In this document: one piece after another, positions 1-64,000 of the stretch | How the letters are laid out: each line of letters begins with the position of its first letter | Position numbering within the stretch: the stretch's first letter is position 1 | NCBI GenBank assembly: GCA_049590215.1 | Contig: JBAWCJ010000468.1 | Span: forward strand, 2,633-66,632 | Origin: Candidatus Sulfotelmatobacter sp. | Lineage (GTDB): Bacteria > Acidobacteriota > Terriglobia > Terriglobales > Acidobacteriaceae | Direction of reading: 5' to 3' | DNA: 64,000 bases | The notes under the pieces: generated by a model | What the model saw: only the letters and a program-made list of their open reading frames with translations | The model's database searches: none | What the model was told of the DNA's origin: nothing | Translations under genes and position numbers: made by a program

Positions 1-57
1 TTTTTTTCGCCGGGATGCCTTCCGGAATCGACAACGGCAATGCGACAACGGGCGTGG

Positions 58-213
58 TCATGCCGTTTTCTCCTTAAGATTGGCTGCCTTCGCCGGGGCT
101 ACCAGGTTTTTCTCAGCCAGGGCCTTCAGCATCTTTTCGTTGCTCTGGCGGCGGCTGATCTTTTGCCGGCGCCGCCGGTTGAATCTGGCTTTATCGCCGT
201 TGATTCCGGACAT
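58..213 (-). CDS. small, very basic hypothetical protein (51 aa); below the ORF-track size cutoff
   Basis: ATG at 213..211 with GGGAGA 5 nt upstream. Reads MSGINGDKARFNRRRRQKISRRQSNEKMLKALAEKNLVAPAKAANLKEKTA, with TGA at 60..58. No family recognised. Confidence 0.3.
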   Translation of the reverse strand: MSGINGDKARFNRRRRQKISRRQSNEKMLKALAEKNLVAPAKAANLKEKTA

Positions 214-554
214 GCTTATCTCCCGCCCTTTGGGCTGATTAAATGCGTCTTATGCAGGTTCTCGTTACTGGCCGATCGTCGAACCGGCGACACCGCATCG
301 CCGTCTGTTTTAAGCCGATGTTTTGGGATTGAACAGCTACTTCCAGAGCTTCTCAGACTCGACCCGTCACTCGCCTTTCCGGGAATTTCTCAATCGCGAA
401 GGCGCAACGTGCCGGTCAGGGTGTCTTCGAGGTCAAGGTCTTCAGTATACGCTGCATTCGCAGATATTGCCCAGGTATTGCGGATCTCGAACGCACCGAA
501 GGTGGGACGCACGCCGCAGCTATTGTTCAGTGCAGTCCCCGTGCCGGATAAGAG

Positions 555-1259
555 TTATGGATCGGAAGGGCTCATACTGCTGGACCCATGACCCTTGCAC
601 AGGAGGATGCAAAGCACAATAACCCCGCCCCCCATACCACCGCCGATCTCGAGCCATTTTGTATTCAGACCGTTGCCGGCACCTTCGGGCCGAGGTGCGG
701 CGCCACAGGCAGCGGATACGACGCGAGTTGCCTGCTGTCCCTCGTGCACGACAGAAGAAATAGGTGAGGCGCCTTGTGCGTTTGTCTTCTGGAGGATGCC
801 ACCTTCCGTGATGTTCACGTCATTCTTGTGTGCGGCGACCTGCATCGTGCCGCTGACGTCGGCCACATCGTATTGCGTGCGCTCGCTCGAAACCGGCTCT
901 ACCTTGATGCAGCTCACATGCACGCTCATCGAAGTCGAGGTTCCCACCGACACGCTTCCATGCTCCAGGCTCAGGAAAGTGCCTTGGAACTTCACCACCG
1001 ATTCCGGCTGAATTACTACGGACGAGCCCTCGGCGTCGACGTTGGCGACAAACCCGGGTTTGGTCTCCAGCAGATCCCCGGGAAAAACTACAGTGGAGCC
1101 CGAGATCTCGAAACCGTTAACCCAAACCCCGCCCTCGCTGTGCAATACGGCGGAGCCGGTGTCTGCCGCCATGAGCGAAAGCGGGAACAGGATCACCATC
1201 ATGCAACCAACAAATTTGCGTAAAGCAGACACACTCATAGCTAAAGACAATTTCCACAC
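555..1259 (-). CDS. secreted/membrane-anchored hypothetical protein with a FecR-like beta-rich domain
   Basis: N-terminal signal-like segment (FVGCMMVILFPLSLMAADT), a beta-strand-rich body, and a Gly-rich hydrophobic C-terminal anchor (GGGMGGGVIVLCILLC). Confidence 0.6.
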   Translation of the reverse strand: MWKLSLAMSVSALRKFVGCMMVILFPLSLMAADTGSAVLHSEGGVWVNGFEISGSTVVFPGDLLETKPGFVANVDAEGSSVVIQPESVVKFQGTFLSLEHGSVSVGTSTSMSVHVSCIKVEPVSSERTQYDVADVSGTMQVAAHKNDVNITEGGILQKTNAQGASPISSVVHEGQQATRVVSAACGAAPRPEGAGNGLNTKWLEIGGGMGGGVIVLCILLCKGHGSSSMSPSDP

Positions 1260-1381
1260 ATCTCACAAGAATCGTAACGGCGCAGTGATTGATCGTCTAT
1301 TAGCTCTCTGGATGCCCGTCCCGCAAAGGCAGTGGCGGCGCACTGGCCCGCTTTAGCTGCGCCTGGCTTGGAAAGTCCGGT

Positions 1382-2182
1382 ATGCTTTGGCTTAGCAAAA
1401 ACATGGGACGAACTTCCGCCAACGATCCGGTAATCGAATTCCGCAATGTCGACTACGCGCTGCCGAGCGGCCAGCAGTTGCTCTCAGGACTGAATTTGCA
1501 AGTGCGACGGGGCGAGACCCTGGTATTGCTGGGGCGCAGTGGTTCCGGAAAAACTACCACGCTGAAGCTGATCAATCGCCTGCTGGCTCCGACTGGCGGA
1601 GAAGTGCGCGTAAATAACACCCCCACTAGCCAAAGCGACGTCATCCGTTTGCGCCGCGGCATCGGTTACGTCATCCAGGAAGTGGGCTTGTTCCCGCATT
1701 TCACCGTGGAACGAAACATTGGCCTCGTGCCGCGTATTGAAGGCTGGACCGCCGAACGGATCCATCTCCGCGTCGAGGAATTGATGCAGCTGGTCGGGCT
1801 CGACCCGCCAATGGCTTCGCGTTTTCCGCACCAGCTCTCCGGTGGGCAGAGACAGCGCGTGGGAGTCGCCCGGGCCTTGGCCGCTGATCCGGCAATTCTC
1901 TTGATGGATGAACCCTTTGGCGCGCTTGACGCCCTCACTCGCGACCAACTGCAGCGCGAATTTCTTTCCCTGCAGCGGCGGCTGAACAAGACAGTAGTCT
2001 TCGTCACCCACGATCTGCGCGAAGCTTTGCGGCTGGGGTCACGCATCGCGCTTATGGAAAGCGGCCGGCTGGTCGCGGTTCTTTCTCCGGAAGAATTTCT
2101 TCGATCGCGCGATCCCTTGGCCGCGGCCTACGTGAAGGCGTTCGCGGATGGACTGGATTCATCAAATCGAGGTGCTTCATGA
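1382..2182 (+). CDS. ABC transporter ATP-binding protein, glycine betaine/choline (OpuC/ProU-like) type
   Basis: Walker A GRSGSGKTT, ABC signature LSGGQRQRVGVARAL, Walker B LLMDEPFGALD. ATGA overlap with the next gene. The start could instead be the ATG at 1403. Confidence 0.9.
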   Translation: MLWLSKNMGRTSANDPVIEFRNVDYALPSGQQLLSGLNLQVRRGETLVLLGRSGSGKTTTLKLINRLLAPTGGEVRVNNTPTSQSDVIRLRRGIGYVIQEVGLFPHFTVERNIGLVPRIEGWTAERIHLRVEELMQLVGLDPPMASRFPHQLSGGQRQRVGVARALAADPAILLMDEPFGALDALTRDQLQREFLSLQRRLNKTVVFVTHDLREALRLGSRIALMESGRLVAVLSPEEFLRSRDPLAAAYVKAFADGLDSSNRGAS

Positions 2183-2811
2183 ACCTCTTTCACTTTTTTC
2201 TGCAAAACCGCGATCAGATCGTCGAACTCACGCTGGAGCATCTCTGGCTGGTCGGCATCTCCACGCTGCTCGCGGTAGTGGTGGGCATACCACTAGGCAT
2301 ACTGAGCGCACACTGGCCGGTGTGGAACCGGCCGGTGCTCGGAACGGCGAACATCATTCAGACGATTCCCAGCCTCGCTCTCTTTGGCTTCCTGCTGCCA
2401 GTGCCCTGGCTGGGCGATCGCGCCGATCGCCTGGCGATTCTGGCGCTGACTCTCTACGCCCTGCTACCCGTGATACGCAACACCTACACCGGCATCCGCG
2501 GTGTCGACCCTGCGGTGGTTGAGGCTGGCCGGGGCATGGGACTCACCAATAGCCAGCTCTTGTTCCAGGTCGAGCTGCCTTTGGCGTTGAGCGTGATTCT
2601 CTCCGGCGTAAGAGTCGCGGTCGTCATGTCAGTGGGACTGGCTACCATTGCGGCTGCGATCGGCGCCGGTGGCCTGGGCGAGTTCATCTTTCGCGGTCTC
2701 GCCATGGTGAATAATCAACTCATTCTCGCGGGAGCCATTCCCGCCGCGGTTCTGGCGCTGTCGGCGGATTTTGGTTTGGGATGGTTAGAGAAACGTTTGC
2801 GCGCTCAATGA
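2179..2811 (+). CDS. ABC transporter permease (BPD_transp_1, OpuCB-like)
   Basis: 210-aa polytopic membrane protein positioned between the ATPase and the binding protein. ATGA overlaps at both ends. Confidence 0.9.
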   Translation: MNLFHFFLQNRDQIVELTLEHLWLVGISTLLAVVVGIPLGILSAHWPVWNRPVLGTANIIQTIPSLALFGFLLPVPWLGDRADRLAILALTLYALLPVIRNTYTGIRGVDPAVVEAGRGMGLTNSQLLFQVELPLALSVILSGVRVAVVMSVGLATIAAAIGAGGLGEFIFRGLAMVNNQLILAGAIPAAVLALSADFGLGWLEKRLRAQ

Positions 2812-3737
2812 AACCCGATCGCCATCGACGGCTTTACGGTTTCCCGGAGCGGTGCGGAATTCCCCTCTGCTTGCTTCTCGCAGCTCTCTTGTTGTTGTCA
2901 TCGTGCGCGTCCTCGCACTCGGACCGCATCGTGATCGGTTCCAAGAACTTTACCGAATCGCTGATCCTGGGCGAGCTCCTCGCGCAACAAATCGAAGCGC
3001 ATACTCACCTGAAAGTCGAGCGCCGTTTCTATCTCGCAGGAACCTATATCTGCCAGCAGGCTCTGCTGGCCGGCCGCATCGATATGTATCCCGAATACAC
3101 CGGAACCGCTCTGACCGCGATCCTCAAGCACAAGGTGGGCGGCAATCGGGAGGAGGTTTACCGACAGGTCAAGGGTGAATATGAAGCGCGCCTCGGCCTT
3201 ACGCTGGGACCGCCGTTTGGCTTCAACAACACCTTTGCCATGGAGATTCGCGGGGCAGACGCGCGCCGCCTGTATCTAAAAACCTTGTCGCAGGCAGCCG
3301 CATTTGCTCCTCACATGCGCGCTGGATTCGGCTACGAATTCATGGAGCGCCCCGACGGATACGCCGGGCTGGCTGCGGCCTACGGCCTCCATTTCGCCGG
3401 CCCGCCCCGCATCATGGATCTAGGATTGCTCGCTCCGGCGTTGAAAGATCATCAGATTGACATCGCTGCCGGCAACGCCACCGACGGCCTCATTCCGGCT
3501 CTCGATTTGTTTGTGCTGGCAGATGACCGCCACTATTTTCCGCCCTACGAGGCAGTAGCGGTTATCCGCGAGCAAACCGAGCAGCAGCATCCAGAAGTTG
3601 CCCAGGCAATCGCCGAATTAGGCGGAAAAATTTCCGATCAGGAGATGCAGCGATTGAACTACGCTCTCGACGGTCAGCACCGCGACGTGAAAGACGTAGC
3701 GCACCAATTCCTGCACAGTAAGGGATTGATCCCTTAA
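2808..3737 (+). CDS. quaternary-amine (glycine betaine/OpuCC/OsmF-like) substrate-binding lipoprotein
   Basis: ATG at 2808 overlaps the permease stop (ATGA). Lipobox-like LLLLSSCAS. Motifs IVIGSKNFTESLILGELLAQ and DMYPEYTGTA are typical of OpuAC-fold betaine binders. Confidence 0.85.
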   Translation: MKPDRHRRLYGFPERCGIPLCLLLAALLLLSSCASSHSDRIVIGSKNFTESLILGELLAQQIEAHTHLKVERRFYLAGTYICQQALLAGRIDMYPEYTGTALTAILKHKVGGNREEVYRQVKGEYEARLGLTLGPPFGFNNTFAMEIRGADARRLYLKTLSQAAAFAPHMRAGFGYEFMERPDGYAGLAAAYGLHFAGPPRIMDLGLLAPALKDHQIDIAAGNATDGLIPALDLFVLADDRHYFPPYEAVAVIREQTEQQHPEVAQAIAELGGKISDQEMQRLNYALDGQHRDVKDVAHQFLHSKGLIP

Positions 3738-4065
3738 GCTTTAGTCAAACGCGCCTGTAGGGACGGCCGCCTCGTGAGCCTGCCCTGAGCGAAGCCGAAG
3801 GGTCCAGCCGGGCGGAGCGAGGGGTCTCCGAAGAATTGTTTTCAGTGTAACCCCCCGCAGCGAGTCGTCATCTAAGACTTGCGAGGGCCGCAGCGGCTGG
3901 GAGCGAAGCCGTCACCATGAAATCCCGCTAGGGGTGTTACCCTATGGCGCTCGGGGCGGCCGCGAGCATAAAATGCGACCCACTGATCCGCTTGCGCCAG
4001 TCGCGCATGAGTTCCTTGTTCCGCGTACCGTTGTTCTACGTACCAACAGATTCGGGAGGTCTGAA

Positions 4066-5427
4066 ATGCTTGCCACGCAGAGCGATTCCATCACCCGTCG
4101 CGATCTGATCGAGCAACTCGAAGACGCCCGACGCCGCTCCGACGACCTGTTCGCGGTGGTCAAGCCCGATTCTCTTTACGAACGCCCAATTGCCGAGCGT
4201 CACCGCATCGTCTTCTATATCGGCCATCTGGAGGCCTTCGATTGGAATCTGTTCCACGAACGTATTCTTGGACTGAAGAGCTTTCATCCCGAATTTGACC
4301 GGCTGTTCGCCTTCGGCATCGATCCGGTTGGCGGCGGACTTCCCACCGATCAGCCTGCCGATTGGCCTTCGATCGCAGCGGTACGGCAGTACGTCAGAAA
4401 AATCCGCGCCGTGCTCGACGACAAACTATCCGACGCGCTTCTCGATTCGAGCCTTCCCACAAGCGACGGATTTTCCCTCAGCACCCTGCTCAACGTAGCG
4501 GTAGAGCACCGCCTCATGCACGTGGAAACGCTCGCCTACATGCTGCATCAGTTGCCGCTTGATCGCAAAGTGCAGGAGAAAGTGCGGGAGAAAGAATCAC
4601 TAAGCGTTATCGCCCCGCCTGTGGATCATCGCATCATTGAGATTCCCGCTGGCGTCATCACCCTCGGTCTGGAACGCGTCAGTGAGTCGTTTGGTTGGGA
4701 CAACGAGTATGAAGCCCACACCGTCACCGTCCCGGCATTTGCCATCGATCAGTACAAAGTAACAAACCGGCAGTATTTAGACTTCATCAACGCCGGCGGC
4801 TATGAAACGCGTGCGTTCTGGAGCGATGACGAGAACAATGATGAAGACTGGAAGTGGAAGTCTCATCAGGGAATTTCGCATCCGGCTTTCTGGAAGTGGG
4901 ATGGCCAGCAGTGGCTGTATCGCACTATGTTTGACGATGTCCCTCTGCCGCTGGACTGGCCAGTCTACGTGAGCCAGGCGGAAGCGAAGGCGTGTGCCAA
5001 GTGGGCAGGGAAGTCGTTGCCCACCGAAGCCGAGTGGCAACGCGCCGCATACGCCACGCCGCAAGGCGAGGAACGAGCCTACCCGTGGGGGGACGACGAG
5101 CCCGCCGACAGCTTCGGCAACTTTGATTTCGCGCGCTGGAACCCCGTGCCCGTAAACGCGTTTCCTGAAGGCCACAGCGCGTACGGCGTTCAGGGAATGC
5201 TGGGCAACGGTTGGGAGTGGACTTCCACCCCGTTCGCTCCGTTCCCTGGATTCGAGCGGTTCCCGTTCTACCCTGGCTACTCTGCCGATTTCTTCGACGG
5301 CAAACACTTCGTCATGAAAGGCGGATCAGCGCGCACCGCTGCCTGCATGTTGCGCCGGACATTCCGCAACTGGTTCCAGGCGCACTACCAATTCGTTTAC
5401 ACCGGATTTCGTTGCGTAAGCCACTGA
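4066..5427 (+). CDS. egtB: ergothioneine biosynthesis sulfoxide synthase EgtB (DinB_2 + FGE-sulfatase domains)
   Basis: GGGAGG 6 nt upstream of the ATG at 4066. DinB-like IVFYIGHLEAFDWN. FGE-sulfatase motifs GNGWEWTSTPF and KGGSARTAACMLRRTFRNWF. Directly followed by egtD. Confidence 0.85.
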   Translation: MLATQSDSITRRDLIEQLEDARRRSDDLFAVVKPDSLYERPIAERHRIVFYIGHLEAFDWNLFHERILGLKSFHPEFDRLFAFGIDPVGGGLPTDQPADWPSIAAVRQYVRKIRAVLDDKLSDALLDSSLPTSDGFSLSTLLNVAVEHRLMHVETLAYMLHQLPLDRKVQEKVREKESLSVIAPPVDHRIIEIPAGVITLGLERVSESFGWDNEYEAHTVTVPAFAIDQYKVTNRQYLDFINAGGYETRAFWSDDENNDEDWKWKSHQGISHPAFWKWDGQQWLYRTMFDDVPLPLDWPVYVSQAEAKACAKWAGKSLPTEAEWQRAAYATPQGEERAYPWGDDEPADSFGNFDFARWNPVPVNAFPEGHSAYGVQGMLGNGWEWTSTPFAPFPGFERFPFYPGYSADFFDGKHFVMKGGSARTAACMLRRTFRNWFQAHYQFVYTGFRCVSH

Positions 5428-5486
5428 TCGTTAATAGAAGATCGTTAATAGACGATCGGCGATTCGTCATTTAAGGAGTTGCCAAC

Positions 5487-6455
5487 ATGCTGGTTCAAGC
5501 CATTACTCCAAACACAAGCTACGAATTCGCAGCCGATGTGCGCGCCGGCCTCACCAAGCCGGGTCAGAAGGAGTTGCTCTCGAAGTATTTGTATGACGAC
5601 GTAGGCTCCGCATTGTTTGAAGTGATCAGCAATCTGCCCGAGTACGGCCTTACGCGCGCCGATGAACGCCTGCTCCGGAGGCACGGCCATGACATCGTCG
5701 AGCGCCTGCCAACTCCGGTTTCCGTGGCTGAACTCGGCAGCGGCAGCGGACGAAAAACTCGCCACATTCTCGAAGCTCTTTGCCGCCGCCAGCGAACGGC
5801 CTACTATCCCATTGAAATTTCTCCATCCGCGCTGGCCATGTGCGAGCGCGAGCTGCGCGATATCGAGTCCATTAGCATCCTGGGTTTCGAGCGTGAGTAC
5901 CTCGATGGACTGCTGGAAGTGGCCGCGCACCGCACGCCCGGCCAGCATCTCCTGGTATTGTTCCTGGGAAGCACCATCGGGAATTTCGATCGCTCCGCCG
6001 GCATTGGATTTCTGACCGAAGTTCGCCGCATTCTTCAGCCGGGAGATTCACTTCTGCTCGGCACCGATCTAGAAAAATCCAGCGTTCAACTACTTCACGC
6101 CTACGACGACGAACTCGGAGTGACCGCCGCCTTCAATCTGAATCTGCTGGCTCGCATCAATCGCGAACTCGACGCCAACTTTGATCTTGCACAGTTCGAG
6201 CACATGGCCAAAATCAATCATCAGGATCGCAGCGTCGAGATGCATCTGCGCTCCATGTGCCGCCAGACCGTGAATGTTCCCGCAGCCGAACTCACCATCG
6301 ATCTTCGTGAAGGCGAAACCATCTGGACTGAAAGCAGCCACAAGTATTCTCCCCAGGAAATCTTTCCCATGGCCCGCAGCGCCGGTTTCCGCTGCGAAGC
6401 GCAATGGATTGACGACGAATGGCCATTCGCGGAGAACCTGCTGGTCGCAGAATAA
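5487..6455 (+). CDS. egtD: L-histidine N-alpha-methyltransferase EgtD
   Basis: AAGGAG upstream. YLYDDVGSALFEVISNLPEYGLTRADERLL and ELGSGSGRKTRHILEAL match EgtD-family hallmarks. Confidence 0.85.
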   Translation: MLVQAITPNTSYEFAADVRAGLTKPGQKELLSKYLYDDVGSALFEVISNLPEYGLTRADERLLRRHGHDIVERLPTPVSVAELGSGSGRKTRHILEALCRRQRTAYYPIEISPSALAMCERELRDIESISILGFEREYLDGLLEVAAHRTPGQHLLVLFLGSTIGNFDRSAGIGFLTEVRRILQPGDSLLLGTDLEKSSVQLLHAYDDELGVTAAFNLNLLARINRELDANFDLAQFEHMAKINHQDRSVEMHLRSMCRQTVNVPAAELTIDLREGETIWTESSHKYSPQEIFPMARSAGFRCEAQWIDDEWPFAENLLVAE

Positions 6456-6565
6456 TTGCTTCCCAAACCTGTACTGCATGCCTGTAACACGCGGTTCATC
6501 TTGAAGTAAAACTTTGTAAATCATGGGGTTTTGTGCGGCGCGCAATGTAAATTAGTAAGAGGCGT

Positions 6566-7795
6566 ATGCGCGCAAACACAATCCGGTTTCTGGTGATCGC
6601 ACTTTGTGCCGTCGCAAGTGCACTCAGCACTCGCCTATTGCCTTCCTGCCAGGCCATGTCGGCCAGCGTGCAAACCAGGCAGGCTGCCGCCCCGGGTACG
6701 GTGAGTCGGCCCGTCGGAGCCATCAAAGCTATAAACGGCACGCAGATTACGCTAACCCCCGACTCCGGTTCCGCCGTTAGCGTCACCGTGCAGTCCACAA
6801 CGCGCATCCTTCGCATCGCTCCGGGCGAGAAGGACCTTAAGAACGCCACATCTATCCAGTTGCAAGATCTCCAGATCGGCGATCGCATTTTGGTGGGAGG
6901 CAGGATCTCCGACGATGGCCTGTCGGTCGTGGCCTCCACAGTAGTCGTCATGAAACATTCCGACCTCGACGCTCGGCATCAGCAGGATCTTCAGGATTGG
7001 CAAAAGCGCGGAGTGGACGGGCTCGCCAAGGCTGTGGATCCGACGGCGGGAACCGTCACCATCTCTGTGCGCGGTAAAGATGTCGTCATTCACGCCTCCA
7101 GCAGCACCGTGATCCGCCGCTATGCTCCGGACTCCGTGAAATTCGATGACGCCAAGCCCGGCACACTGCAGCAAATTCATCCCGGCGATCAAGTGCGGGC
7201 GCGCGGTAATCGCAGCGCCGATGGCGGCGAACTCGCAGCTGACGAAATTGTTTCCGGATCCTTCCCCGGGATTGCCGGCACGGTCGACTCCGCCGATGCA
7301 AGTTCGTCGACCCTCAGCGTTCACGATCTATTGTCGAAGAAAACAGTGGTTGTAAAGATCACGCCAGACTCCCAGCTTCGCCATCTGTCTCCGGAGATGG
7401 CGCAAATGATTGCCGCGCGTCTAAAGGGAGGGGCCGCCGGAATGCCAGCCGGCGCCGCATCCGGTTCTGGTTCTGCGACGAACGGTCAAGCTGCGCATCC
7501 CAGCTCTGCGCCAGGTGTGATGGCTGCAGGCGGAGCGGGCGCCAGCGGACGGCCAGGGGGCCCACCGGATACTCAGCGCTTGCTCAGTCACGCGCCAGCG
7601 ACCACCCTCGCCGATCTGCACAAGGGCGATGCTGTAATCATTCTCTCGACCGAGGGTACCGGGGGCGTGGGCACGGTGATCACCCTGGTGAGTGGCGTGG
7701 AACCGATTCTTCAGGCTGCTCCCGGCGCCAGCAGTGCGGCGATGCTTACGCCCTGGAACATGAGCGCGCCCTCGGGCGACGCCGGCGGCCCATAG
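6566..7795 (+). CDS. secreted hypothetical protein with repeated DUF5666-like beta domains and a low-complexity Ala/Gly/Ser tail
   Basis: Signal peptide MRANTIRFLVIALCAVASALS. Internally repetitive G-x-I/V-x-x-I/V modules. Confidence 0.6.
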   Translation: MRANTIRFLVIALCAVASALSTRLLPSCQAMSASVQTRQAAAPGTVSRPVGAIKAINGTQITLTPDSGSAVSVTVQSTTRILRIAPGEKDLKNATSIQLQDLQIGDRILVGGRISDDGLSVVASTVVVMKHSDLDARHQQDLQDWQKRGVDGLAKAVDPTAGTVTISVRGKDVVIHASSSTVIRRYAPDSVKFDDAKPGTLQQIHPGDQVRARGNRSADGGELAADEIVSGSFPGIAGTVDSADASSSTLSVHDLLSKKTVVVKITPDSQLRHLSPEMAQMIAARLKGGAAGMPAGAASGSGSATNGQAAHPSSAPGVMAAGGAGASGRPGGPPDTQRLLSHAPATTLADLHKGDAVIILSTEGTGGVGTVITLVSGVEPILQAAPGASSAAMLTPWNMSAPSGDAGGP

Positions 7796-7869
7796 CGTTA
7801 GCCTCCGCCGCGGCCCATCGCTGCATCAAAGATTCATATCGAAGACTCTTAGTGGAATGGAATGATGGC

Positions 7870-10821
7870 ATGAAGTTTCGGACGTGTTTCCGTTTAGCCC
7901 TGATCTTTTTCTCATTGTTATTGCCGCTGTGCGCGACGGTTGCCGCAGCGCAAACCGCCACCGCGCCGCCTGCCCAAACAGCGCCCGCCGCAACGCCGGC
8001 CGCCACCGGCACTCTGCGTGGACAGGTAACCGACCCCTCCGGCGCCGCCATCGCCAACGCCAACGTGGTCATGACACCGGCCGCCATTTCGTCCTCGCCC
8101 ATCCCCACGCAAGCCAACGGACAGGGCCTCTATGAATTCAAAGGACTGGCTGCAGGGCAGTACACGCTGACCGTCGTCGCTCCAGGATTCTCGGTTTACG
8201 AAAACGACAACGTAGTCATCACCACCGATCAGCCGCTGCGCCTCAACGTGACCATGGCCATCGAAGTCGAGCAGCAGAAAATTCAGGTCTCCGATACCGC
8301 ACCCACCGTCGATGTCAATCCCTCAAACAACGCCGGCGCAATCACCATCTCCGGCAAAGAGCTGGAGGCCCTGCCCGACGACCCCGACGAATTGCAAGCC
8401 GACCTCGAAGCCCTCGCCGGACCCTCCGCCGGCCCCAATGGTGGCCAGATGTATATCGACGGATTCACCGCTGGCCAGCTTCCTCCCAAAGAATCGATTC
8501 GTGAAATACGGATCAACCAGAATCCGTTCTCCTCCGAATACGACAAGCTTGGCTACGGTCGCATCGAAATCTTCACCAAGCCCGGCACCGACAAAGTTCA
8601 TGGCGAACTTTTCGCGGATGGCAACGACTCGCCCTTCAACGCGCCCAATCCTTTTGCTGGACCCGAGCCGCCTTATTATTCGAGTCAATTCAACGGCAGC
8701 ATCGGCGGCCCGCTCAGCAAGAACGCTTCGTTCTTCGTTAGTCTCCAGCGTCGCGACATCGACGAGCTAGCTGTCATCAACGCGGTCGATCCGGCCACCG
8801 GCAACCAGCTTGCGGAATCCCTCGGCAATCCGCGCCATCGCACCAACGGCGGCCCGCGCATCGATTGGGCGCCCACCAAAAACAATACAGTAACGGTGCG
8901 TTATCAATATTATCGCGATACCGAAACCGGCGATTTGACCAATCAGTTATATCTTCCAAACCAGGCCTACTACTCGAAGAGCATAGAGGACACCGTGCAG
9001 ATCAGCGACACACAGGTGTTCGGCACAAAAATCATCAACGAAACGCGCTTTCAGTACCTCCGCGATAACAACATCCAGAATCCGAATAGCACCTATCCGG
9101 CGGTAAGCGTGCTCGGCGACTTTGTGGACGGAGGCAACAGCGAGGGAACTCTCAACGACCTGCAGAACGCGTACGAGTTGCAGAACTATACTTCACTCAT
9201 TCATGGCAATCACACGATGAAGTTCGGCGCCCGCCTTCGCGACACCACGGACACGGATTATTCCACTTCGGCATTCAACGGCACGTTCAGTTTCGCTCCG
9301 CCTCCTCCCGGTGTAGCATTCGAAGACTCGGGTGAAACCCCGCTCCAGCTTACGATCACGACCGGTTCGCCGAGTGCCTCAGTCAATTACCTCGACATAG
9401 AACCTTACTTCCAGGACGATTGGCGCGTTCGTCCGAATATCACCCTCAGCCTCGGCCTTCGCTTCGAGGCGCAGAACAATATTCACGATCACGACGACTG
9501 GGCTCCGCGTCTGGGATTTGCCTGGGGGGTCAAGGGTCGCAGCAAGCCGCCGGTGGTCGTCATTCGCGGCGGCGCCGGTATCTTCTACGACCGCCTTCAG
9601 CTCACAAATATTCTGCAGGCTGAGCGCCTGAATGGCGTGACGCAGACCGCGTATGTGATTACCAGCCCAACCTGTTTCCCAGGGCTTGATACACCGCTCA
9701 CCGTCTCCAATCCTGTCAACGACTGCGGACCGAATACGAACGTCGTTTCCACCAAGTATCAGATCAGCCCCAATTTGCACGCGCCCGGCACGTTGCAATA
9801 CGCCGTCAGTGTCGAGCGTCAGGTGACCAAGTCGGCGACTCTCGCTGTGACATACTTGGGCTCTCGCGGCTTCGATCAATTCGTTACCGTCAACGCCGAC
9901 GCTCCTTATCCCGGCAGTCCTTGCTATTCCAGCGCCTTTCCCTCCAGCCTTCCACCTCCTGACCTGCCCGCCTGCGCGCCGGTGACGGGCAACGGCAACC
10001 TCTACCGTTACGTCTCCGAAGCCAACTTCAAGCAGAACCAGTTGATGGTCAATTCCAACGTCCGGATCGGCTCGAAGCTGCAGCTGTTCGGCTATTATTC
10101 GCTGAACTACGCCGATAGCGACACCGGCGGAGTCTCCACTTTCGCGTCCAATTCGTACGACATCAGCCAGGACTGGGGCCGTGGTTCTTTCGACATCCGC
10201 CATCGTCTGTTTCTCGGGGGAAGCATTGGCCTGCCGTTTCTGTTTCGCCTTAGTCCGTTCATGGTCGTCAGCTCCGGCTCTCCGTACAGCATCACAGCGC
10301 CCTACGATTTGAACGACGATTCACAATTGAACGATCGTCCCGGCTTGGTATCGACCACAACCTGTCCGACTGTTCAAAACACGCCAGATTCGTATATCTA
10401 CTGCACGCCTCTGGGTACGTTCGACGCTTCCAGAGCAACCGGCAAGCTTCTTCCCATTAATTCGCAGACGGGCCCGGGCCACTTCGTCATGAACCTGCGT
10501 CTTACCAAGACCGTAGGGTTCGGGCCAAAGCTCAAAGGAGAAACGGGTACGGCCGGAGGGGGCGGCGGTGCGCATCATCACGGAGGACCCCTCTTCGGCG
10601 GCGGCGGATCATTCACTTCGTCTTCCAATTCCGATCGTCGTTACAATCTTACGTTCGGTGTCAGCTTCAGGAATGTCTTCAACAATGTGAATGTCGCAAA
10701 TCCCGGCGGAGTTTTGGGCTCAAGGTTCTTCGGCGTTTCCAACGATATTACGGGATATCCGTATTCTCCCGGCACCACCGCGAATCGCCGCATCGATCTA
10801 ACGGCCCAGTTCAGTTTCTGA
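7870..10821 (+). CDS. TonB-dependent receptor-like outer-membrane protein with an N-terminal carboxypeptidase-regulatory-like domain
   Basis: Signal peptide. CarboxypepD_reg motif GTLRGQVTDPSGAAIANANVVMTP...GQYTLTVVAPGF. Long beta-barrel body ending in a terminal aromatic residue (...LTAQFSF). Confidence 0.85.
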   Translation: MKFRTCFRLALIFFSLLLPLCATVAAAQTATAPPAQTAPAATPAATGTLRGQVTDPSGAAIANANVVMTPAAISSSPIPTQANGQGLYEFKGLAAGQYTLTVVAPGFSVYENDNVVITTDQPLRLNVTMAIEVEQQKIQVSDTAPTVDVNPSNNAGAITISGKELEALPDDPDELQADLEALAGPSAGPNGGQMYIDGFTAGQLPPKESIREIRINQNPFSSEYDKLGYGRIEIFTKPGTDKVHGELFADGNDSPFNAPNPFAGPEPPYYSSQFNGSIGGPLSKNASFFVSLQRRDIDELAVINAVDPATGNQLAESLGNPRHRTNGGPRIDWAPTKNNTVTVRYQYYRDTETGDLTNQLYLPNQAYYSKSIEDTVQISDTQVFGTKIINETRFQYLRDNNIQNPNSTYPAVSVLGDFVDGGNSEGTLNDLQNAYELQNYTSLIHGNHTMKFGARLRDTTDTDYSTSAFNGTFSFAPPPPGVAFEDSGETPLQLTITTGSPSASVNYLDIEPYFQDDWRVRPNITLSLGLRFEAQNNIHDHDDWAPRLGFAWGVKGRSKPPVVVIRGGAGIFYDRLQLTNILQAERLNGVTQTAYVITSPTCFPGLDTPLTVSNPVNDCGPNTNVVSTKYQISPNLHAPGTLQYAVSVERQVTKSATLAVTYLGSRGFDQFVTVNADAPYPGSPCYSSAFPSSLPPPDLPACAPVTGNGNLYRYVSEANFKQNQLMVNSNVRIGSKLQLFGYYSLNYADSDTGGVSTFASNSYDISQDWGRGSFDIRHRLFLGGSIGLPFLFRLSPFMVVSSGSPYSITAPYDLNDDSQLNDRPGLVSTTTCPTVQNTPDSYIYCTPLGTFDASRATGKLLPINSQTGPGHFVMNLRLTKTVGFGPKLKGETGTAGGGGGAHHHGGPLFGGGGSFTSSSNSDRRYNLTFGVSFRNVFNNVNVANPGGVLGSRFFGVSNDITGYPYSPGTTANRRIDLTAQFSF

Positions 10822-10981
10822 TCGTTTTGGCTGCCCCACGAAGTAAGATGAGCCAGATCGAGCCGTCTTCTGCGAGAGCAAACACAAGAATTGCTTTGGC
10901 TGCCCCGCACTGACTCCTACATTCGGTTATTCTAGAAGTACATGTATGCATACCTTCAATGCCCAGTAGAGTGATTTTCGT

Positions 10982-11848
10982 TTGCCGTTGATTCCCACCA
11001 CAAGACGCCAGTTTCTTCAACGGGCCGCCGCCACAGGCGCAGTCGCTGTAATCGGAGACGGAATCCTTCTCGCTCCGAACTTTCCTCGCGTTGTGCGCCA
11101 GGAGTTTCGCCTAAAGCGCTGGCCTGAGCGGCTGAACGGCTTTACCGTCGCCGTGCTCAGCGATTTCCACTACGATCGGTATTTTTCGATCCATCCCCTG
11201 CGCGCTGCGATTGCCATGGTCAACGATCTTCATCCCGACCTGATCGCGCTCACGGGAGACTTTGTTTCTGTGCCCCTGATCGGCGACCCCGCGAAGGGCG
11301 CGCTCGCCGCCGAGCCCTGCGCGCGCCTCCTACGCCAGCTGACCGCTCCTCACGGCCTCTGGGCTGTCTTGGGAAACCACGATGACGGTACCGATCCCGA
11401 ACATGTAACCCGCGCTCTCCAGGCCCAGAACATCCAGGTGTTGGCCAACCAGTCGCAACCCATCGAGCAAGACGGCACGCGTTTCTGGCTGGCCGGTGTG
11501 AACGATGTAATGAGCGGAACCGCCGACCTGTCGAAGACCATGTACCACGTCCCCACCGGAGACGCGGTAATTCTGCTCGCCCATGAACCGGACTTCGCCG
11601 ATGAAGCGGCGAAATTTCCCATCGACCTGCAGCTTTCAGGTCACTCTCACGGCGGCCAGATCAGAATTCCGTTCCTCCCTCCGCTTTACTTGCCGGAGCT
11701 AGCGAAGAAATATGTTTGGGGCACCTACCATGTGGGTCCGATCACGCTTCATACCAGCGCCGGCCTAGGCACGATCGGAGTTCCCATGCGCCTGAACTGC
11801 CCTCCCGAAGTCACGCTGCTGACCCTGCGGCCTCCCGCGAAACAATGA
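10982..11848 (+). CDS. Tat-exported metallophosphoesterase (YkuE-like)
   Basis: Twin-arginine motif TRRQFLQRAAATGA. Metallophosphatase motifs DFHYD, GDFV, GNHD and GHSHGGQ. Non-ATG (TTG) start is assumed. Confidence 0.8.
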   Translation: MPLIPTTRRQFLQRAAATGAVAVIGDGILLAPNFPRVVRQEFRLKRWPERLNGFTVAVLSDFHYDRYFSIHPLRAAIAMVNDLHPDLIALTGDFVSVPLIGDPAKGALAAEPCARLLRQLTAPHGLWAVLGNHDDGTDPEHVTRALQAQNIQVLANQSQPIEQDGTRFWLAGVNDVMSGTADLSKTMYHVPTGDAVILLAHEPDFADEAAKFPIDLQLSGHSHGGQIRIPFLPPLYLPELAKKYVWGTYHVGPITLHTSAGLGTIGVPMRLNCPPEVTLLTLRPPAKQ

Positions 11849-12040
11849 GTCTTAGGAACGAAGAGAGATCGGCTTCGGCAATACATTCCACATGAGATAT
11901 GCAATCGCCTTCACACGAACACATCGAACTTCCCTGAATCGATTGACAACAATATACTTAGACCTCTCTCGATCTGGCACCAGACGTGCCGATGAAGGGG
12001 GTACGAGAAGTGCTTCTGTTCGATCTGGAAGGTTTCGCGT

Positions 12041-12481
12041 ATGCATCGCATCTGGCCATGGTTTTTGATCCTCGCAGTTCCCGCTTCCAGCGCGGCTTTG
12101 GTGCAGGTTCCACCTCCGCGTCTGAGTCAGGCAGTTCTAACCGAGCGCGAACATCAGGTTTTCAAGACTCCCGCTCGCGCTACCGAGTTCAGCAACGTTC
12201 CGCATTCGAGCGCGCGCTCGCGCTGCGAAGATACCCAACCGCCGGAAGCATTGACCACGCCCGATCCGCTGCTGGTTCCAGTCCAAGCGGGACTCAAAGT
12301 CAAAGTAAGCTTCATCATCGGTGCTGATGGCCGCGTGCGAAGTCCTCTGATTCTGCAGAGCGCGGGCCCGGTGGGCGATCGCAACGTGCTGCAAACTGTC
12401 CGAGCCTGGCGGTATCGTCCCGCAACCTGCAATGGCGTGCCCACGGAGGCGGAAGGGAAAATCGAATTTTCCCGCCGTTGA
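12041..12481 (+). CDS. periplasmic TonB C-terminal domain protein
   Basis: Signal peptide, then TonB_C-like VKVSFIIGADGRVRSPLILQSAGPVGDRNVLQTVRAWRYRPATCNGVP. Confidence 0.7.
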   Translation: MHRIWPWFLILAVPASSAALVQVPPPRLSQAVLTEREHQVFKTPARATEFSNVPHSSARSRCEDTQPPEALTTPDPLLVPVQAGLKVKVSFIIGADGRVRSPLILQSAGPVGDRNVLQTVRAWRYRPATCNGVPTEAEGKIEFSRR

Positions 12482-12516
12482 GATTCCCCCGCTTGAGCTG
12501 ATCCGCTTGAGCTAAA

Positions 12517-13614
12517 ATGGCCCCAAGCACGGCGGTCCGAATCGTGGAAAGAGATAAGAAACTAGCCCGGCCAACCAGTTCCGCGCCTGCGCCGGATTCC
12601 GAAGAAGCGATGCCGAGCATCGGCCCGCACAATCCCGCTCTGGGCGAGATTTATCAGCGTCTCTATCCGGAAATGCGGCGACCGAAACCCAATCAGGAAG
12701 CCATTGCCGCGGCTCTGCAAGCCATGCAGCGGCTCACCATGGAGTCCGATTCCGAAGCCGCCTCTGAAAACGCCGCTCTCGACACTACCTCGATCTCTCA
12801 CAATGCGTGCCATGCGTGCGGACATCACAATCGCGCGGGCAGCAAGTTCTGCGGCATGTGCGGCCTTCCCCTGGGAGCCGCGCCATCGCACTCGCCAGAT
12901 CCCACATCTTCGGTTCACGCCTTACCGGCTTTCGACCATGAGGACGTCCCGCAATTTCCACGAGCATCACGGGAAGCCGGTGACGAAGTTCATCCCCAGC
13001 CCGGGGCTCCCGCGGGCACCCATCACTACCACCACCACTACCATCATCACTATTTTCAGGGCGGCGCAGGGGCCGAGAGCGTCCCGCGTTCCAATGCATC
13101 CGAGAGCGCCCGCGAAGCCGATCGGATGAGAGTTGCCGCGGCCGCCAAGGGCGAACCCATGAGCCGCAGTGAGGCTGCGGTTCGCCGGCTCACGCAGGAA
13201 TGGGTTTTAGCCTGCAATACGCGGCAACTCGAAGAGCTGATGGAACTCTACGCGCCGGACGCGCTGGTGCTGCGTTCGAATCTTCCAGCGATCCGCGGCG
13301 CCGTGGCGGTTCGCGAGTTCTTCTTCGCCTCGCTCGAAGCCGGTCTGGGAGAAGTGGCCCTCGATCCCATGCGGGTCGAGGTTCTCGGCGATCTGGCTCA
13401 CGAAGTGGGACGTTACAGCGCACTGGTCCCGGGAACGGCGGGCAAGCGCCGCGAAGAGCGCGGCAAGTATCTCTGGGTTTTCGCCAAGCAGGCAAGCGGA
13501 GACTGGAAGCTGGTTTCGGAATGCTGGTCGAGCGACCTCACGCTTTCGGGCGCAGAGTCCGACATTCCCAAAGCTGCCGTTCCGTCCGCGAAGCCGCAGC
13601 CGCGGAAGGGCTAG
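12517..13614 (+). CDS. zinc-ribbon / His-Tyr-rich / DUF4440 (SnoaL-like) domain protein
   Basis: Zinc ribbon CHACGHHNRAGSKFCGMCG, HHYHHHYHHHY tract, and a C-terminal SnoaL/DUF4440-like segment (YAPDALVLRSNLPAIRGAVAVREFF...GDWKLVSECWS). Confidence 0.65.
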   Translation: MAPSTAVRIVERDKKLARPTSSAPAPDSEEAMPSIGPHNPALGEIYQRLYPEMRRPKPNQEAIAAALQAMQRLTMESDSEAASENAALDTTSISHNACHACGHHNRAGSKFCGMCGLPLGAAPSHSPDPTSSVHALPAFDHEDVPQFPRASREAGDEVHPQPGAPAGTHHYHHHYHHHYFQGGAGAESVPRSNASESAREADRMRVAAAAKGEPMSRSEAAVRRLTQEWVLACNTRQLEELMELYAPDALVLRSNLPAIRGAVAVREFFFASLEAGLGEVALDPMRVEVLGDLAHEVGRYSALVPGTAGKRREERGKYLWVFAKQASGDWKLVSECWSSDLTLSGAESDIPKAAVPSAKPQPRKG

Positions 13615-13617
13615 TGG

Positions 13618-14244
13618 TCAGTCTCCAGTGATCACTGCGTCCACTCCCAGCTTTCCCAACTCTTGGCGCAGCAGTTCCGGAGTCTGCATCTGGATTGTGT
13701 GCATGCCGAGCTTCGCGGCGCATTCCAGGTTCAACACGCGGTCGTCGATGAAACAGCACTCTTCCGGATTGAACTGCGTGATCTCAATCGCCAAACGATA
13801 AATGCCGCTCTCCGGCTTGCGCAATCCGACGAAGCAGGAGCTGACGAACAGCCGAAAGATTTCGCGCAAGCCGAACTTCTCGATGCGGTGCAGGTTCAAC
13901 TCGCGGGACTCGTTGTTGATCGTGCCCATAAAATATTTGCCGGAACCGGCGAGAGTGCGGGCGAAGGCGAGAACTTCCGGCACCGGCCGCGAAAGCGAGA
14001 ACATATAGTCGCGAAACTGCTCGCGAGTGAAGGGGCGATCGCGGTAAAACACAGTGCGATCCAGGTATTCGTCGAGCGTGATCTTGCCGCGCTCAAACGA
14101 CGAGACCACCATCTCGTGCCGCGAGGCAAAGTCTTTCTCGTCGAGATGGAAGCGTTCGAGCGCGGCCGCGCGCTCGGTGTGATCCCATGCGTTCGTGAGC
14201 AGCACTCCTCCAACATCCCAGAAGATGGCATGAATTTGCGGCAC
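13618..14244 (-). CDS. HAD-superfamily hydrolase (subfamily IA)
   Basis: Motif I variant FWDVGGVLL and motif IV FIDDRVLNLECAAKLGM. Confidence 0.8.
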   Translation of the reverse strand: MPQIHAIFWDVGGVLLTNAWDHTERAAALERFHLDEKDFASRHEMVVSSFERGKITLDEYLDRTVFYRDRPFTREQFRDYMFSLSRPVPEVLAFARTLAGSGKYFMGTINNESRELNLHRIEKFGLREIFRLFVSSCFVGLRKPESGIYRLAIEITQFNPEECCFIDDRVLNLECAAKLGMHTIQMQTPELLRQELGKLGVDAVITGD

Positions 14245-14290
14245 GATGAAGTCTCCTCCCTTTCAAAGAGTGTAGATCAATTTCCGTGCC

Positions 14291-14361
14291 GGGCTGAGAA
14301 GCAGATTCCTCGCTCGCTCTCTCCGCACGTTGCGCGTCTGCGAGCGGCTCGGAATGACAAA
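14291..14361. repeat. REP-like palindromic intergenic element, copy 1
   Basis: GGCTGAGAAG-CAGATTCC-[imperfect inverted repeat]-GGAATGACAAA. The same three blocks occur in the same order at 25101..25161. Confidence 0.6.
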
Positions 14362-14422
14362 GGTAGGAGCGAGGGACGTTCGCCTGTTGGCCCTGGAGCC
14401 AGGCTCAAGCTAAATTGCTCGA

Positions 14423-14466
14423 ATGTTCCAGTCGGAACATAGTGCGTAATGTTCCAACTGGAACAT
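14423..14466. promoter_or_regulatory. two tandem copies of the palindrome ATGTTCC-N4-GGAACAT (candidate operator pair)
   Basis: ATGTTCCagtcGGAACAT at 14423..14440 and ATGTTCCaactGGAACAT at 14449..14466. Centres are 26 bp apart. Lies in the intergenic region between the DUF3179 and HAD genes. Confidence 0.45.
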
Positions 14467-14694
14467 TCGACGGGGATCATTTTGAATTACTCTGAGCAAT
14501 TGTCATGAGTAATGGCTTAAGCTGCTATGGGTTGCGCGGGTGCCGAAATGCCGGCAAGATAGCTCCAAGCTTAGAAAAGAGGTCTCGAGCGGTTGGCGCG
14601 GCGTGGGAGGAGAGTTTTATCGGGCTAAGGCATGGTTTTCTAACGATTTAGCTGTAATAACGGTGAAACAAAGGAGTTAGCGGGCGGATTTGTC

Positions 14695-15978
14695 CTAGCG
14701 TTTGTAGACAGTGGTCTCGGGATGGTAGTTGCGCCAGTCAAACCAATAATCTTTCAGCGCCGGGACGCGGTCTAAACATTTTCCCTGCGCGGGCCCGGAA
14801 GTAGCGCAGCCTTGAAAGTTCCACTGGCTGGCGGTGGTGGCGTCGACTAACGTCCAAGCTTTTTTCCCGGCTGAGGTGTCGACAGTCTCATCGCCCTGCA
14901 GAAAGAATTCAGCGTCGCGGCCGTCGATGCGGCTGACGAAGACGCGGAAGGATTTGCCGTCGGGGCCTAGGACCAAGAGCAGCGGCGTGCCGTTGACGCG
15001 ATCGAGAACCGGAGACTGCTTGGCGAAAGCTTCCCAGGGATAGGCGCGGGCGACGCCGCCGACGGTGAGTCCGACGACTACATCGCGCGATTTAAGTTCA
15101 GTGCCGGGGAAGCTGATGACCACGGGCAGCTTGGCTACTTCCGGTTCCCAGTTGGGTTCGTACTCTTTCGCGTATCTGGCCACGGGTGCGAGCACCCGGC
15201 CACTGGGAGATTCGGTTCTCCACTCGCCGAAAGTTAGTTCGTCGCTGAGGACGAGCTCGAGCGTTGCGCCCTGAAGCGGGCCGTAGATTGCCTTGCCGGT
15301 GATCTGCTGCCACCAGGTTCCGGTTTCCTTATCGCGCATCAGGAAGTTCTGGTTGTTGATGCCGGCCAGATAAAAGTGCAGCACTCTTCCTTTTACCGTT
15401 CGCGTCCACACCAGACCGGTGTGACAGAGCGTTCAATAGGTGACGGCGATGGGCACGCCTCCGACGATGTCGTTGAGGACGTGATGGTAGGCCATCTGGC
15501 TGATGGGATAGGCGCGCGCGTCGCTGCCGAAGCGGACGGCCATGATCATCTCTTTGGGATCGAGCTTGCTTTCCGATTGAGCCAGGAATTGCGGGCCGGC
15601 GATGGGGTGGAACATCCACTCGAAATAGCTTTCACGCGCCATTACCGCGGAGAAGGTGACAAGCAGAAGAGTGAGCACGACCAGGGCTCGGCGCCAGGGG
15701 CCGGCGGTTCTCCACAGCGCGAAGGCGAGAACGAAACACGCGGCGCCTGCGGTCAGCGTGCCCAGAGGAGCGCGCTGGCGCAGAGCCATGGCAACCAAGA
15801 GTGCGCGCGGCGCCTGGTAGCGGAAGGGACGAATGATGAAGGCTGGAATCAAGAACAGGCCGACGGCCACGAAGGCGCAAAGGGAGAACAGAATCCACAT
15901 CCAGCGAGAGGAGTGGCGATTGTCTTGATCAGCAAGCTGGCCGCGGAACTCGTGCTCTGATAGTGAAGATGTGTTCAT
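14695..15978 (-). CDS. DUF3179-family membrane protein with one in-frame TGA (15435..15433): candidate selenoprotein (UxxC), alternatively a pseudogene or sequencing error
   Basis: ORFs 15433..15978 and 14695..15411 share a frame and are split only by TGA. The junction reads ...GGVPIAVTY-TGA-TLCHTGLVWTRTVKGRVLHFYLAGINNQNFLMRDKETGTWWQQ, a DUF3179-like core. The N-terminal part has 3-4 TM helices. Confidence 0.6.
15407..15423 (-). promoter_or_regulatory. SECIS-like hairpin 9 nt downstream of the in-frame UGA
   Basis: RNA reads CACACC-GGUCU-GGUGUG: a perfect 6-bp stem whose loop contains GGUC, as in the E. coli fdhF SECIS apical loop. Confidence 0.45.
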
Positions 15979-16050
15979 CGATTAATCGGGTTTAAGATTA
16001 CAACGATTTTAATCCGCGAATGATACGAGAAGGAGCGAAGGCGGCGGAAT

Positions 16051-16096
16051 AGTACAAAAAGAGCACCCCCGGTCCGTTGAATCGGACCGGGGTGCT
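16051..16096 (-). terminator. intrinsic terminator after the pilX-like gene
   Basis: On the minus strand: AGCACCCCGGTCCG-attcaa-CGGACCGGGGGTGCT (14-15 bp GC-rich stem), followed by CUUUUUGU. Confidence 0.7.
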
Positions 16097-16114
16097 GGTT
16101 GGCGGTTTGTGAGC

Positions 16115-19100
16115 TTATTGTGGGGTGAAGTTCTGGTGATAGCTCAGACTGACCACGTCCTGGAACATGGGAGTTCCGGGAGGCAGCTGAGTCGGGTTCA
16201 GGAACTGCGTGTCGAAGAAATAGTTTCGCAGCGCGGGAGCGCCATACACGGTGTTGCAGCACTTGAACGCGCCCGTGAGGTACTGCGAGTAATACATGCT
16301 GATCAGCGAGCCCGCATAGTTCACGGTAGCGCTGCCGTTGTTAAGGCCGTCGCTGCGGTCCTCGATATAACGCAAGAAGTTATGCATACCGCCGTCGGTA
16401 CCGAAATCCTTCAAGCCGTCAGCGGAGGCCCAGCCCGGCTCGAAGAACGGGATGCTCTTACCGGCAGCAATCGCCATCCGGTAATAGCTATTGTTTCCGG
16501 GCCGGTTGAGTGCGACTCCTGGTTGCAGGAAGCTTTCGACATCGGTCCAGCCAGTCTTTGTAGTCGGCGTAGTACTCGTCGACGGTGGATTGGAGAGCAA
16601 TGTGACGGAATCGGCGATGATCGAAGCCGCCGAATGTGGGGCCGTCGTCGTGGCTCCGGCAGGCCACATTGGATCGGCCGCGCCGGTATTGTAATCTCCC
16701 CACACATAGACCGGTTCTTCCGAGGCAACGGTGAAGCCGTTTCCGCTGGTGGCCCCGCCCGTGGGCTGGGGCAAGTAACTGACACCGGCAGCGCTCATGC
16801 CGCCATCGACGAGGCGGAGTCCGTGACGCGGCCCGTAGACCACATTGTTCTGCGGATTTCCGGCGTACGCGGTGGCGCCCGTCGTTCCAGTGCCGATCGG
16901 ATACGTCTCGATGGTTCCATTCGGGGATCCGGTCGGCTCGTAGGTATAAGAGCTGCAATTCACCTGGTTCGTGCTCGTCCCGGCGGCCTGCGCCGGAATG
17001 GGGAAATACGGCGCGCTGTCGTAGGCGCCCAGCAATCCGAATCCCGCTGCCAGATTCTTTTGGCCGTAGTTGTCGAAGTAGCCGTCTTCGTCAACGTCTT
17101 CCGGCGAGTAAGAGTAGTACGTTGCTGGTTCCAGCTTGCCATCGGGTACGCCGGTGGAGGTCGAGCCGTTGATGGTGTCTTCCAGCCCGGATGCTCCTGT
17201 GATGCTGTTGTAAACGGTCGCGCCGGTAGGATTGGGATCGGGCAACATGCCACGGCGATCCGAGAAATACACGATGTAACCGTTAAAGTTGGTGTTGTTC
17301 ACCAACTTGCCGGTTCCGCCGGTATATGGAGCGGCGCCCTGCAGCCAGAGCCACAAGTTGCCCACGTCCAGCTCGACCACATTCATGATTCCAATCGGGC
17401 TGCACGGAGTGTAGACGGTCGTGTTCTTGGAGCCGGTTGTGTTGGAGGGACGCGTTGTAATGTCGCGCGGCTCGCCTTCGCGCGAGTCGTAGAAGTTGAG
17501 TGGAATCCAGTTGCTGGCAGTTCCGCCGCTATCAGTCGTATCGTTTTCGACGGAGCTGGCCGTTGCCACGCCCTGGTTGAGCTGCTGAAGAATCAAGATC
17601 GCCGGGCTGATAGGGTTGTAACACTGGGCCGCAGGCGGGTAGGTAGCTGAGCCGTAGAGTGGGCAAGCCGGGCTCGCACCTCCGACCACGTAGGGAGCCG
17701 TGGGGGGCGTGTTATAACCGCGGCCGAAGCCGTATCCCAGCCATTGCGTGGTGATTCCGACCCACGGGCCACCAGTACCACAGGCAGTTGCGCTGGTTTC
17801 TGGACAGTACTCGACGCGCAGCCATACGTGGGCGGCGTTCGGTGCGGCGCCGGCAGCGCTGGTTGGGTTGCTGGTGATCTGGCTGAGAAGCGGCCAATTA
17901 CTCCAGGCGTACGCCGTGGTCGGCGCGGCGGGGTTGGTGGGCGCAACCCATCCATTCGTCCCGGCTGTGGCCACGCCGTAGTACATGTAATCCGCCGGCA
18001 CGCCAGTGTAACCGCTGAGCACGACGGCCGCGGGCGTACCGCTAGCACCGACCGTTGTGATGCCGAGCTGTACGTCCTGTCCATCGCCGAGCGCGCCGCG
18101 TTCGGGGTGAAGATCCGCTTGAGTATCGGCCAGCAGGATGCGGATCGAAGCCTCATTATAGAAACGGGAACCGCTCAAGAGTGCAGTATCACTGGCTTGC
18201 GGTCGGCGAACGATGTCGATCGCCCCAACCTTAGAGGTCGAGACGAAGGGCAACTGCAGCGTGGTCGCGCCAGTCAATCCGTTGGTGATGAAGCTGTTGA
18301 ACGTGGTGGTGGAAATGCCCTTCCAGCCCGCGTTAGCGGCGCCTCCGCAATCGGCAGTGCAGGTGGCAGGGGCCGGAGGGGCTGGGAATCCGCCGGTCCA
18401 ACTGCCAGCGGAAAGCGCAATGCAATTCGCGGCTGGTCCGGTGCCCGGGGCACTTGGACAACCACCCGCAGCGTTGGGCACGTACACGGTTCCACCATAG
18501 CCATTGGAGGTCGGCCATCCATTCTCGAGCTGGGTGGTGATGACTTGGCCCACGGCTGCGATCTTATCGGTAAAGGTCAGGTTGTCGCCCGAGGCAAGGA
18601 AAAGATTTCCGTTGGTGTGAACCCGGCCGCCGAAATTGAAGTTGGGACCAGCAAAGTAATCGCAGTCGCCGTCGCAGAAGATTCCGAATTCGAAGGCGGG
18701 TAGGAGAGCCACTTCCACGGTGCGCGACAAGTTGACCGATGCGCCCGTGATGTTGGTAAGAGCCGCGTTGTTGGTGGCCTCACCGGCGGTGGACGCACGA
18801 GTCGCAGTTACGGTCAAGGTATAGGGAATGAGAGTCGCCACCATGCCCTGGTCGGAACCGGAACCCACGATATCCCAGTTGCCGGTCGGGTTACTAGTAG
18901 CACTAACAGAGACCCCGTTTTGACAGACTTGGTTTGTCGGCCAGCTAATGCCCTCGACGTAATTCATGCTGGTGATGTTCGAACCGTTAACCTGGGTGGG
19001 GAAATCGGCAGCAGCGGTGATGCCGCAAATGGCCAAGTAATTCGGGGTCTGCGACTGTTGGTACAGCTGGGAGAGTTCGGCAGTCAAGTTTTCGATGCCA

Positions 19101-19267
19101 GACTCCGCGCCGTAGAAGGCGAGACTGCCTTCCAGGTCGTTGCCGCCCATGCGTTCTTCATTGCTGACCATGTACAAAAGTCCCACGGCGATACCCGACA
19201 GCAGAACGGTCAACAATAATGCCGCGATGAGCGTGAAGCCTCGCGAATCTCGTTTACTCTTCCCCAT
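16115..19267 (-). CDS. giant PilX-N-terminal-domain protein (about 1050 aa), putative pilus-tip/adhesin minor pilin
   Basis: GGAGGA upstream of the ATG at 19267. N-terminus SRGFTLIAALLLTVLLSGIAVGLLYMVSNEERMGGN (PilX_N type). The remainder is Gly/Thr/Asn/Ala/Pro-rich. Last gene of the minor-pilin operon. Confidence 0.75.
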   Translation of the reverse strand: MGKSKRDSRGFTLIAALLLTVLLSGIAVGLLYMVSNEERMGGNDLEGSLAFYGAESGIENLTAELSQLYQQSQTPNYLAICGITAAADFPTQVNGSNITSMNYVEGISWPTNQVCQNGVSVSATSNPTGNWDIVGSGSDQGMVATLIPYTLTVTATRASTAGEATNNAALTNITGASVNLSRTVEVALLPAFEFGIFCDGDCDYFAGPNFNFGGRVHTNGNLFLASGDNLTFTDKIAAVGQVITTQLENGWPTSNGYGGTVYVPNAAGGCPSAPGTGPAANCIALSAGSWTGGFPAPPAPATCTADCGGAANAGWKGISTTTFNSFITNGLTGATTLQLPFVSTSKVGAIDIVRRPQASDTALLSGSRFYNEASIRILLADTQADLHPERGALGDGQDVQLGITTVGASGTPAAVVLSGYTGVPADYMYYGVATAGTNGWVAPTNPAAPTTAYAWSNWPLLSQITSNPTSAAGAAPNAAHVWLRVEYCPETSATACGTGGPWVGITTQWLGYGFGRGYNTPPTAPYVVGGASPACPLYGSATYPPAAQCYNPISPAILILQQLNQGVATASSVENDTTDSGGTASNWIPLNFYDSREGEPRDITTRPSNTTGSKNTTVYTPCSPIGIMNVVELDVGNLWLWLQGAAPYTGGTGKLVNNTNFNGYIVYFSDRRGMLPDPNPTGATVYNSITGASGLEDTINGSTSTGVPDGKLEPATYYSYSPEDVDEDGYFDNYGQKNLAAGFGLLGAYDSAPYFPIPAQAAGTSTNQVNCSSYTYEPTGSPNGTIETYPIGTGTTGATAYAGNPQNNVVYGPRHGLRLVDGGMSAAGVSYLPQPTGGATSGNGFTVASEEPVYVWGDYNTGAADPMWPAGATTTAPHSAASIIADSVTLLSNPPSTSTTPTTKTGWTDVESFLQPGVALNRPGNNSYYRMAIAAGKSIPFFEPGWASADGLKDFGTDGGMHNFLRYIEDRSDGLNNGSATVNYAGSLISMYYSQYLTGAFKCCNTVYGAPALRNYFFDTQFLNPTQLPPGTPMFQDVVSLSYHQNFTPQ

Positions 19268-19314
19268 ATATCTCTCTTCCTCCAAGCGCAACAGCCAGAA
19301 CTTCAGACCGCCGT

Positions 19315-20499
19315 TTATTGGCAAGCGGTAGTTTGGTCACTATAAGAATTGCAAAAACTCATATTGCGAGTGCTGACGGAACTCGCCAGATACATGCTCT
19401 GGGATTTCTTCCCTGCCTGCGTAACGCTCTCTCCCATCACCCAAATATTCACCTTCTGAATCAGGGCAGGCGAAAGCCCGGCTCCGATCGGATTGGACTG
19501 ATTCGCGCTGATAGTGCCCAGCGTGTTATTGATCACGTCGTAGCTGAACTGCAGGTTGATGATGTCATCAGCGACGGGAACGGCAGTCAGTCCGTTGACC
19601 TGACGCATCAGCCGCGGCGTTTGCAGAGTTCCGCCCGCAGGAGGAACCTGCAGGAAATACGTTACGGCGTAGAGACGGCAGACAGTGATGCAGGTGATGT
19701 TCGGAGGACAGCCGGCGGCGGCATAGGCGGTGGCGACAGAGGCGAGACTGTTGGTGCCGGTCTGGTTGAGATTGAGTGCGTCGCTGGTGGCGAAATTGAT
19801 CGTAGTGTTATTGGGGATACCGGTAATTTCACCGACCGCTGCGGCCTGCTGCACATAGCTTGTACCCTGATTGCCTTTGCCGGTGCCCGGGGTGTTAACA
19901 GTGAATAGCAAGAGGTCACCTACGTTGAGGCCGCCTGGGGCAAGGATGTTCGTGGGGTCGCCCGTAACGATGTTAGCCGGCGGCGCAGGGCCCACCGTGA
20001 CTTGGGTTGAACTGGGAAAACTAAATGCGAAGTTGACCAGAGGAAAATTGTAGTCGCAGTAGATCGAAGTGATGCTGTCATTCACGGCGGCGGGAGCGGC
20101 GGTGATGACCGCGGAACTCTGCACTCCGTTGCCAAAGCCCGGCAAGATGCCGTACATATAGTTAGCGACTCCGCTGCCGCTGAGCGGGTAAGTATCGCCG
20201 GTGACGTAGCAGGTGCCAGCCTGATTGCAGGCGACCTTGCTGGCGCCGTCGGCGGTGGCCAATTGCAGACCGCCGGAAGGCAGGCCAGCGCCGGCCATAC
20301 TAATGTCCTTGGTCATCAATTCGATGCCGGCCCGCATATTCTCCTGAGTATCGGCGCGCTGGGTCACGGTAAGGGTGGCGTTCATGCCCATGTTGAAAAG
20401 CTGGGTCATCGCCATGATGGCGATCAAGCCGATGGCGGAGGCGACGAGCATTTCCAAGAGGCTGAAGCCGCGTTGCGATTTTGAGATGGATATCTTCAT
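19315..20499 (-). CDS. PilW-like type IV minor pilin
   Basis: Prepilin N-methylation motif QRGFSLLEMLVASAIGLIAIMAM after a short leader (MKISISKS). Confidence 0.8.
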   Translation of the reverse strand: MKISISKSQRGFSLLEMLVASAIGLIAIMAMTQLFNMGMNATLTVTQRADTQENMRAGIELMTKDISMAGAGLPSGGLQLATADGASKVACNQAGTCYVTGDTYPLSGSGVANYMYGILPGFGNGVQSSAVITAAPAAVNDSITSIYCDYNFPLVNFAFSFPSSTQVTVGPAPPANIVTGDPTNILAPGGLNVGDLLLFTVNTPGTGKGNQGTSYVQQAAAVGEITGIPNNTTINFATSDALNLNQTGTNSLASVATAYAAAGCPPNITCITVCRLYAVTYFLQVPPAGGTLQTPRLMRQVNGLTAVPVADDIINLQFSYDVINNTLGTISANQSNPIGAGLSPALIQKVNIWVMGESVTQAGKKSQSMYLASSVSTRNMSFCNSYSDQTTACQ

Positions 20500-20512
20500 G
20501 GTTTTATTCGCC

Positions 20513-21118
20513 TCAGTGGTAGCTGGAGACCAGTCCGGCCACGGAGTAGGAGCGAGCCGGCCAGCCTGGTTTGGTGTAGGCAACGGTAATGGTGACGGCG
20601 ATAAGATTGGTGTTGGGAGCCCCACTCGGCAACGTCACCGGACTGAAGGTGATGCTGCGGGTGAAGTTGCTGAGGCTCTGGGTGACATCGTCGGCGGTGC
20701 CGAGAATGCCATCAGGGCCGGGAAGGACCAGGCATTCCACTCCGCCTGGGCACGCGGCGCCGGTGTCGGGAGCGGTGCAGGCGACGTCATCGCCCGTACC
20801 CACCAGACCATCGGGTCCAGCGCACTTCAGAGGAAGAGCCCCAGGCAGGAAGATGCCGCCGGCCGCAGTGTTGTTGATAGAGGAGAAAGGCAACTGCTGG
20901 CTATTGCGGGCGGTGTAGATGCTCTCCATCGCATCCAGTGCCTTGTGGCGGGCGATGAGATCTTCCTGCGCTGATTCGGTGGCGGCGATCGCGGTGCCGA
21001 AGGTGGCGATCAGCGCGAGCATGCTGATGCTCATGATCGCGATCGCGATCATGACTTCGATCAGTGTAAAGCCGCGCTGGGTTTGGAGCTTCCTGGTGGA
21101 TTTCTTAGTTTCAGTCAT
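20513..21118 (-). CDS. PilV-like type IV minor pilin
   Basis: QRGFTLIEVMIAIAIMSISMLALI prepilin motif. ATGA overlap with the upstream fimT-like gene. Confidence 0.8.
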   Translation of the reverse strand: MTETKKSTRKLQTQRGFTLIEVMIAIAIMSISMLALIATFGTAIAATESAQEDLIARHKALDAMESIYTARNSQQLPFSSINNTAAGGIFLPGALPLKCAGPDGLVGTGDDVACTAPDTGAACPGGVECLVLPGPDGILGTADDVTQSLSNFTRSITFSPVTLPSGAPNTNLIAVTITVAYTKPGWPARSYSVAGLVSSYH

Positions 21119-21771
21119 TGCTGCACCCATTCCTTCACGCCACCTACCAGACCAATCGTCCATCCGCGGATTCTGCCGGTTGCGCCCCACACTGACACGG
21201 CTCGCGAATTGTAGATAGTGTCGCCAACCCGCGTGAGATAGACGATGCCGGAGACGTAGGAACCGCTACTTCCCACAACGCCTGCCTGCGCGGAGCCGTC
21301 GGGCATGAAGACCACGCATTGACAGAGCAGGGGGACGCCGGGCGTAGACGTAGATTCGAAATCGATCGCGGTGCCCCCAGTGACAAGTGGAGGAGGTGAG
21401 TCCGGCGCGTTGGCGGGGGGGCTCGCTGGCAGGGCAAAAGAGACATCCCCCGGAATGGTGTAGGTGTTGACTTGCTCAGGCGGAGGCGCGGCCACGGCGG
21501 GAGGCACGAGAGGTGGCTGATACACGACCTGAATGGTGCCGGCAGGAAAGCCGGCCGGATTGAAATTGACCTGGTACTGGTGACCCTGAGTGATAGCCAG
21601 GTTGCGAGTGTTGCGCAGGGCCATCAAAGTGGTCTCATACGCCGAGTTCATGTGGGCGCTATTCATTGAGGGCGTCAGGTAGATGAACGTGACCCCGCAC
21701 ATCACCAGGCCGAGGCTGACGGTGATCATCAGTTCGAGGAGCGAGAACCCGTTATTTTTGCGCGATGGCAT
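21115..21771 (-). CDS. FimT/GspH-like type IV minor pilin
   Basis: NNGFSLLELMITVSLGLVMCGVTFI prepilin motif. First gene of the operon. Confidence 0.8.
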   Translation of the reverse strand: MPSRKNNGFSLLELMITVSLGLVMCGVTFIYLTPSMNSAHMNSAYETTLMALRNTRNLAITQGHQYQVNFNPAGFPAGTIQVVYQPPLVPPAVAAPPPEQVNTYTIPGDVSFALPASPPANAPDSPPPLVTGGTAIDFESTSTPGVPLLCQCVVFMPDGSAQAGVVGSSGSYVSGIVYLTRVGDTIYNSRAVSVWGATGRIRGWTIGLVGGVKEWVQQ

Positions 21772-22136
21772 AAGTTCCTTACCGGTCGTGAACCTCGTAT
21801 AGTCTGCTGACCGCAATCAACCCAACCTCATCCCAAGATTTCTGAGCCAAGATTTCCAAGAGCCCAACCGGACAGAGAACACCTGCGACCGTCGGGGAGC
21901 AGGCCAACCGGCACTGCCTACGGTGGGGCAGTCTTCATCCTAGGAAGGTGGGGTGATGGCGTCAAAGCACCACGGTGCAACGCAGGAGTATTGGTCTTTT
22001 GTAATCGCGGTGGTGACTGAGGTCACTGGGGTTGAGGGCAGTGGAGTTAGGTGATGGACCAAGGGAAACCGGGGTAGTGGGGATGACCGCGGTAACTTGT
22101 CGGAAGAACTGGGGTGATCCTAGGATGCATGAAGGT

Positions 22137-23279
22137 ATGACTCTCTCATCGCTCTTAGTCTGCTCGGACAATGCATCCGTGGAAGTGCTGCGGCAGGTGC
22201 TGGAAGAACTCAGCATTCAGGTGGAGTTGTGCACCGACAACGTGCGCGCGGCGGTGAGGCTGGCGCAGGAACGCTATGACCTGATCATTCTTGACTGCGA
22301 AACGCAGGCAGGGGTATTGGCGTTATTGCACGAGAGCCGGTCTTCGCGACTTAACGATTCGACTCTGACCGTGGTGGTAGTTGCGGGGCAGGAGAGCATC
22401 CGGGAGATGTTTTCCCTCGGAGTAAATTTCGTGCTGTACAAGCCGGTGTCGCACGAGCGGGCGTTGAGTACGCTGCGGGCGGCGCAAACCGTGCTGCACC
22501 GGGATAAACGCCGCAAGGCGCGCGCCGCCGTGCATACCCATGCGACCATCGACTACGCCGGCGAAGAACGAGCCAAAGCTACGCTGGTGAACCTGGCGGA
22601 AGATGGCATGGGAGTGAACTTCGGCAAGAAGCTGCCGCCGACCTGCAAGGTTTATTTTCAGTTTCAGTTGCCCGGCCAGATGAAGAATGTGCGGCTCTCG
22701 GGACAGGTGGTTTGGCAGGATTGGAACGGTCGCGCAGGAATCCAGTTTGTGGATGTGCCGCAAGCATCGCGGCGGGTGCTGCAGGAGTGGTTGAAGGTGA
22801 ACGTTGCCGAAGCGCCGGAGCCGGCTGCTGAGGCGGAGACGGTTGAGCCTTCCATCCGGCCGAATGAAGATTCGGGTGCGGTCGAGCAGCAGGTTGAGCG
22901 GCAGGAAACAAACGGCCGTGACGGCGAAGCCGGAGCTCGCCTTCGCGGCGAGCCGGACAACCGGCGCGGCCAGACTCGATATGCGTGCCGTCTGGGCGCG
23001 GAAGTTTACCAGAGGGGGAGCTCCGTGCGGAACTACTGCCATCTGAGCGATCTGAGCCCCGGTGGATGCTACCTCGAGATGCCTCTGGCCTTTCCAGCCG
23101 GCACACCGGTAGAGATCACGGTGCGCACCCAGGATATGAAATTGCGCCTGAGCGGTGTAGTGAAAGCCTCGCATCCCGGCTACGGGATGGGCATCTCGTT
23201 CAAGCTGAACACCAGGGACGAACGCCACGGGGTGCAGCAGTTGATCGACTTCGCGGCGACTATGACCGAGAAGTCTTAA
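22137..23279 (+). CDS. receiver (REC) domain protein with two PilZ domains (c-di-GMP effector-like)
   Basis: REC-like N-terminus (LLVCSDN...DLIILDCE...KP). PilZ motif pairs are RRKAR...NLAEDG and RRGQTR...DLSPGG. The start is 22125 or 22137. Confidence 0.75.
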   Translation: MTLSSLLVCSDNASVEVLRQVLEELSIQVELCTDNVRAAVRLAQERYDLIILDCETQAGVLALLHESRSSRLNDSTLTVVVVAGQESIREMFSLGVNFVLYKPVSHERALSTLRAAQTVLHRDKRRKARAAVHTHATIDYAGEERAKATLVNLAEDGMGVNFGKKLPPTCKVYFQFQLPGQMKNVRLSGQVVWQDWNGRAGIQFVDVPQASRRVLQEWLKVNVAEAPEPAAEAETVEPSIRPNEDSGAVEQQVERQETNGRDGEAGARLRGEPDNRRGQTRYACRLGAEVYQRGSSVRNYCHLSDLSPGGCYLEMPLAFPAGTPVEITVRTQDMKLRLSGVVKASHPGYGMGISFKLNTRDERHGVQQLIDFAATMTEKS

Positions 23280-23282
23280 GGG

Positions 23283-23317
23283 CAGTTCTCAGTTCTCAGT
23301 TCTCAGTTCTCAGTTCT
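23283..23317. repeat. heptanucleotide microsatellite (CAGTTCT)x5
   Basis: Five perfect tandem copies lying between convergent genes. Confidence 0.9.
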
Positions 23318-23346
23318 TCTCACTTCTTAGCAGATTCTTTTTGGAC

Positions 23347-24978
23347 TCACTTCGTTTTGGCGTTGTAGCTTTTTTGGATGAAAGCTGCCACGTTATCGTG
23401 GATCGCTTTCAGCGAGGCCTCGTGGGCGTAGACCATGTGGCCGGATTCGTAGAACTTGAATTCGATATTTTTTTGCAAGTCGAGCGGAATCGGCAAGTGC
23501 TGCATTTCGTAGACGCCTTCATAGAACGGGGTTGCCAGATCAAAATAACCGGCGTTTAAGAGGACTTTGAGGGTCGGGTTGTATTTCATCGCGGTGGCGA
23601 GGTCGAGCATCACGTTGGTCGCTCCAGGGAAAGCAAAGGGAACTCCGGGAGCCTGGTGGGCAAAACTCCACCATTTGAAGACTTCAATTTCCGGCTTGTA
23701 TTCGCGGTTCTCGCCGAACTTGAGATCCTTGCGCACGTAGTCGTTAAATGCGGAAACATAGGCTGAAGAGATCGCCGCCGACTGCGGATCGTAATCGGCT
23801 TCCTTGCTGAGCGGATCAAGCGAGGGACCAGAAAAACGGGTGTCGAGCCGGCCGGTGGTTAAGTCGTTCTCGTCCTGAAGATTCTTCTCGAATTCTCCAC
23901 CGTTGATGCGCAAGTCCGCTTTCTCGATATAGGCAACCGGCAGGCCAGTGTATTCATGAAGTTTGGCGGCGATGGCGTGACGCTGGTCCGCGGGCAGGGA
24001 AGCGCCGGCTCCAAGAGCGAGAGCGTACTCGTTCATGGCGAAGTGCTCCACCTCGGTTAGCAGAGAAGGGAGGTCGGGGTGCTGATCCGGCAGTTTGTGG
24101 TGATACCACGCAGTGGCGGCGTAGGTGGGGAGATTGAGTTGATACGCCAGGTCGACCCCTGGATTCATTTCAGGGGCGTCGGAATCGAGCGAGAAGTTCA
24201 GGATCTGGGATAGGAGAATCACGCCGTTGAGGTCGAAATCGCGTTCGGTCTCGAGCACATTGGCGAGAACCGCTGATCGCGTGGTGCCGTAGCTTTCGCC
24301 AAATAAATACTTCGGCGAATTCCAGCGTCCATACTTCGCGAGGAACTGAGAAATGAAATCGGCGAAGGCCTGAGCATCCTGGTCGACGCCGTAAAAGGCT
24401 TTCTCGCGGTCTTTCCCGCTGAGGCGGCTGAAGCCCGTTCCGGGGGCATCCACGAACACGAGGTCGGACACATCGAGCAGGCTGTATTCGTTGTTGACGA
24501 CGGAATAGGGCGCGGCCGGAGTGTGAGTATCGTCGGCGGTGACGACGCGCTTTGGTCCGAACGCTCCCATGTGAAGCCAGACGGTGGAGGAGCCGGGACC
24601 GCCGTTATAGAGAAATGTTACTGGACGCGGCGCGCCTTTGGTGTCGGACTTGAAGTAGGCAACGTAGAACATGCTCGCTTCCGGGCCCCGGTTCTTCGGA
24701 TCGGGGTCGGCATTTTGCGGGACGTCGTCCCAGCCCTTGGGATGCACGATCAGCGTGCCGGCATAAGCGTCGTAATTAATCACGCTTCCGCCGATCGTGA
24801 CCGAGCCCTTGCTCGCCTGCTGCTCTGGTTTGAACTGCTCTGGCTTTGCTGTATCGGTCTTCGTGGCTTCGACCTTAACGGTCGACGTTTCTTCTTTTGC
24901 CTGCGCGTGAATCAGCGTGACCGGCAGCGCGACAGTGGCGATGGCTAGCAGGACGAACCTTGACGTGGGCATTCGCAT
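23347..24978 (-). CDS. secreted serine carboxypeptidase, peptidase S10 family
   Basis: GGAGAA upstream of the ATG at 24978. Signal peptide. Motifs NGGPGSSTVWLHMGAFGP and catalytic GESYGTT. Confidence 0.8.
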   Translation of the reverse strand: MRMPTSRFVLLAIATVALPVTLIHAQAKEETSTVKVEATKTDTAKPEQFKPEQQASKGSVTIGGSVINYDAYAGTLIVHPKGWDDVPQNADPDPKNRGPEASMFYVAYFKSDTKGAPRPVTFLYNGGPGSSTVWLHMGAFGPKRVVTADDTHTPAAPYSVVNNEYSLLDVSDLVFVDAPGTGFSRLSGKDREKAFYGVDQDAQAFADFISQFLAKYGRWNSPKYLFGESYGTTRSAVLANVLETERDFDLNGVILLSQILNFSLDSDAPEMNPGVDLAYQLNLPTYAATAWYHHKLPDQHPDLPSLLTEVEHFAMNEYALALGAGASLPADQRHAIAAKLHEYTGLPVAYIEKADLRINGGEFEKNLQDENDLTTGRLDTRFSGPSLDPLSKEADYDPQSAAISSAYVSAFNDYVRKDLKFGENREYKPEIEVFKWWSFAHQAPGVPFAFPGATNVMLDLATAMKYNPTLKVLLNAGYFDLATPFYEGVYEMQHLPIPLDLQKNIEFKFYESGHMVYAHEASLKAIHDNVAAFIQKSYNAKTK

Positions 24979-25100
24979 CGAGCGTTTTTCTCCGTTCGTG
25001 GGAATAGACTGGGATTTTCTTTCTTCGTTAGCGAAGGACAATTTATCACGTTTCAAGAAAAGGTACATCGCGGCGGCAACGACCCCAAGTAGCAGTGAAT

Positions 25101-25161
25101 TGGCTGAGAAGGCGAACAGCAGATTCCGAATCGGGCCTTCGGCCCGGTTCGGAATGACAAA
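25101..25161. repeat. REP-like palindromic intergenic element, copy 2
   Basis: GGCTGAGAAG..CAGATTCCGAATCGGGCC-ttc-GGCCCGGTTCGGAATGACAAA. Shares its terminal blocks with 14291..14361. Confidence 0.6.
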
Positions 25162-25186
25162 AATTGGTTTAAGTTGGTTATGTCGA

Positions 25187-26146
25187 CTACTTTGCGGCTG
25201 CGATTTCCTCGGCTACGGCTTTGCGGAAATAATCCAGTGACATTTTCAGTCCGGCTTCTAATTGAATCTTCGGTTCCCAGCCCAGTAACTGTCTGGCCTT
25301 GGTGATGTCGGGACGGCGCTGTTTGGGGTCGTCCTGCGGCAGGGGTTCGTAGGCGATTTTGCTTTTCGACCCCGTCACTTTGATTACATGCTGCGCGCAC
25401 TCGAGGATGGTGAACTCGTTCGGATTGCCGATGTTTACAGGGAGATGCTCCGAGGATTTCGATAAGCGGATGAAGCCATCGATTTCGTCGCTGACGTAGC
25501 AGAAGCTGCGAGTCTGGCTGCCGTCTCCGTAAACGGTGAGGTGTTCGCCGCGCAGAGCCTGCTTCATGAAATTCGACACTACGCGGCCGTCATTCAATTG
25601 CAGGCGAGGGCCGTAGGTGTTGAAGATGCGCACGATACGCGTATCGACCTTGTGATAGCGGAGATAGGCCATTGTCACGGCCTCGGTGAAACGTTTGGCT
25701 TCGTCATAGACCGAGCGCGGGCCGATGGAATTCACGTTGCCCCAGTAGGTTTCTTTCTGGGGATGCTCCAGCGGATCGCCGTAGCACTCCGAAGTCGACG
25801 AGACCAGATACTTCGCGCCGTATTTGAGCGCGACCTCGAGAGCATGAAAGGTTCCGAGCGATCCTACCTTCAGCGTGGGGATTCCGTGGATGGTGTAATC
25901 GACGGGGCTGGCGGGGCTGGCGAAGTGGAAGACGTAATCGACCTTGCCAACGTCGAACGGTTCGCAGATGTCTTGTTCTACAAAATCGAATCGGGAATCA
26001 TTCTTGAGATGATCGAGGTTCGCGCGGCGGCCGGTGAGGAGGTTGTCGACTACAACCACACTCCAGCCTTCGCCGAGCAGGGCATCGCAGAGATGGGATC
26101 CAAGGAAACCGGCTCCGCCAGTGACCAGGGCGCGTTGCGGGCTCAT
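25187..26146 (-). CDS. UDP-glucuronate decarboxylase (UDP-xylose synthase)
   Basis: SDR motif [28 protein letters not shown], and YDEAKR catalytic region. 4-nt overlap with ugd. Confidence 0.85.
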
Positions 26147-27567
26147 GCTTTCTTGGCGCCGTCCTTCATTGCGCCGTTTTTCAGGGCGACGGCGGGCACG
26201 CCATCGGGATGAGAGGCGGCGCGTCCTACGCTGTAATAAGTGAATCCGTGTGCCGCCATCACTTCGGGATCATACAGATTCCGGCCGTCGATCACGATTG
26301 GGTATTTGAGTTCCTGATTGAGGCGGCGGAGGTCGAGGTTGGCAAACTCTTCCCACTCGGTGAGGATGAGCAGGGCGTCAGCGCCGCTGGCCGCCTCGTA
26401 GGCGGAGTTGGCGTACTTCAGATTCGAACTGATCGCCTCCTGGGTGCGTTCCATCGCCGCCGGATCATAAGCCGTGATCTTGCAGCCTTCCTGCAGCAGG
26501 GCCTGGACAAGAAAAAGTGCCGGCGATTCGCGAATGTCGTCGGTGCCTCCCTTGAAAGCGAGGCCGAGGACGCCAAGGCGCTTGCCGCGGAGCGTCCACA
26601 GAGCGCTGCGCACTTTGCGGAGGAAGCGCTCGCGCTGGTCTTCGTTGATGCGCATGACTTCATCGAGTAGACGGAAGTCATAGCCGCACTCGCGGGCGAC
26701 AGCGCGGAATGCCATGACATCTTTGGGGAAACAGGAACCACCGTAGCCGATTCCGGGATTCAGGAAGCGCGGGCCGATGCGGGAGTCAGTGCCGATGCCG
26801 TGACAAACCTGGTTGACGTTGGCGCCCACGGATTCGCAAATAGAAGCGACGGCGTTGATGAAGGAGATCTTCATCGCTAGAAATGCGTTGGAAGCGTGTT
26901 TGATCAGTTCCGCGCTCTTGGTGCTGGTTACGATGATGGGAGCGGGAATCGAAGCGCGGTCGGGTTGGGGAATGGCGTCGCTGCGTTCGTAATAGCTGCC
27001 GCTGGTGAGCGGTTCGTAGACCTGGCGGAGGACTTCGGCGGCGCGCTCAGTGTCGCAACCGATGACGATGCGGTCGGGAAAAAGAAAGTCGGTGACGGCA
27101 GTGCCTTCACGCAGGAATTCGGGGTTGGAAGCAACGTCAAAAGATTCCGGGTCAGCGCCGTTGCGGAGAATGATTTTGCGAACCCACTCGCTGGTATAGA
27201 CCGGGACCGTGCTCTTCTCGACGATCACTTTGTATCCATTGATCGCGCCCGTGATTTCGCGAGCGACCGACTCTACGTACGACAGATCGGCCTCACCGCG
27301 CTCGGTGGGCGGAGTGCCCACGGCCACGAAGATGACGGAACTGGCGCGTACGGCTTCCTGCAGATCGTCAGAGAAAGTAAGGCGGTGACCGCGATGACGG
27401 CTTAACAGTTCGGGAAGAAAGTTTTCGTGGATGGGGACTTGTCCGTTCATGAGGGCGGACAATTTACGTTCGTCATTGTCGACGAGAACTACATCATGAC
27501 CGAGGTCGGCAAAGCAGGCGCCAGCAACTAATCCTACGTATCCGGAACCAACGACAGCGATCCGCAT
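26143..27567 (-). CDS. ugd: UDP-glucose 6-dehydrogenase
   Basis: [26 protein letters not shown] Rossmann N-terminus. GGSCFPKD catalytic Cys motif. Confidence 0.9.
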
Positions 27568-27884
27568 GTTTCAAACTCCCTGGATGAAAGGTCTTGGAAC
27601 GGCTTTGTTTTATGGTGTTTTCAAGAAAAGCCACGGGGAGGAAAGTCATTGAAACTGACTCGGAGAAGCATTCTCACTTACCCTAAGATTGGCCAATTCT
27701 AACATTCCCTCGCACATAGGGAAAGGAAACAAAGGACTCTAGAACCAGTGCTGGGTTGCCATTTTTTGTCATTTTGGGACAGAAGAAGCGAGATCATAAG
27801 TGTGATTCTGCGACTCCTCTGCAACGAAAAGCAGCTTCTGACGGGCGACCTGAGTCTCAAGATCGATCGGAGATTCCGAATCCC

Positions 27885-29528
27885 ATGGAAAATTTTCCGC
27901 GCGCGCAGGCGAAGGGCCGAATCTATATTGACAACCCCCAGATTTGGGGCGAAACTCCGCTACAGAAGCTAGAATTTTCCGATCGATCCTCCTCTGACAT
28001 GGCGCACAATCCGATATTCGGGTCTGATCCCGCGAAGCCGGCTTCTCCCCCGCCTGAAAGAGGCCAAGAGAAGGGGGCGGCAGAAGTGGCGAACCCGGGC
28101 GATTGGGATCTGGGGGAACTGGCGGCGAAGTTTGCGGAGCACGGGGGCGGTCAGGTGTCGCCGGAGATTTCGGCCGAGCTGGCGCTGCAGATTGTGCTGA
28201 ACGAAATTGTGGAACAAGCGTGCCTGGCAACCGGGGCGAGCGGGGCGGCGATAGTGCTGGAACGCGGCGGGGAATGGGTTTGCCGGGCGAGCACCGGCAG
28301 GAGCGCTCCGCAACTGGGAGCGAGGCTGGGCACTGCGTCGGGGCTGTCGGGCGCGTGTGTAAAGACCAAGACGGTGCAGCGCTGCGACGATACGGAGAAC
28401 GATCCGCGCGCCGATGTCGATGCTTGCCGGACTCTCGGAATACGCTCGGCGATGATTCTCCCCTTGCTGCAGAACGGGGAACTGGTAGGCGTATTCGAGG
28501 CGTTTTCCACGTTGCCGTCGGGGTTTGGAGAACGTGACGAGCGAACGCTGGAAGCGCTCTCGCGCCGCGTGCTGAGTAATCTGGAGTTCGCATCCGGGCC
28601 CATGCCTCAGCGACAAAAGTCCGCCGGACAAACTTCCGCCGCAGAACCTTCAGAAAGCACGCCGACAATCGCGGACGATACTGCGAGTTTCGCCACGGCG
28701 TCCGCCGAAAACTCCGTGCGCTCTGACGGGAAACAGGACTTACCGGACCAACCGTTGCCGCAAGCGCCGCACGAGGCTCCCTCCCGACGAAGTGTGAATT
28801 TCATAACGCTGGCGCTGGGCGCGGCAGTGCTGGCCTACGCCGCGTTGCTGACCGTGCTCGTGGCACATCGCATGGGCTGGCGGGGAACTACGGCGCGTGC
28901 GCATGCGCCAGCCACGGTCTCTGCGCCGGCGGGTGCAGAGCGCCAGCCGACTGGGTCTGGACAAACTACAGGTTCGCCTGCGTCTGGGAGCCAATCCGCT
29001 GGGGCCACGACGTCTCGTTCTGCACCGGCGAGTGCGGTTCCCGCTGCAGACGCATCGCGAGCAACTAATACCTTCCCGCCGCCGGGCGGCCTGCTCGTCT
29101 ATGAGAACGGAAAGGAAATTTTCCGGATGAAGCCCACCGTGGAACAAGGTGAGGCGAAGGAAGAGCAGCGCAACGCTCCCGATATCAGCACTGCGCATGA
29201 AAGCGGAGTGCAGCGGGCTTCCTCCGTTGAGCCGGCAGGCGTGCTGGAGTTGCCGCCGAACGTGGCCGAAGCCAGCGTGCTTCATCGCGTGGAGCCGGAC
29301 TATCCGCAAGAAGCCCGGCAGCAGCGGATTCAGGGGGCGGTAGTGTTGAGCGTGCGCATCGCCCAGAATGGCAGCGTGCAGTCGGCCACTCCCGTGAGTG
29401 GGCCGCCACTGCTTGCGCAGGCTGCGACCGACGCAGTGAAGCAGTGGCGATTCAAGCCTCACCGGGTGGGCGGCCATCGTGCGGAAATGCAGACGAAGAT
29501 TACCCTCGACTTCCGATTGCCGCAGTAG
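27885..29528 (+). CDS. GAF domain - TM - Pro/Ser/Ala linker - TonB C-terminal domain fusion protein
   Basis: GAF-like segment (EIVEQACLATGASGAAIVLERGGEWVCRAS...AMILPLLQNGELVGVFEAFS), one TM helix (FITLALGAAVLAYAALLTVLVAH), and TonB_C (VEPDYPQEARQQRIQGAVVLSVRIAQNGSV...WRFKP). The start is uncertain (27756, 27885 or 27999). Confidence 0.7.
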   Translation: MENFPRAQAKGRIYIDNPQIWGETPLQKLEFSDRSSSDMAHNPIFGSDPAKPASPPPERGQEKGAAEVANPGDWDLGELAAKFAEHGGGQVSPEISAELALQIVLNEIVEQACLATGASGAAIVLERGGEWVCRASTGRSAPQLGARLGTASGLSGACVKTKTVQRCDDTENDPRADVDACRTLGIRSAMILPLLQNGELVGVFEAFSTLPSGFGERDERTLEALSRRVLSNLEFASGPMPQRQKSAGQTSAAEPSESTPTIADDTASFATASAENSVRSDGKQDLPDQPLPQAPHEAPSRRSVNFITLALGAAVLAYAALLTVLVAHRMGWRGTTARAHAPATVSAPAGAERQPTGSGQTTGSPASGSQSAGATTSRSAPASAVPAADASRATNTFPPPGGLLVYENGKEIFRMKPTVEQGEAKEEQRNAPDISTAHESGVQRASSVEPAGVLELPPNVAEASVLHRVEPDYPQEARQQRIQGAVVLSVRIAQNGSVQSATPVSGPPLLAQAATDAVKQWRFKPHRVGGHRAEMQTKITLDFRLPQ

Positions 29529-29547
29529 AAAATCCCTCGCACATGGG

Positions 29548-30324
29548 TTAATGCTTGTCTTTTGGGATCCCGACAGACATTACTCCGGACTTGGCGCGAG
29601 CGAAGGCTGGCCGGGACCGCCTTGCGATAGAAGAGGCCTTCGGAGCGTGCGTCGTACCGCCTAAAGCGTAAAGCACCACCTCTACTCGGCTGGACACACC
29701 TAACTTGTCGAAAATACGAAATAGATAATTTTTGACCGTGTGTTCCGTAAGCTTCAGACGGCGGGCGATTTCGCGGTTGGTGAGGCCTTCCGCCAGACAC
29801 CGGACGACATCGATTTCGCGCGCCGAAAGCAACGACTTGCCATTGCTGCTCAGGTGGGCGAGCGCAGGTTGAGTCAGGGCTTCGAGCACGAACTGCAGTT
29901 CGCTGCTGCTTGCCCAAACCTGCCCGGCCTCCACGCACTGGATGCACTTGGCCAGCAAGCGGAAAGGTTCGGTGCGGCAAAACACTCCCTGGGCGCCGGC
30001 CCGGAAAGCCGCAATGACTGCTCCCCGCTCGGAAGTGTCGAGCAGCATGATCACGCGCGGCGAAGGCGACTGCGACCGCAACTCGCGAAGCAGATCGACG
30101 CCTCCCGCATGATCTTCGCCCAGCTTCGCGCTGATCACCACTACCTGCGGTTTCTCGCGTTCAACCAGATTAAGGATTGCCTCTGCCTCGGACGGAGACT
30201 CGATCATTTCAAACTGCGCGTCTCGAGCCAGCGCTTCAACCAGAAGTTGCGTACCCATGGCGGTACTGTCCGCAGCCAGAACGCGGAGCCGGTCTTGTTT
30301 GGGAAGAGCCATCAAATGAGCCAT
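29548..30324 (-). CDS. LuxR/FixJ-family response regulator with an atypical receiver domain
   Basis: C-terminal HTH LSAREIDVVRCLAEGLTNREIARRLKLTEHTVKNYLFRIFDKLGV. The receiver region reads VVVISAKL where the phospho-acceptor Asp is expected. Confidence 0.75.
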   Translation of the reverse strand: MAHLMALPKQDRLRVLAADSTAMGTQLLVEALARDAQFEMIESPSEAEAILNLVEREKPQVVVISAKLGEDHAGGVDLLRELRSQSPSPRVIMLLDTSERGAVIAAFRAGAQGVFCRTEPFRLLAKCIQCVEAGQVWASSSELQFVLEALTQPALAHLSSNGKSLLSAREIDVVRCLAEGLTNREIARRLKLTEHTVKNYLFRIFDKLGVSSRVEVVLYALGGTTHAPKASSIARRSRPAFARAKSGVMSVGIPKDKH

Positions 30325-30880
30325 ATGCTGGTGAAGCTTGATGCTACAGCGAGCTTGTTTCGGACGGAAAGCAGAAAGTGGTAATCGGCATAACGCTGGT
30401 GTAGCACCCGTGGGGAACTGCAAACCGAAGCCTTAACTGAGTGAGACCCGGAAGCCGATTCTCAAAGCATCGGTCCACAGGATTTAACTAAAGCCTATAG
30501 GAAGGAAGAGCCATCGTAAATGGCACTATCGTGCAGGGGGGTAGCCGGCGAGTCTCGGCCTTCATCGGTTGGGGAAGGCACAAAAGTTGCAAGTTCTTGC
30601 ACTTCTGGCAGTCGCATCGTCGCCGCTTACAGCCCACAACGTGGCCATCTCTGGATGCGGTGAGCTGTGACCTAAGGTCATGTGAGGAGTCCTCTACAGC
30701 GGTAATCGGGTCTTGAAGCGCCCGGGATGAGTGGCGTCGGAGGAACGTGGCCGTCAGAATTTGCAACCTTTTGAGTAGAAATTAGCGTCTGTCATCCGCA
30801 TTGTTTATAGGAGGTTACCGAAGTTACCTGAGCGAACGGGCGAAGCCGGGGGAGTCTTTTTTCTCTCTACTTTCCACCTC

Positions 30881-30909
30881 TTGCACGTTTTTGCGCACGT
30901 GGCTAGAAT
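30881..30909 (+). promoter_or_regulatory. sigma70-like promoter upstream of the NusG-paralog gene
   Basis: TTGCAC, 17-nt spacer, TAGAAT. This predicts a 5' leader of about 170 nt before the ATG at 31088. Confidence 0.4.
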
Positions 30910-31087
30910 CGCTTCAAGATTACGGGATCTTGATTCCCCAGATGGTGCGGTTTTCAACCGGTGTCCCCCCACACTAACAGTTCGTAAACCGGGCGACTGG
31001 CTTGCAGCCAGACGACGGGGTCGGAGTTCTCTTTTTCTGGCGGTCACTTTCCAGGAGTTGCCGGAATGTGACTGAAAGGGCGAAGCT

Positions 31088-31642
31088 ATGAGTACCGGTC
31101 AAGCGCTACGGATGGATTCGGGAGCTGTGAGCGAGGTTCCGGTTCTCGATATTCCCCAGTGGTATGCGATCCGCACGCGGTCCCGCCACGAAAAAATGGT
31201 TGCCGACCAACTGGAGAAGCAAAGTATCGAAAGCTTTCTTCCTTTGGTGAAGAGCACGCGCAAATGGAGCGACCGGAAAAAGGAAGTGGAACTGCCGCTG
31301 TTTTCCGGTTATAGCTTCGCGCGCCTCGCGCTTTATTCCCCAGATCGTCTGCGCGTTCTGCGGACTCATGGAGTGGCAGGGTTCGTCGGGGTGCGGGGAG
31401 TGGGGATTCCAGTTCCCGAGAAGCAGATTGAGAGTTTAAGAACTCTGTTGGCGAATAAGATCCCGATGACGGACCGGCCTTTTCTTCAAATCGGCCAGCG
31501 GGTACGCATCAGGGGAGGGGCCCTGGATGGAATTGAGGGCATTCTCGCTGCTCAGGACGAGCGCAATTTAGTGATCTCGGTCGAGCCGATCCATCGTTCG
31601 TTGTCGGTCTGCATCGATGGATACCGCTTCGAGCCGATTTAA
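31088..31642 (+). CDS. NusG-paralog transcription antiterminator (RfaH/UpxY-like) of the polysaccharide locus
   Basis: NGN domain WYAIRTRSRHEKMVADQL...LPLFSGYSFARL and KOW motif IGQRVRIRGGALDGIEGIL. Confidence 0.8.
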   Translation: MSTGQALRMDSGAVSEVPVLDIPQWYAIRTRSRHEKMVADQLEKQSIESFLPLVKSTRKWSDRKKEVELPLFSGYSFARLALYSPDRLRVLRTHGVAGFVGVRGVGIPVPEKQIESLRTLLANKIPMTDRPFLQIGQRVRIRGGALDGIEGILAAQDERNLVISVEPIHRSLSVCIDGYRFEPI

Positions 31643-31762
31643 GTCCACGAATTCACATTCATTTCAACAAGATTTATTTCATCAAGCGCGTTTTCACGAG
31701 GAAGACGCGACAGATGTCCTTGGGGCCACGTTGTCGAAATTCACGTTCTGTGGGGTTAATTT

Positions 31763-32053
31763 ATGAGTGACACCGAATTCAAAAGCGAAAATAGCGGAAA
31801 TGAGGGCGCCGCACGCTCTGATGTGTGGCAGCCGAACGCCGGCGAGACGGCAGCGTCTGCAGGCCTGGAGCCGGCCGCTAACCTGTCGCTCCGCAGCCAC
31901 CGTCACGAAGCCGAAGTGCACGCCATCAGCAGCGCTTTGCGGCAAACGGGCGGGAACCGCAAGCGAGCGGCCAAGCTGTTGAGCATCAGCTACCGTTCTC
32001 TCTTGTACAAGATTCGCCAGCACAACATTTCGCCTGCTGCTCTGGCTGGCTGA
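31763..32053 (+). CDS. small stand-alone Fis-type (HTH_8) DNA-binding protein
   Basis: The C-terminus ISSALRQTGGNRKRAAKLLSISYRSLLYKIRQHNI resembles the DNA-binding tail of NtrC-family activators. Confidence 0.65.
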   Translation: MSDTEFKSENSGNEGAARSDVWQPNAGETAASAGLEPAANLSLRSHRHEAEVHAISSALRQTGGNRKRAAKLLSISYRSLLYKIRQHNISPAALAG

Positions 32054-32205
32054 ACCGGTGTTGGCGAGGACGAGAGGCATCGAAGCCTCCGCCAGGGCTG
32101 TCTCGCCGTCGATACGATCGCGCGGTGGTTGCAAGCGTCAGCGGACTGAGTCGCAATTCTCTTGAGCTCCTTTTCCTTCAGATAAACAGATAAGGACGAG
32201 AAAAA

Positions 32206-33210
32206 ATGTTTCTAGAATTCTATGGCTTACGGGAACAGCCTTTTGGGGTCACGCCTGATCCTCGTTTTTTGTATTTGAGTCCGGCTCATCGGGAGGCCCT
32301 GGCGTGCCTTTACTACGGGGTCGAGTCGGGACGGGGCTTCATGGCGTTGATCGCCAAGCCGGGCATGGGTAAGACGACGCTGCTGTTTCAGTTGCTCGAA
32401 AAATTCCGCAGCACCGCGCATACCGCATTTCTTTTTCAGACGCAGTGCAGTTCGCGCGAGTTCATGCGCTTCCTGCTGGCCGAACTTGGTTCTGACGCCC
32501 ATGAGCAGGATTTTGTCCGCATGCACGATGAATTTAACAAGCTCCTGTTGCAGGAAGCTCGCGCCGGCAGGCGGATGATTATTGTCGTCGACGAGGCGCA
32601 GAACCTGCATCCCTCGGTTCTGGAGACGATTCGGTTGCTTTCGGATTTCGAGACTCCCAAGGCGAAGTTGCTGCAGATCATTCTCGCCGGGCAGCCGGAA
32701 CTGGCAGACAAGCTGGCCGGACGGAAGCTGTCACAGCTGCGGCAGAGGATCTCGCTGCTGAGCGGCCTGTCACCGCTTTCGGTGGCGGAAAGCAGCAATT
32801 ACATTGAACATCGGATGCGCATCGCCGGGTATTCAGGGCCTCCGCTGTTTACCCCGGAAGCGATGCAGGGCATCGCACAATTTACGGAAGGGATTCCGCG
32901 CAGTATCAACAACTTCTGCTTTAACGCGCTTTCCCTGGGTTGCGCTATGCGCGAGCGCATGATCAGCGCTGCAATGGTAGACGAAGTTATCTCGGATCTC
33001 GACATCACCAAACACATCACCGAGCTTCCCCGTGGGGTGTCAGAATCGAAGTTCCTTGAGGCCGCCGGTAACGGGAAGCGGCCTCCGATGCGTGGCATTT
33101 CGTACTCTGGCGAAGCAGACGGTGACGATCCGCTGACGTCAGCGCAAGCCAAGGCTTACATGCAGCAACTGGCGGTGCAATTGAGAAATTGGAAACGCGA
33201 AGTCGATTAG
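32206..33210 (+). CDS. ExeA/GspA-like AAA ATPase (EPS/PEP-CTERM-locus 'secretion ATPase' type)
   Basis: FYGLREQPFGVTPDPRFLYLSPAHREAL, Walker A AKPGMGKTTLL, Walker B IIVVDEAQNL. Confidence 0.8.
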   Translation: MFLEFYGLREQPFGVTPDPRFLYLSPAHREALACLYYGVESGRGFMALIAKPGMGKTTLLFQLLEKFRSTAHTAFLFQTQCSSREFMRFLLAELGSDAHEQDFVRMHDEFNKLLLQEARAGRRMIIVVDEAQNLHPSVLETIRLLSDFETPKAKLLQIILAGQPELADKLAGRKLSQLRQRISLLSGLSPLSVAESSNYIEHRMRIAGYSGPPLFTPEAMQGIAQFTEGIPRSINNFCFNALSLGCAMRERMISAAMVDEVISDLDITKHITELPRGVSESKFLEAAGNGKRPPMRGISYSGEADGDDPLTSAQAKAYMQQLAVQLRNWKREVD

Positions 33211-33231
33211 CAAGAGGAGGACGCGGCCTGC

Positions 33232-34056
33232 CTAGGAGAACGCCAATTCCTTCGCTCTCTGCGCCGCCCGCACTACTGCCTTGATGAGGGTCACACGCAA
33301 TTTGCCTTCTTCCAGTTCCATGATGCCGTCAATGGTGCAGCCCGCGGGAGTGGTTACGGCATCCTTGAGAAGAGCCGGATGGTCGCCGGTTTCGAGTACG
33401 ACTCTGGCGGCGCCCAGCGTGGTTTGGGCAGCCAGAAGAGTGGCAACATCCCGGGGAAGGCCCACTTTCACTCCGGCTTCGGCCAGCGATTCGAGAATGA
33501 TGTAGATGTAGGCCGGACCGCTCGCTGACAGACCTGTGACCGCGTCCATGTGCTTTTCGTCGACTACCACTGTGCGGCCTACGACGTCGAACATCCGGCA
33601 AGTCAGGGCAACGTGTTTCGCATCCGCGTATTTGCCTTTGCACACCGCCGTCATTCCGCTGCCGATCGAACAAGGCGTATTGGGCATGGCTCGAATGACT
33701 GGGATGTGTTCGGGAAGGGCGCCCTCGATCATCGATGTCGGCACCGACGCAGCAACGGAGATGATCAGCTGGGCGGGAGTGATTTGTCCGCGGATTTCAC
33801 GAATGACTTCCTGCACCACTTGCGGTTTTACCGCGATCAGAACGATGTCTGCTCCCTTGACCGCAGCCGCATTATCGGTTCCGACCTTGACATTCAGCTT
33901 CGCGGCGAGCAACTTCGCGCGCTCTTCATGTTGCACGGTAGCGCGGGTAAGCTTTGGAGAAAGCAAGTTGTCCTTGAGCAATGCCTGCAGAATGATTCCA
34001 CCCATCTTGCCGGCACCCAGCACCGCGACCCGCATCTTGCGGAGTTCGGATTCCAT
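33232..34056 (-). CDS. proC: pyrroline-5-carboxylate reductase
   Basis: MRVAVLGAGKMGGIIL Rossmann motif plus conserved P5CR C-terminal dimerisation region. The start is 34056 or 34035. Confidence 0.85.
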   Translation of the reverse strand: MESELRKMRVAVLGAGKMGGIILQALLKDNLLSPKLTRATVQHEERAKLLAAKLNVKVGTDNAAAVKGADIVLIAVKPQVVQEVIREIRGQITPAQLIISVAASVPTSMIEGALPEHIPVIRAMPNTPCSIGSGMTAVCKGKYADAKHVALTCRMFDVVGRTVVVDEKHMDAVTGLSASGPAYIYIILESLAEAGVKVGLPRDVATLLAAQTTLGAARVVLETGDHPALLKDAVTTPAGCTIDGIMELEEGKLRVTLIKAVVRAAQRAKELAFS

Positions 34057-34116
34057 AATTTTGCCTCTGCTGAATCGGGAGCGATTCACGTTGCCGTCAT
34101 TGACGGCAACAAAAGT

Positions 34117-35097
34117 TTACAGGATGCCAGTAGAGGTGCGGTGGTGCTGCATCCACTTCCAGGCGGTGGAGACCGACTCTCGCAATGAGCGCGTGGCTTT
34201 CCAGTGCAAGAGAGTTTCGGCCCGGCTGGGGTCAGCGACCAAAGCAGGCGGATCGCCTGGACGGCGAGGACTCATGCGTACGGGTACCGGATTGCCCGTC
34301 ACTTCTTCGACCGCAGTTATGACTTCACGTACCGAACGGCCCTGGCCCGTACCCAGGTTTGCAGCAAAGGATGGTTTGCCGGCCTGCAGATGCTCGAGAG
34401 CTTTCACATGGGCCTGAGCGAGATCGGTAACATGAATGTAGTCTCGAATGCAGGTGCCGTCGGGTGTGGGATAGTCGGAGCCGAAGACCTGCAGTTCCGG
34501 TCCGGCGCCGGCCGCCGCCCGCAGGGCGAGCGGGATGAGATGGCTCTCGGGCTGGTGCAGTTCGCCGATTTCTCCGGTTTCATCCGCCCCGGCCGCGTTG
34601 AAGTAGCGCAGGCTGGCGAAGCGGAGCCCGTAGGCAGGATCGTAAGCTTCCAGTGCGTGCTCGAAGAAAAGCTTGGAAACGCCATAGGGATTCACCGGCT
34701 GCCGGGGCGTGTTCTCGGAGATAGGAACGCGGGATGGTTCGCCGTACACCGCACAAGTCGAGGAAAAGATTATCTTCTTCACTCCGGCATCGACTGCAGC
34801 GTTCAACAACGAAAGCCCACCTTCCACGTTGTTGCGAAAGTATTTTCGCGGGTTCGTGACCGATTCACCGACATAGGCGTGAGCCGCGAAATGCATGATG
34901 GCATCCACGCGGCCGAGAACCGGGAGCAGTTTTGATGGATCGAGGATGTCGCCCTTGACGAATTCGAAACCGGTCGCCAGAAACTCGTGGCCGGTGGAGA
35001 GATTGTCGTAGACCACGGGAGTGTGGCCCAGGCGTTTCAATTCGCGGGCAGTATGACTGCCAATGTAGCCGGCGCCACCGATTACCAGCACGATCAT
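34117..35097 (-). CDS. galE: UDP-glucose 4-epimerase
   Basis: MIVLVIGGAGYIGSHTAREL, DNLSTGH, YGVSK catalytic motif. Confidence 0.85.
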   Translation of the reverse strand: MIVLVIGGAGYIGSHTARELKRLGHTPVVYDNLSTGHEFLATGFEFVKGDILDPSKLLPVLGRVDAIMHFAAHAYVGESVTNPRKYFRNNVEGGLSLLNAAVDAGVKKIIFSSTCAVYGEPSRVPISENTPRQPVNPYGVSKLFFEHALEAYDPAYGLRFASLRYFNAAGADETGEIGELHQPESHLIPLALRAAAGAGPELQVFGSDYPTPDGTCIRDYIHVTDLAQAHVKALEHLQAGKPSFAANLGTGQGRSVREVITAVEEVTGNPVPVRMSPRRPGDPPALVADPSRAETLLHWKATRSLRESVSTAWKWMQHHRTSTGIL

Positions 35098-35201
35098 GAA
35101 AGGTTCCCGACAAACGCAGGCGTTGGGGACAGTCATTCTACACGCCGCTGGAATAGAATTGAAAGCGGCCTTCGTCGGCGTCAGTTGAGGAGATTAGAGC
35201 A

Positions 35202-35939
35202 ATGAACAAGAGATACGCAGGACTGTTATTGGTGATGGCCGCCGCAACCTCGGTGTGCCTGGCCCAAGCGAACTCGAAAGTTTCGAGCCAGCTGCCAGCT
35301 TCCGCCGCCGGGCCGGAGACGAATGCGGTCATGTCCGAGAACGCCGGTAACGCTTCGGTCGGACCCAGCTTCAACCAGCGTTACGCACGCTACAAGCTGG
35401 AATTCGGCGACCAGTTCGACGTTTCCTTCGAACTGAGCCCGGAATTTAACCAGACTGTGACCGTCCAGCCGGATGGCTACATTACGCTTCGAGGAGCGGG
35501 AGATGTCCGCGTGGTGGGTCAGACGGTGCCGCAGTTGACGGAAACACTGAAGCAGGCCTACGGCAAGATCCTGAAGGATCCCGTGATCTCGGTCGTTCTC
35601 AAGGATTTTGAAAAGCCTTATTTCATTGCCGACGGGCAGGTTGGCAAACCCGGAAAGTACGAATTGCGAGGGGAGACGACTTTGACCCAGGGAATCGCCA
35701 TCGCCGGCGGCTTCAACGACGCCGCCAAACACTCCCAGGTATTGCTGTTCCGGCGTGTGGATAGCGATTGGGTTTCCGCGAAGATTATCAATGTGAAGGA
35801 AATGGAAAAGAAAGGGGACCTGCACGAGGACCCCTACCTGCATCCTGGAGACATGTTGTTCGTGCCCAAGAACCGTTTATCCAAGATAAAACCCTTCTTG
35901 CCGACCGCATCGATGGGCACTTTTTTGAACCCTTATTGA
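35202..35939 (+). CDS. polysaccharide export outer-membrane protein (Wza-like; Poly_export + SLBB)
   Basis: Signal peptide. YKLEFGDQFDVSF...VQPDGYITLRGAGDVRVVGQTVPQL...GQVGKPGKYEL. Confidence 0.85.
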   Translation: MNKRYAGLLLVMAAATSVCLAQANSKVSSQLPASAAGPETNAVMSENAGNASVGPSFNQRYARYKLEFGDQFDVSFELSPEFNQTVTVQPDGYITLRGAGDVRVVGQTVPQLTETLKQAYGKILKDPVISVVLKDFEKPYFIADGQVGKPGKYELRGETTLTQGIAIAGGFNDAAKHSQVLLFRRVDSDWVSAKIINVKEMEKKGDLHEDPYLHPGDMLFVPKNRLSKIKPFLPTASMGTFLNPY

Positions 35940-35993
35940 TTTGAACCGTTATCAAGCAGCTAGCGAGTTAAGAAGTTTAGAAGCGAGGACAGG

Positions 35994-37613
35994 ATGAATA
36001 GCAACGACCTAGATCTAGTCAACAGCCAGGCCGCTTTCAGTTTCAGTCTGCGTGACCTGCTGACGATCTTATTCCGTCACAAACGTGTCGTGGTTCTCTC
36101 TTTTCTGGGGATTATGACGGGCGCGCTTCTGGCAGCAGCGTTGCGTCCCACCGAATATCGAGCCTCCACCAAGTTCCTGATTGAGCGCGAACGTCTGGAT
36201 CCGGTCATCAGTCCCGGCGAGACTACTGTTCCGGAGACCCGCGGCGAGGTAACCGAAGAAGAGCTGAACTCCGAGGTCGAATTGATCGAAAGCGCCGACG
36301 TGCTGCGCCAGGTGGTGGTTTCCTGCGGATTGGACAAGAGAAAAACTATTCTGACATATCTGCTGGGTGCGGGAGATGAGGCGACGCGAATCGCAAAGGC
36401 CGCCAACCGCCTGCAGAATGACCTGAAGATTGAAGTAGTGCGCAAGAGCAACGTTATCTCCGTGAGTTATACGGCCAACAATCCGCAACTGGCAGCGGGA
36501 GTATTAAGCGCCCTCGGGGATGCTTACCTAAAAAAGAATGTTGCGGTACACCGGCCGCCGGGGCAATTCGAATTTTTCGACCAGGAGACGGAAGCCTACC
36601 GGAAGAATCTGGCGGATGCCGAGGCAAAGCTCAAGACATTCTCCACTCAGGAAGGCGGCGTGGCGCCGCAGATGGACCGGGACATCACGCTGCAGAAGCT
36701 GAGCGAATTCCGCGCCAGCCTGCAGCAGACGCGAGCTGATATCGCTGGTACCGAAGAGAGGATTCGGGCTCTCGAAAAACAGGCGGGTACCACCCCGCAA
36801 CGTTTGACTACGTCCGCAAGCTCGACCGACGATGCCCAGGTTCTGCAGGGCCTCAAGAATACTTTGATGACTCTGGAAATGAAGCGCACCGAGCTGTTGA
36901 CCAAGTACCAGCCAACTTACGCTCTGGTGCAGGAGGTCGATAAGGAAATCGCCGAGGCGAAGGCCTCAATTGTGACGGAGGAAAGCAAGCCCATCCGCGC
37001 GGAAACGACAGATCGTAACCCGACTTACAGCTGGATCAATGAGGAACTGGCCAAGGCCAAGGCTGACTACAGCGGCCTGCAGGCTCGCGCTGTCGCCACG
37101 CAAGCGATTGTCACGAACTACGAGGCGAAGGCGCAGGAGCTGGATCAAAAAGGACTCGTCCAGCAGGATCTGGTGCGCACGATGAAGACCGACGAAGAGA
37201 ACTATCTTATGTACCAGCGCAAGCGCGAGGAAGCTCGCATGACGAACGCGCTGGATCAGACCCGCATCCTCAATGTCGCGATTGCGGAACAACCCATTGC
37301 GCCTACACTCCCTTCGAATTCTCCTTGGACGACGCTGCTTGTGGGCATGATGCTCGCAGTTATGGTCAGCCTGTGCACGGCGTTCGGTTTGGATTATATG
37401 GATACATCGTTCCGAACGCCGGCGGAGGTGCTCAGCGAGCTCAATGTTCCAGTGCTGGGGACGGTTTCGCTGAAACAGAACTTCCCTGACAGCTGGAACG
37501 GAAACGGAAATGGAAACGGCGGAGGACAGGGCGTCTCTCACGGTGAGAGAGTTCCTGAGCCCGAAGCCGCAGAGGATGAGTCGACCAGCTACGCCAAGCA
37601 AGGAAAGCTTTAA
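35994..37613 (+). CDS. polysaccharide chain-length determinant (Wzz/GumC family) with a long coiled-coil periplasmic domain
   Basis: N-terminal TM helix, a Wzz-like segment, coiled-coil region, second TM helix (WTTLLVGMMLAVMVSLCTAF), and a (GN)n tail. Confidence 0.8.
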   Translation: MNSNDLDLVNSQAAFSFSLRDLLTILFRHKRVVVLSFLGIMTGALLAAALRPTEYRASTKFLIERERLDPVISPGETTVPETRGEVTEEELNSEVELIESADVLRQVVVSCGLDKRKTILTYLLGAGDEATRIAKAANRLQNDLKIEVVRKSNVISVSYTANNPQLAAGVLSALGDAYLKKNVAVHRPPGQFEFFDQETEAYRKNLADAEAKLKTFSTQEGGVAPQMDRDITLQKLSEFRASLQQTRADIAGTEERIRALEKQAGTTPQRLTTSASSTDDAQVLQGLKNTLMTLEMKRTELLTKYQPTYALVQEVDKEIAEAKASIVTEESKPIRAETTDRNPTYSWINEELAKAKADYSGLQARAVATQAIVTNYEAKAQELDQKGLVQQDLVRTMKTDEENYLMYQRKREEARMTNALDQTRILNVAIAEQPIAPTLPSNSPWTTLLVGMMLAVMVSLCTAFGLDYMDTSFRTPAEVLSELNVPVLGTVSLKQNFPDSWNGNGNGNGGGQGVSHGERVPEPEAAEDESTSYAKQGKL

Positions 37614-37661
37614 GATCCAGCTTTTAAGAGATCCAGCTTTAAGACATCCAGGAGGCCAGGG

Positions 37662-38423
37662 TTGAGCAGAAATTTCGAGCTGTTACAACAAGTCGGCGGC
37701 ATTCTCGAGTTGCCGGTATCACCGGACGAGGCTAAGGAGCCCGTCAGTATGCCTCCGGTAGAAACGGGGCCGTCCACTCCTGCGCTGGACGTGGCCGGAA
37801 AAGTACGGGACGAGATCGCCAAACTGGTACTCAACTTATTCCTGCTGCCAGCGGCACAGGGCCGGCGGCAAGTCATTTTTGCGGGGGCGGAACCGGGCGC
37901 TGGATGTAGTTGGATGTGTGCCCGCGTCGCTGAGGTGCTGGCGTCTCAGGTTCACGGGTCGGTCTGCGTGGTGGACTGCAATTTGCGCTCTCCCGGGTTG
38001 CATCAGCAATTTGCGGTGGACAATCACTTCGGGCTGTCGGACGCTCTGCTTCGACCCGACCCTTTGCAGCAGTATGTCCGGCAGCTGTCCCGCAAGAATC
38101 TGTGGCTTTTGAGTTGTGGCTCAAGCACGGAGAACTGGGAGGAAAAAGTAGGGTCAGGAAATCTCCGCCACCGCCTGGCTGAGTTGCGGTCTCAGTTCGA
38201 CTACGTGCTCATGGATGTGGCGTCGACAAACACCTGCAACGACGGCATCGTTCTTGGCAGTTCGTCGGATGGGATCGTGCTGGTTCTGAAGGCGAACTCC
38301 ACGCGGCGGGATGTTGCCCGGAAAGCTCTGCAAGAGCTTAAGGCCGCCAACGTACCGGTTCTGGGGGCTGTGCTGAACCAGCGCACATTTCCTATCCCGG
38401 ACAACATTTACAACAGTCTGTAA
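37662..38423 (+). CDS. BY-kinase-like (CpsD/EpsG-type) P-loop protein with a degenerate Walker A
   Basis: TTG start. GAEPGAGCSWM sits where G-x-G-K-S/T is expected. Walker A' VCVVDCNLRSP and Walker B YVLMDVAS are present. There is no C-terminal Tyr cluster. Confidence 0.7.
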   Translation: MSRNFELLQQVGGILELPVSPDEAKEPVSMPPVETGPSTPALDVAGKVRDEIAKLVLNLFLLPAAQGRRQVIFAGAEPGAGCSWMCARVAEVLASQVHGSVCVVDCNLRSPGLHQQFAVDNHFGLSDALLRPDPLQQYVRQLSRKNLWLLSCGSSTENWEEKVGSGNLRHRLAELRSQFDYVLMDVASTNTCNDGIVLGSSSDGIVLVLKANSTRRDVARKALQELKAANVPVLGAVLNQRTFPIPDNIYNSL

Positions 38424-38546
38424 ATACAGTAAACCGCCACTCCTCCCCCTGTTTCGACCTGATACCCGACCTCAGATTTCATCACAAAAATGCGATCTGC
38501 ACGGTTCTTTCGTGAAACTCACTGGGCCCTGCTGTAAGGAGCTAGC

Positions 38547-39986
38547 ATGATTAGCCGTAGACGTGACGTTCTCTTAAATGCGCTCAAGTTGTTCGACCTG
38601 GCGGTGATGGTGGTCGCTTTCGGACTGGCCGCCATACCAACATCAGGAGTGGGTCATACCATCTCGATGGCCGATTTTCTCTCCATGCGGGTCAAGGTGG
38701 GGAACTGCTTCATTTTTCTTGGCTTGATCATTCTGTGGCACGCTTTGTTTTCGATGTGCGGCTTATATGCGTCGCGCCGGCTCTCTGGCCGCATCGCTGA
38801 AGTCACCGACATTATGAAGGCAACCTCGCTAGGCACGCTCTGCCTGGCGGGTGCATCCATGCTGTTTCACATCCGTATGGCAACTCCTGCCTTCGCGGTG
38901 GTTTTCTGGTCTCTCAGCACCCTGATGCTGATTTGCAGCAGACTCACGATGAGGGCTGTGCTGGTGCAAACCCGCTTGCACGGACGAAATCTTCGCCACA
39001 TGCTGATCGTGGGCAGCAATGCCCGTGCCGTTCAATTTGCCGATAAGATCCAGTCCCGGCCCGAGCTTGGCTATCGGGTAATCGGATTCGCCGACCAACC
39101 GTGGGAGGGTATCGGTCAGGTCAGCGAAAGCGGCTATTCTCTGGCTTGCAACCTCGACAGCCTGCCTGATTTTCTCCGGAAAAGCGTGGTGGACGAGGTC
39201 GTGATTGCTTTGCCGATACGATCATTCCACGACGACGCCTCTCGAATCGCGGCGCTCTGCGAGGAGCAAGGCATTCTCTCCCGAGTTCTGACCAACATCT
39301 TCAATCTCAAGATGGCGCGCTCGCATGCCGAAGACCTGGAAGGCGACTCCTGGATTACGCATCAAAATGGAGTCACCGAAGGCTGGCCGCTGATTGTGAA
39401 ACGGATCGTCGATTTCGCGGTTGCGCTGGTCGCGGTTATCGTCATCCTTCCGGTTATGCTTCTGGTGGCGCTGGTGATCAAGATGACCTCACCCGGCCCC
39501 GTTCTTTTTGCCCAGAAGAGGGTTGGACATAACAAGCGAAAGTTCACCATGTTTAAATTCCGGACCATGGTGGTCGATGCCGAACAGCAAATGGAGCAAC
39601 TGCAACACCTGAACGAGGTCACTGGGCCGGTATTCAAAATCAAGAACGATCCACGCATTACTCCGATCGGGAAATTCCTACGCAAGACGAGTCTCGACGA
39701 GGTGCCGCAGTTGTTCAGCGTGTTGAAGGGGGATATGAGTCTGGTGGGCCCGCGGCCACTCCCCATCCGCGACTACGAAGGCTTCAATGAAGACTGGCAG
39801 CGCCGGCGTTTCAGTGTGAAGCCCGGAATCACTTGCTTATGGCAGGTTCAGGGGCGGAGTTCCATTTCATTTGAAAAATGGATGGAGCTGGATCTTCAAT
39901 ACATCGACAAGTGGTCCCTGTGGCTCGATTTCCAGATCTTGCTGCAGACCATCCCGGCCGTGCTCAAGGGCTCGGGCGCTGTTTGA
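38547..39986 (+). CDS. priming polyprenyl-phosphate sugar-phosphate transferase (WcaJ/EpsB-type bacterial sugar transferase)
   Basis: AAGGAG upstream. Multi-TM N-terminus. C-terminal KRIVDFAVAL...KRVGHNKRKFTMFKFRTM...DEVPQLFSVLKGDMSLVGPRP. Confidence 0.9.
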   Translation: MISRRRDVLLNALKLFDLAVMVVAFGLAAIPTSGVGHTISMADFLSMRVKVGNCFIFLGLIILWHALFSMCGLYASRRLSGRIAEVTDIMKATSLGTLCLAGASMLFHIRMATPAFAVVFWSLSTLMLICSRLTMRAVLVQTRLHGRNLRHMLIVGSNARAVQFADKIQSRPELGYRVIGFADQPWEGIGQVSESGYSLACNLDSLPDFLRKSVVDEVVIALPIRSFHDDASRIAALCEEQGILSRVLTNIFNLKMARSHAEDLEGDSWITHQNGVTEGWPLIVKRIVDFAVALVAVIVILPVMLLVALVIKMTSPGPVLFAQKRVGHNKRKFTMFKFRTMVVDAEQQMEQLQHLNEVTGPVFKIKNDPRITPIGKFLRKTSLDEVPQLFSVLKGDMSLVGPRPLPIRDYEGFNEDWQRRRFSVKPGITCLWQVQGRSSISFEKWMELDLQYIDKWSLWLDFQILLQTIPAVLKGSGAV

Positions 39987-40377
39987 CCTTTGCCTGGGTT
40001 CTTGGGAACGATCTCTTTCACACCAACTCACCCGACCGCGAGAGCGTATCCACCTTTCTCATGGTCAGCGCGGATGCAACAAAGTAGTGATCAACCTACC
40101 GTTCTCTCCGATTGTTCTTCCGATGGGAACCGGCCTATGTTTTCTGTCCCAGTACCAAAGCATCCGTGACAGTTTTCTCATTGATTCCGATGTGCTGCGT
40201 TTTTCCACACCGGGTGAACTGTCGCTGACCCAGAGCCAGATGAGCTGGCGCAGCGTCGCGCGAAGCGAGGCTCAGGTTTGGATGTGCCGGTGGGGCTCGC
40301 GTCAAGGTTTCCACGTACCGGCTTCGCCGGGAACACTGGTTTCCGCATCATAAGGAGAGCCAAAAGGCAGTAACAAC

Positions 40378-41478
40378 ATGTCAAGAGAGTCAGCAGAGAA
40401 AAATAATCCCGGTTCCGCAGACGGACCGTTGTTTGTCGTAGGCCTTCCACGCTCTGGAACCTCATTGCTATATGCCCTACTCAACCAGCATCCGCAGATC
40501 GCGTTGCTTTATGAGGGTGATCTGCCAGGGTTGTGGCCGCTTTTCCTGACTCGGAGAAGCAAGTCGCAGTGGCAGGAGAGATGGAATTTCTGGAACGGCT
40601 CCATAGAGCGCCATCAAATCGATACCAGCAGAATACCCTCGGATGTTTCGGACATAAGGACTGCTACCGAGATCGCTTATAAGCAATATGCGCAGAAGAA
40701 AAATGCTTCTATTTGGGGTTGCAAGTCTCCGAACCAATACGACTCTCTGGTTCGGCTGGCGGTTCTCTTCCCGGATGCCCGGTTTGTGATAATCCGGCGG
40801 GATCCCGCAGATATATGCCGCAGTATCGTACGGGCGAGCAAAGACTCCGCGCGTTTCAAACAGAAAGGCCTGACGCACCGAGCCTTGCTGGGCTCCTACC
40901 GGCTGGGAATAGAACGAGACCGCCTTGTGCAGCGCGGAGTTCCGGTTCACGTACTTCAGTATCAGGACTTGATACGCACTCCCGCTGACGAATTGATGAA
41001 AATCTGCAGCTTCTTGGGGATTCCATTCCATTCCGGCATGACTTCCCTTGAGAATGCGGATCGGTCGGCAATTATGGAGGGTACGCACAACACTTTGGTG
41101 AGAGGCGAAAGAATTGTAGCTTCCCGCCGGCAGCCAGAGGTGCTTCCTGTAGGATTTAGAAGGAAGATTGAAAGATACAAAAACCTTTGGCGACAGGGGC
41201 ACGTCGATTTGGCAATTTTCCCGCCCTCGGAGGAAGACAATCTGACCACGCCGTCACAGTTAGAAAGAGCCTGTGACGAGCTTCGATATCGCCTTCTACG
41301 AAGCTGGGACTCATTCGTTGTTTTTGTCTACTGCTTTGGCCCCATAAGGTTGTTAACGGCCTATCGTGCTTGGAAAGGCATGATGCGATTCGCATTCGCG
41401 AGCAACGTCGCAGGGGATGCGCAGGAAGCTGCTCCTCACCCCACACAGACCCCGGCAAGCACAAGCAGCTCCGACTAA
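40378..41478 (+). CDS. PAPS-dependent sulfotransferase family protein
   Basis: 5'-PSB loop LFVVGLPRSGTSLLYALL and 3'-PB-like FVIIRRDPADICRSIV. Confidence 0.75.
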   Translation: MSRESAEKNNPGSADGPLFVVGLPRSGTSLLYALLNQHPQIALLYEGDLPGLWPLFLTRRSKSQWQERWNFWNGSIERHQIDTSRIPSDVSDIRTATEIAYKQYAQKKNASIWGCKSPNQYDSLVRLAVLFPDARFVIIRRDPADICRSIVRASKDSARFKQKGLTHRALLGSYRLGIERDRLVQRGVPVHVLQYQDLIRTPADELMKICSFLGIPFHSGMTSLENADRSAIMEGTHNTLVRGERIVASRRQPEVLPVGFRRKIERYKNLWRQGHVDLAIFPPSEEDNLTTPSQLERACDELRYRLLRSWDSFVVFVYCFGPIRLLTAYRAWKGMMRFAFASNVAGDAQEAAPHPTQTPASTSSSD

Positions 41479-41497
41479 AGGAGCATTCCTTAAACAC

Positions 41498-44400
41498 ATG
41501 ACCCAGACGGCTCAGCTATCCGATCGTAAACACACGCAGGTGGAGAAATCTGTGTCCGACAAGTTCGAAATTACTCGTCGTGCACCGGATGAAGCGATGC
41601 CTCTTTCGTATGAACAAGAGCAGGTGTGGTTGCACGCACAACTGGCGACTAACCTTCCCTTGTACAACGAGCCGGGAACTATCCGCTTTCTAGGCGCTCT
41701 CGACGTTTCCGCACTGGAGAAGAGCTTTAATGAAATTCTGCGGCGCCACGAAGCGTGGAGGACGTGCTTTGAGATTGTCGACGGTGTACCGGTACAAAAG
41801 GTACAGCCGAGCCTCAAGGTTTCCCTGCCAGTGCTCGACCTGCGAGCCCTTCCTGCTGAGCGGCGGGAGTCTGAAGCTTTACGTATTGCGACCGAGGATG
41901 CAAGAAAACCGATCGACCTGACGAAGGCCCCGCTTTTCAGAACCAGGCTGATGCGGCTGGAGAACGAAGAGTACCGGTTGTATCTCACCCTGAGCCATAT
42001 TATTTTTGACGGCTTTGCCATTTATCGGGTGCTTCTGCCAGAACTCTCGACGCTATATGAGTCGTTCGCTGCTGGAAGACAGTCGCCATTACCGGAACTC
42101 TCCATACAATACGCAGACTATGCCTGCTGGCAACGCCGGAACATAACGGAAGAAACGCTTGCCAAGGATCTCGACTATTGGAAGCGAGAACTTGCAGGAC
42201 CTCTCCCGGAGTCGTATTTGCCGGTGGATCGCCAACGGGTGGGACCGCAGACATTTTGTGGGGCCACGTATCCCTTCCAGCTAAGCTCCCGATTAAACAG
42301 TGCCCTGATCGCGCTCAGCCGGTCCCAGGGAGTCACTCTATACCAGATACTCCTGGCCGGGTTTGCTGCTCTTTTAAGCCGCTACTCCGGTGAGCCGATC
42401 ATCCCCATCGGCAGCCTCACCGCGGGGCGCAAGCTTCATGAGACTCAGTCGCTGCTGGGGTATTTCGTGAACACAGTGGTCCTGCGGTTGGAGCTCTCGG
42501 GCGATCCCAGCTTCCGTGATTTGGTGAAACGGGTGCGCAATGTTGCCCTCGGCGCTCTGGAACACGACAACTTACCCTTCGAGCATCTGGTCAGGGAAAT
42601 GCGAACCACGCGGGACTCTTCGCACAATCCCTTATTCCAAGCGTTGTTTTCGCTGGCGCCACCTCCGCTTCCGAATCTCGATCCGGCGTGGCAGATGACA
42701 CTGACAGAGGTCGATACCGGCGTCTCAAAGTACGACCTCCATTTCGAGATCGATCAGCGTGGGGATGAAATTCTCCCACGATTTCATTACAGCACGGACC
42801 TGTTCGATCCGGCCACGATTGCGCGCATGGCGAACCACTGGATGAATCTGTTGGAAGGCGCAGCCGGCAGTCCCGACCTGCGCGTGTCGCAATTGCCTCT
42901 GCTTTCCGGGCAGGAGAAAGAGCAGCTGATAGTCGAGTGGAACGATACTGACGCCGACTACCCGCGCGACAAGAGTATTCCGCAGCAGTTCGCCGCCCAG
43001 TGTGAGCGCACTCCGCATATCGTTGCGGTTCGGGAAGGGAATCAGCAACTCACCTTTTGCCAGTTGGATGAACGCAGCGATAGTCTGGCAGAATACCTCC
43101 GCAACCTGGGAGCAGGACCCGGAACGACAGTCGGGTTGTGCATTGAACGATCGATAGACATGGTGGCCGGACTGCTCGGCATTCTGAAAACGGGAGCAGC
43201 CTATGTTCCCCTGGACCCTTCGTATCCGATGGAGCGACTCGGTTTCATGCTGAAGGATTCTGGGGCAGCGATTGTAATCGCACAGCGCAAGTCCGCGGGC
43301 AGGATTCCAGCGAACAGCGCGCGTGCCGTCTGGTTGGATTCGAACTGGAGTGCGATCTCAGCCGAGCCGACGGATTCGCCAAGCCTGAATTCGCCAAGCC
43401 TGAATTCGCCAAGCCTGAATTCGCCAAGCCCGGATTCGCCAAGATCGGTTCGGCCCACCAGCAGTCAACCGGATGATACTGCGTACGTGCTTTATACCTC
43501 AGGTTCGACGGGGACGCCGAAGGGAGTGCAGGGGACGCACCGGGCGTACCTGAATCGCTTTGCCTGGATGTGGCGGGCTTATCCGTTTCAGGCCGGGGAA
43601 GTTTGCTGCCAGAAAACCAATCTTGGTTTCGTGGATTCGGTGTGGGAGATCTTCGGGCCGCTGCTGGCCGGCGTGCCCAACGTGATCATCCCGCAGGAAA
43701 TCATAGGAGATCCCGAAGAACTGCTCGCCACGCTGGCGCGGGAGCAGGTGACGCGCATCGTGCTGGTGCCCTCGCTTTTGCGCGTGTTGCTCGATCACGC
43801 GCCACAACTGGGCAAGCGAGTGCCGCAACTGAAGTTATGGACCTGCAGCGGCGAAGTGCTGCCCACGGATTTGGCGGAGCGCTTCCTCGCCGGTTTTCCT
43901 GAGGCCACGTTGCTGAATCTTTACGGCTCGGCCGAGGTGGCAGCCGACGTCACCTATCACGAGGTCAGCCACAAAGACCTGCTTGCCGGCTCGATTCCTA
44001 TCGGCCGGCCGATTGCCAACACGCAAGTCTACATTCTGGATGGCAACAGGAATCCGGTGCCCGTCGGGGTGCGGGGCGAGATCTATGTGGGCGGCGACAA
44101 TCTGGCGCGGGGCTACTGGCGGTCTCCGGAGCTGACCGCGGAGCGCTTCGTCGAAAATTCAATTGCGCCTGAGCGTTCACCGCGGCTATTCCGCACGGGC
44201 GACCTGGGCCGCTTCAAATCGACGGGTGAGATTGAGTATTTGGGGCGAGTGGACAACCAGGTGAAGCTGCGGGGAATGCGGCTGGAGTTGGGCGAGGTCG
44301 AGGCAGCGCTCAGCGGGCATCCGGCAGTGCGCCAGGCAGTGGTGGCGCTCACACCCGATCAGCAGCACCTGGCGGCCTACATCACGGCAGAGAACGGACA

Positions 44401-45670
44401 GGAGCCCTCGGCCGAGGAATTGCGCCGCTACTTGCGGGCTCGCCTGCCTGAATACATGGTGCCAGCCAGCTATAGCCGGCTGCAGCAGTGGCCGCTGTTG
44501 CCCAGCGGTAAAGTGGATCGTCGTGCATTGCCGCAGCTCGGCCACGCGGAGTCTGTACAGCAGTCTGTCTTCGTGGCTCCTCACGATGCGGTGGAGGATC
44601 AGCTGCTCACGATCTGGAAGGGCATTCTCAACCTGGATGCGATCAGCGTCACCGATAACTTCTTCAGCATTGGTGGCTACTCGCTGGCTTCGGCACGGCT
44701 ACTTGCACGCATTCAGCAAACTTTCGGCAGGAAGCTAGGACTCAGGGACGTGTTCGAAGCCCCCACGATCGCTGAGATGGCCGAGCTCATACGGAGGGAG
44801 GGCAAGAGTTCGGATATGCAGGGCATCCTACCGCTCCAGCCCAACGGTTCGCTGCCCCCCTTCTTCTGGGTGCGGGGTGGTCCTCTGTTCCTGCCACTTT
44901 CGCGGCGACTCGGTCCTGAGAGGCCTTCCTTCGGACTGCAATTGTCGAGTTCCCTCGTCAGTAAATTACCTGCTACGTACAAGTTTGAAGATATCGCGTC
45001 GAGCCTTATCCAGGTGATGCGTGCGGTGCGGCCGAATGGCCCTTACTACCTGGGTGGGCTGTGCGTCAATGGTGTGGTCGCGTATGAAATGGCTCGGCAG
45101 TTGGTGGCTGCGGGAGAATCCGTGCCCCTGCTCGTCATGTTGGATTCGCAAAATCCAACTTATTATTTCGATTATTCCCCGGACGGCCGGACATCTTTTC
45201 TTTATCAGAAACTCAAGTTCCATCTCGGAAAGCTAGCCAAGCTGAGGCGCACCGGGCTTCGGCACTATATTCAGGAACGCTCCGCCGACCTACAGAGAAG
45301 GTGGAATCAGCGGATGTGGAACAACGTTTACCAGCGTGGTAATCGGCTGCCGGAAGACCAGCTTGGCGATATGGGCAGCCTGGTGCATCCGGCCGCAATG
45401 AAGTATCAGCCACAACCATACGGCGGTCGAGTGATGTTCTTCCAATCGGCAGACTGGCCAAAAGGCGGATACTGGAAATTTCAGCGAGGATGGCCAGGGT
45501 TCGTACGCGGCCTGATGGAAGTACACACGATCGATGCGGAACACGAAGAGATGCTTCACGACCCCAATGTTGACGGCATCTCTGGTCCAATCCTGTCGTA
45601 TCTGGCCGACGCTGGCAAGGCAAATTACGCCCCAATCAATTCAGACGCCACCTTGGCCGGGCGAAGTTAA
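41498..45670 (+). CDS. single-module NRPS, C-A-T-TE (module 1; non-alpha-amino-acid-type A domain, Cys-type TE)
   Basis: C motif SHIIFDG (41993..42013). A-domain motifs LKTGAAYVPLDP, YTSGSTGTPKG, NLYGSAEV, GDLGR, GKVDRRAL. T-domain motif FFSIGGYSLAS. TE elbow GGLCVNG (Cys codon at 45062..45064). Confidence 0.9.
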   Translation: MTQTAQLSDRKHTQVEKSVSDKFEITRRAPDEAMPLSYEQEQVWLHAQLATNLPLYNEPGTIRFLGALDVSALEKSFNEILRRHEAWRTCFEIVDGVPVQKVQPSLKVSLPVLDLRALPAERRESEALRIATEDARKPIDLTKAPLFRTRLMRLENEEYRLYLTLSHIIFDGFAIYRVLLPELSTLYESFAAGRQSPLPELSIQYADYACWQRRNITEETLAKDLDYWKRELAGPLPESYLPVDRQRVGPQTFCGATYPFQLSSRLNSALIALSRSQGVTLYQILLAGFAALLSRYSGEPIIPIGSLTAGRKLHETQSLLGYFVNTVVLRLELSGDPSFRDLVKRVRNVALGALEHDNLPFEHLVREMRTTRDSSHNPLFQALFSLAPPPLPNLDPAWQMTLTEVDTGVSKYDLHFEIDQRGDEILPRFHYSTDLFDPATIARMANHWMNLLEGAAGSPDLRVSQLPLLSGQEKEQLIVEWNDTDADYPRDKSIPQQFAAQCERTPHIVAVREGNQQLTFCQLDERSDSLAEYLRNLGAGPGTTVGLCIERSIDMVAGLLGILKTGAAYVPLDPSYPMERLGFMLKDSGAAIVIAQRKSAGRIPANSARAVWLDSNWSAISAEPTDSPSLNSPSLNSPSLNSPSPDSPRSVRPTSSQPDDTAYVLYTSGSTGTPKGVQGTHRAYLNRFAWMWRAYPFQAGEVCCQKTNLGFVDSVWEIFGPLLAGVPNVIIPQEIIGDPEELLATLAREQVTRIVLVPSLLRVLLDHAPQLGKRVPQLKLWTCSGEVLPTDLAERFLAGFPEATLLNLYGSAEVAADVTYHEVSHKDLLAGSIPIGRPIANTQVYILDGNRNPVPVGVRGEIYVGGDNLARGYWRSPELTAERFVENSIAPERSPRLFRTGDLGRFKSTGEIEYLGRVDNQVKLRGMRLELGEVEAALSGHPAVRQAVVALTPDQQHLAAYITAENGQEPSAEELRRYLRARLPEYMVPASYSRLQQWPLLPSGKVDRRALPQLGHAESVQQSVFVAPHDAVEDQLLTIWKGILNLDAISVTDNFFSIGGYSLASARLLARIQQTFGRKLGLRDVFEAPTIAEMAELIRREGKSSDMQGILPLQPNGSLPPFFWVRGGPLFLPLSRRLGPERPSFGLQLSSSLVSKLPATYKFEDIASSLIQVMRAVRPNGPYYLGGLCVNGVVAYEMARQLVAAGESVPLLVMLDSQNPTYYFDYSPDGRTSFLYQKLKFHLGKLAKLRRTGLRHYIQERSADLQRRWNQRMWNNVYQRGNRLPEDQLGDMGSLVHPAAMKYQPQPYGGRVMFFQSADWPKGGYWKFQRGWPGFVRGLMEVHTIDAEHEEMLHDPNVDGISGPILSYLADAGKANYAPINSDATLAGRS
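43373..43447 (+). repeat. in-frame 15-bp tandem repeat x5 inside the NRPS-1 A domain
   Basis: RATTCGCCAAGCCYG units encode DSPSL-NSPSL-NSPSL-NSPSP-DSPRS, located between A-domain core motifs A2 and A3. Confidence 0.9.
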
Positions 45671-45687
45671 GCCTCTTTCCCGCTCCG

Positions 45688-48600
45688 ATGAACAATCCTA
45701 ACGCGAGACCATCGATCGCTTCGAACTCCGAGTCGGGTGGCGTCCTGCTTACAAGTGAAGACGCTTCCCGGGGACTCTCTGCGTCTGCCGTCGTCCATCC
45801 GCCATTGGTTGGGTCAATACCGCTGTCGATCGCGCAGCAGCAGGTTTGGTTACATGGGCAACTTGCCGCTGGCGTTCCACTTTATAACGAGGTCCTGATT
45901 CTTGCACGAGCCGGTCTTCTCGACCAAGAGGCACTCAAGCGAAGCTTCGCAGAAGTCATTCGTCGTCACGAAACGCTGCGCACGACTTTTGCGGTCGAAG
46001 ACGGGAGTCCGGTGCAGGTAATCGCCGAGCACCATGAGATGGATCTGCCAGTCACGGAATTGAGCGGCTTGCCCGGCCAGAACCGCGAGGCCTCGGTCTT
46101 GCGCATCGCGACTGAAGAAGCGCGGCAGCCGTTCGATCTGACGAAGGGCCCGCTGATTCGAGCCCGTCTGCTGCGGTTATCGAAACAGAATCACATTCTC
46201 GTCGTGACGCTGCACACCATCATTGGCGATGAATGGTCGTTGAGTATTCTGGCGGATGAACTGGCCGCGCTCTACGAAGCATATTCGGCTGGCGAACCAT
46301 CCCCTCTGCCCGATTTGCCGATCCAGTATGCGGATTATGCGCATTCGCAAAGAGAATGGTTACAGGGGGATGTTCTCGACCGTCACATCTCTTATTGGGG
46401 GAAGCGACTCGCCGACCTTCCAGTCCTGGAGTTACCAACGGATCGAGTCCGGCCAGCGGTACAGGGATTTCGCGGGGCACGAGAGCCGCTGCAACTCTCA
46501 AGAGATTTGAGCGAATCACTCAAGGATCTAAGCGAACTAGAGGGAGCACCTCTCTTCGTGACGCTCGTGGCCGCATTCCAAACGCTGCTGTCACGTTACA
46601 CAGGACAGCGCGACATCGTGGTTGGTTCGATTGTCCCAGGACGCGAGGAAGTTGATGCGGAAAATCTGATTGGCCTCTTTGCTCACACTGTACTCATGCG
46701 TGCTGAGATCGAGGGGGATGCTACTTTCCGGGAATTGCTGCGGCGTGTGCGGGATCTCTCGCAGCGCGACTGCGAATATCAGAACATGCCCTTCGACGGC
46801 CTGGTCGGCGAACTCCAGTTGGGGCGCGATCTGAGCCGCAACCCGCTTTTTCAAGTGTTGGTTTCCTTAACACCTGCGATGTCCGCCGCTCGAGGCGGTT
46901 GGGAGATCGTGAATCTCGACGTGGATGGCGGTGCGGCGAAGGTTGATTTACAACTCCAACTCTACGACCGGGCGGACGGGATCTTCGCTCGTTTTACTTA
47001 CAACCCAGACATTTTTGACGCCGCCACGATCAGCCGGATGGCTGGTCATTTTCAGATATTGCTGGAAGGCGTTGTAGCCAATCCTGATCAGCGTCTTTCC
47101 AAATTGCCGCTCCTCACCCAGGCGGAGACACATCAACTGCTCGCGGAATGGAATGAGACGCGAACGAGCTATCCCGAGGATTGGCCGCTTCATCATCTGT
47201 TTGAGTCGCAAGTGGAGCGAACTCCTGAGGCGACCGCGGTCGTCTTTGGGAACGAGCGCCTGACCTATCGGGAGCTGAACCGGCGAGCCAATCAATTGGC
47301 ACACCATTTGGTGAGCCTGGGAGTTGGTCCGGATGTGCTGGTCGGTATCCTTGTGGAACGTTCGCTCGAGATGGTCGTGGGGTTGCTCGGAATCCTCAAG
47401 GCTGGCGGCGCCTATGTGCCGCTGGACCCGGCATATCCAAGTGAGCGCATTGCTTTCATGTTAGAGGATTCTGAAGTGGTGGTTTTGCTCACACAGCACC
47501 ACTTGCTTGAGACCATTCCTGATCGCCGCGCCAAAGTCGTTGTCCTGGACGCCGATTGGCATGAAATTGCAAAAAAGGAAGCTAAGAATCCAACCCATAC
47601 GGGCGGACCCGAGAACCTCGCATACGTGATCTACACCTCAGGGTCGACCGGTAAACCTAAGGGAGTCCAAATTCCGCATCGCGCGGTGGTCAACTTTCTT
47701 ACCTCGATGAGTCACACGCCGGGGATGACCGCCGCCGATCGACTGCTCTCTGTCACTACCCTCTCTTTTGATATTGCAGGTCTCGAAATCTATTTGCCTC
47801 TAGTCGTCGGAGCATCGGTTGAGATCGTCAGTCGCGAAGTTTCATCCGACGGATATCAATTGCTTGCAAAGCTTGCCAGCTCAGGCGCCACGGTGATGCA
47901 AGCCACACCCGTCACATGGCGCATGCTGATAGAAGCGGGCTGGAAGGGCACTCCGAATCTGAAGATGTTGTGCGGTGGCGAAGCTGTTTCCCGCAAGCTT
48001 TCCACTCAATTACTGCACAGCGGCGGCTCCTTATGGAACATGTACGGTCCAACTGAGACCACCATCTGGTCGACGTGCTCCAGGATCGCGCCCGAACATG
48101 AACCGATCGTCATCGGCCGGCCAATTGCGAATACAGACATTTTTATACTGGACGACCTCCTCCAGCCAGTGCCGATCGGTGTCGCCGGCGAATTGCACAT
48201 CGGTGGTGACGGCTTGGCGCGAGGATACTTCAAGCGGCCCGAGCTGACGGCGGAAAAGTTTATTGCCAGTCCATTCGCACAAGACCCAACTGCGCGCCTC
48301 TATAAAACCGGGGATCTGGCGCGCTATCGTCCGAACGGAGACATTGAATGTCTGGGACGGATCGATCATCAGGTGAAGCTTCGCGGATTCCGCATCGAAT
48401 TGGGCGACATTGAATCGGCACTGAGACAACATCGCGGCGTAAACGACACCGTTGTTGTCGCTCGCGAGGACACGCCCGGCGACAAACGCCTGGTGGCATA
48501 TTTTGTCCCCTCGCAGGAAGCACCGCCAACGGTTGGTGAGCTGCGAGATTTCCTGAAAGAAAAGCTGCCGGAGTACATGGTGCCCTCGGCGTTTGTGGCA

Positions 48601-49743
48601 CTCGAAGCGATGCCGCTCACGCCGAACGGAAAAGTCAACCGTCGGGCGCTTCCAGCCCCGGAGCAGACAAGCCTGGCGCCATCTGAGAGTTTTGCCTCGC
48701 CAAGAAATGGTCTCGAGTTCCAGTTGGTAACGATCTGGGAGAACGTGCTTGAGGTTCGGCCGATCGGTATCCGGCATAGTTTCTTTGAGCTGGGTGGAAA
48801 TTCACTGGTTGCGGTTCGGCTCATGCAGCGCATCGAGCAGACATTTGGAAAGCACTTGTCCATGGCCACATTGTTCCAGGCTCCAACCATCGAACAATTG
48901 TCTGTGATTCTTCGCCAGGAAGGGTGGGCGCCGGCATGGTCCTCGGTAGTGGCAATTCAAACCGGCGGATCAAAGCCGCCTTTCTTCTGTGTCCATGGAG
49001 TCGGAGGTAATGTCCTGCGTTTCTACGCCCTCGCGCAACACCTCGGATCGGATCAACCTTTTTACGCGCTGCAAGCGCAAGGGCTGAATGCGGATTATCC
49101 ATGTCACACACGAGCGGAGGACATGGCGGCCCATTACGTCAAGGAAATGCGCACCGTTCAGCCGGAAGGGCCTTATTTTCTGGGAGGCTACTCTTTCGGC
49201 GGCATGGTTGCTCTTGAGATGGCTCAGCAACTCATCGCACAAGGCGAGGAGCCGCCCGTAGTAGTGCTGTTCGACACATTGTGCGCCGCTGCACGGGAGA
49301 CTTCGTTTTCCCACAAGCTGACTTCATTCTCGTCGCCGCTCCTCAATATTCTGCGAATGTCAGGAACGGAAAGGCGGGCTTATGTTTCGCGAGTTGCCAC
49401 GGCTCCGCTGCGAGCAATCCAATGGGGACTGCACGTCGCGAAACTGCCACGCAAGGTCAGGAAGATCCGAAACGCCTGCCTAGAAGCTGCAAGATATTAC
49501 GTGCCGCAAGCTTACCCTGGGCGGGTCATTCTGTTTCGGTCGAGTCGCGAGCCTCTCGGGGGACTTGGTGATCCGTACGCCGGATGGAGCGAATACCTTA
49601 CGAACGGACTCGAGGTCCGTGAAGTGAAAAGCAGTCACGACAACATTCTTCTCGAGCCGCAAGTTCAACTTGTAGCCGAGCAACTAAGAACTTGTCTGGA
49701 CGAGGCACAGCGAAGCTGCCAATTCAAGGGGATGATCCAGTGA
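45688..49743 (+). CDS. single-module NRPS, C-A-T-TE (module 2; glycine-type A domain, degenerate C motif)
   Basis: C motif HTIIGDE (46213..46233). A-domain motifs LKAGGAYVPLDP, YTSGSTGKPKG, NMYGPTETT, GDLAR, GKVNRRAL. T-domain motif FFELGGNSL. TE motif GGYSFGG (Ser codon at 49192..49194). Confidence 0.9.
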   Translation: MNNPNARPSIASNSESGGVLLTSEDASRGLSASAVVHPPLVGSIPLSIAQQQVWLHGQLAAGVPLYNEVLILARAGLLDQEALKRSFAEVIRRHETLRTTFAVEDGSPVQVIAEHHEMDLPVTELSGLPGQNREASVLRIATEEARQPFDLTKGPLIRARLLRLSKQNHILVVTLHTIIGDEWSLSILADELAALYEAYSAGEPSPLPDLPIQYADYAHSQREWLQGDVLDRHISYWGKRLADLPVLELPTDRVRPAVQGFRGAREPLQLSRDLSESLKDLSELEGAPLFVTLVAAFQTLLSRYTGQRDIVVGSIVPGREEVDAENLIGLFAHTVLMRAEIEGDATFRELLRRVRDLSQRDCEYQNMPFDGLVGELQLGRDLSRNPLFQVLVSLTPAMSAARGGWEIVNLDVDGGAAKVDLQLQLYDRADGIFARFTYNPDIFDAATISRMAGHFQILLEGVVANPDQRLSKLPLLTQAETHQLLAEWNETRTSYPEDWPLHHLFESQVERTPEATAVVFGNERLTYRELNRRANQLAHHLVSLGVGPDVLVGILVERSLEMVVGLLGILKAGGAYVPLDPAYPSERIAFMLEDSEVVVLLTQHHLLETIPDRRAKVVVLDADWHEIAKKEAKNPTHTGGPENLAYVIYTSGSTGKPKGVQIPHRAVVNFLTSMSHTPGMTAADRLLSVTTLSFDIAGLEIYLPLVVGASVEIVSREVSSDGYQLLAKLASSGATVMQATPVTWRMLIEAGWKGTPNLKMLCGGEAVSRKLSTQLLHSGGSLWNMYGPTETTIWSTCSRIAPEHEPIVIGRPIANTDIFILDDLLQPVPIGVAGELHIGGDGLARGYFKRPELTAEKFIASPFAQDPTARLYKTGDLARYRPNGDIECLGRIDHQVKLRGFRIELGDIESALRQHRGVNDTVVVAREDTPGDKRLVAYFVPSQEAPPTVGELRDFLKEKLPEYMVPSAFVALEAMPLTPNGKVNRRALPAPEQTSLAPSESFASPRNGLEFQLVTIWENVLEVRPIGIRHSFFELGGNSLVAVRLMQRIEQTFGKHLSMATLFQAPTIEQLSVILRQEGWAPAWSSVVAIQTGGSKPPFFCVHGVGGNVLRFYALAQHLGSDQPFYALQAQGLNADYPCHTRAEDMAAHYVKEMRTVQPEGPYFLGGYSFGGMVALEMAQQLIAQGEEPPVVVLFDTLCAAARETSFSHKLTSFSSPLLNILRMSGTERRAYVSRVATAPLRAIQWGLHVAKLPRKVRKIRNACLEAARYYVPQAYPGRVILFRSSREPLGGLGDPYAGWSEYLTNGLEVREVKSSHDNILLEPQVQLVAEQLRTCLDEAQRSCQFKGMIQ

Positions 49744-51137
49744 ACGGATTAGGACTTCAGGAACCCGCACCACTCGTCAAGCCTGCATCAGGAGAGGGCG
49801 CTGTCGGCCGTTTTCCTCTGAAGAGGATCTTGTCAATCGATCGCGCGGGCACAGTGCGGAAGCTGGTTCCATGGGTGATGAAGGGGGGGCTGGCCATCCT
49901 GGACCAGGGACTCTTCGCGGGATCTAATTTTGTGATTAGCATTCTGCTGGCTCGGTGGTTGACGCCCGAGCAATATGGGAGCTATGCGGTCGCCTTTTCA
50001 GTCTTCGTGTTCATGCTTATGTTCCACCAAGCATTACTGCTGGAGCCCATGCTGGTATTCGGCAGTTCGGCCTATCGTCATTGTCTCCGTGGTTACCTGA
50101 AAGCCTTGCTTTTGATTCATCTGGGCATGAGCTTGGCGATTGTTTTGGTACTAGGCATCGCAGCCGGCGTTGCGTTTGAGCTCGGGGAAACGAGCGGCTT
50201 GCCCGGCGCGCTCCTCGGTGTCGCTTTCGCAGCGCCGTCGATCTTGATGCTCTGGATAATCAGGCGAATCTTCTATGTGAAGCTTTCCCCTGCGCCTTCC
50301 GCTGGTGCGTCGCTTCTGTACTGCACTCTGATAATGGGAGGACTGGTGCTACTCTATCGCCATCATTACCTTTCACCTTTGTCCTCATTCCTGCTCATGG
50401 GAGTCGGGAGCTTGGTGACCAGTGCCGTGCTGCTCACTTATCTCGGATGGCGGCTTTCCTCAAGCCAGGATGCGCCCAGGCTACTGGACATTTGGCGCCG
50501 GCATTGGCGCTATGGACGGTGGGCTATAGGGGCCAATGTCATGATGTGGGTTCCGCTCAACGTCTTCTATCCGCTGCTCAGTAGTTTGTCCGGCCTGGCA
50601 GCAGCGGGTGAACTGAAGGCCTTGATGAATTTTGCTTCGCCCATGTATCAAACCAGTGCGGCACTTAGCCCACTCATGCTTCCTCATGCGGCTCGAGTGC
50701 TGGAGAAAAGATCACATCATGGCGCTAGCTCCGTTCTGTGGCAGCAGACCTTGTTGAGCGTTTCTTATTCAGTCCCGTACTGGGTTGTGCTTCTTCTGTT
50801 TCAGATGCCCATCTTTCGAATGATTTACTCTGGCCGATACACGCAAGTGGTCTACTTGATGCCCATCATTGCGTTGGCATGTGTGTTCGGCAGCGCGTTT
50901 TTCGGCCCGGCAAACGTGTTGCGCGTCATGGAGTCTCCGCGTTTGGTTTTCGCCGCCGTTTCCATTTCGAGCTGTGTCGCCGTCGCAATCGGCATTCCGA
51001 TCACTTGGGCCTGGGGAGTTAAAGGGGCAGCCTGGAGCATGGCTTTGTCGGAAGTACTGGCTTTTGTGGCGGCTGTCGTCCTGCTTCGCCGCAAAGCCCG
51101 TAAGTTATCCGAGGCGGCGTTAAGTGCAACCGCGTAG
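49740..51137 (+). CDS. Wzx-like oligosaccharide flippase (MOP superfamily)
   Basis: About 12 predicted TM segments. N-terminal ILDQGLFAGSNFVISILLARWLTPEQYGSYAV is typical of polysaccharide flippases. A possible GTG start at 49740 overlaps the NRPS-2 stop (GTGA). The start is uncertain. Confidence 0.7.
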   Translation: MNGLGLQEPAPLVKPASGEGAVGRFPLKRILSIDRAGTVRKLVPWVMKGGLAILDQGLFAGSNFVISILLARWLTPEQYGSYAVAFSVFVFMLMFHQALLLEPMLVFGSSAYRHCLRGYLKALLLIHLGMSLAIVLVLGIAAGVAFELGETSGLPGALLGVAFAAPSILMLWIIRRIFYVKLSPAPSAGASLLYCTLIMGGLVLLYRHHYLSPLSSFLLMGVGSLVTSAVLLTYLGWRLSSSQDAPRLLDIWRRHWRYGRWAIGANVMMWVPLNVFYPLLSSLSGLAAAGELKALMNFASPMYQTSAALSPLMLPHAARVLEKRSHHGASSVLWQQTLLSVSYSVPYWVVLLLFQMPIFRMIYSGRYTQVVYLMPIIALACVFGSAFFGPANVLRVMESPRLVFAAVSISSCVAVAIGIPITWAWGVKGAAWSMALSEVLAFVAAVVLLRRKARKLSEAALSATA

Positions 51138-51246
51138 TGTATTCCCAAGCGAAGTGGACAACCAAAGTGAATGAGGCTTGGGTCCTCCGCCGGGCAGGCG
51201 GTAGGCGAGTTGTTCAGCGATAAACACAATCAAACATTCCATCAAA

Positions 51247-52797
51247 ATGTCCGACATAGTGACCAATTCGAGCGCCGCCCTCAAACCGAACCCTCGCCCC
51301 GCGAGAATCGATCTACGTTCGGTCGCTTGGTTTACGCTCTTTTTATTAGTAGGTGGCTTGGCGGTCCTTCATCCCCTCATTGTGCTGGGCTGCCTTGGGG
51401 TTGTAGCCGTGTTGGGCCTCTGCCGGCTATTAGTCACTTATGTGCAGCGCGCGCACCTGGAATTCTGGCAGGTTCTCACTCTGGTTGCCCTGACGGGTTA
51501 CACGTTGTTGACTCGTGGATTCGAGAATCTGACTGTTCACGTCGGCGGGTTCCCGATCATCGTCGGTTATGTACTAATCTACGCCTCCCTCGGTTTGGCG
51601 GTTTTTTCCCGGCGGCAATTGGTAGCAAGCGCTCTGAAAGAACCTTCCGTGCTGTGCATGCTGGCCTTGCTTGTCTTCGCTCTGCTCCACCTCGCCGTGG
51701 ACGTTCCTTCGTACGGGATTTGGGCCCTTCGCGACAGCACGATGTGTCTCGACGGTATGTTCATGCTTCTAGGGATGGCCTGGGCCATGAAGAGCAACAA
51801 CATCGCTTTCCTGGCGCGATGGCTGCTCGGCCTCTACGTTTTGAACATGCTGTACGTCTACACGATGCCCTGGGGCGAGAGGCTGTGGTCCTGGTCTCCT
51901 GCAAGCGGCGTTTTTCTCAGGGTGCCGATACTGGGAGATTTCAGTGGCGCGGGCGACATATTAGTGGACGGCGCCATGTTTTGCCTCTGCGTCGGTTGCT
52001 ACCTGATCAGCCGTCCGAGTTGGTTGATGCCCCTGCTGGCGATGGGGCAATTCCTGGGAGTTGCGATCACCCAGGGCAGGCGGCAGTACATAGGAACTGT
52101 GATCGTTCTTGTTATCCTTGGCCTCTTAGGCGAAGGCAAGAGATTTGCGAAACTCCTCGTCCTGATCCCCGCAGCCGTAATCGTGATCTTCCTGGCGACC
52201 AGTATCGGAGGCCTTAAGATAGCGGGCCGAATTGGCGAGGTAAACCTGAACTTTTTCGAAGCCCATCTTCGAAGCGTTGAGACCTCTGAGGGAACGCCGG
52301 GAAGCTCTGTTGAGAGTCGCTTCGACATGGCCGACCAGGCCTTCCGGCATTTCTTCGCGCACCCGGTGGTCGGTGAAGGGTTCGGTCGACCGCTGCTCAC
52401 GGATATTGACGAGACCAATGGCGCGGTTACTCGAATTCCGCATAACTCAAGTTTGACCTACCTGGCCAGGCTGGGGGTGGTCGGATTCGTTCTTTGGATT
52501 GCCTTTCATTTCCTCTTGATAAAAAGATTCGTCACCGTGCTTCGCCACAGAAGTTCCAGCGACGACAAGCTGGTATCCGCCTTCGTGTTATGGCTCTTTC
52601 TGTTTTACGTGCTCTTTGTGAATGTAAGTTTGGTGGAGGGCCCTTTCGAGTTCCCCTCAGGCGCTGTCCCGTTCTATTTCTTCATGGGTCTCGCTCTTGG
52701 ATTGATGCGTTGGCAGTTGTCCGACAGGAACAAACGTCAAAACCAAGCATCTGCGTTGGCCAATAGCGCAAGCATTCGAGCAGGCGAGTTCGCGTGA
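51247..52797 (+). CDS. O-antigen ligase/polymerase family (Wzy_C) membrane protein
   Basis: Polytopic membrane protein with a Wzy_C-like loop: RIPHNSSLTYLARLGVVGFVLW. Confidence 0.75.
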   Translation: MSDIVTNSSAALKPNPRPARIDLRSVAWFTLFLLVGGLAVLHPLIVLGCLGVVAVLGLCRLLVTYVQRAHLEFWQVLTLVALTGYTLLTRGFENLTVHVGGFPIIVGYVLIYASLGLAVFSRRQLVASALKEPSVLCMLALLVFALLHLAVDVPSYGIWALRDSTMCLDGMFMLLGMAWAMKSNNIAFLARWLLGLYVLNMLYVYTMPWGERLWSWSPASGVFLRVPILGDFSGAGDILVDGAMFCLCVGCYLISRPSWLMPLLAMGQFLGVAITQGRRQYIGTVIVLVILGLLGEGKRFAKLLVLIPAAVIVIFLATSIGGLKIAGRIGEVNLNFFEAHLRSVETSEGTPGSSVESRFDMADQAFRHFFAHPVVGEGFGRPLLTDIDETNGAVTRIPHNSSLTYLARLGVVGFVLWIAFHFLLIKRFVTVLRHRSSSDDKLVSAFVLWLFLFYVLFVNVSLVEGPFEFPSGAVPFYFFMGLALGLMRWQLSDRNKRQNQASALANSASIRAGEFA

Positions 52798-52822
52798 ACT
52801 AAGCTTGAGCGCACTCCTAAAC

Positions 52823-53590
52823 ATGGAAATACCAAGAATTGTTACTACGAGTTGGGACGATGGCGATCGCGCCGATCTCAGACTTGCTGAGATGCTCCGG
52901 CTTCGGAAGATCCGAGGGACGTTCTACGTTCCGAACACTCCCTATGCGGGACGCCCCGCGCTTAGTCATGCCGACTTGAGGACCTTGTCGTCCGAAGGTT
53001 TTGAAATCGGAGCTCACAGTGTTTCCCACAAACTTCTCTGGGGGCTAACGGCCGAGGAATTAGCCAAGGAAGTGAGCCCCTGTAAGCCGATGCTGGAAGA
53101 CATCCTCGGAACCGAAGTCCGGATGTTCTGTTATCCCTGCGGCCGGTACGACTCGAACGTTATCCGCGCGCTGGAAGCGGCCGGTTATTGGGGAGCACGA
53201 ACCGTACGCATGCTTTCCACGCGGTTGGAGTTCAAACCATTCGAGATGCCGACGACTCTGCAGATAATCCCGCAGCGGAAGTCCAGCTATATCAGGAATC
53301 TGGCAAGAGCGCGAAAAATGGAAGGCCTGCAGGTTTTTCTGGCCCACATGACCAGTCTGGACAATTGGCTCGAACTTGGTAAAAGGCTTTTCGATTCCGT
53401 ATTAGAAAACGGTGGCATGTGGCACCTGTACGGCCATTCGCACGAGATCGAGAAACTGGGTCTCTGGGAAGATCTGGCGGAAATGCTGGACTATGTGGCC
53501 AAGCGGAAAGGCGTGATGTACGTTCCGAATTGCGAGTTGATCCGGCTTCAATCGCCGGAAGGCAGCTACGACGGGAACGGCAAACTGTGA
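52823..53590 (+). CDS. polysaccharide deacetylase (NodB homology, CE4)
   Basis: TSWDDGDRADL (Asp-Asp motif), GAHSVSH (His motif), FCYPCGRY. The start is 52805 (TTG) or 52823 (ATG). Confidence 0.8.
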   Translation: MEIPRIVTTSWDDGDRADLRLAEMLRLRKIRGTFYVPNTPYAGRPALSHADLRTLSSEGFEIGAHSVSHKLLWGLTAEELAKEVSPCKPMLEDILGTEVRMFCYPCGRYDSNVIRALEAAGYWGARTVRMLSTRLEFKPFEMPTTLQIIPQRKSSYIRNLARARKMEGLQVFLAHMTSLDNWLELGKRLFDSVLENGGMWHLYGHSHEIEKLGLWEDLAEMLDYVAKRKGVMYVPNCELIRLQSPEGSYDGNGKL

Positions 53591-54807
53591 AGGTAATTCT
53601 CGTTCACTGTCATTACCAGCAACCGGGAGGCGAAGACGTTGTCTTCGAGCAGGAGCGCCAACTCCTGGAACGCGCTGGGCACCAGGTCGTGATCTACCGT
53701 CGAAGCAATTTTGAGGTGGACTCCTACCCCGGAATCAAGCGGCTGGTGCTGATACAGAAAGCGGTCTGGAACAATGACTCGCGAACGGAATTTGCCAAAC
53801 TGCTGCGCGCCGAGAGGCCAGATGTCGTGCACGTACATAACACCTGGATCATGATTTCGCCGTCTATTTATTCGGCGTGCCGTGAAGCAGGTGTGCCGGT
53901 GGTGCAAACGCTTCATAATTACAGGCTGCTGTGTCCGGTCGGAACCTTTTTTCGGGATGGCAAAATCTGTGAAGAATGCCTGGACCATACTTTGTGGCGA
54001 AGCGTCCGCAACAGATGTTATCGCGATTCGCGCGCCGAAACTGCGGCTGTGGGCTTGATGCTGGCAGTGCATCGCACTCGTCACACCTGGGAGCGGGAGG
54101 TGGAGTCCTATGTCGTCCTCACGGAGTTTGCCAGGAAGAAGTTTCTGCAGGGCGGACTGCCCGCGGACAAGATATTTGTCAAACCTAATTTCGTGGATCC
54201 TGACCCGGGGGCGCGGGCTGGTGATGGAAGCTACGCAATATTTGCAGGTCGGCTCTCGCCCGAGAAGCGCGTCAGCACGATGCTATCCGGGTGGATCCGC
54301 CTTCGCAGCCGCGTCCCTCTCGTAGTCGTCGGCGGAGGGCCCCAACGCGATGAGTTGGAAGCAGAGGCGGTCAGGGCGAACATCAGCTCAGTCGTTTTCA
54401 AGGGCAAGTTGCCACACGACCAAACACTGGCGGCCATCAAGGGAGCACGCTTTCTGATTTTTTCTAGCGAGTGGTATGAGACCTTCGGACTCACCATGAT
54501 TGAAGCATTTGCCTGCGGTGTTCCGGTCATCTGCTCCCGGCTGGGAGCAATGCAGGAGATCGTGGACGAGGGTCGCACCGGCTTGCACTTTACGCCCGGC
54601 GACAGCGAGGATCTAGCCGAGAAAGTTGAGTGGGCCTGGAACCACCCGGAGCGTATGCGCCAAATGGGAGAGGAAGCCCGGCGCGAATACGAAAACAAAT
54701 ACACTGCTGAGAAAAATTACCCTCGTTTGATGCAAATCTACTACGATGCGATTGCGGGACATGACTTAGAATCGCCGGAGCTTGGTTGCAATCGTGTACC
54801 TGAATAA
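53587..54807 (+). CDS. glycosyltransferase family 4
   Basis: The GTG start overlaps the deacetylase stop (GTGA). VILVHCHYQQPGGEDVV N-terminal domain. EX7E region SEWYETFGLTMIEAFACGVPVI. Confidence 0.85.
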   Translation: MKVILVHCHYQQPGGEDVVFEQERQLLERAGHQVVIYRRSNFEVDSYPGIKRLVLIQKAVWNNDSRTEFAKLLRAERPDVVHVHNTWIMISPSIYSACREAGVPVVQTLHNYRLLCPVGTFFRDGKICEECLDHTLWRSVRNRCYRDSRAETAAVGLMLAVHRTRHTWEREVESYVVLTEFARKKFLQGGLPADKIFVKPNFVDPDPGARAGDGSYAIFAGRLSPEKRVSTMLSGWIRLRSRVPLVVVGGGPQRDELEAEAVRANISSVVFKGKLPHDQTLAAIKGARFLIFSSEWYETFGLTMIEAFACGVPVICSRLGAMQEIVDEGRTGLHFTPGDSEDLAEKVEWAWNHPERMRQMGEEARREYENKYTAEKNYPRLMQIYYDAIAGHDLESPELGCNRVPE

Positions 54808-55118
54808 CTGCTGAGACTAACGTCGGAACTTTGACCGAATAATACTCCTGACCTGAAACGCTACATCGGGCCAGGCGTCCTGTTGCTGGCCAAGACCGGA
54901 GAATTTACCCGCATGAGCGCCCCCTCACCCTCGGCATCCTGCGCGAACTCGAACAAGAACGCGACGCGCGATTGCCCTCGAGCGGCGAGAGTGCCACTTC
55001 CTGTCGCTGCACGAAAGACGCACCGTGCGCCATCCCTTTGCGCGAAGGCCCCAGACGGAAACTTCTACCTGGCCACGAGTGAAGCGGAGACGAGTCGAAG
55101 ACCATTGATCGAAGCGCT

Positions 55119-55892
55119 ATGAACCAAGCCATCAAATTCGACGATCGCGGCCGTGCGCTGTTGAACCTGGCTTGTGGCACGCGCACCGACGCGAGCTGGA
55201 ACAACCTCGATTTTTCCCCCTACGCCTTGTTGAGCCGGCAACCGCTGCTGGGAAAGTTCCTTCGTAAAACTGGTTTCCTTTCTGATCAACGTTACTTGCG
55301 ACTGCAGGCCGTCGATCCCGCGATCATCCGCTGGGACCTGGCGCGCGGCATTCCTTTCGAAGGTGCGAGCTTCGATGTGGTCTATCACTCTCACTTTCTT
55401 GAGCATCTGGACCGCGGCGCTGCGCTCCTGTTCTTGCGCGAGTGTCATCGCGTGCTGAAACCGGGCGGGGTTCTGCGGGTCGTCGTGCCGGATCTGGAAT
55501 TGCTCGTCCAGACCTATTGCACGGCGCTCGCGGATCTCGATCTCGAAGATTCTCTTACCGCCGAGACCGCGCACGAGTGTGCGATCTACCGCCTATTTGA
55601 CCAGATGGTTCGCAGCGAAGTCTCGGGAGCGGAGGAGCAAAAGCCTTGGGTCCGCCGCATCGAGCGCTTGATCCGAGGCAACGCGGCCACCACCGGAGAA
55701 AATCATCGCTGGATGTACGACCGGCATTCCCTCGCCCGGATTCTTCGTCGCATCGGCTTCCGCGACGTTCAGCGGCAGAATGCGACCACGAGCGCGATCG
55801 CCGGATGGGAGGGGTGCTTTCTCGATTACGAGCAGGATGGTCAAGCGTGGAAGCCGAACTCGCTTTATCTGGAGGCGAGGAAGGCCGTTTAG
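55119..55892 (+). CDS. class I SAM-dependent methyltransferase
   Basis: LNLACGT (motif I), FDVVYHSHFLEHL, LKPGGVLRVVVPD. Confidence 0.8.
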   Translation: MNQAIKFDDRGRALLNLACGTRTDASWNNLDFSPYALLSRQPLLGKFLRKTGFLSDQRYLRLQAVDPAIIRWDLARGIPFEGASFDVVYHSHFLEHLDRGAALLFLRECHRVLKPGGVLRVVVPDLELLVQTYCTALADLDLEDSLTAETAHECAIYRLFDQMVRSEVSGAEEQKPWVRRIERLIRGNAATTGENHRWMYDRHSLARILRRIGFRDVQRQNATTSAIAGWEGCFLDYEQDGQAWKPNSLYLEARKAV

Positions 55893-55906
55893 CAAAGGAG
55901 CGAACC

Positions 55907-56050
55907 ATGAGCTACGCAATCGCCTGCTGTTTCGTCGTGCACGTCGACGACGACCATCTCAAGGTTCACGGCGCGCTGGCTCTCTCGCCGATGTTAGAGG
56001 GCTTGCTCAAGAGTGCACCAATCGCTAGCAATCTTCAACAATTCATGTAG
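55907..56050 (+). CDS. small hypothetical protein (47 aa) with a strong Shine-Dalgarno sequence
   Basis: AAGGAG at 55895..55900, 6 nt before the ATG. Reads MSYAIACCFVVHVDDDHLKVHGALALSPMLEGLLKSAPIASNLQQFM. No family recognised. Confidence 0.35.
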   Translation: MSYAIACCFVVHVDDDHLKVHGALALSPMLEGLLKSAPIASNLQQFM

Positions 56051-56092
56051 TGCCAACCTGAGCTGCAGAGATGTTTGAGGCATTTCTGATCT

Positions 56093-58105
56093 ATGGCGCT
56101 TGAAACAGTTCTAAGACATCGCCGCGGCACCGCTCCGGGTCGGAGGAGTAGCGTGACCATGGCTGCCGGGGAAATCGAAGCGCCTAAAGGGGACAATATT
56201 CGTCTCGCAAAAGTACGGTGGTATCTTTCCAGGCTGGCTTCGATGCAGCCGTCAGAGGTCGCGTGGCGCGCGCGCTCGGTGGCTACATTGCCCGTCGACT
56301 GGGCCCTCTGGAAAAAACAACCTGCCGCGCCAACCGCTCGCTGGGTGTCGCTGCAATCCGCCTCATACCCGGTAAAACTACATAGTTGCGGCGCGCCGAT
56401 GGACCACATTCATGTGTTCGACCTCGAGTTTCCCCTGGGATTCGAGTTCGACTGGCATCGTGACTACCGCAACGGAAGGCAGGTCGAGCGCAGCTTCGCG
56501 ACTACGCTGAACATCCGCGACACCGCCACCGTCAGTGACATCAAGTACGTGTGGGAGCCTAGCCGCTTCCAGCAACTGTCCGCGTTAGCGTTTGCCGCGA
56601 ACGGCGAAGAGCAAGCGGACTATATCGTGCGGTCGCTCGAATCCTGGCTCGACGCCAATCCGTATCTTTCCGGCGTGAACTGGACCAGCAGCCTGGAACT
56701 GGCCGAGCGCATGATCTCTTGGACCTTCCTGCATCCGCGCATTGCGGAGCAGGTCGCACGCGATCACGGTTTCCGCCGTCGCTGGCTGGACTCGATTTAC
56801 CTGCACCTCTCCCGGATCACGCGCAAGCTGAGCCTTTATTCATCGGCGAACAACCATTTGGTTGGAGAGCTGGTCGGACTTTTTGTGGGGTCCTCCTGCT
56901 TCAACTTCTGGCCAGAATGCGATGGCTGGCGCCATCGCGCCCAGAAATTGCTGGAGCGAGAAATCTGTCTTCAAGTTGGGGAAGACGGTGTGAACCGCGA
57001 ACAGGCGATGTCGTACCACCTCTTCACCATGGAGTTGTTCTTGCTTGCTTTCGCCATCGGCCGCAACACTGGATCTCCATTCAGCGAAGGGTACGCACAG
57101 CGGTTGCGCGGAATGGCTGGATTCCTCGATGCAGTGGCCACGTCGGGCGGAGACCTGCCATGGTACGGCGATTCCGACGATGCGCGAGGGTTCGTGTTAT
57201 CGCAAGAAGAAAGCGGGCTGGAGGTAACCATGCAGTTGGCTGGGTTGCTTTTCGGCGAACCGCAGTGGCTGCGTTTCAGCAAAACGCCCACCGCGGCGGC
57301 ACGGGCGCTCGTTCCGGATCTGCTTCCGACTCTCGACCCCGGCCTGAACCGCACAGTGCAAGCGCGCGAGCTGTTTCCCGACGCCGGCCTGGCTTGTGTT
57401 CGCAGCCATGATGACAACGTGCGCCTTGTCATGGATTTTGGTCCGCTGGGCTTTACCAGCATCGCTGCACACGGGCATGCCGATGCGTTGTCGCTTTGGC
57501 TGGCGATCGGCGATGAATATTTCCTGGTTGACGCCGGGACCTACGCCTATCATTCGCATCCCGAGTGGCGGGAATTCTTTCGCAGCACGGCAGCACACAA
57601 TACCGCGTCCGTGGATGGTGAGAGTCAATCACAAATGGCAGGCCGCTTTCTCTGGAGCGCGAAGGCGAATGCACGACTGCTCCGGTTCGAAACGAAACCG
57701 CAGGAAGTGACGATCGAAGCCGAACATGATGGCTATGCGCGGCTGCAAGATCCGGTTACCCATCGGCGCAACGTCTGTTTTGACCGCACTACCGGGAATC
57801 TCTCCATTGCTGATAGCTTCCAGTGCACCGGCCGGCACCAGGTCGACTTGTTCTTCCACATGCATGAAGAAGCCGTTGTTCTTGCGGTTGGCAATGGCGG
57901 GGCCCAGGTGGAATGGCGCGGACGACAGATCGTGTTCTTGTCGCCCGACGGTCATCGTCATTGGGAGCTCGTTCGCGGCTCGGAAAACCCCAAACTCGGC
58001 TGGCGCTCTCGCCAGTTCAACCAGAAGCAGCCCACCCCCACCCTACTCTGTCATATTCAAATCGAAGGTCCAACTACAATTCGCACACATTTGAGGATCA
58101 ACTGA
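56093..58105 (+). CDS. heparinase II/III-family protein (alginate-lyase-like N-domain + Hepar_II_III C-domain)
   Basis: NWTSSLELAERMISW, NHLVGELVGL, and AAHGHADALSLWLAIGDEYFLVDAGTYAYH are typical of the family. Confidence 0.8.
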   Translation: MALETVLRHRRGTAPGRRSSVTMAAGEIEAPKGDNIRLAKVRWYLSRLASMQPSEVAWRARSVATLPVDWALWKKQPAAPTARWVSLQSASYPVKLHSCGAPMDHIHVFDLEFPLGFEFDWHRDYRNGRQVERSFATTLNIRDTATVSDIKYVWEPSRFQQLSALAFAANGEEQADYIVRSLESWLDANPYLSGVNWTSSLELAERMISWTFLHPRIAEQVARDHGFRRRWLDSIYLHLSRITRKLSLYSSANNHLVGELVGLFVGSSCFNFWPECDGWRHRAQKLLEREICLQVGEDGVNREQAMSYHLFTMELFLLAFAIGRNTGSPFSEGYAQRLRGMAGFLDAVATSGGDLPWYGDSDDARGFVLSQEESGLEVTMQLAGLLFGEPQWLRFSKTPTAAARALVPDLLPTLDPGLNRTVQARELFPDAGLACVRSHDDNVRLVMDFGPLGFTSIAAHGHADALSLWLAIGDEYFLVDAGTYAYHSHPEWREFFRSTAAHNTASVDGESQSQMAGRFLWSAKANARLLRFETKPQEVTIEAEHDGYARLQDPVTHRRNVCFDRTTGNLSIADSFQCTGRHQVDLFFHMHEEAVVLAVGNGGAQVEWRGRQIVFLSPDGHRHWELVRGSENPKLGWRSRQFNQKQPTPTLLCHIQIEGPTTIRTHLRIN

Positions 58106-59394
58106 TGAATATCAGTATCGTGGGACTCGGTTATGTAGGCGCAGTCTCGGCCGCTTGCTTGGCCGACTCGGGGCACCGAGTCTGGGGCGTCGACATCAAT
58201 CCTGAAAAGGTACGCATCATCAACCAAGGCTGTTCTCCGATTGTGGAGAACGGACTGGCCGATAAAATCGCGCAGGGGAAGAAGACCGGCCTGCTATCCG
58301 CAACTACAGAGATTGAGCAGGCCTTGCGTGAAACGGAGCTAAGCTTCATTGCCGTGGCTACTCCCAGCCGCGCCAACGGGCAAATTGATCCCTCGCATCT
58401 GTTTCGTGCCTGCAACCAGATTGCGGCGGCCCTCGCCAAACTGGACCGTAAGCAGACGGTCGTGATCCGCAGCAGCGTGTTGCCGTCCATTTTCGACGAA
58501 TGCAAGGTCATATTCGAGTCGAAAGCGCCTGGCTTGGTGGAGCTGTGCACCAATCCGGAGTTTCTACGAGAGGGAACTGCCATCCGCGACTTCGAGGACC
58601 CGCCCTTCACCATCCTGGGCACCCAGACTCCGGCTGCGGAGCAGACTTTGCGCTCGCTCTATTCCGGACAGGCAGCGCCGGTTATCGTGCTCGAGCCGCG
58701 AGAAGCCCTGATGGTCAAATACGCGAGCAATGCCTTCCACGCTCTGAAGGTTGCCTTCTCGAATGAAATCGCCGCCGTTTGTGAGAAAACCGGAGTTGAT
58801 GCGGGGATGGTCATGAATGTATTTTGCCAGGACACCAAGCTCAACATCTCGCGCCGCTATCTGATGCCGGGCTTTGCCTTCGGAGGCTCCTGCCTGCCCA
58901 AAGACGTGCGAGCGATCCTTCATGCAGGAAAAGAGTGTGATCTGCAATTGCCGCTCATCGCAGCCACTTTGCTGAGCAACCAATGCGTGATCGAGCGCGC
59001 CTATGAAAAAGTTCGTGCCACGGGGAAGCGGCGCATCGGGCTGGTCGGCCTCAGCTTCAAATCGAACACCGATGACCTGCGGGAAAGTCCGTTTGTCGAA
59101 CTGGCGGAGCGATTGTTGGGGAAAGGGTATGAACTGCGAATTTATGATCCCAACGTGATCGCCGCGCGATTGACGGGCGCGAACAAGGAATACATCGATG
59201 GCGTGATTCCTCACCTTTCGCGTCTGCTCGTGCCGTCGCTTGAGGAGTTGAACGATCTTGAGTTGCTGATCATCGGGCACCACTTCGGTGGAGTCAACGA
59301 GATGATCGAAAACACGCGGGCATTCGTAATTGATTTGAACGAAAGCGGGACGAGCCCGCGGGGCCGCGCATTGGAAAGCGAGTTGGTGATCTGA
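58105..59394 (+). CDS. algD: GDP-mannose 6-dehydrogenase (AlgD-type)
   Basis: The start overlaps the upstream stop (TGATG). MNISIVGLGYVGAVSAACLADSGHRVWGVD, GFAFGGSCLPKDVRA and RESPFVELAERLLGKGYELRIYDPNV closely parallel P. aeruginosa AlgD as I recall it. Confidence 0.85.
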   Translation: MNISIVGLGYVGAVSAACLADSGHRVWGVDINPEKVRIINQGCSPIVENGLADKIAQGKKTGLLSATTEIEQALRETELSFIAVATPSRANGQIDPSHLFRACNQIAAALAKLDRKQTVVIRSSVLPSIFDECKVIFESKAPGLVELCTNPEFLREGTAIRDFEDPPFTILGTQTPAAEQTLRSLYSGQAAPVIVLEPREALMVKYASNAFHALKVAFSNEIAAVCEKTGVDAGMVMNVFCQDTKLNISRRYLMPGFAFGGSCLPKDVRAILHAGKECDLQLPLIAATLLSNQCVIERAYEKVRATGKRRIGLVGLSFKSNTDDLRESPFVELAERLLGKGYELRIYDPNVIAARLTGANKEYIDGVIPHLSRLLVPSLEELNDLELLIIGHHFGGVNEMIENTRAFVIDLNESGTSPRGRALESELVI

Positions 59395-60654
59395 ATGGGA
59401 TCCAAGCGCAACATTCTAATTATCGTTCAAAATCTTCCAGTGCCCTTCGACCGGCGCGTTTGGCAGGAAGCCACCAGCCTGCGCCGGCACGGCTTCGGAG
59501 TGGCCGTCATTTGCCCGAAGAAGGGGAAATGCACGGCCGGTTACGAGCGATTGGAAGACGTGGATATTTATCGCTACCCGCTGATTTATGAAGCCAACAA
59601 AGGTGTGGCAGGATATTTCTTTGAGTTTGTCTATTGCTGGCTGGCCAGCCTGTGGCTAGCTCTCAGAGCATATGCTCACCGTCCATTTCAGGCCATCCAC
59701 GCCTGCAATCCCCCCGATACTTTTTTCGCCCTGGCGCTGCTGTTTCGGCCACTGGGAGTGAAGTTCGTTTTTGATCATCACGATCTATGCCCGGAGATGT
59801 ATCTCGCCAAAGGGCGCAGTCGCACAGGGATGCTTTACCGCGCGCTGCTGATGCTGGAACGGATGACGCTGAGGTCGGCGGACGCCGTCATTGCTGTGAA
59901 CGAATCTCACCGGACGATCGCACTGCGGCGAGGTGGCATTCCGGATGAAAGAATCACCGTGGTGCGCAGCGGTCCGCGAGGAAATTGGGCCGACATCCAC
60001 TCCCCAAGCCCGGAACTGAAACGCGGGCGGCCGCACATGGTTCTCTACCTGGGCGAAATGTGCGAGCAGGATGGCGTCGATCACCTGCTGCGCGCCATCG
60101 AGGGCTACCGCACTATGGCGCCCGACGATACGCTGTTCGCATTTGTCGGCGGCGGGCCTGATCAACCGCGCATGAAGGCAAAAGCTGAAGAGATGGGCCT
60201 GGGACAGATGGTGCATTTCACCGGACGCATTCCGGACGAGGATTTGTGGGCATATCTTTCGACCGCTGATCTTTGCGTCGATCCCGACCCCTTCACCGAG
60301 TGGAGCAATATGTCCACGATGAATAAGATCATCGAGTACATGGCGTTCGGCCGGCCTATCGTTGCATTTGATCTGGTGGAAAACCGCCGCTCGGCTGAAT
60401 CCGCAGCCGTCTACGTTGAGGGTAATGATGATGCTGCGCTGGGGCGCGCGATGCGTGAGTTGCTGCTCGATGTCGAGCGGAGGCAAAGCATGTCGCAGTT
60501 TGCTCGCACCCGTTTCCGTGACGAACTGGCGTGGGAGAACTCCGAACAGAGATTGATAGCGACCTACCGGCAGTTGCTGGATGTGGGATTGTCAAGCCCG
60601 GTCGTTAACGCCAGACCCCAGGAATCTGTAACTAGCGACCGTCCCGGCGCCTAA
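59395..60654 (+). CDS. glycosyltransferase family 4 (WbuB-like)
   Basis: ILIIVQNLPVPFDRRVWQEATSLRRHGFGVAVICP N-terminal domain. C-terminal EWSNMSTMNKIIEYMAFGRPIV (E-x7-E-like). Confidence 0.8.
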   Translation: MGSKRNILIIVQNLPVPFDRRVWQEATSLRRHGFGVAVICPKKGKCTAGYERLEDVDIYRYPLIYEANKGVAGYFFEFVYCWLASLWLALRAYAHRPFQAIHACNPPDTFFALALLFRPLGVKFVFDHHDLCPEMYLAKGRSRTGMLYRALLMLERMTLRSADAVIAVNESHRTIALRRGGIPDERITVVRSGPRGNWADIHSPSPELKRGRPHMVLYLGEMCEQDGVDHLLRAIEGYRTMAPDDTLFAFVGGGPDQPRMKAKAEEMGLGQMVHFTGRIPDEDLWAYLSTADLCVDPDPFTEWSNMSTMNKIIEYMAFGRPIVAFDLVENRRSAESAAVYVEGNDDAALGRAMRELLLDVERRQSMSQFARTRFRDELAWENSEQRLIATYRQLLDVGLSSPVVNARPQESVTSDRPGA

Positions 60655-60770
60655 ATAGTTCACGCAAGGCCGACAGCGTTGCGCATCCGTTCTGATTCAT
60701 GCCTGCGCTCGCTATCCTGATTTCGTTTTTTAGTTTCTCGGTTGTCCACTCATAAAGAAAGATAAGATCA

Positions 60771-63317
60771 ATGAGAAATATGGGATCCCCGTTATTAGTT
60801 ATTCGCGCCTTTGTTGTCGGGATGTTACTGGTGGCAGTGTCCTTGAGCTGGGCGCAGGGCCAATCGAAGGTGGTCGTGGTGAAGGCCGTAAAGCACGCTG
60901 TTGCGCCTCCGCTAAGCCAGATGGAGTCCATTCCCGCGCCGTCAGGGCAAATGAGTTTGCTGGACGACGACGATAATGACAGGTTGGTGATACACGGGCC
61001 CCGCGCCACCAGCCCGGCCCCAGATTCAGCCCTTCAGGGATCAGACCAAACGACAGCTAGCTCCGCTCTTTCCACTCTCTCCACAAATTCGGGACTGAAC
61101 ATTCTCGGCGTCGGAAACGGCTTTCCTGGTTACGCCATTCAAGCTATTGTTCCCGACTCCGACGTGGCCGTGGGACCAACGCAGGTTGTCCAGTTTGTGG
61201 ACCGGTCCTTTGCGGTGTTCGACAAATCCACTGGCGCTGTGGCTCTTGGCCCGATCACCGGGGCTACCTTGTGGCAGGCATTAGGAGCACCTTGCTACAT
61301 TAGCGGAACAGACTACTCTGACGAAATCGTCCAATTTGACAAACTGGCGAATGTATGGGTGATGTTGATGCCGGTCTGGAATAGCCCCAATCAACTGTGT
61401 GTTGCGGTTTCCAACACGGCAGATGCAGCAAATACGACCTGGAACCTCTATGACTTCCCGATACCCCGAGGGATGATGGCCGACTACCCCAAGTTGGCCG
61501 TTTGGCCGGATGCTTACTACGTGACTTATAATCAAGGCGACGATCTTGTGTTCGTGGGCGCCGCAGGTTGTGCGTTGGACCGCAGCGCCATGCTGACAGG
61601 TGCGGTGGCACCCGCCATGCAGTGCTTCGACCACATTCCCACCTCTTACGGCGTTCTGTTGCCTGCGGATTTGGACGGGGCCACTCCGCCTCCGACGGGC
61701 ACGCCGGAGTACCTCCTCAATTTTGACGGCAACGATGCGTCTCTCGACCTCTGGCAGTTTCACGTGAATTGGACGACCCCTGCCAGTTCCTGGTTCGGGA
61801 CCTCGTCGACGAACTCCAGTCCCACGAATATTCCGGTAGCGGCGTTCACCGAGGCCTGCGGCGAGACCATCGCCGAACTCAACTACACGACCGGCGCGTG
61901 CATCCCCCAGGCTGGAACCACGCAGATGCTGGACTCCTACGGCGACCGGCTGATGTACCGGCTCGCCTACCGCAATTATGGAACTTACCAGGCTCTTGTC
62001 GCCAACCACACCGTCACGATTGGGACAAGCAGCAGCCAGACTGGCATCCGCTGGTACGAATTGCAGAACACCGGGTCAGGTTTCGGAGTGTACCAGCAAG
62101 GAACGTACGCCCCCGACTCCAGCTATCGCTGGATGGGCAGCGTCGCCATGGACAAAGCCGGTGACATAGCTGCAGGCTATAGTGTTTCCAATGCAAGCAT
62201 GAGCCCTTCGATTCGTTACACAGGCCGCCTGGCGACTGATCCGCTGGGTACGATGGAGAGCGAGATCGATATTTTGTCCGAGGCCGGCATTACAACTAGT
62301 TCTCGAACCAATACCTACCGCTGGGGCGACTACAGCGCCATGGCGATTGACCCGTCGGACGATTGCACCTTCTGGTACACGACCCAATATGAGACGAGCG
62401 GTACTTCCAATTGGAGCACCCGGGTCGCTTCATTCAACTTCCCGTCCTGTACGCAGAGCACGACGCTTTCCGTGAACCAGGGGGGGCAGGGAACCGTGAC
62501 CAGCACCGACGGCCAGATCAACTGCACCAATGGCAGCGGTACGTGTAGCGCCGTTTACACGACTGGCAGTTCCGTTACCCTAAATGCGAGCGCGGCGAGC
62601 GGGTGGACATTTTCAGGATGGAGCGGATCATGCAGCGGGGCCAATCCTTGCCAGGTGGTCATGAGCAGCAGTCTGAGTGTGACAGCCACCTTCAGGGCCA
62701 ATACCTCTTGGGCCATCGTTAATAAGTCATCGAAAGGCGGGGTCACGAGCCTTACGATTCCGGCCACCGGATCTGGGCGTCTGATTGCCGTAGCGCTGAT
62801 ATTCAATGGGAGTACCTCGGTCGCATCCCTTTCGGACAATGCGACTGGCGGAAGCAACACCTATGTCTCGGCCGGTGCTCGATCTACTTCAGGCGTATGG
62901 TCCACGGAGATTTGGTACGCCGTGAATTCGAAATCGGGTGCTACCGTTGTAACTCCTACGCTCGCCGGTACGTCTCCCCAGGTCCAGATCGCGGTTTGGG
63001 AGGTCTCAGGACTTTCAGCCTCGAGCCCAGACGCAACCAATACTTCCAGTGGCAGCCTGACTCTCAATAACACTCCTGGACCGGCGGTCACAAGCAAACA
63101 GGTTGGCGACTTTATTGTGTCCATCATGTTAGCCAACAGTTCTGACCTTAGTGCCATTACTAGTGGCAATGCGTTTACAGATGATTTTGGATCAGACGGA
63201 AACGGATGGGCGCATCTCACTAGCACTTCCGCCGGCGCAGGAACTTATCAGGCCAGTTGGTACACAGCTTCTCCTTCAGGCCAATACTGCGCCAGCACTG
63301 TCGCATTCCATCAGTGA
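60771..63317 (+). CDS. large secreted hypothetical protein (beta-propeller-like body + InlB-B-repeat-like Cys-bracketed domain + C-terminal domain)
   Basis: Signal peptide. Recurrent W/Y-rich blades (IRWYELQN, YRWGDYSAMAIDP). GQGTVTS..GWTFSGWSGSCSGANPCQV resembles the divergent InlB B-repeat domain. Confidence 0.6.
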   Translation: MRNMGSPLLVIRAFVVGMLLVAVSLSWAQGQSKVVVVKAVKHAVAPPLSQMESIPAPSGQMSLLDDDDNDRLVIHGPRATSPAPDSALQGSDQTTASSALSTLSTNSGLNILGVGNGFPGYAIQAIVPDSDVAVGPTQVVQFVDRSFAVFDKSTGAVALGPITGATLWQALGAPCYISGTDYSDEIVQFDKLANVWVMLMPVWNSPNQLCVAVSNTADAANTTWNLYDFPIPRGMMADYPKLAVWPDAYYVTYNQGDDLVFVGAAGCALDRSAMLTGAVAPAMQCFDHIPTSYGVLLPADLDGATPPPTGTPEYLLNFDGNDASLDLWQFHVNWTTPASSWFGTSSTNSSPTNIPVAAFTEACGETIAELNYTTGACIPQAGTTQMLDSYGDRLMYRLAYRNYGTYQALVANHTVTIGTSSSQTGIRWYELQNTGSGFGVYQQGTYAPDSSYRWMGSVAMDKAGDIAAGYSVSNASMSPSIRYTGRLATDPLGTMESEIDILSEAGITTSSRTNTYRWGDYSAMAIDPSDDCTFWYTTQYETSGTSNWSTRVASFNFPSCTQSTTLSVNQGGQGTVTSTDGQINCTNGSGTCSAVYTTGSSVTLNASAASGWTFSGWSGSCSGANPCQVVMSSSLSVTATFRANTSWAIVNKSSKGGVTSLTIPATGSGRLIAVALIFNGSTSVASLSDNATGGSNTYVSAGARSTSGVWSTEIWYAVNSKSGATVVTPTLAGTSPQVQIAVWEVSGLSASSPDATNTSSGSLTLNNTPGPAVTSKQVGDFIVSIMLANSSDLSAITSGNAFTDDFGSDGNGWAHLTSTSAGAGTYQASWYTASPSGQYCASTVAFHQ

Positions 63318-63436
63318 CCCCGACGCGAGGTGGTAAGCTGATCTGTTGTGGGACGGGGCGCACGAGTTTGCTCACGCTGCGTCCCAGGCGCGGAAAGTGT
63401 CGACTCCCTCCTCCTCAATAACGACCACTTTTCCTT

Positions 63437-64000
63437 ATGTGCGGAATATCAGGAATTATTAACGGCGGAAACGCTCAACTGCTCGGGCGCATGAACGATA
63501 TCATCGCGCATCGCGGGCCTGACGATGCCGGTCTGAAGTGGTTTGCCGAATCGTCGTCCGGTTTGGCGCACCGGCGCTTGTCCATCATCGATCTTTCTCC
63601 GACAGGCCACCAGCCAATGTGCAACGAGGCCGGCGACCTTTGGATCATCTTCAACGGGGAAATCTATAACTACAAGGAACTGGGGGAAGAAGTAACGGCC
63701 AAGGGCGTACGCTTACGCTCGACGAGCGACACAGAAATTCTGCTCTACGCCTATCAGATCTGGGGCGAGGCGTGCCTTGAGAAGTTGAACGGTATGTTCG
63801 CCTTCGCGATTTACGATTCGCGTAAGCGGAAGCTATTTGCGGCGCGTGATCGCCTGGGCGTCAAGCCCTTGTACTATCACTTCAACAATGGCTGCCTTGT
63901 TTTCGCCTCTGAGATCAAGGCCATTCTGGCTTCCACGCTGGCCCCGAAACGGCCTGACCTGAATGCACTGCACACTCCGGCACGGTTCCAGGTTTCTCCC
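63437..64000 (+). CDS. asnB: asparagine synthase (glutamine-hydrolysing) family amidotransferase; 3' end runs off the window
   Basis: MCGISGIING (Ntn Cys2), HRGPDD, RRLSIIDLS, NGEIYNY, SDTEILL. The frame is open to position 64000. Absent from the ORF track, presumably because no stop lies in the window. Confidence 0.85.
   Translation, partial: MCGISGIINGGNAQLLGRMNDIIAHRGPDDAGLKWFAESSSGLAHRRLSIIDLSPTGHQPMCNEAGDLWIIFNGEIYNYKELGEEVTAKGVRLRSTSDTEILLYAYQIWGEACLEKLNGMFAFAIYDSRKRKLFAARDRLGVKPLYYHFNNGCLVFASEIKAILASTLAPKRPDLNALHTPARFQVSP

Follow-up and report, generated by a model that had tools for sequence, protein, structure and literature searches.

A DUF3179-family gene of soil Terriglobia with an in-frame UGA predicted to encode selenocysteine and a candidate SECIS hairpin

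The stretch of DNA analyzed here, 64 kb from Candidatus Sulfotelmatobacter sp. (the window), includes on its minus strand a gene that has been taken for two. We conclude, with a probability of roughly 0.88, that it encodes a single 427-amino acid selenoprotein of the DUF3179 family. The TGA that interrupts the gene is almost certainly a selenocysteine codon accompanied by its own RNA insertion signal. From the conservation pattern, which is directly observed, we infer SelB binding and selenium incorporation: the hairpin located 9 nucleotides 3′ of the UGA at codon 182 would act as a bacterial SECIS, binding SelB charged with Sec-tRNA(Sec), and selenocysteine would be delivered at the UGA in place of release factor 2 to produce the motif U182-T-L-C185. 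The positions of all features are shown in Table 1.

The two minus-strand open reading frames, 15433..15978 (181 amino acids) and 14695..15411, are in one frame and the TGA is the sole interruption between them. The first ends with the amino acids ..VPIAVTY immediately before this codon. An earlier note on this DNA had pointed out this arrangement, and the translation bore it out: reading through the TGA results in ..NDIVGGVPIAVTY-U-TLCHTGLVWTRTVKG..WWQQ.., with 427 codons up to the TAG. Comparison with related genomes by tblastn matched residues 1-427 across the stop. The amino acid sequence, with the stop replaced by Cys, was compared with Pfam and matched PF11376 (DUF3179) with an E value of 6e-62 and 210.1 bits (cut-off 27); the match covers profile positions 7-292 (of 292) and extends from residue 126 to residue 422. 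Since the match runs through the TGA, a single domain spans the stop, as the note had proposed when it described a contiguous DUF3179 core. A second BLAST segment against MDJ0986319.1 revealed an internal repeat in the domain, and the TGA is located inside the first of the two beta repeats. All 120 best database homologues (120/120) correspond to the 3′ fragment, and the closest entries are all split at the TGA. Gene callers split the gene at this codon everywhere, and therefore no member of the clade is annotated as a selenoprotein. The search of the protein against NCBIfam returned no match; lacking a model for this gene, annotation pipelines will go on missing it.

Table 1. Features of the DUF3179 gene and its surroundings in the window (all on the minus strand)
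Feature	Position	Details	Basis
Complete predicted selenoprotein gene, 427 amino acids	14695..15978 (-)	ATG 15978..15976, Sec-TGA 15435..15433, TAG 14697..14695	Open reading frames, translation
N-terminal membrane region	15631..15900 (-)	Three hydrophobic segments, residues ~27-49, 70-89 and 96-116	Hydropathy
DUF3179 domain	14713..15603 (-)	Residues 126-422, two tandem beta repeats	Pfam, BLAST internal repeat, model
Tyr codon TAT	15436..15438 (-)	Directly 5′ of the UGA	Same in all 80 species
In-frame TGA, predicted to be read as Sec	15433..15435 (-)	Residue 182	Column conservation, Cys homologues, published U
U-T-L-C motif, the family CxxC	15424..15435 (-)	Residues 182-185	C182 and C185 each conserved in ≥90% (52 homologues)
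Candidate SECIS hairpin	15407..15423 (-)	5′ arm CACACC 15423..15418, loop GGUCU 15417..15413, 3′ arm GGUGUG 15412..15407	
GTG called as start of the 238-amino acid 3′ fragment	15409..15411 (-)	Within the 3′ arm of the hairpin	
Terminator-like hairpin	16067..16092 (-)	Ends the upstream PilX-like gene	

The nucleotide sequences of related loci were compared at the TGA column. The relatives comprised 80 genomes, one per species, belonging to Acidobacteriaceae, Ca. Sulfotelmatobacter and other Terriglobia, with protein identities of 66-90% and both halves of the gene open. The TGA is found at the same column in 79 of the 80. Of 85 additional loci from metagenomes or assemblies, 83 have it as well, including some that share just ~38-48% identity. 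The single exception among the 80 species, locus L048, has AGA at this column, a mutation in the loop and a second stop, and looks decayed. Elsewhere the gene shows neither a stop besides the TGA nor a frameshift, and both halves are intact across species; the further disabling mutations that the note had named as refuting its reading were not found. Median identities to the window protein are 77% and 84% on the two sides of the TGA, while synonymous sites vary freely. An alignment of 52 diverse full-length homologues showed Cys at the residue-182 column in 49 and at the residue-185 column in 48, which confirmed the suggestion that the TGA stands at the first Cys of a CxxC pair. These Cys homologues are single polypeptides.

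The perfect 17-nucleotide hairpin CACACC-GGUCU-GGUGUG recognized in the earlier note was found again, beginning 9 nucleotides 3′ of the TGA. Its stem has 6 base pairs, and a seventh pair, U.G, is possible between 15424 and 15406. The minimum free energy is -7.7 kcal/mol for the hairpin alone and -13.4 kcal/mol with the lower stem. When compared with shuffled sequences the hairpin has z-scores from -0.3 to -1.05, and the genuine fdhF SECIS also reaches just -1.56. As shuffling discriminates neither of them, the evidence that the hairpin exceeds chance is its conservation. Among 206 conserved degenerate codon columns in the 80 species, only six show no synonymous change: the hairpin codons, a run of five from +4 to +8, and the Tyr codon at position -1. 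Synonymous entropy elsewhere averages 1.04 bits (permutation p < 1e-5). Judged from these columns, the hairpin is under constraint at the RNA level. The unchanging Tyr codon may reflect a context effect at the UGA; in the wider metagenome set it occurs both as TAT and as TAC.

Pairing in the hairpin is kept in 98.1% of cells in the comparison. The closing pair changed from C-G to G.U, a double change, in four distinct sequences, an A-U pair changed to G.U in four sequences, and the seventh pair alternates between U.G and C-G. Covariation is thin because the hairpin is almost invariant. One clade has lost the original stem and has a new 7-bp stem located 4 nucleotides downstream, once more with GGUCUG in the loop. 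Most variant clades, including the one with the rebuilt hairpin, retain the GG of the loop. Rfam searches of the whole window at gathering thresholds and of 15300..15500 at E up to 10 identified no meaningful match.

Three other explanations for the interrupted gene were considered. In one of them the TGA is a true stop, a 181-amino acid membrane protein is followed by a 238-amino acid protein restarted at GTG 15411, and the conserved nucleotides are a restart or coupling signal. This is how the gene callers all annotate the locus and what the 120 fragment matches look like, and the GTG lies 21 nucleotides 3′ of the stop, within the invariant stretch. However, the TGA and the GTG are separated by seven codons (TLCHTGL) whose frame is conserved and which supply the rest of the family CxxC; division into two polypeptides would break up one beta domain halfway through a beta hairpin, and the homologues with Cys are not split. 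Moreover, the invariant stretch has no Shine-Dalgarno-like sequence, and in the clade with the rebuilt stem it is the loop that persists, not the nucleotides surrounding the GTG. The GTG is probably not a real start, and we regard restarted translation as very improbable. A pseudogene, or a TGC or TGT misread as TGA during sequencing or assembly, is less credible still. A fresh pseudogene would show a single in-frame stop, and the related locus L048 does look decayed, but 79 of 80 species, assembled independently, share this TGA, as do 83 further contigs. Stops other than the TGA and frameshifts are absent, and the amino acids on either side are strongly conserved with free synonymous sites. 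The comparative data already refute it.

A marginally better case than for two polypeptides, although still a very weak one, can be made for decoding of the UGA by a suppressor other than tRNA-Sec, for instance a SelC*-like tRNA-Cys or one of the acidobacterial allo-tRNAs whose anticodon is UCA. The hairpin would then serve suppression or something else, and residue 182 would be Cys, Ser or another amino acid. In PMC5389517, allo-tRNAs of Acidobacteria are reported as possible suppressors of nonsense codons, and tRNA-Sec mimics of deltaproteobacteria are reported to place Cys at UGA. Against a suppressor stand the cataloguing of DUF3179 as a Sec-containing family with the Sec at the same column, the existence of genuine selenoproteins in Terriglobales isolates, and the SelB-type loop GGUCU, which is kept even where the stem has been rebuilt. 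Other genes in the window end normally at TGA, for example the HAD gene (13620..13618) and the open reading frames ending at 39986 and 59394. Since TGA acts as an ordinary stop in these genes, genome-wide reassignment is ruled out.

The genes for selenocysteine insertion were sought around the locus. Neither the 64-kb window nor ~0.8 Mb of DNA flanking the related loci yielded selA, selB, selD or tRNA-Sec; tblastn with the E. coli SelA, SelB, SelD and FdhF sequences found no match in the window or in either set of related loci (80 genome loci and 85 others), and ARAGORN detected no tRNA in the window. The order Terriglobales contains proven selenocysteine users, among them Occallatibacter riparius with 3 selenoproteins, and 4 selenoproteins were counted in Acidobacteria as of 2006. 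A literature search found no report linking Sulfotelmatobacter with selenocysteine. When in-frame TGAs with long open flanks were sought elsewhere in the window, just shadow open reading frames and ordinary gene ends turned up, with no second selenoprotein candidate. The DUF3179 gene is preceded by a minor-pilin cluster and followed by a HAD hydrolase gene, an order that is syntenic in ~59 of the 80 loci. With the upstream gene closed by the terminator-like hairpin, a separate transcription unit begins at the DUF3179 gene. This neighborhood is uninformative on the function of the protein.

Structural information was obtained from a predicted model of a Cys homologue (P0132) that is 43% identical to the window protein. 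The model has three long helices at the position of the hydrophobic segments, and the CxxC is in a turn between two beta strands. The product would consist of a membrane anchor of three N-terminal helices and two tandem Rieske-like beta domains, with the U-x-x-C placed in a beta-hairpin turn of the first. By analogy with the signal-peptide or lipoprotein N-termini of family members, the beta domains probably face outside the cytoplasm. The best Foldseek matches of the model were Rieske [2Fe-2S] domains (PetC3, 5cxm, and a Chlorobaculum Rieske protein, 8hn2), with probability 1.0 and TM 0.54-0.64 (by target length) over ~90 aligned columns, at a weak E value of ~0.02. A sequence search of the PDB found no match, and a search of a viral fold library returned nothing useful.

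The ligand motif of Rieske proteins is CxH...CxxH. His165 and Asp170, which adjoin the U-x-x-C, are invariant in the family. The conserved His165-166 sits 15-16 residues before the C-x-x-C turn, a spacing that resembles that of the two Rieske ligand boxes. In contrast, the conserved residues are H165(H166)...C182xxC185 rather than CxH...CxxH, and sequence similarity is absent. Membership among the Rieske iron-sulfur domains was rejected on the missing CxH...CxxH ligands and the weak fold likeness (E ~0.02). Attachment of haem c at a CxxCH motif was also considered. The window protein has U-T-L-C-H, yet His follows the second Cys in only 11 of the 52 homologues, where Arg (22) and Asn (11) are also found, and Arg occupies this position in the Sec forms L086 and L091-L093. 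As the His is not conserved the haem-c reading was rejected, and a seleno-linked attachment site at U-x-x-C-H is nearly excluded.

The functional reading of the U-x-x-C is based on the model of the 43%-identical Cys homologue and on the weak Foldseek matches (E ~0.02). On this basis, the U-x-x-C most likely forms either a selenenylsulfide centre with redox activity or a site that binds a metal through Se, S and His. A narrower proposal is that U182, instead of serving as a redox selenol, contributes selenium as a ligand to a metal or iron-sulfur centre in an exported, membrane-anchored Rieske-like domain. The ligands would be Sec182, Cys185, His165 and possibly His166 or Asp170. We consider this proposal speculative and, taken as a whole, unlikely. 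To our knowledge, selenium-ligated metal sites are not known outside molybdo- or tungsto-pterin enzymes and [NiFeSe] hydrogenases. If true, the proposal would add a new kind of selenium-ligated site that is widespread in soil Acidobacteria.

At least 80 species-level Terriglobia genomes from peat and soil carry the gene, as do many soil metagenome contigs. Being so widespread, it may rank among the commoner selenoproteins in soil Acidobacteria and may mark these lineages as dependent on selenium. The hairpin, a compact 17-mer that carries the fdhF loop and hardly varies, offers, together with the one clade in which the stem was rebuilt, a clean natural test of SelB recognition, and it might function in E. 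coli reporters. The gene, known here from sequence comparison, opens neither a new family nor a new mechanism.

The earlier note had put the gene forward as a candidate for a new selenoprotein family, and this part of its reading was not supported. DUF3179 (PF11376) is already listed among the prokaryotic selenoprotein families with the motif UxxC/T in PMC9312934 and PMC13188914, which credit it to Zhang & Gladyshev 2007 (Olavius delta-1 symbiont). The window gene is thus an unannotated member of a catalogued family. BLASTP against the published example MDJ0986319.1 pairs its U102 with residue 182 of the window protein at 27% identity. Both proteins have the same Pfam family and the same Sec column (..VTF-U-PLT.. 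and ..VTY-U-TLC.., respectively), Cys homologues, and a stem-loop after the UGA. They differ in that the published protein has UxxT and a single signal or anchor, whereas the window clade has UxxC and three N-terminal membrane helices. The hosts of the window clade are soil Terriglobia (Acidobacteriota), which are not named in the 2026 review.

The gene was also judged by criteria for bacterial selenoproteins as in section 5 of PMC13188914 and the Cys/Sec-pair approach, and its hairpin was compared with the published bacterial SECIS model, which specifies a loop of 3-9 nucleotides, an upper stem of 4-16 bp, a minimum free energy of -7.5 kcal/mol or lower, and a G at loop position 1 or 2 followed by G or U. 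The window hairpin agrees in its loop (5 nucleotides), stem (6 bp, or 7 with the U.G pair) and free energy (-7.7 kcal/mol), and the loop GGUCU has the G where the model expects it. The UGA and the loop are separated by 15 nucleotides, or 18 when counted from the U of the UGA, and 18 intervene in fdhF; the model states a range of 16-37, so the 15 nucleotides here are one short unless the UGA is counted. In the E. coli K-12 sequence, the fdhF UGA is followed by 11 nucleotides and then by GGUUGCA-GGUCU-GCACC, which agrees with the dimensions given in the earlier note (a 17-nucleotide stem-loop about 11 nucleotides from the UGA with GGUC in the loop). Of the label "fdhF-like" used there, the loop sequence and the size stood: both elements are 17-nucleotide stem-loops soon after a UGA, with identical apical loops (GGUCU). 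The likeness did not extend to the bulged U of fdhF (GGU-U-GCA), which is absent from the window stem, or to the spacing, since the spacer is 9 rather than 11 nucleotides and the GGU occupies +19 to +21 (+22 to +24 in fdhF), 3 nucleotides closer to the UGA. The fdhF protein is unrelated to the DUF3179 protein of the window. By analogy, the hairpin presumably has the same role as the fdhF SECIS, that of a putative SelB binding site; rather than a copy of that element, it is a different one that is predicted to act like it.

The minus-strand frame that opens with the ATG at 15978 is interrupted by one TGA and runs on to a TAG with no further stop between them; in translation, the junction reads ..NDIVGGVPIAVTY-TGA-TLCHTGLVWTRTVKG.. 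The earlier note had described two same-frame ORFs split only by this TGA, with a hairpin nine nt further on, and the sequence, the ORFs and the fold bore out every detail. In a profile search, the 427-aa product with Cys in place of the stop matched Pfam DUF3179 (PF11376, E 6e-62) over residues 126-422 and profile positions 7-292 of 292. Since the match runs across residue 182, the TGA codon, a single domain spans the stop. A set of 52 diverse full-length homologues, which share 25-44% identity with the window protein, has Cys at residue 182 in 49 cases and Ser in three; at residue 185, 48 have Cys. The TGA thus takes the place of the first Cys in a conserved CxxC, as the earlier note had proposed. 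Ser occupies one or both of these positions in three homologues; the motif was read directly in two of them (database proteins P0157 and P0168) and is SxxS. P0203, a product of a short contig, has Trp at the Sec column, and its gene was probably called with genetic code 4. Long open frames opposite real genes were rejected as genes: such shadow ORFs are common in GC-rich DNA, and in a scan of the window they made up most of the in-frame-TGA "pairs".

Positions of the DUF3179 gene, its elements and neighboring features in the window
Feature	Position	Strand	Remarks
365-aa protein	12517..13614	+	zinc-ribbon motif, histidine/tyrosine run (HHYHHHYHHHYF), C-terminal SnoaL/DUF4440 domain
TGA ending the HAD hydrolase gene	13620..13618		downstream of the DUF3179 gene
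DUF3179 gene	14695..15978	-	TAG at 14697..14695
DUF3179 region	14713..15603	-	internal duplication
Hairpin	15423..15407	-	CACACC-GGUCU-GGUGUG, perfect
In-frame TGA	15435..15433	-	residue 182
Tyr codon TAT	15436..15438	-	directly 5′ of the TGA
Terminator	16092..16067		closes the minor-pilin cluster
Shadow ORF (example)	16109..17650	+	513 aa, opposite PilX-like gene
Type IV pilus minor-pilin-like cluster	16115..21816	-	1069-aa protein with PilX N-terminal domain, three proteins with N-terminal methylation motifs
Response-regulator/PilZ protein	22032..23279	+	next to pilin cluster

The best 120 database homologues in a protein search (82-97% identity) are all 234-246 aa long. Each matches no more than the 3′ 54-56% of the query, which puts the break at one and the same point in every entry; in the closest public records, gene callers have split the gene throughout. 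When one genome was scanned for each species, 80 loci came out, from Acidobacteriaceae, Ca. Sulfotelmatobacter and other Terriglobia MAGs, and in these the protein match (66-90% identity) continues across the stop. TGA occupies the column in 79 of them, with both halves open. The sole exception, L048:3526-3600 (JBAVUV010000723.1), has AGA there; G is replaced by T in its hairpin loop (CCTGTC), and a further stop interrupts the frame 23 codons on. This locus looks to be either in decay, with Sec codon and SECIS lost at the same time, or badly assembled. A wider all-against-one search of 1.84 billion representatives returned many truncated forms beginning "MW.." or "VW.." (38-56% identity) and full-length forms with CxxC at the site. 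DNA from five truncated forms and 80 metagenome contigs supplied 85 further loci, and TGA was found at the column in 83; in the remaining two the column was not located by pattern. The earlier note had suggested looking for TGA-containing orthologues, and both sets of loci hold them.

The stability of the hairpin is uninformative by itself. Stretches of 45-66 nt around it fold no better than shuffled sequences (z -0.3 to -1.05), and the genuine E. coli fdhF SECIS, treated in the same way, reaches a z of only -1.56; the beyond-chance evidence comes from comparison with other genomes. The column was located in 163 loci, counting the window, the species loci and the further loci, and about 144 carry the exact CACACC-GGTCT-GGTGTG. 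Four loci have CGCACC in the 5′ arm (His to Arg), which turns an A-U pair into G.U, and in four others ACC to ACG accompanies CTG to ATT or GTT, so that the closing C-G becomes G.U with both sides changed. TGT and TGC are both common at the Cys codon, and a seventh pair alternates between U.G and C-G. In the stretch of about 40 nt after the TGA in seven soil-metagenome loci reading ..U-TLC-HTALVW (L104, L110, L112, L115, L116, L135 and L142) the usual stem is destroyed, and a new 7-bp stem, CCGCUCU/GGAGCGG with loop GGUCUG, lies 4 nt downstream; the His codon, now unpaired, varies between CAC and CAT. Over 61 distinct sequences, 98.1% of cells pair, falling to only 28-53% when the 3′ partner is slid one to three columns. 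The element varies too little to give more than thin covariation, yet every change preserves pairing or rebuilds a hairpin around the same loop.

The codon alignment of 80 species has 206 columns with a conserved, degenerate amino acid, with a mean synonymous entropy of 1.04 bits. A single codon is used by all species at only six columns, five of which are the consecutive codons +4 to +8 (CAC ACC GGT CTG GTG), that is, the hairpin (permutation p < 1e-5); codon +3 (TGT) is nearly fixed. The constraint acts on the RNA and not on the protein. The sixth is the TAT directly before the TGA. Tyr codons elsewhere in the gene alternate between TAT and TAC, and TAC before the UGA was seen in more distant metagenome forms; the fixed TAT may reflect a codon-context effect on recoding.

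The evidence for a decoding system is indirect: without one, a gene in which TGA stands for an essential-looking Cys could not have stayed intact in 79 species. TGA also ends the HAD gene and the ORFs ending at 39986 and 59394, where it is a normal stop, so the code is not reassigned. The window has no tRNA gene, and tblastn with E. coli SelA, SelB and SelD queries found none of the three in the window or in about 0.8 Mb of related flanks. Acidobacteria include users of Sec: four selenoproteins were already known in 2006, and the Acidobacteriota isolate Occallatibacter riparius is a documented case with three. Another decoder is conceivable but very improbable, either a suppressor allo-tRNA of Acidobacteria or a tRNA-Cys mimicking tRNA-Sec (PMC5389517). 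We regard a pseudogene, a sequencing error and a split gene as effectively ruled out. The earlier note's molecular reading, a Sec codon with its SECIS hairpin, is upheld by the TGA, Cys-column and synonymous-constraint comparisons, and we put the probability of Sec insertion at UGA-182 at about 0.88.

Hydropathy places three membrane segments at about residues 27-49, 70-89 and 96-116. An AlphaFold2 model (pLDDT 95, pTM 0.91) was built from an alignment of 53 sequences with the Cys homologue P0132 at its head, a protein that is 43% identical and has the same CTLCHTGLVW. In the model, three long helices at the N terminus lead into a region made only of beta structure, and the CxxC lies in a turn between two strands. 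The DUF3179 region duplicates a beta domain of about 120 aa, as seen from a second BLAST segment, in which the window protein's repeat 2 pairs with repeat 1 of the published Sec protein MDJ0986319.1; the near-invariant H165, D170, C182 and C185 are kept only in repeat 1. Some distant family members have several DUF3179 units per polypeptide, such as P0138 (1587 aa, six matched stretches) and P0178 (1004 aa, two CPLC motifs). The best PDB matches of the model were Rieske iron-sulfur domains (probability 1.0, TM up to 0.64 per target over about 90 columns), which are weak matches (E about 0.02) and differ in ligand pattern. Signal-peptide, lipoprotein-box or twin-arginine-like N-termini occur in several family members, so the DUF3179 domain is probably outside the cytoplasm. 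We infer that U-x-x-C either forms a redox-active selenenylsulfide or belongs to a Se/S/His metal site; UxxT in the published form speaks rather for a catalytic Sec, and the knuckle-like turn with a nearby invariant His rather for a metal site. A haem-c site at CxxCH was rejected, as the His occurs in only 11 of the 52 family members and some Sec forms have Arg. The adjoining genes give no functional hint: the upstream PilX-like gene adjoins in about 59 of 80 related loci, and the zinc-ribbon/SnoaL protein is syntenic in about 50.

The family itself is not new, contrary to what the earlier note had suggested. Two catalogues (PMC9312934, PMC13188914) have an entry for "DUF3179 domain-containing protein, pfam11376, UxxC/T" and attribute it to Zhang & Gladyshev 2007, a study of the Olavius algarvensis delta-1 symbiont. 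Judging from the order of the tables, DUF3179 is probably the OS_HP1 family of that study (three genes, two Cys homologues). The reference MDJ0986319.1 in the deep-Sep paper supplement reads ..NGKPIAVTF-U-PLTQTGVVYSR.., and BLASTP aligns its U with residue 182 (27% identity, E 5e-31). The window gene is thus a new member, widespread and mis-annotated, of a selenoprotein family that catalogues already contain. What is modestly new is a large soil Terriglobia clade with UxxC and three N-terminal membrane helices, unannotated in all of the closest database entries examined (best 120) and covered by no NCBIfam model; its SECIS is unusually uniform. The gene matters chiefly for annotation and for selenium use in soil Acidobacteria, and as a tidy natural SECIS series.

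No Rfam family matches the hairpin. The bacterial SECIS model has a loop of 3-9 nt, a stem of 4-16 bp, a G at loop position 1 or 2 with G or U after it, an MFE of -7.5 kcal/mol or lower and 16-37 nt from UGA to loop (PMC13188914). The window element has a 5-nt loop beginning GG, a stem of 6-7 bp and an MFE of -7.7 kcal/mol for the 17-mer (-13.4 with the lower stem). The distance from UGA to loop is borderline: 15 nt lie between them, or 18 if the count starts at the U of the UGA. In E. coli K-12 fdhF, the UGA is followed by 11 nt and then GGUUGCA-GGUCU-GCACC. The designation "fdhF-like" holds only for the loop, GGUCU in both, and for the 17-nt size: the fdhF stem has a bulged U that the window stem lacks, and the window element is one codon closer to the UGA. 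By this comparison, the element would work like the fdhF SECIS without being a copy of it.

Follow-up and report, generated by a model that had tools for sequence, protein, structure and literature searches.

What might two C-A-T-TE NRPS proteins contribute to a cluster for a sulfated exopolysaccharide (EPS) when their genes lie between those of the priming sugar transferase and the flippase? The question is raised by a MAG of Candidatus Sulfotelmatobacter, a peat-soil acidobacterium, of which a stretch of 64,000 nucleotides (the window) was analysed here. In its segment 40378-51137 (+), the genes for a sulfotransferase, both NRPS proteins and a MOP/Wzx-type flippase are co-directional, and the surrounding locus is of the Wzx/Wzy EPS type. 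We hypothesize that the modules load amino acids, which their TE domains then transfer to the repeat unit on its lipid carrier ahead of flipping, a reading whose chances, judged from sequence, we put at about even.

Layout of the EPS locus

31088..31642, +, UpxY-family NusG-like transcription antiterminator, first gene of the locus (NF033644, 112.8 bits, cut-off 100; Pfam NusG, 7e-20)
32206..33210, +, AAA ATPase, XrtA/PEP-CTERM-system-associated-ATPase-like (TIGR03015, 248 bits, under the cut-off of 324; AAA_22)
35202..35939, +, OPX outer-membrane polysaccharide export protein (Poly_export, SLBB)
35994..37613, +, Wzz/PCP chain-length determinant (Wzz, 26.7 bits, cut-off 25.5; TIGR03007, 1e-40, under cut-off)
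37662..38423, +, polysaccharide tyrosine autokinase-like ATPase (TIGR03029 and TIGR01007, both under cut-off)
38547..39986, +, priming polyprenyl glycosylphosphotransferase (Bac_transf, 1.8e-71; TIGR03025, 424 bits, cut-off 295)
40141..40236, +, scar of a deleted Acetyltransf_6 (GNAT, FemAB-like fold) gene (tblastn, last 32 aa of a 635-aa protein of locus L001, 78% identity, E 7e-8)
40378..41478, +, PAPS-type sulfotransferase (Sulfotransfer_3, 7e-31; RSGTS and RRDP motifs visible)
41498..45670, +, NRPS-1, C-A-T-TE (Condensation, 8e-98; AMP-binding, 6e-86; PP-binding, 2e-14; Thioesterase, 8e-13)
45688..49743, +, NRPS-2, C*-A-T-TE (Condensation, 6e-97; AMP-binding, 3e-93; PP-binding, 6e-15; Thioesterase, 1e-25)
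49740..51137, +, Wzx-type (MOP/PST) flippase, 465 aa, GTG start overlapping the NRPS-2 stop by 4 nt
51247..52797, +, Wzy-type polymerase (Wzy_C, 48.3 bits, cut-off 31.7; 11 hydrophobic segments)
52805..53590, +, NodB-family polysaccharide deacetylase (Polysacc_deac_1, 3e-19; weak HfsH, NodB and XrtA-deacetylase matches)
53587..54807, +, GT4 glycosyltransferase
55119..55892, +, SAM methyltransferase
56093..58105, +, heparinase II/III-like protein, 670 aa (Hepar_II_III_C, 2e-52; Hepar_II_III_N, 2e-14)
58102..59394, +, nucleotide-sugar 6-dehydrogenase, uronic acid supply (TIGR03026, 355 bits, cut-off 190)
59395..60654, +, GT4 glycosyltransferase

Pfam and TIGRFAM matches bear out the co-directional run of sulfotransferase, NRPS-1, NRPS-2 and flippase that the sequence-only reading had placed downstream of the priming transferase. 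Of the genes it named further downstream, Wzy (Wzy_C), the deacetylase (Polysacc_deac_1), two GT4 enzymes, the methyltransferase and the NDP-sugar dehydrogenase were recovered, but AsnB was not; this name, given to 56093-58105, was rejected for the heparinase II/III-like ORF. The UpxY-type antiterminator at the head of the locus is an operon signal. Terminator-like sites across the locus showed no excess over shuffled expectation, and no break in GC content was found. The deacetylase has neither a signal peptide nor a TM segment by hydropathy and is therefore probably cytoplasmic; it is kept in most related loci whose length suffices to reveal it. The Acetyltransf_6 gene is intact in L001, L011 and every single-NRPS locus.

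The GTGA overlap between NRPS-2 and the flippase is read directly in the sequence (...ATCCAGTGAACGG), and gene callers pick the equivalent start in orthologues, giving 465 aa and a 4-nt overlap; both lines of evidence agree on the GTG at 49740, which had been offered conditionally. The flippase itself gave no Pfam match above threshold. Its homologues match PF13440 and PF01943 (PST families), and its predicted model has the MOP fold, to which MATE, MurJ and WzxE are similar (TM about 0.7-0.78). A scan of the larger ORFs of the window showed Wzy, PCP and OPX but no second MOP/Wzx gene. The sulfotransferase changes place among relatives, being shifted within the locus or replaced by another sulfotransferase type, so that the fixed sulfotransferase-NRPS-NRPS trio envisaged earlier did not hold up. 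On this comparison we regard the sulfotransferase as a member of the EPS locus and not of the NRPS unit.

The two NRPS proteins

NRPS-1 lies in an ORF at 41417-45670 with a likely ATG start at 41498, 19 nt past the sulfotransferase stop, and an alternative GTG at 41552; protein P0001 is 100% identical to it over 1372 aa. The C motif, SHIIFDG, is of the SHxxxDG type and keeps the catalytic His, the T serine lies within IGGYSL and the TE triad is Cys-Asp-His. The A code, V-D-W-V-T-S-L-A-D-K, is beta-Ala-like by comparison with specificity codes, a presumptive assignment for which no confirming paper was found in the literature searched. No donor for the C domain is encoded in the window, although it is the best-conserved enzymatic domain of NRPS-1 (88-92%, equalling or exceeding the A domain). 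A 15-nt tandem repeat (4.7 copies, 43374..43443, +) encodes (SPSLN)n inside NRPS-1, in a variable loop ahead of A-domain motif A3, and only this genome has it.

In NRPS-2 the T serine lies within LGGNSL, the TE triad is Ser-Asp-His, and the A code, DILQLGMIWK, is read as a Gly code (PMC12283262). Its C motif reads HTIIGDE and thus lacks the catalytic second His, which is never present in the NRPS-2 orthologues, all of which show H[T/N/A]xxxD[E/A]. The N-terminal half of the C domain (~230 aa) is absent in 15 of the 49 complete orthologues; A, T and TE are intact, and the triad residues of the TE (Ser, Asp, His) are conserved. The C domain looks vestigial from these motifs and truncations; where present, it is ~60% conserved in distant orthologues, equal to the TE, and may for this reason have a role. 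The earlier description of both proteins as complete C-A-T-TE enzymes is therefore right for their Pfam domains but not for the NRPS-2 C domain. Because the NRPS-2 C domain is without its catalytic His and often truncated, it is unlikely to form an amide, a route that had also been considered, and we favour transfer by the TE. Since a lone Gly-A-T-TE is unable to make a peptide, an outside acceptor is needed. The substrates suggested earlier, Gly and beta-Ala, match the specificity codes, the latter presumptively. We take NRPS-2 to be the ancient conserved core of the system, and NRPS-1 a later, clade-specific addition of the two-NRPS clade.

Related loci

All loci compared come from MAGs or metagenomes. 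Immediately 5' of this Wzx family, a TE-terminated gene of the NRPS-2 type was found in 24 of 24 species-level genome loci, and in 57 of the 61 metagenome loci with at least 1 kb upstream, at a Wzx identity of 47% to 96%. The gap to wzx has a median of 54-68 nt, and the 4-nt overlap is frequent. Because about a hundred related clusters hold a glycine enzyme in this slot, NRPS-2 most likely adds amino acids to the sugar polymer. The coupling of NRPS and EPS genes first suspected from the single locus is strongly backed by the synteny in relatives and by a second locus family; part of the synteny may reflect inheritance and not selection, since the loci are phylogenetically related.

This second family, from the same taxon group, has a C*(HRxxCDE)-A-T-TE gene with an ATGA 4-nt overlap onto a wzx whose product shows no BLASTP similarity to the window flippase. 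Sulfotransferases, Wzy, priming GT, Wzz, deacetylase and PAPS synthesis are also present, and one member, L115, has a gene for an Sfp-type PPTase that overlaps its NRPS gene. At L089, A-T, a P450 and a free-standing C domain stand alone ahead of wzx, with no second carrier detected within the 21 kb fetched. Longer NRPS lines occupy the slot in L006, L113 and L114, with two TE-terminated units in parallel. In L006 an NRPS-1-like line and a Gly A-T-TE each terminate in their own TE; in L113 the homologue with the SHIIFDG motif is one module of a longer line and has donors upstream of it, and NRPS, MOP and sulfotransferase genes are together, with no glycosyltransferase within the 26.7 kb fetched. 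Predicted specificities differ among loci (Gly, Ser-like, Pro-like, Leu + P450). An uncharacterised protein of 380-420 aa goes with variant loci.

Possible routes for the amino acids

From gene content, motifs and conserved context we infer which group accepts the amino acids, by what bond, and in which order the steps follow. The product would be a sulfated, uronic-acid-containing Wzx/Wzy EPS whose repeat unit, still lipid-linked and in the cytoplasm, receives amino acids through carrier-protein chemistry taken from NRPS. NRPS-2 would adenylate glycine and load it onto its own T domain, and its Ser-Asp-His TE, acting as an acyltransferase, would transfer the glycyl group to the oligosaccharide carried on undecaprenyl-PP. 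The accepting nucleophile would be a sugar hydroxyl or an amine that the cytoplasmic NodB-type deacetylase has exposed on a sugar; the C domain would be a non-catalytic relic. NRPS-1 would load a beta-amino acid, probably beta-alanine, and deliver it through its Cys-Asp-His TE, whose thioester acyl-enzyme would suit aminolysis; its SHxxxDG C domain may first couple Gly-S-T2 with beta-Ala-S-T1. The translationally coupled flippase would then flip the decorated unit for polymerisation by Wzy. A dedicated sugar acyltransferase partner was not identified, and we know of no direct precedent for a TE acting on an UndPP-oligosaccharide.

It is rather unlikely that the two proteins work strictly in series, NRPS-2 donating Gly-S-T2, the NRPS-1 C domain joining it to beta-Ala-S-T1 and the Cys-TE attaching or releasing Gly-beta-Ala. 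That C domain is indeed intact and well conserved, matches the elongation type (Txo2, Txo1, a DhbF-like chain, TycC6) and has its L113 homologue behind donors, and Gly-S-T2 is the sole other carrier-bound substrate in the window. However, the NRPS-2 TE triad, conserved in the two-NRPS clade, would be superfluous in a pure donor module, NRPS-1 precedes NRPS-2 in gene order, the two units of L006 have separate TEs, and no docking domains were identified in the pair. A different destination for the aminoacyl group, such as a lipid carrier or primer, a terminal cap or anchor, or an export-machinery protein, is very improbable. The slot between priming transferase and flippase would also suit the first lipid-linked intermediate, a capsule lipid anchor has a modular-synthase precedent in the PKS-like rkp-1 genes of Sinorhizobium, and the 380-420-aa protein accompanies variant loci; yet deacetylase, sulfotransferase and NRPS genes co-vary in the repeat-unit part of the locus, and the shifting specificities are more serotype-like than expected of a conserved anchor.

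It appears quite improbable that a separate small-molecule pathway is lodged within the EPS locus, with a free amino-acid-derived, possibly sulfated metabolite exported by the MOP protein. By its predicted fold this protein resembles MATE drug exporters and also MurJ and WzxE, it lacks a Pfam match of its own above threshold, L113 groups the genes with no glycosyltransferase in the 26.7 kb fetched, and a linkage of N-acyl amino acid synthases to PEP-CTERM/exosortase EPS loci is known. On the other hand, its homologues match PST families, and, going by the larger ORFs scanned, the EPS locus would be left without a flippase. In most loci the core enzyme is one Gly A-T-TE whose C domain is dead or truncated and which alone could release only glycine, and the sulfotransferase is unlinked to the NRPS genes. 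The sulfated N-acyl amino acids made via a starter C domain, as proposed earlier, are disfavoured by C domains of the elongation type (RzmA 57 bits, Txo2 274 bits) and by the absence of acyl-activating genes (acyl-CoA ligase, ACP, fatty-acid genes).

Transfer to the repeat unit, the preferred reading, has relatives among known systems. DltABCD D-alanylates teichoic acids. AlmEFG places glycine on Vibrio cholerae lipid A (PMC4278540). In both, as proposed here, a phosphopantetheinyl carrier receives a small amino acid from an adenylating enzyme, and the aminoacyl group goes to an envelope glycopolymer or glycolipid and would alter surface charge. In contrast, A, T and the presumed transferase (TE) are here fused in an NRPS-derived protein with a relic C domain, the proteins scanned include no MBOAT (DltB) or LpxL-type (AlmG) transferase, the target would be the Wzx/Wzy repeat unit at the cytoplasmic face, and the gene is translationally coupled to wzx. 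The TE of Pks13 transfers mycolic acid to trehalose (PMC9210659), and both TE regions have the T-TE end of Pks13 as their top-scoring NCBIfam model, a weak match (79 and 28 bits, where the cut-off for the whole protein is 2100). The proposed likeness is that of a terminal TE of a carrier-protein megasynthase acting as an acyltransferase to a sugar hydroxyl and not as a hydrolase, although the substrate of Pks13 is a long lipid and its acceptor a free disaccharide. AB3403 (PDB 4zxh) and EntF (5ja1), both recovered as homologues, share the one-protein C-A-T-TE architecture. In EntF, however, the C domain is active and supplied by EntB, and the TE oligomerises, whereas the NRPS-2 C domain is inactive by motif or truncated, and the genomic context is an EPS locus and not a siderophore or lipid cluster.

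On lipochitooligosaccharides, NodB, NodA and NodH remove an acetyl group from an amino sugar, acylate the amine so freed and then sulfate, and the streptothricin PCP-C system passes a carrier-bound beta-amino acid to an amino sugar. The same logic is proposed here, but those acyl-transfer enzymes are non-homologous and their acceptors small and soluble, not an UndPP-linked polymer unit. XrtA/PEP-CTERM EPS loci, as defined by TIGRFAM, carry an associated acyl-CoA ligase, ACP, alpha/beta-hydrolases and a FemAB-like protein. The window locus resembles them in OPX, chain-length protein, Tyr kinase, AAA ATPase, priming GT, deacetylase and a GNAT/Fem-like gene, and in having adenylation, carrier and hydrolase functions; it differs in that these functions are fused, amino-acid-specific NRPS domains, every XrtA-system model falls under cut-off and no exosortase was seen among the larger ORFs scanned. 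The xss cluster for synechan, a sulfated EPS, combines sulfotransferases with Wzx/Wzy (PMC8205485). The window locus shares this combination. To our knowledge, no NRPS has been reported from the synechan cluster.

As the sequence-only reading had supposed, no described EPS operon with full C-A-T-TE modules was found in the literature searched. If the proposed transfer is true, the decoration of an EPS with amino acids by NRPS modules would be new to description, and we rate it as a variant of the carrier-protein aminoacylation of envelope polymers.

Gene content of the exopolysaccharide locus

The window, from a Candidatus Sulfotelmatobacter MAG (Acidobacteriota), carries a run of exopolysaccharide (EPS) genes that starts at 31 kb and reaches 63 kb or beyond; the genes are closely packed and lie nearly all on the plus strand. 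Embedded in it are two single-module peptide synthetases, NRPS-1 and NRPS-2, each with condensation (C), adenylation (A), carrier (T) and thioesterase (TE) domains.

Genes of the EPS locus (window positions, strand, product)
31088-31642, +, UpxY-family NusG-like antiterminator at the head of the locus (NCBIfam 112.8 bits, cut-off 100)
After the antiterminator and before the priming transferase, in order: AAA ATPase, OPX export protein, Wzz-like protein, tyrosine-kinase-like ATPase
33232-35136, -, P5C-reductase-like and GalE genes, the two that break the plus-strand run
38547-39986, +, priming glycosylphosphotransferase (pGT; TIGR03025 above cut-off)
40378-41478, +, sulfotransferase
41498-45670, +, NRPS-1
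45688-49743, +, NRPS-2
49740-51137, +, 465-aa membrane protein, flippase candidate (Wzx)
Downstream of the flippase candidate, in order: Wzy, NodB-family deacetylase, GT4, methyltransferase, heparinase II/III-like protein, NDP-sugar dehydrogenase, second GT4, 848-aa secreted protein

The coordinates and domain calls of the sequence-only reading proved correct when checked by ORF and Pfam analysis, except that its "AsnB" is the heparinase II/III-like ORF at 56093-58105. Spacers of 19 nt and 17 nt separate the sulfotransferase from NRPS-1 and NRPS-1 from NRPS-2, and the proposed flippase start, the GTG at 49740, does lie on the NRPS-2 stop, so that the two genes share the 4 nt GTGA. Judged by profile scores for Wzy_C (48.3 bits, cut-off 31.7), Wzz (26.7, cut-off 25.5) and Poly_export (59, cut-off 28), the window carries the pGT, Wzy, PCP and OPX components of a Wzx/Wzy-dependent polysaccharide locus. 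In Bacteroides, antiterminators of the UpxY type have been reported to govern each capsule operon, and the presence of a family member at the head of the locus implies read-through transcription of a long operon comprising EPS and NRPS genes. A scan for promoters and terminators gave counts equal to the shuffled expectation. Recent horizontal insertion was not supported, the GC content being without a break. Membership in the XrtA/PEP-CTERM system was not supported either, since the system models TIGR03007, TIGR03018, TIGR03015, TIGR03027 and TIGR03006 match window proteins below their cut-offs only and a scan of the larger ORFs turned up no exosortase.

The 465-aa flippase candidate itself has no Pfam or NCBIfam match above threshold (PF13440 at 15.6 bits, below cut-off). 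Seven of 16 homologues match at E <= 1 in a Pfam scan, several of the 456 members of its family carry precomputed PF13440 or PF01943 assignments, and homologues are annotated by JGI as O-antigen/teichoic acid export proteins. An AlphaFold model (pLDDT 69.7, pTM 0.70) matches MATE transporters, MurJ and WzxE with TM scores of about 0.7-0.78. Together, sequence and fold place the protein in the MOP superfamily, and the sequence evidence leans towards the PST/Wzx branch. The modelled fold would also be compatible with a role as an exporter instead, as Wzx proteins and MATE exporters match it alike and are not separated by the fold search; the scan of the larger window ORFs revealed no second MOP/Wzx gene.

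Several further genes were noted in passing. The heparinase II/III-like protein has no signal peptide and is encoded within a biosynthetic locus, where genes for uronic-acid dehydrogenase, deacetylase and sulfotransferase are its neighbours, a set that recalls glycosaminoglycan tailoring; by this analogy, it possibly has an epimerase-like role. The 848-aa protein that ends the locus (60771-63317) combines an N-terminal signal-like segment with a Flg_new_2 (InlB B-repeat-like) domain and is kept in the close relatives L009, L010 and L033. Upstream, at 25187-27567 on the minus strand, a second UDP-glucose/GDP-mannose-type dehydrogenase and an NAD-dependent epimerase/dehydratase-family protein are, by family assignment, a further supply of uronic-acid precursors. 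At 3934-6455, an EgtB-like gene (DinB_2 + FGE-sulfatase) adjoins an EgtD-like gene (Methyltransf_33), which suggests an ergothioneine biosynthesis pair. Within 16115-23279, the minus strand encodes a PilX_N protein of 1069 aa and a 436-aa protein with an N-methylation motif (type IV pilus/pseudopilin-like), and the plus strand beside them a response-regulator-PilZ protein.

Domain anatomy of NRPS-1 and NRPS-2

Both proteins show strong Pfam matches for Condensation, AMP-binding, PP-binding and Thioesterase, and an NCBI protein named Candidatus Sulfotelmatobacter is 100% identical to NRPS-1. The A domains score 417 and 463 bits against TIGR01733 (cut-off 317). The NRPS-1 specificity code is VDWVTSLADK, in which the amine-binding Asp is displaced by one position, an arrangement that we take to be of the beta-alanine type. 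The predicted substrate is a beta-amino acid, probably beta-Ala; a literature search found no published beta-Ala specificity code. For NRPS-2, the code DILQLGMIWK is that of Gly-activating domains (PMC12283262), and Gly is the predicted substrate. The T domains (PP-binding 54 and 56 bits) conserve their phosphopantetheine serines in GGYS and GGNS. The catalytic triad of the TE domain is Ser (GYSFGG)-Asp-His in NRPS-2, conserved in its orthologues, and Cys (GLCVNG)-Asp-His in NRPS-1, conserved in eight species. Neither an MbtH-like gene (motif scan of the window) nor a PPTase (among the window proteins scanned) was detected. At 43374-43443, a 15-nt tandem repeat of 4.7 copies encodes (SPSLN)3 in the variable A-domain loop of NRPS-1 before motif A3; it is missing from all seven orthologues compared and is thus a recent in-frame expansion.

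The two C domains differ at the second His of the catalytic motif HHxxxDG. NRPS-1 keeps it (SHIIFDG), in eight species, while NRPS-2 reads HTIIGDE, and all NRPS-2 orthologues show H[T/N/A]xxxD[E/A] at this site, none with the second His. Among reference C domains, that of NRPS-1 scores best against Txo2 (274 bits), followed by Txo1, a DhbF-like chain and TycC6, and reaches 57 bits with the starter C domain of RzmA, bit scores serving here as a proxy for subtype. An independent cluster for N-acyl amino acids, built through a starter C domain, had been raised as an alternative to polysaccharide decoration; it is disfavored because the C domains match the elongation type by this proxy and acyl-activating genes are absent.

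Of the 49 loci in which the 5' end is complete, 15 encode an NRPS-2 that lacks the N-lobe and starts some 230 residues inside the C domain. Where present, the domain is close to the TE in conservation (approximately 60% between distant orthologues versus 75% for the A domain). From these alignments, the NRPS-2 C domain is best described as a relic that may keep a structural role. Lacking a functional C domain, a Gly-specific A-T-TE protein is unable to make peptides; its TE must hand the glycyl residue to an external nucleophile, unless ATP is wasted on the release of Gly.

Conservation across related loci and a second locus family

We compared the window with 25 loci obtained by a Wzx alignment scan (one genome per GTDB species) and 80 further loci from a JGI metagenome scan, their content being read by tblastn with all window proteins; these loci are related by descent. 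All 25 genome matches were MAGs, so that the genome scan yielded no cultured carrier, and the evidence as a whole is genomic and stems from uncultured organisms. An NRPS-2-type gene precedes wzx in all 24 genome loci that extend 1 kb or more upstream and in 57 of 61 metagenome loci, over a range of 47-96% Wzx identity. The exceptions are L050, with extra genes between the NRPS-2-type gene and wzx, L089, with A-T, P450 and a free-standing C domain in place of NRPS-2, and L111 and L112, which carry a 51%-identical paralogue in a non-EPS context.

Architectures of the related loci
(i) window type: pGT-(sulfotransferase)-NRPS-1-NRPS-2-Wzx-Wzy
(ii) commonest: pGT-Acetyltransf_6 (642 aa, GNAT)-NRPS-2-Wzx-Sulfotransfer_1-Wzy
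(iii) A-T (Leu code DAWFLGNVV), P450, HQxxxDG C domains and a 380-420-aa protein, sometimes with multi-module lines

This comparison identifies NRPS-2 and Wzx as the conserved core and NRPS-1 as a clade-specific addition. The order sulfotransferase-NRPS-NRPS-wzx singled out in the sequence-only reading was recovered across the relatives for its NRPS-2/wzx part, NRPS-1 being shared within a clade and the sulfotransferase having no fixed place. A mobile trio of the sulfotransferase and the two NRPS genes was also rejected: the sulfotransferase lies elsewhere in L007, L005 has none at this site, and single-NRPS loci have a Sulfotransfer_1 gene between wzx and wzy instead. Since a sulfotransferase of either type occurs, in varying position, in nearly every locus with enough sequence, it appears to belong to the polysaccharide pathway and not to an NRPS sub-cluster. 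In the 390-nt gap between pGT and sulfotransferase (39987-40377), positions 40141-40236 hold a 32-codon 3' remnant of the Acetyltransf_6 gene (GNAT, 635-642 aa), of which most related loci keep an undamaged copy between pGT and the NRPS genes; this scar indicates that the gene was deleted in this lineage after NRPS-1 had been gained.

The variant loci (L006, L027-L029, L089, L090, L099 and L114) encode an A-T protein with the Leu code and a P450 that is sometimes fused to a C-like domain. Their C domains read HQxxxDG and, together with the P450, recall by analogy P450-recruiting X domains. The 380-420-aa protein without Pfam match is a constant companion of these genes and a candidate for the missing transferase. 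In L006 and L114, a Cys-TE of the NRPS-1 type closes a longer NRPS line, and in L006 a separate Gly A-T-TE protein with an NRPS-2-type Ser-TE follows downstream; two TE-terminated units in one locus suggest two parallel deliveries.

A second EPS locus family (L113, L115 and L116, in Sulfotelmatobacter-like genomes) was traced via the NRPS-1 relatives P0029 and P0063 and by using the flippase of L113 as a query. Its core is a C*-A-T-TE protein of 1336-1341 aa, in which the C domain (HRxxCDE) lacks the catalytic second His, the A codes are Ser- or Pro-like and the TE is of the Cys type. The NRPS stop shares the 4 nt ATGA with the start codon of a PF01943/PF13440 flippase of 517 aa, which shows no BLASTP similarity to the window Wzx. 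Two sulfotransferases and an LMW phosphatase follow, and Wzy, a priming GT, Wzz, a deacetylase, an ATP-grasp enzyme and PAPS-synthesis genes are nearby; L115 also has a gene for an Sfp-type PPTase, which overlaps that of the NRPS. The recurrence of the same design beside a flippase of undetectable similarity is our strongest argument that NRPS module and flippase act in one pathway.

A proposed route to aminoacylated polysaccharides

We propose that the repeat unit is assembled on undecaprenyl phosphate in the cytoplasm and that an amino sugar in it would lose its N-acetyl group; the deacetylase has no signal peptide. NRPS-2 would load Gly, and its TE would pass the glycyl residue to the freed amine or to a hydroxyl. 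NRPS-1 would likewise deliver a beta-amino acid via a Cys acyl-enzyme or, alternatively, Gly-S-T2 would first be condensed with beta-Ala-S-T1. Sulfate would be added by the sulfotransferase, and the decorated unit would be flipped by Wzx. A TE domain acting as sugar acyltransferase has been described for Pks13 (PMC9210659), whose T-TE region is the top NCBIfam match, albeit a weak one, of both TE regions.

Aminoacylation of envelope polymers by means of carrier proteins is known from the Dlt and AlmEFG systems (PMC4278540), with which the proposed pathway shares an adenylating enzyme and a carrier protein. In contrast to these, the machinery of the window is NRPS-derived and fused, its presumed transferase is the TE, NRPS-2 has its translation coupled to that of wzx within a Wzx/Wzy locus, and the NRPS cassette ranges from one residue to multi-module lines. 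A separate membrane acyltransferase (MBOAT DltB, LpxL-like AlmG) was not found among about 40 window proteins searched with Pfam and NCBIfam. In agreement with the sequence-only reading, to which no described system with full C-A-T-TE modules in an EPS operon was known, a full-text literature search of incomplete coverage returned no account of NRPS within a Wzx/Wzy locus.

More broadly, these Acidobacteriota might produce a previously unrecognised class of polymers, Wzx/Wzy repeat units with nonribosomal amino-acid or short-peptide side chains, a reading that we offer tentatively and hold to be the less probable case. The side chain would comprise between one residue (Gly) and about five (L006, L113), the terminal NRPS thioesterase would transfer aminoacyl or peptidyl groups to the glycan, flippase and decorated unit would have evolved together, and the exchangeable NRPS cassette would generate serotype-like diversity.

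If the inference holds, NRPS thioesterases have a new function, in which a lipid-linked glycan receives the amino acid or peptide. To our knowledge, the enzymes behind the amino-acid decoration of polysaccharides are mostly unknown, and a genetic basis for such polymers would be provided if the proposal is true. Tools that mine biosynthetic gene clusters may score such genes as small NRPS clusters; assigning them to a polysaccharide locus would be the better reading. The modular variants (Gly alone, beta-Ala and Gly, Leu with P450, multi-module lines) suggest a natural route of polymer diversification that could be engineered. Abundant Acidobacteriota of peat and soil may produce zwitterionic, sulfated, uronic-acid polymers, which could influence metal binding, water retention and carbon stabilisation.
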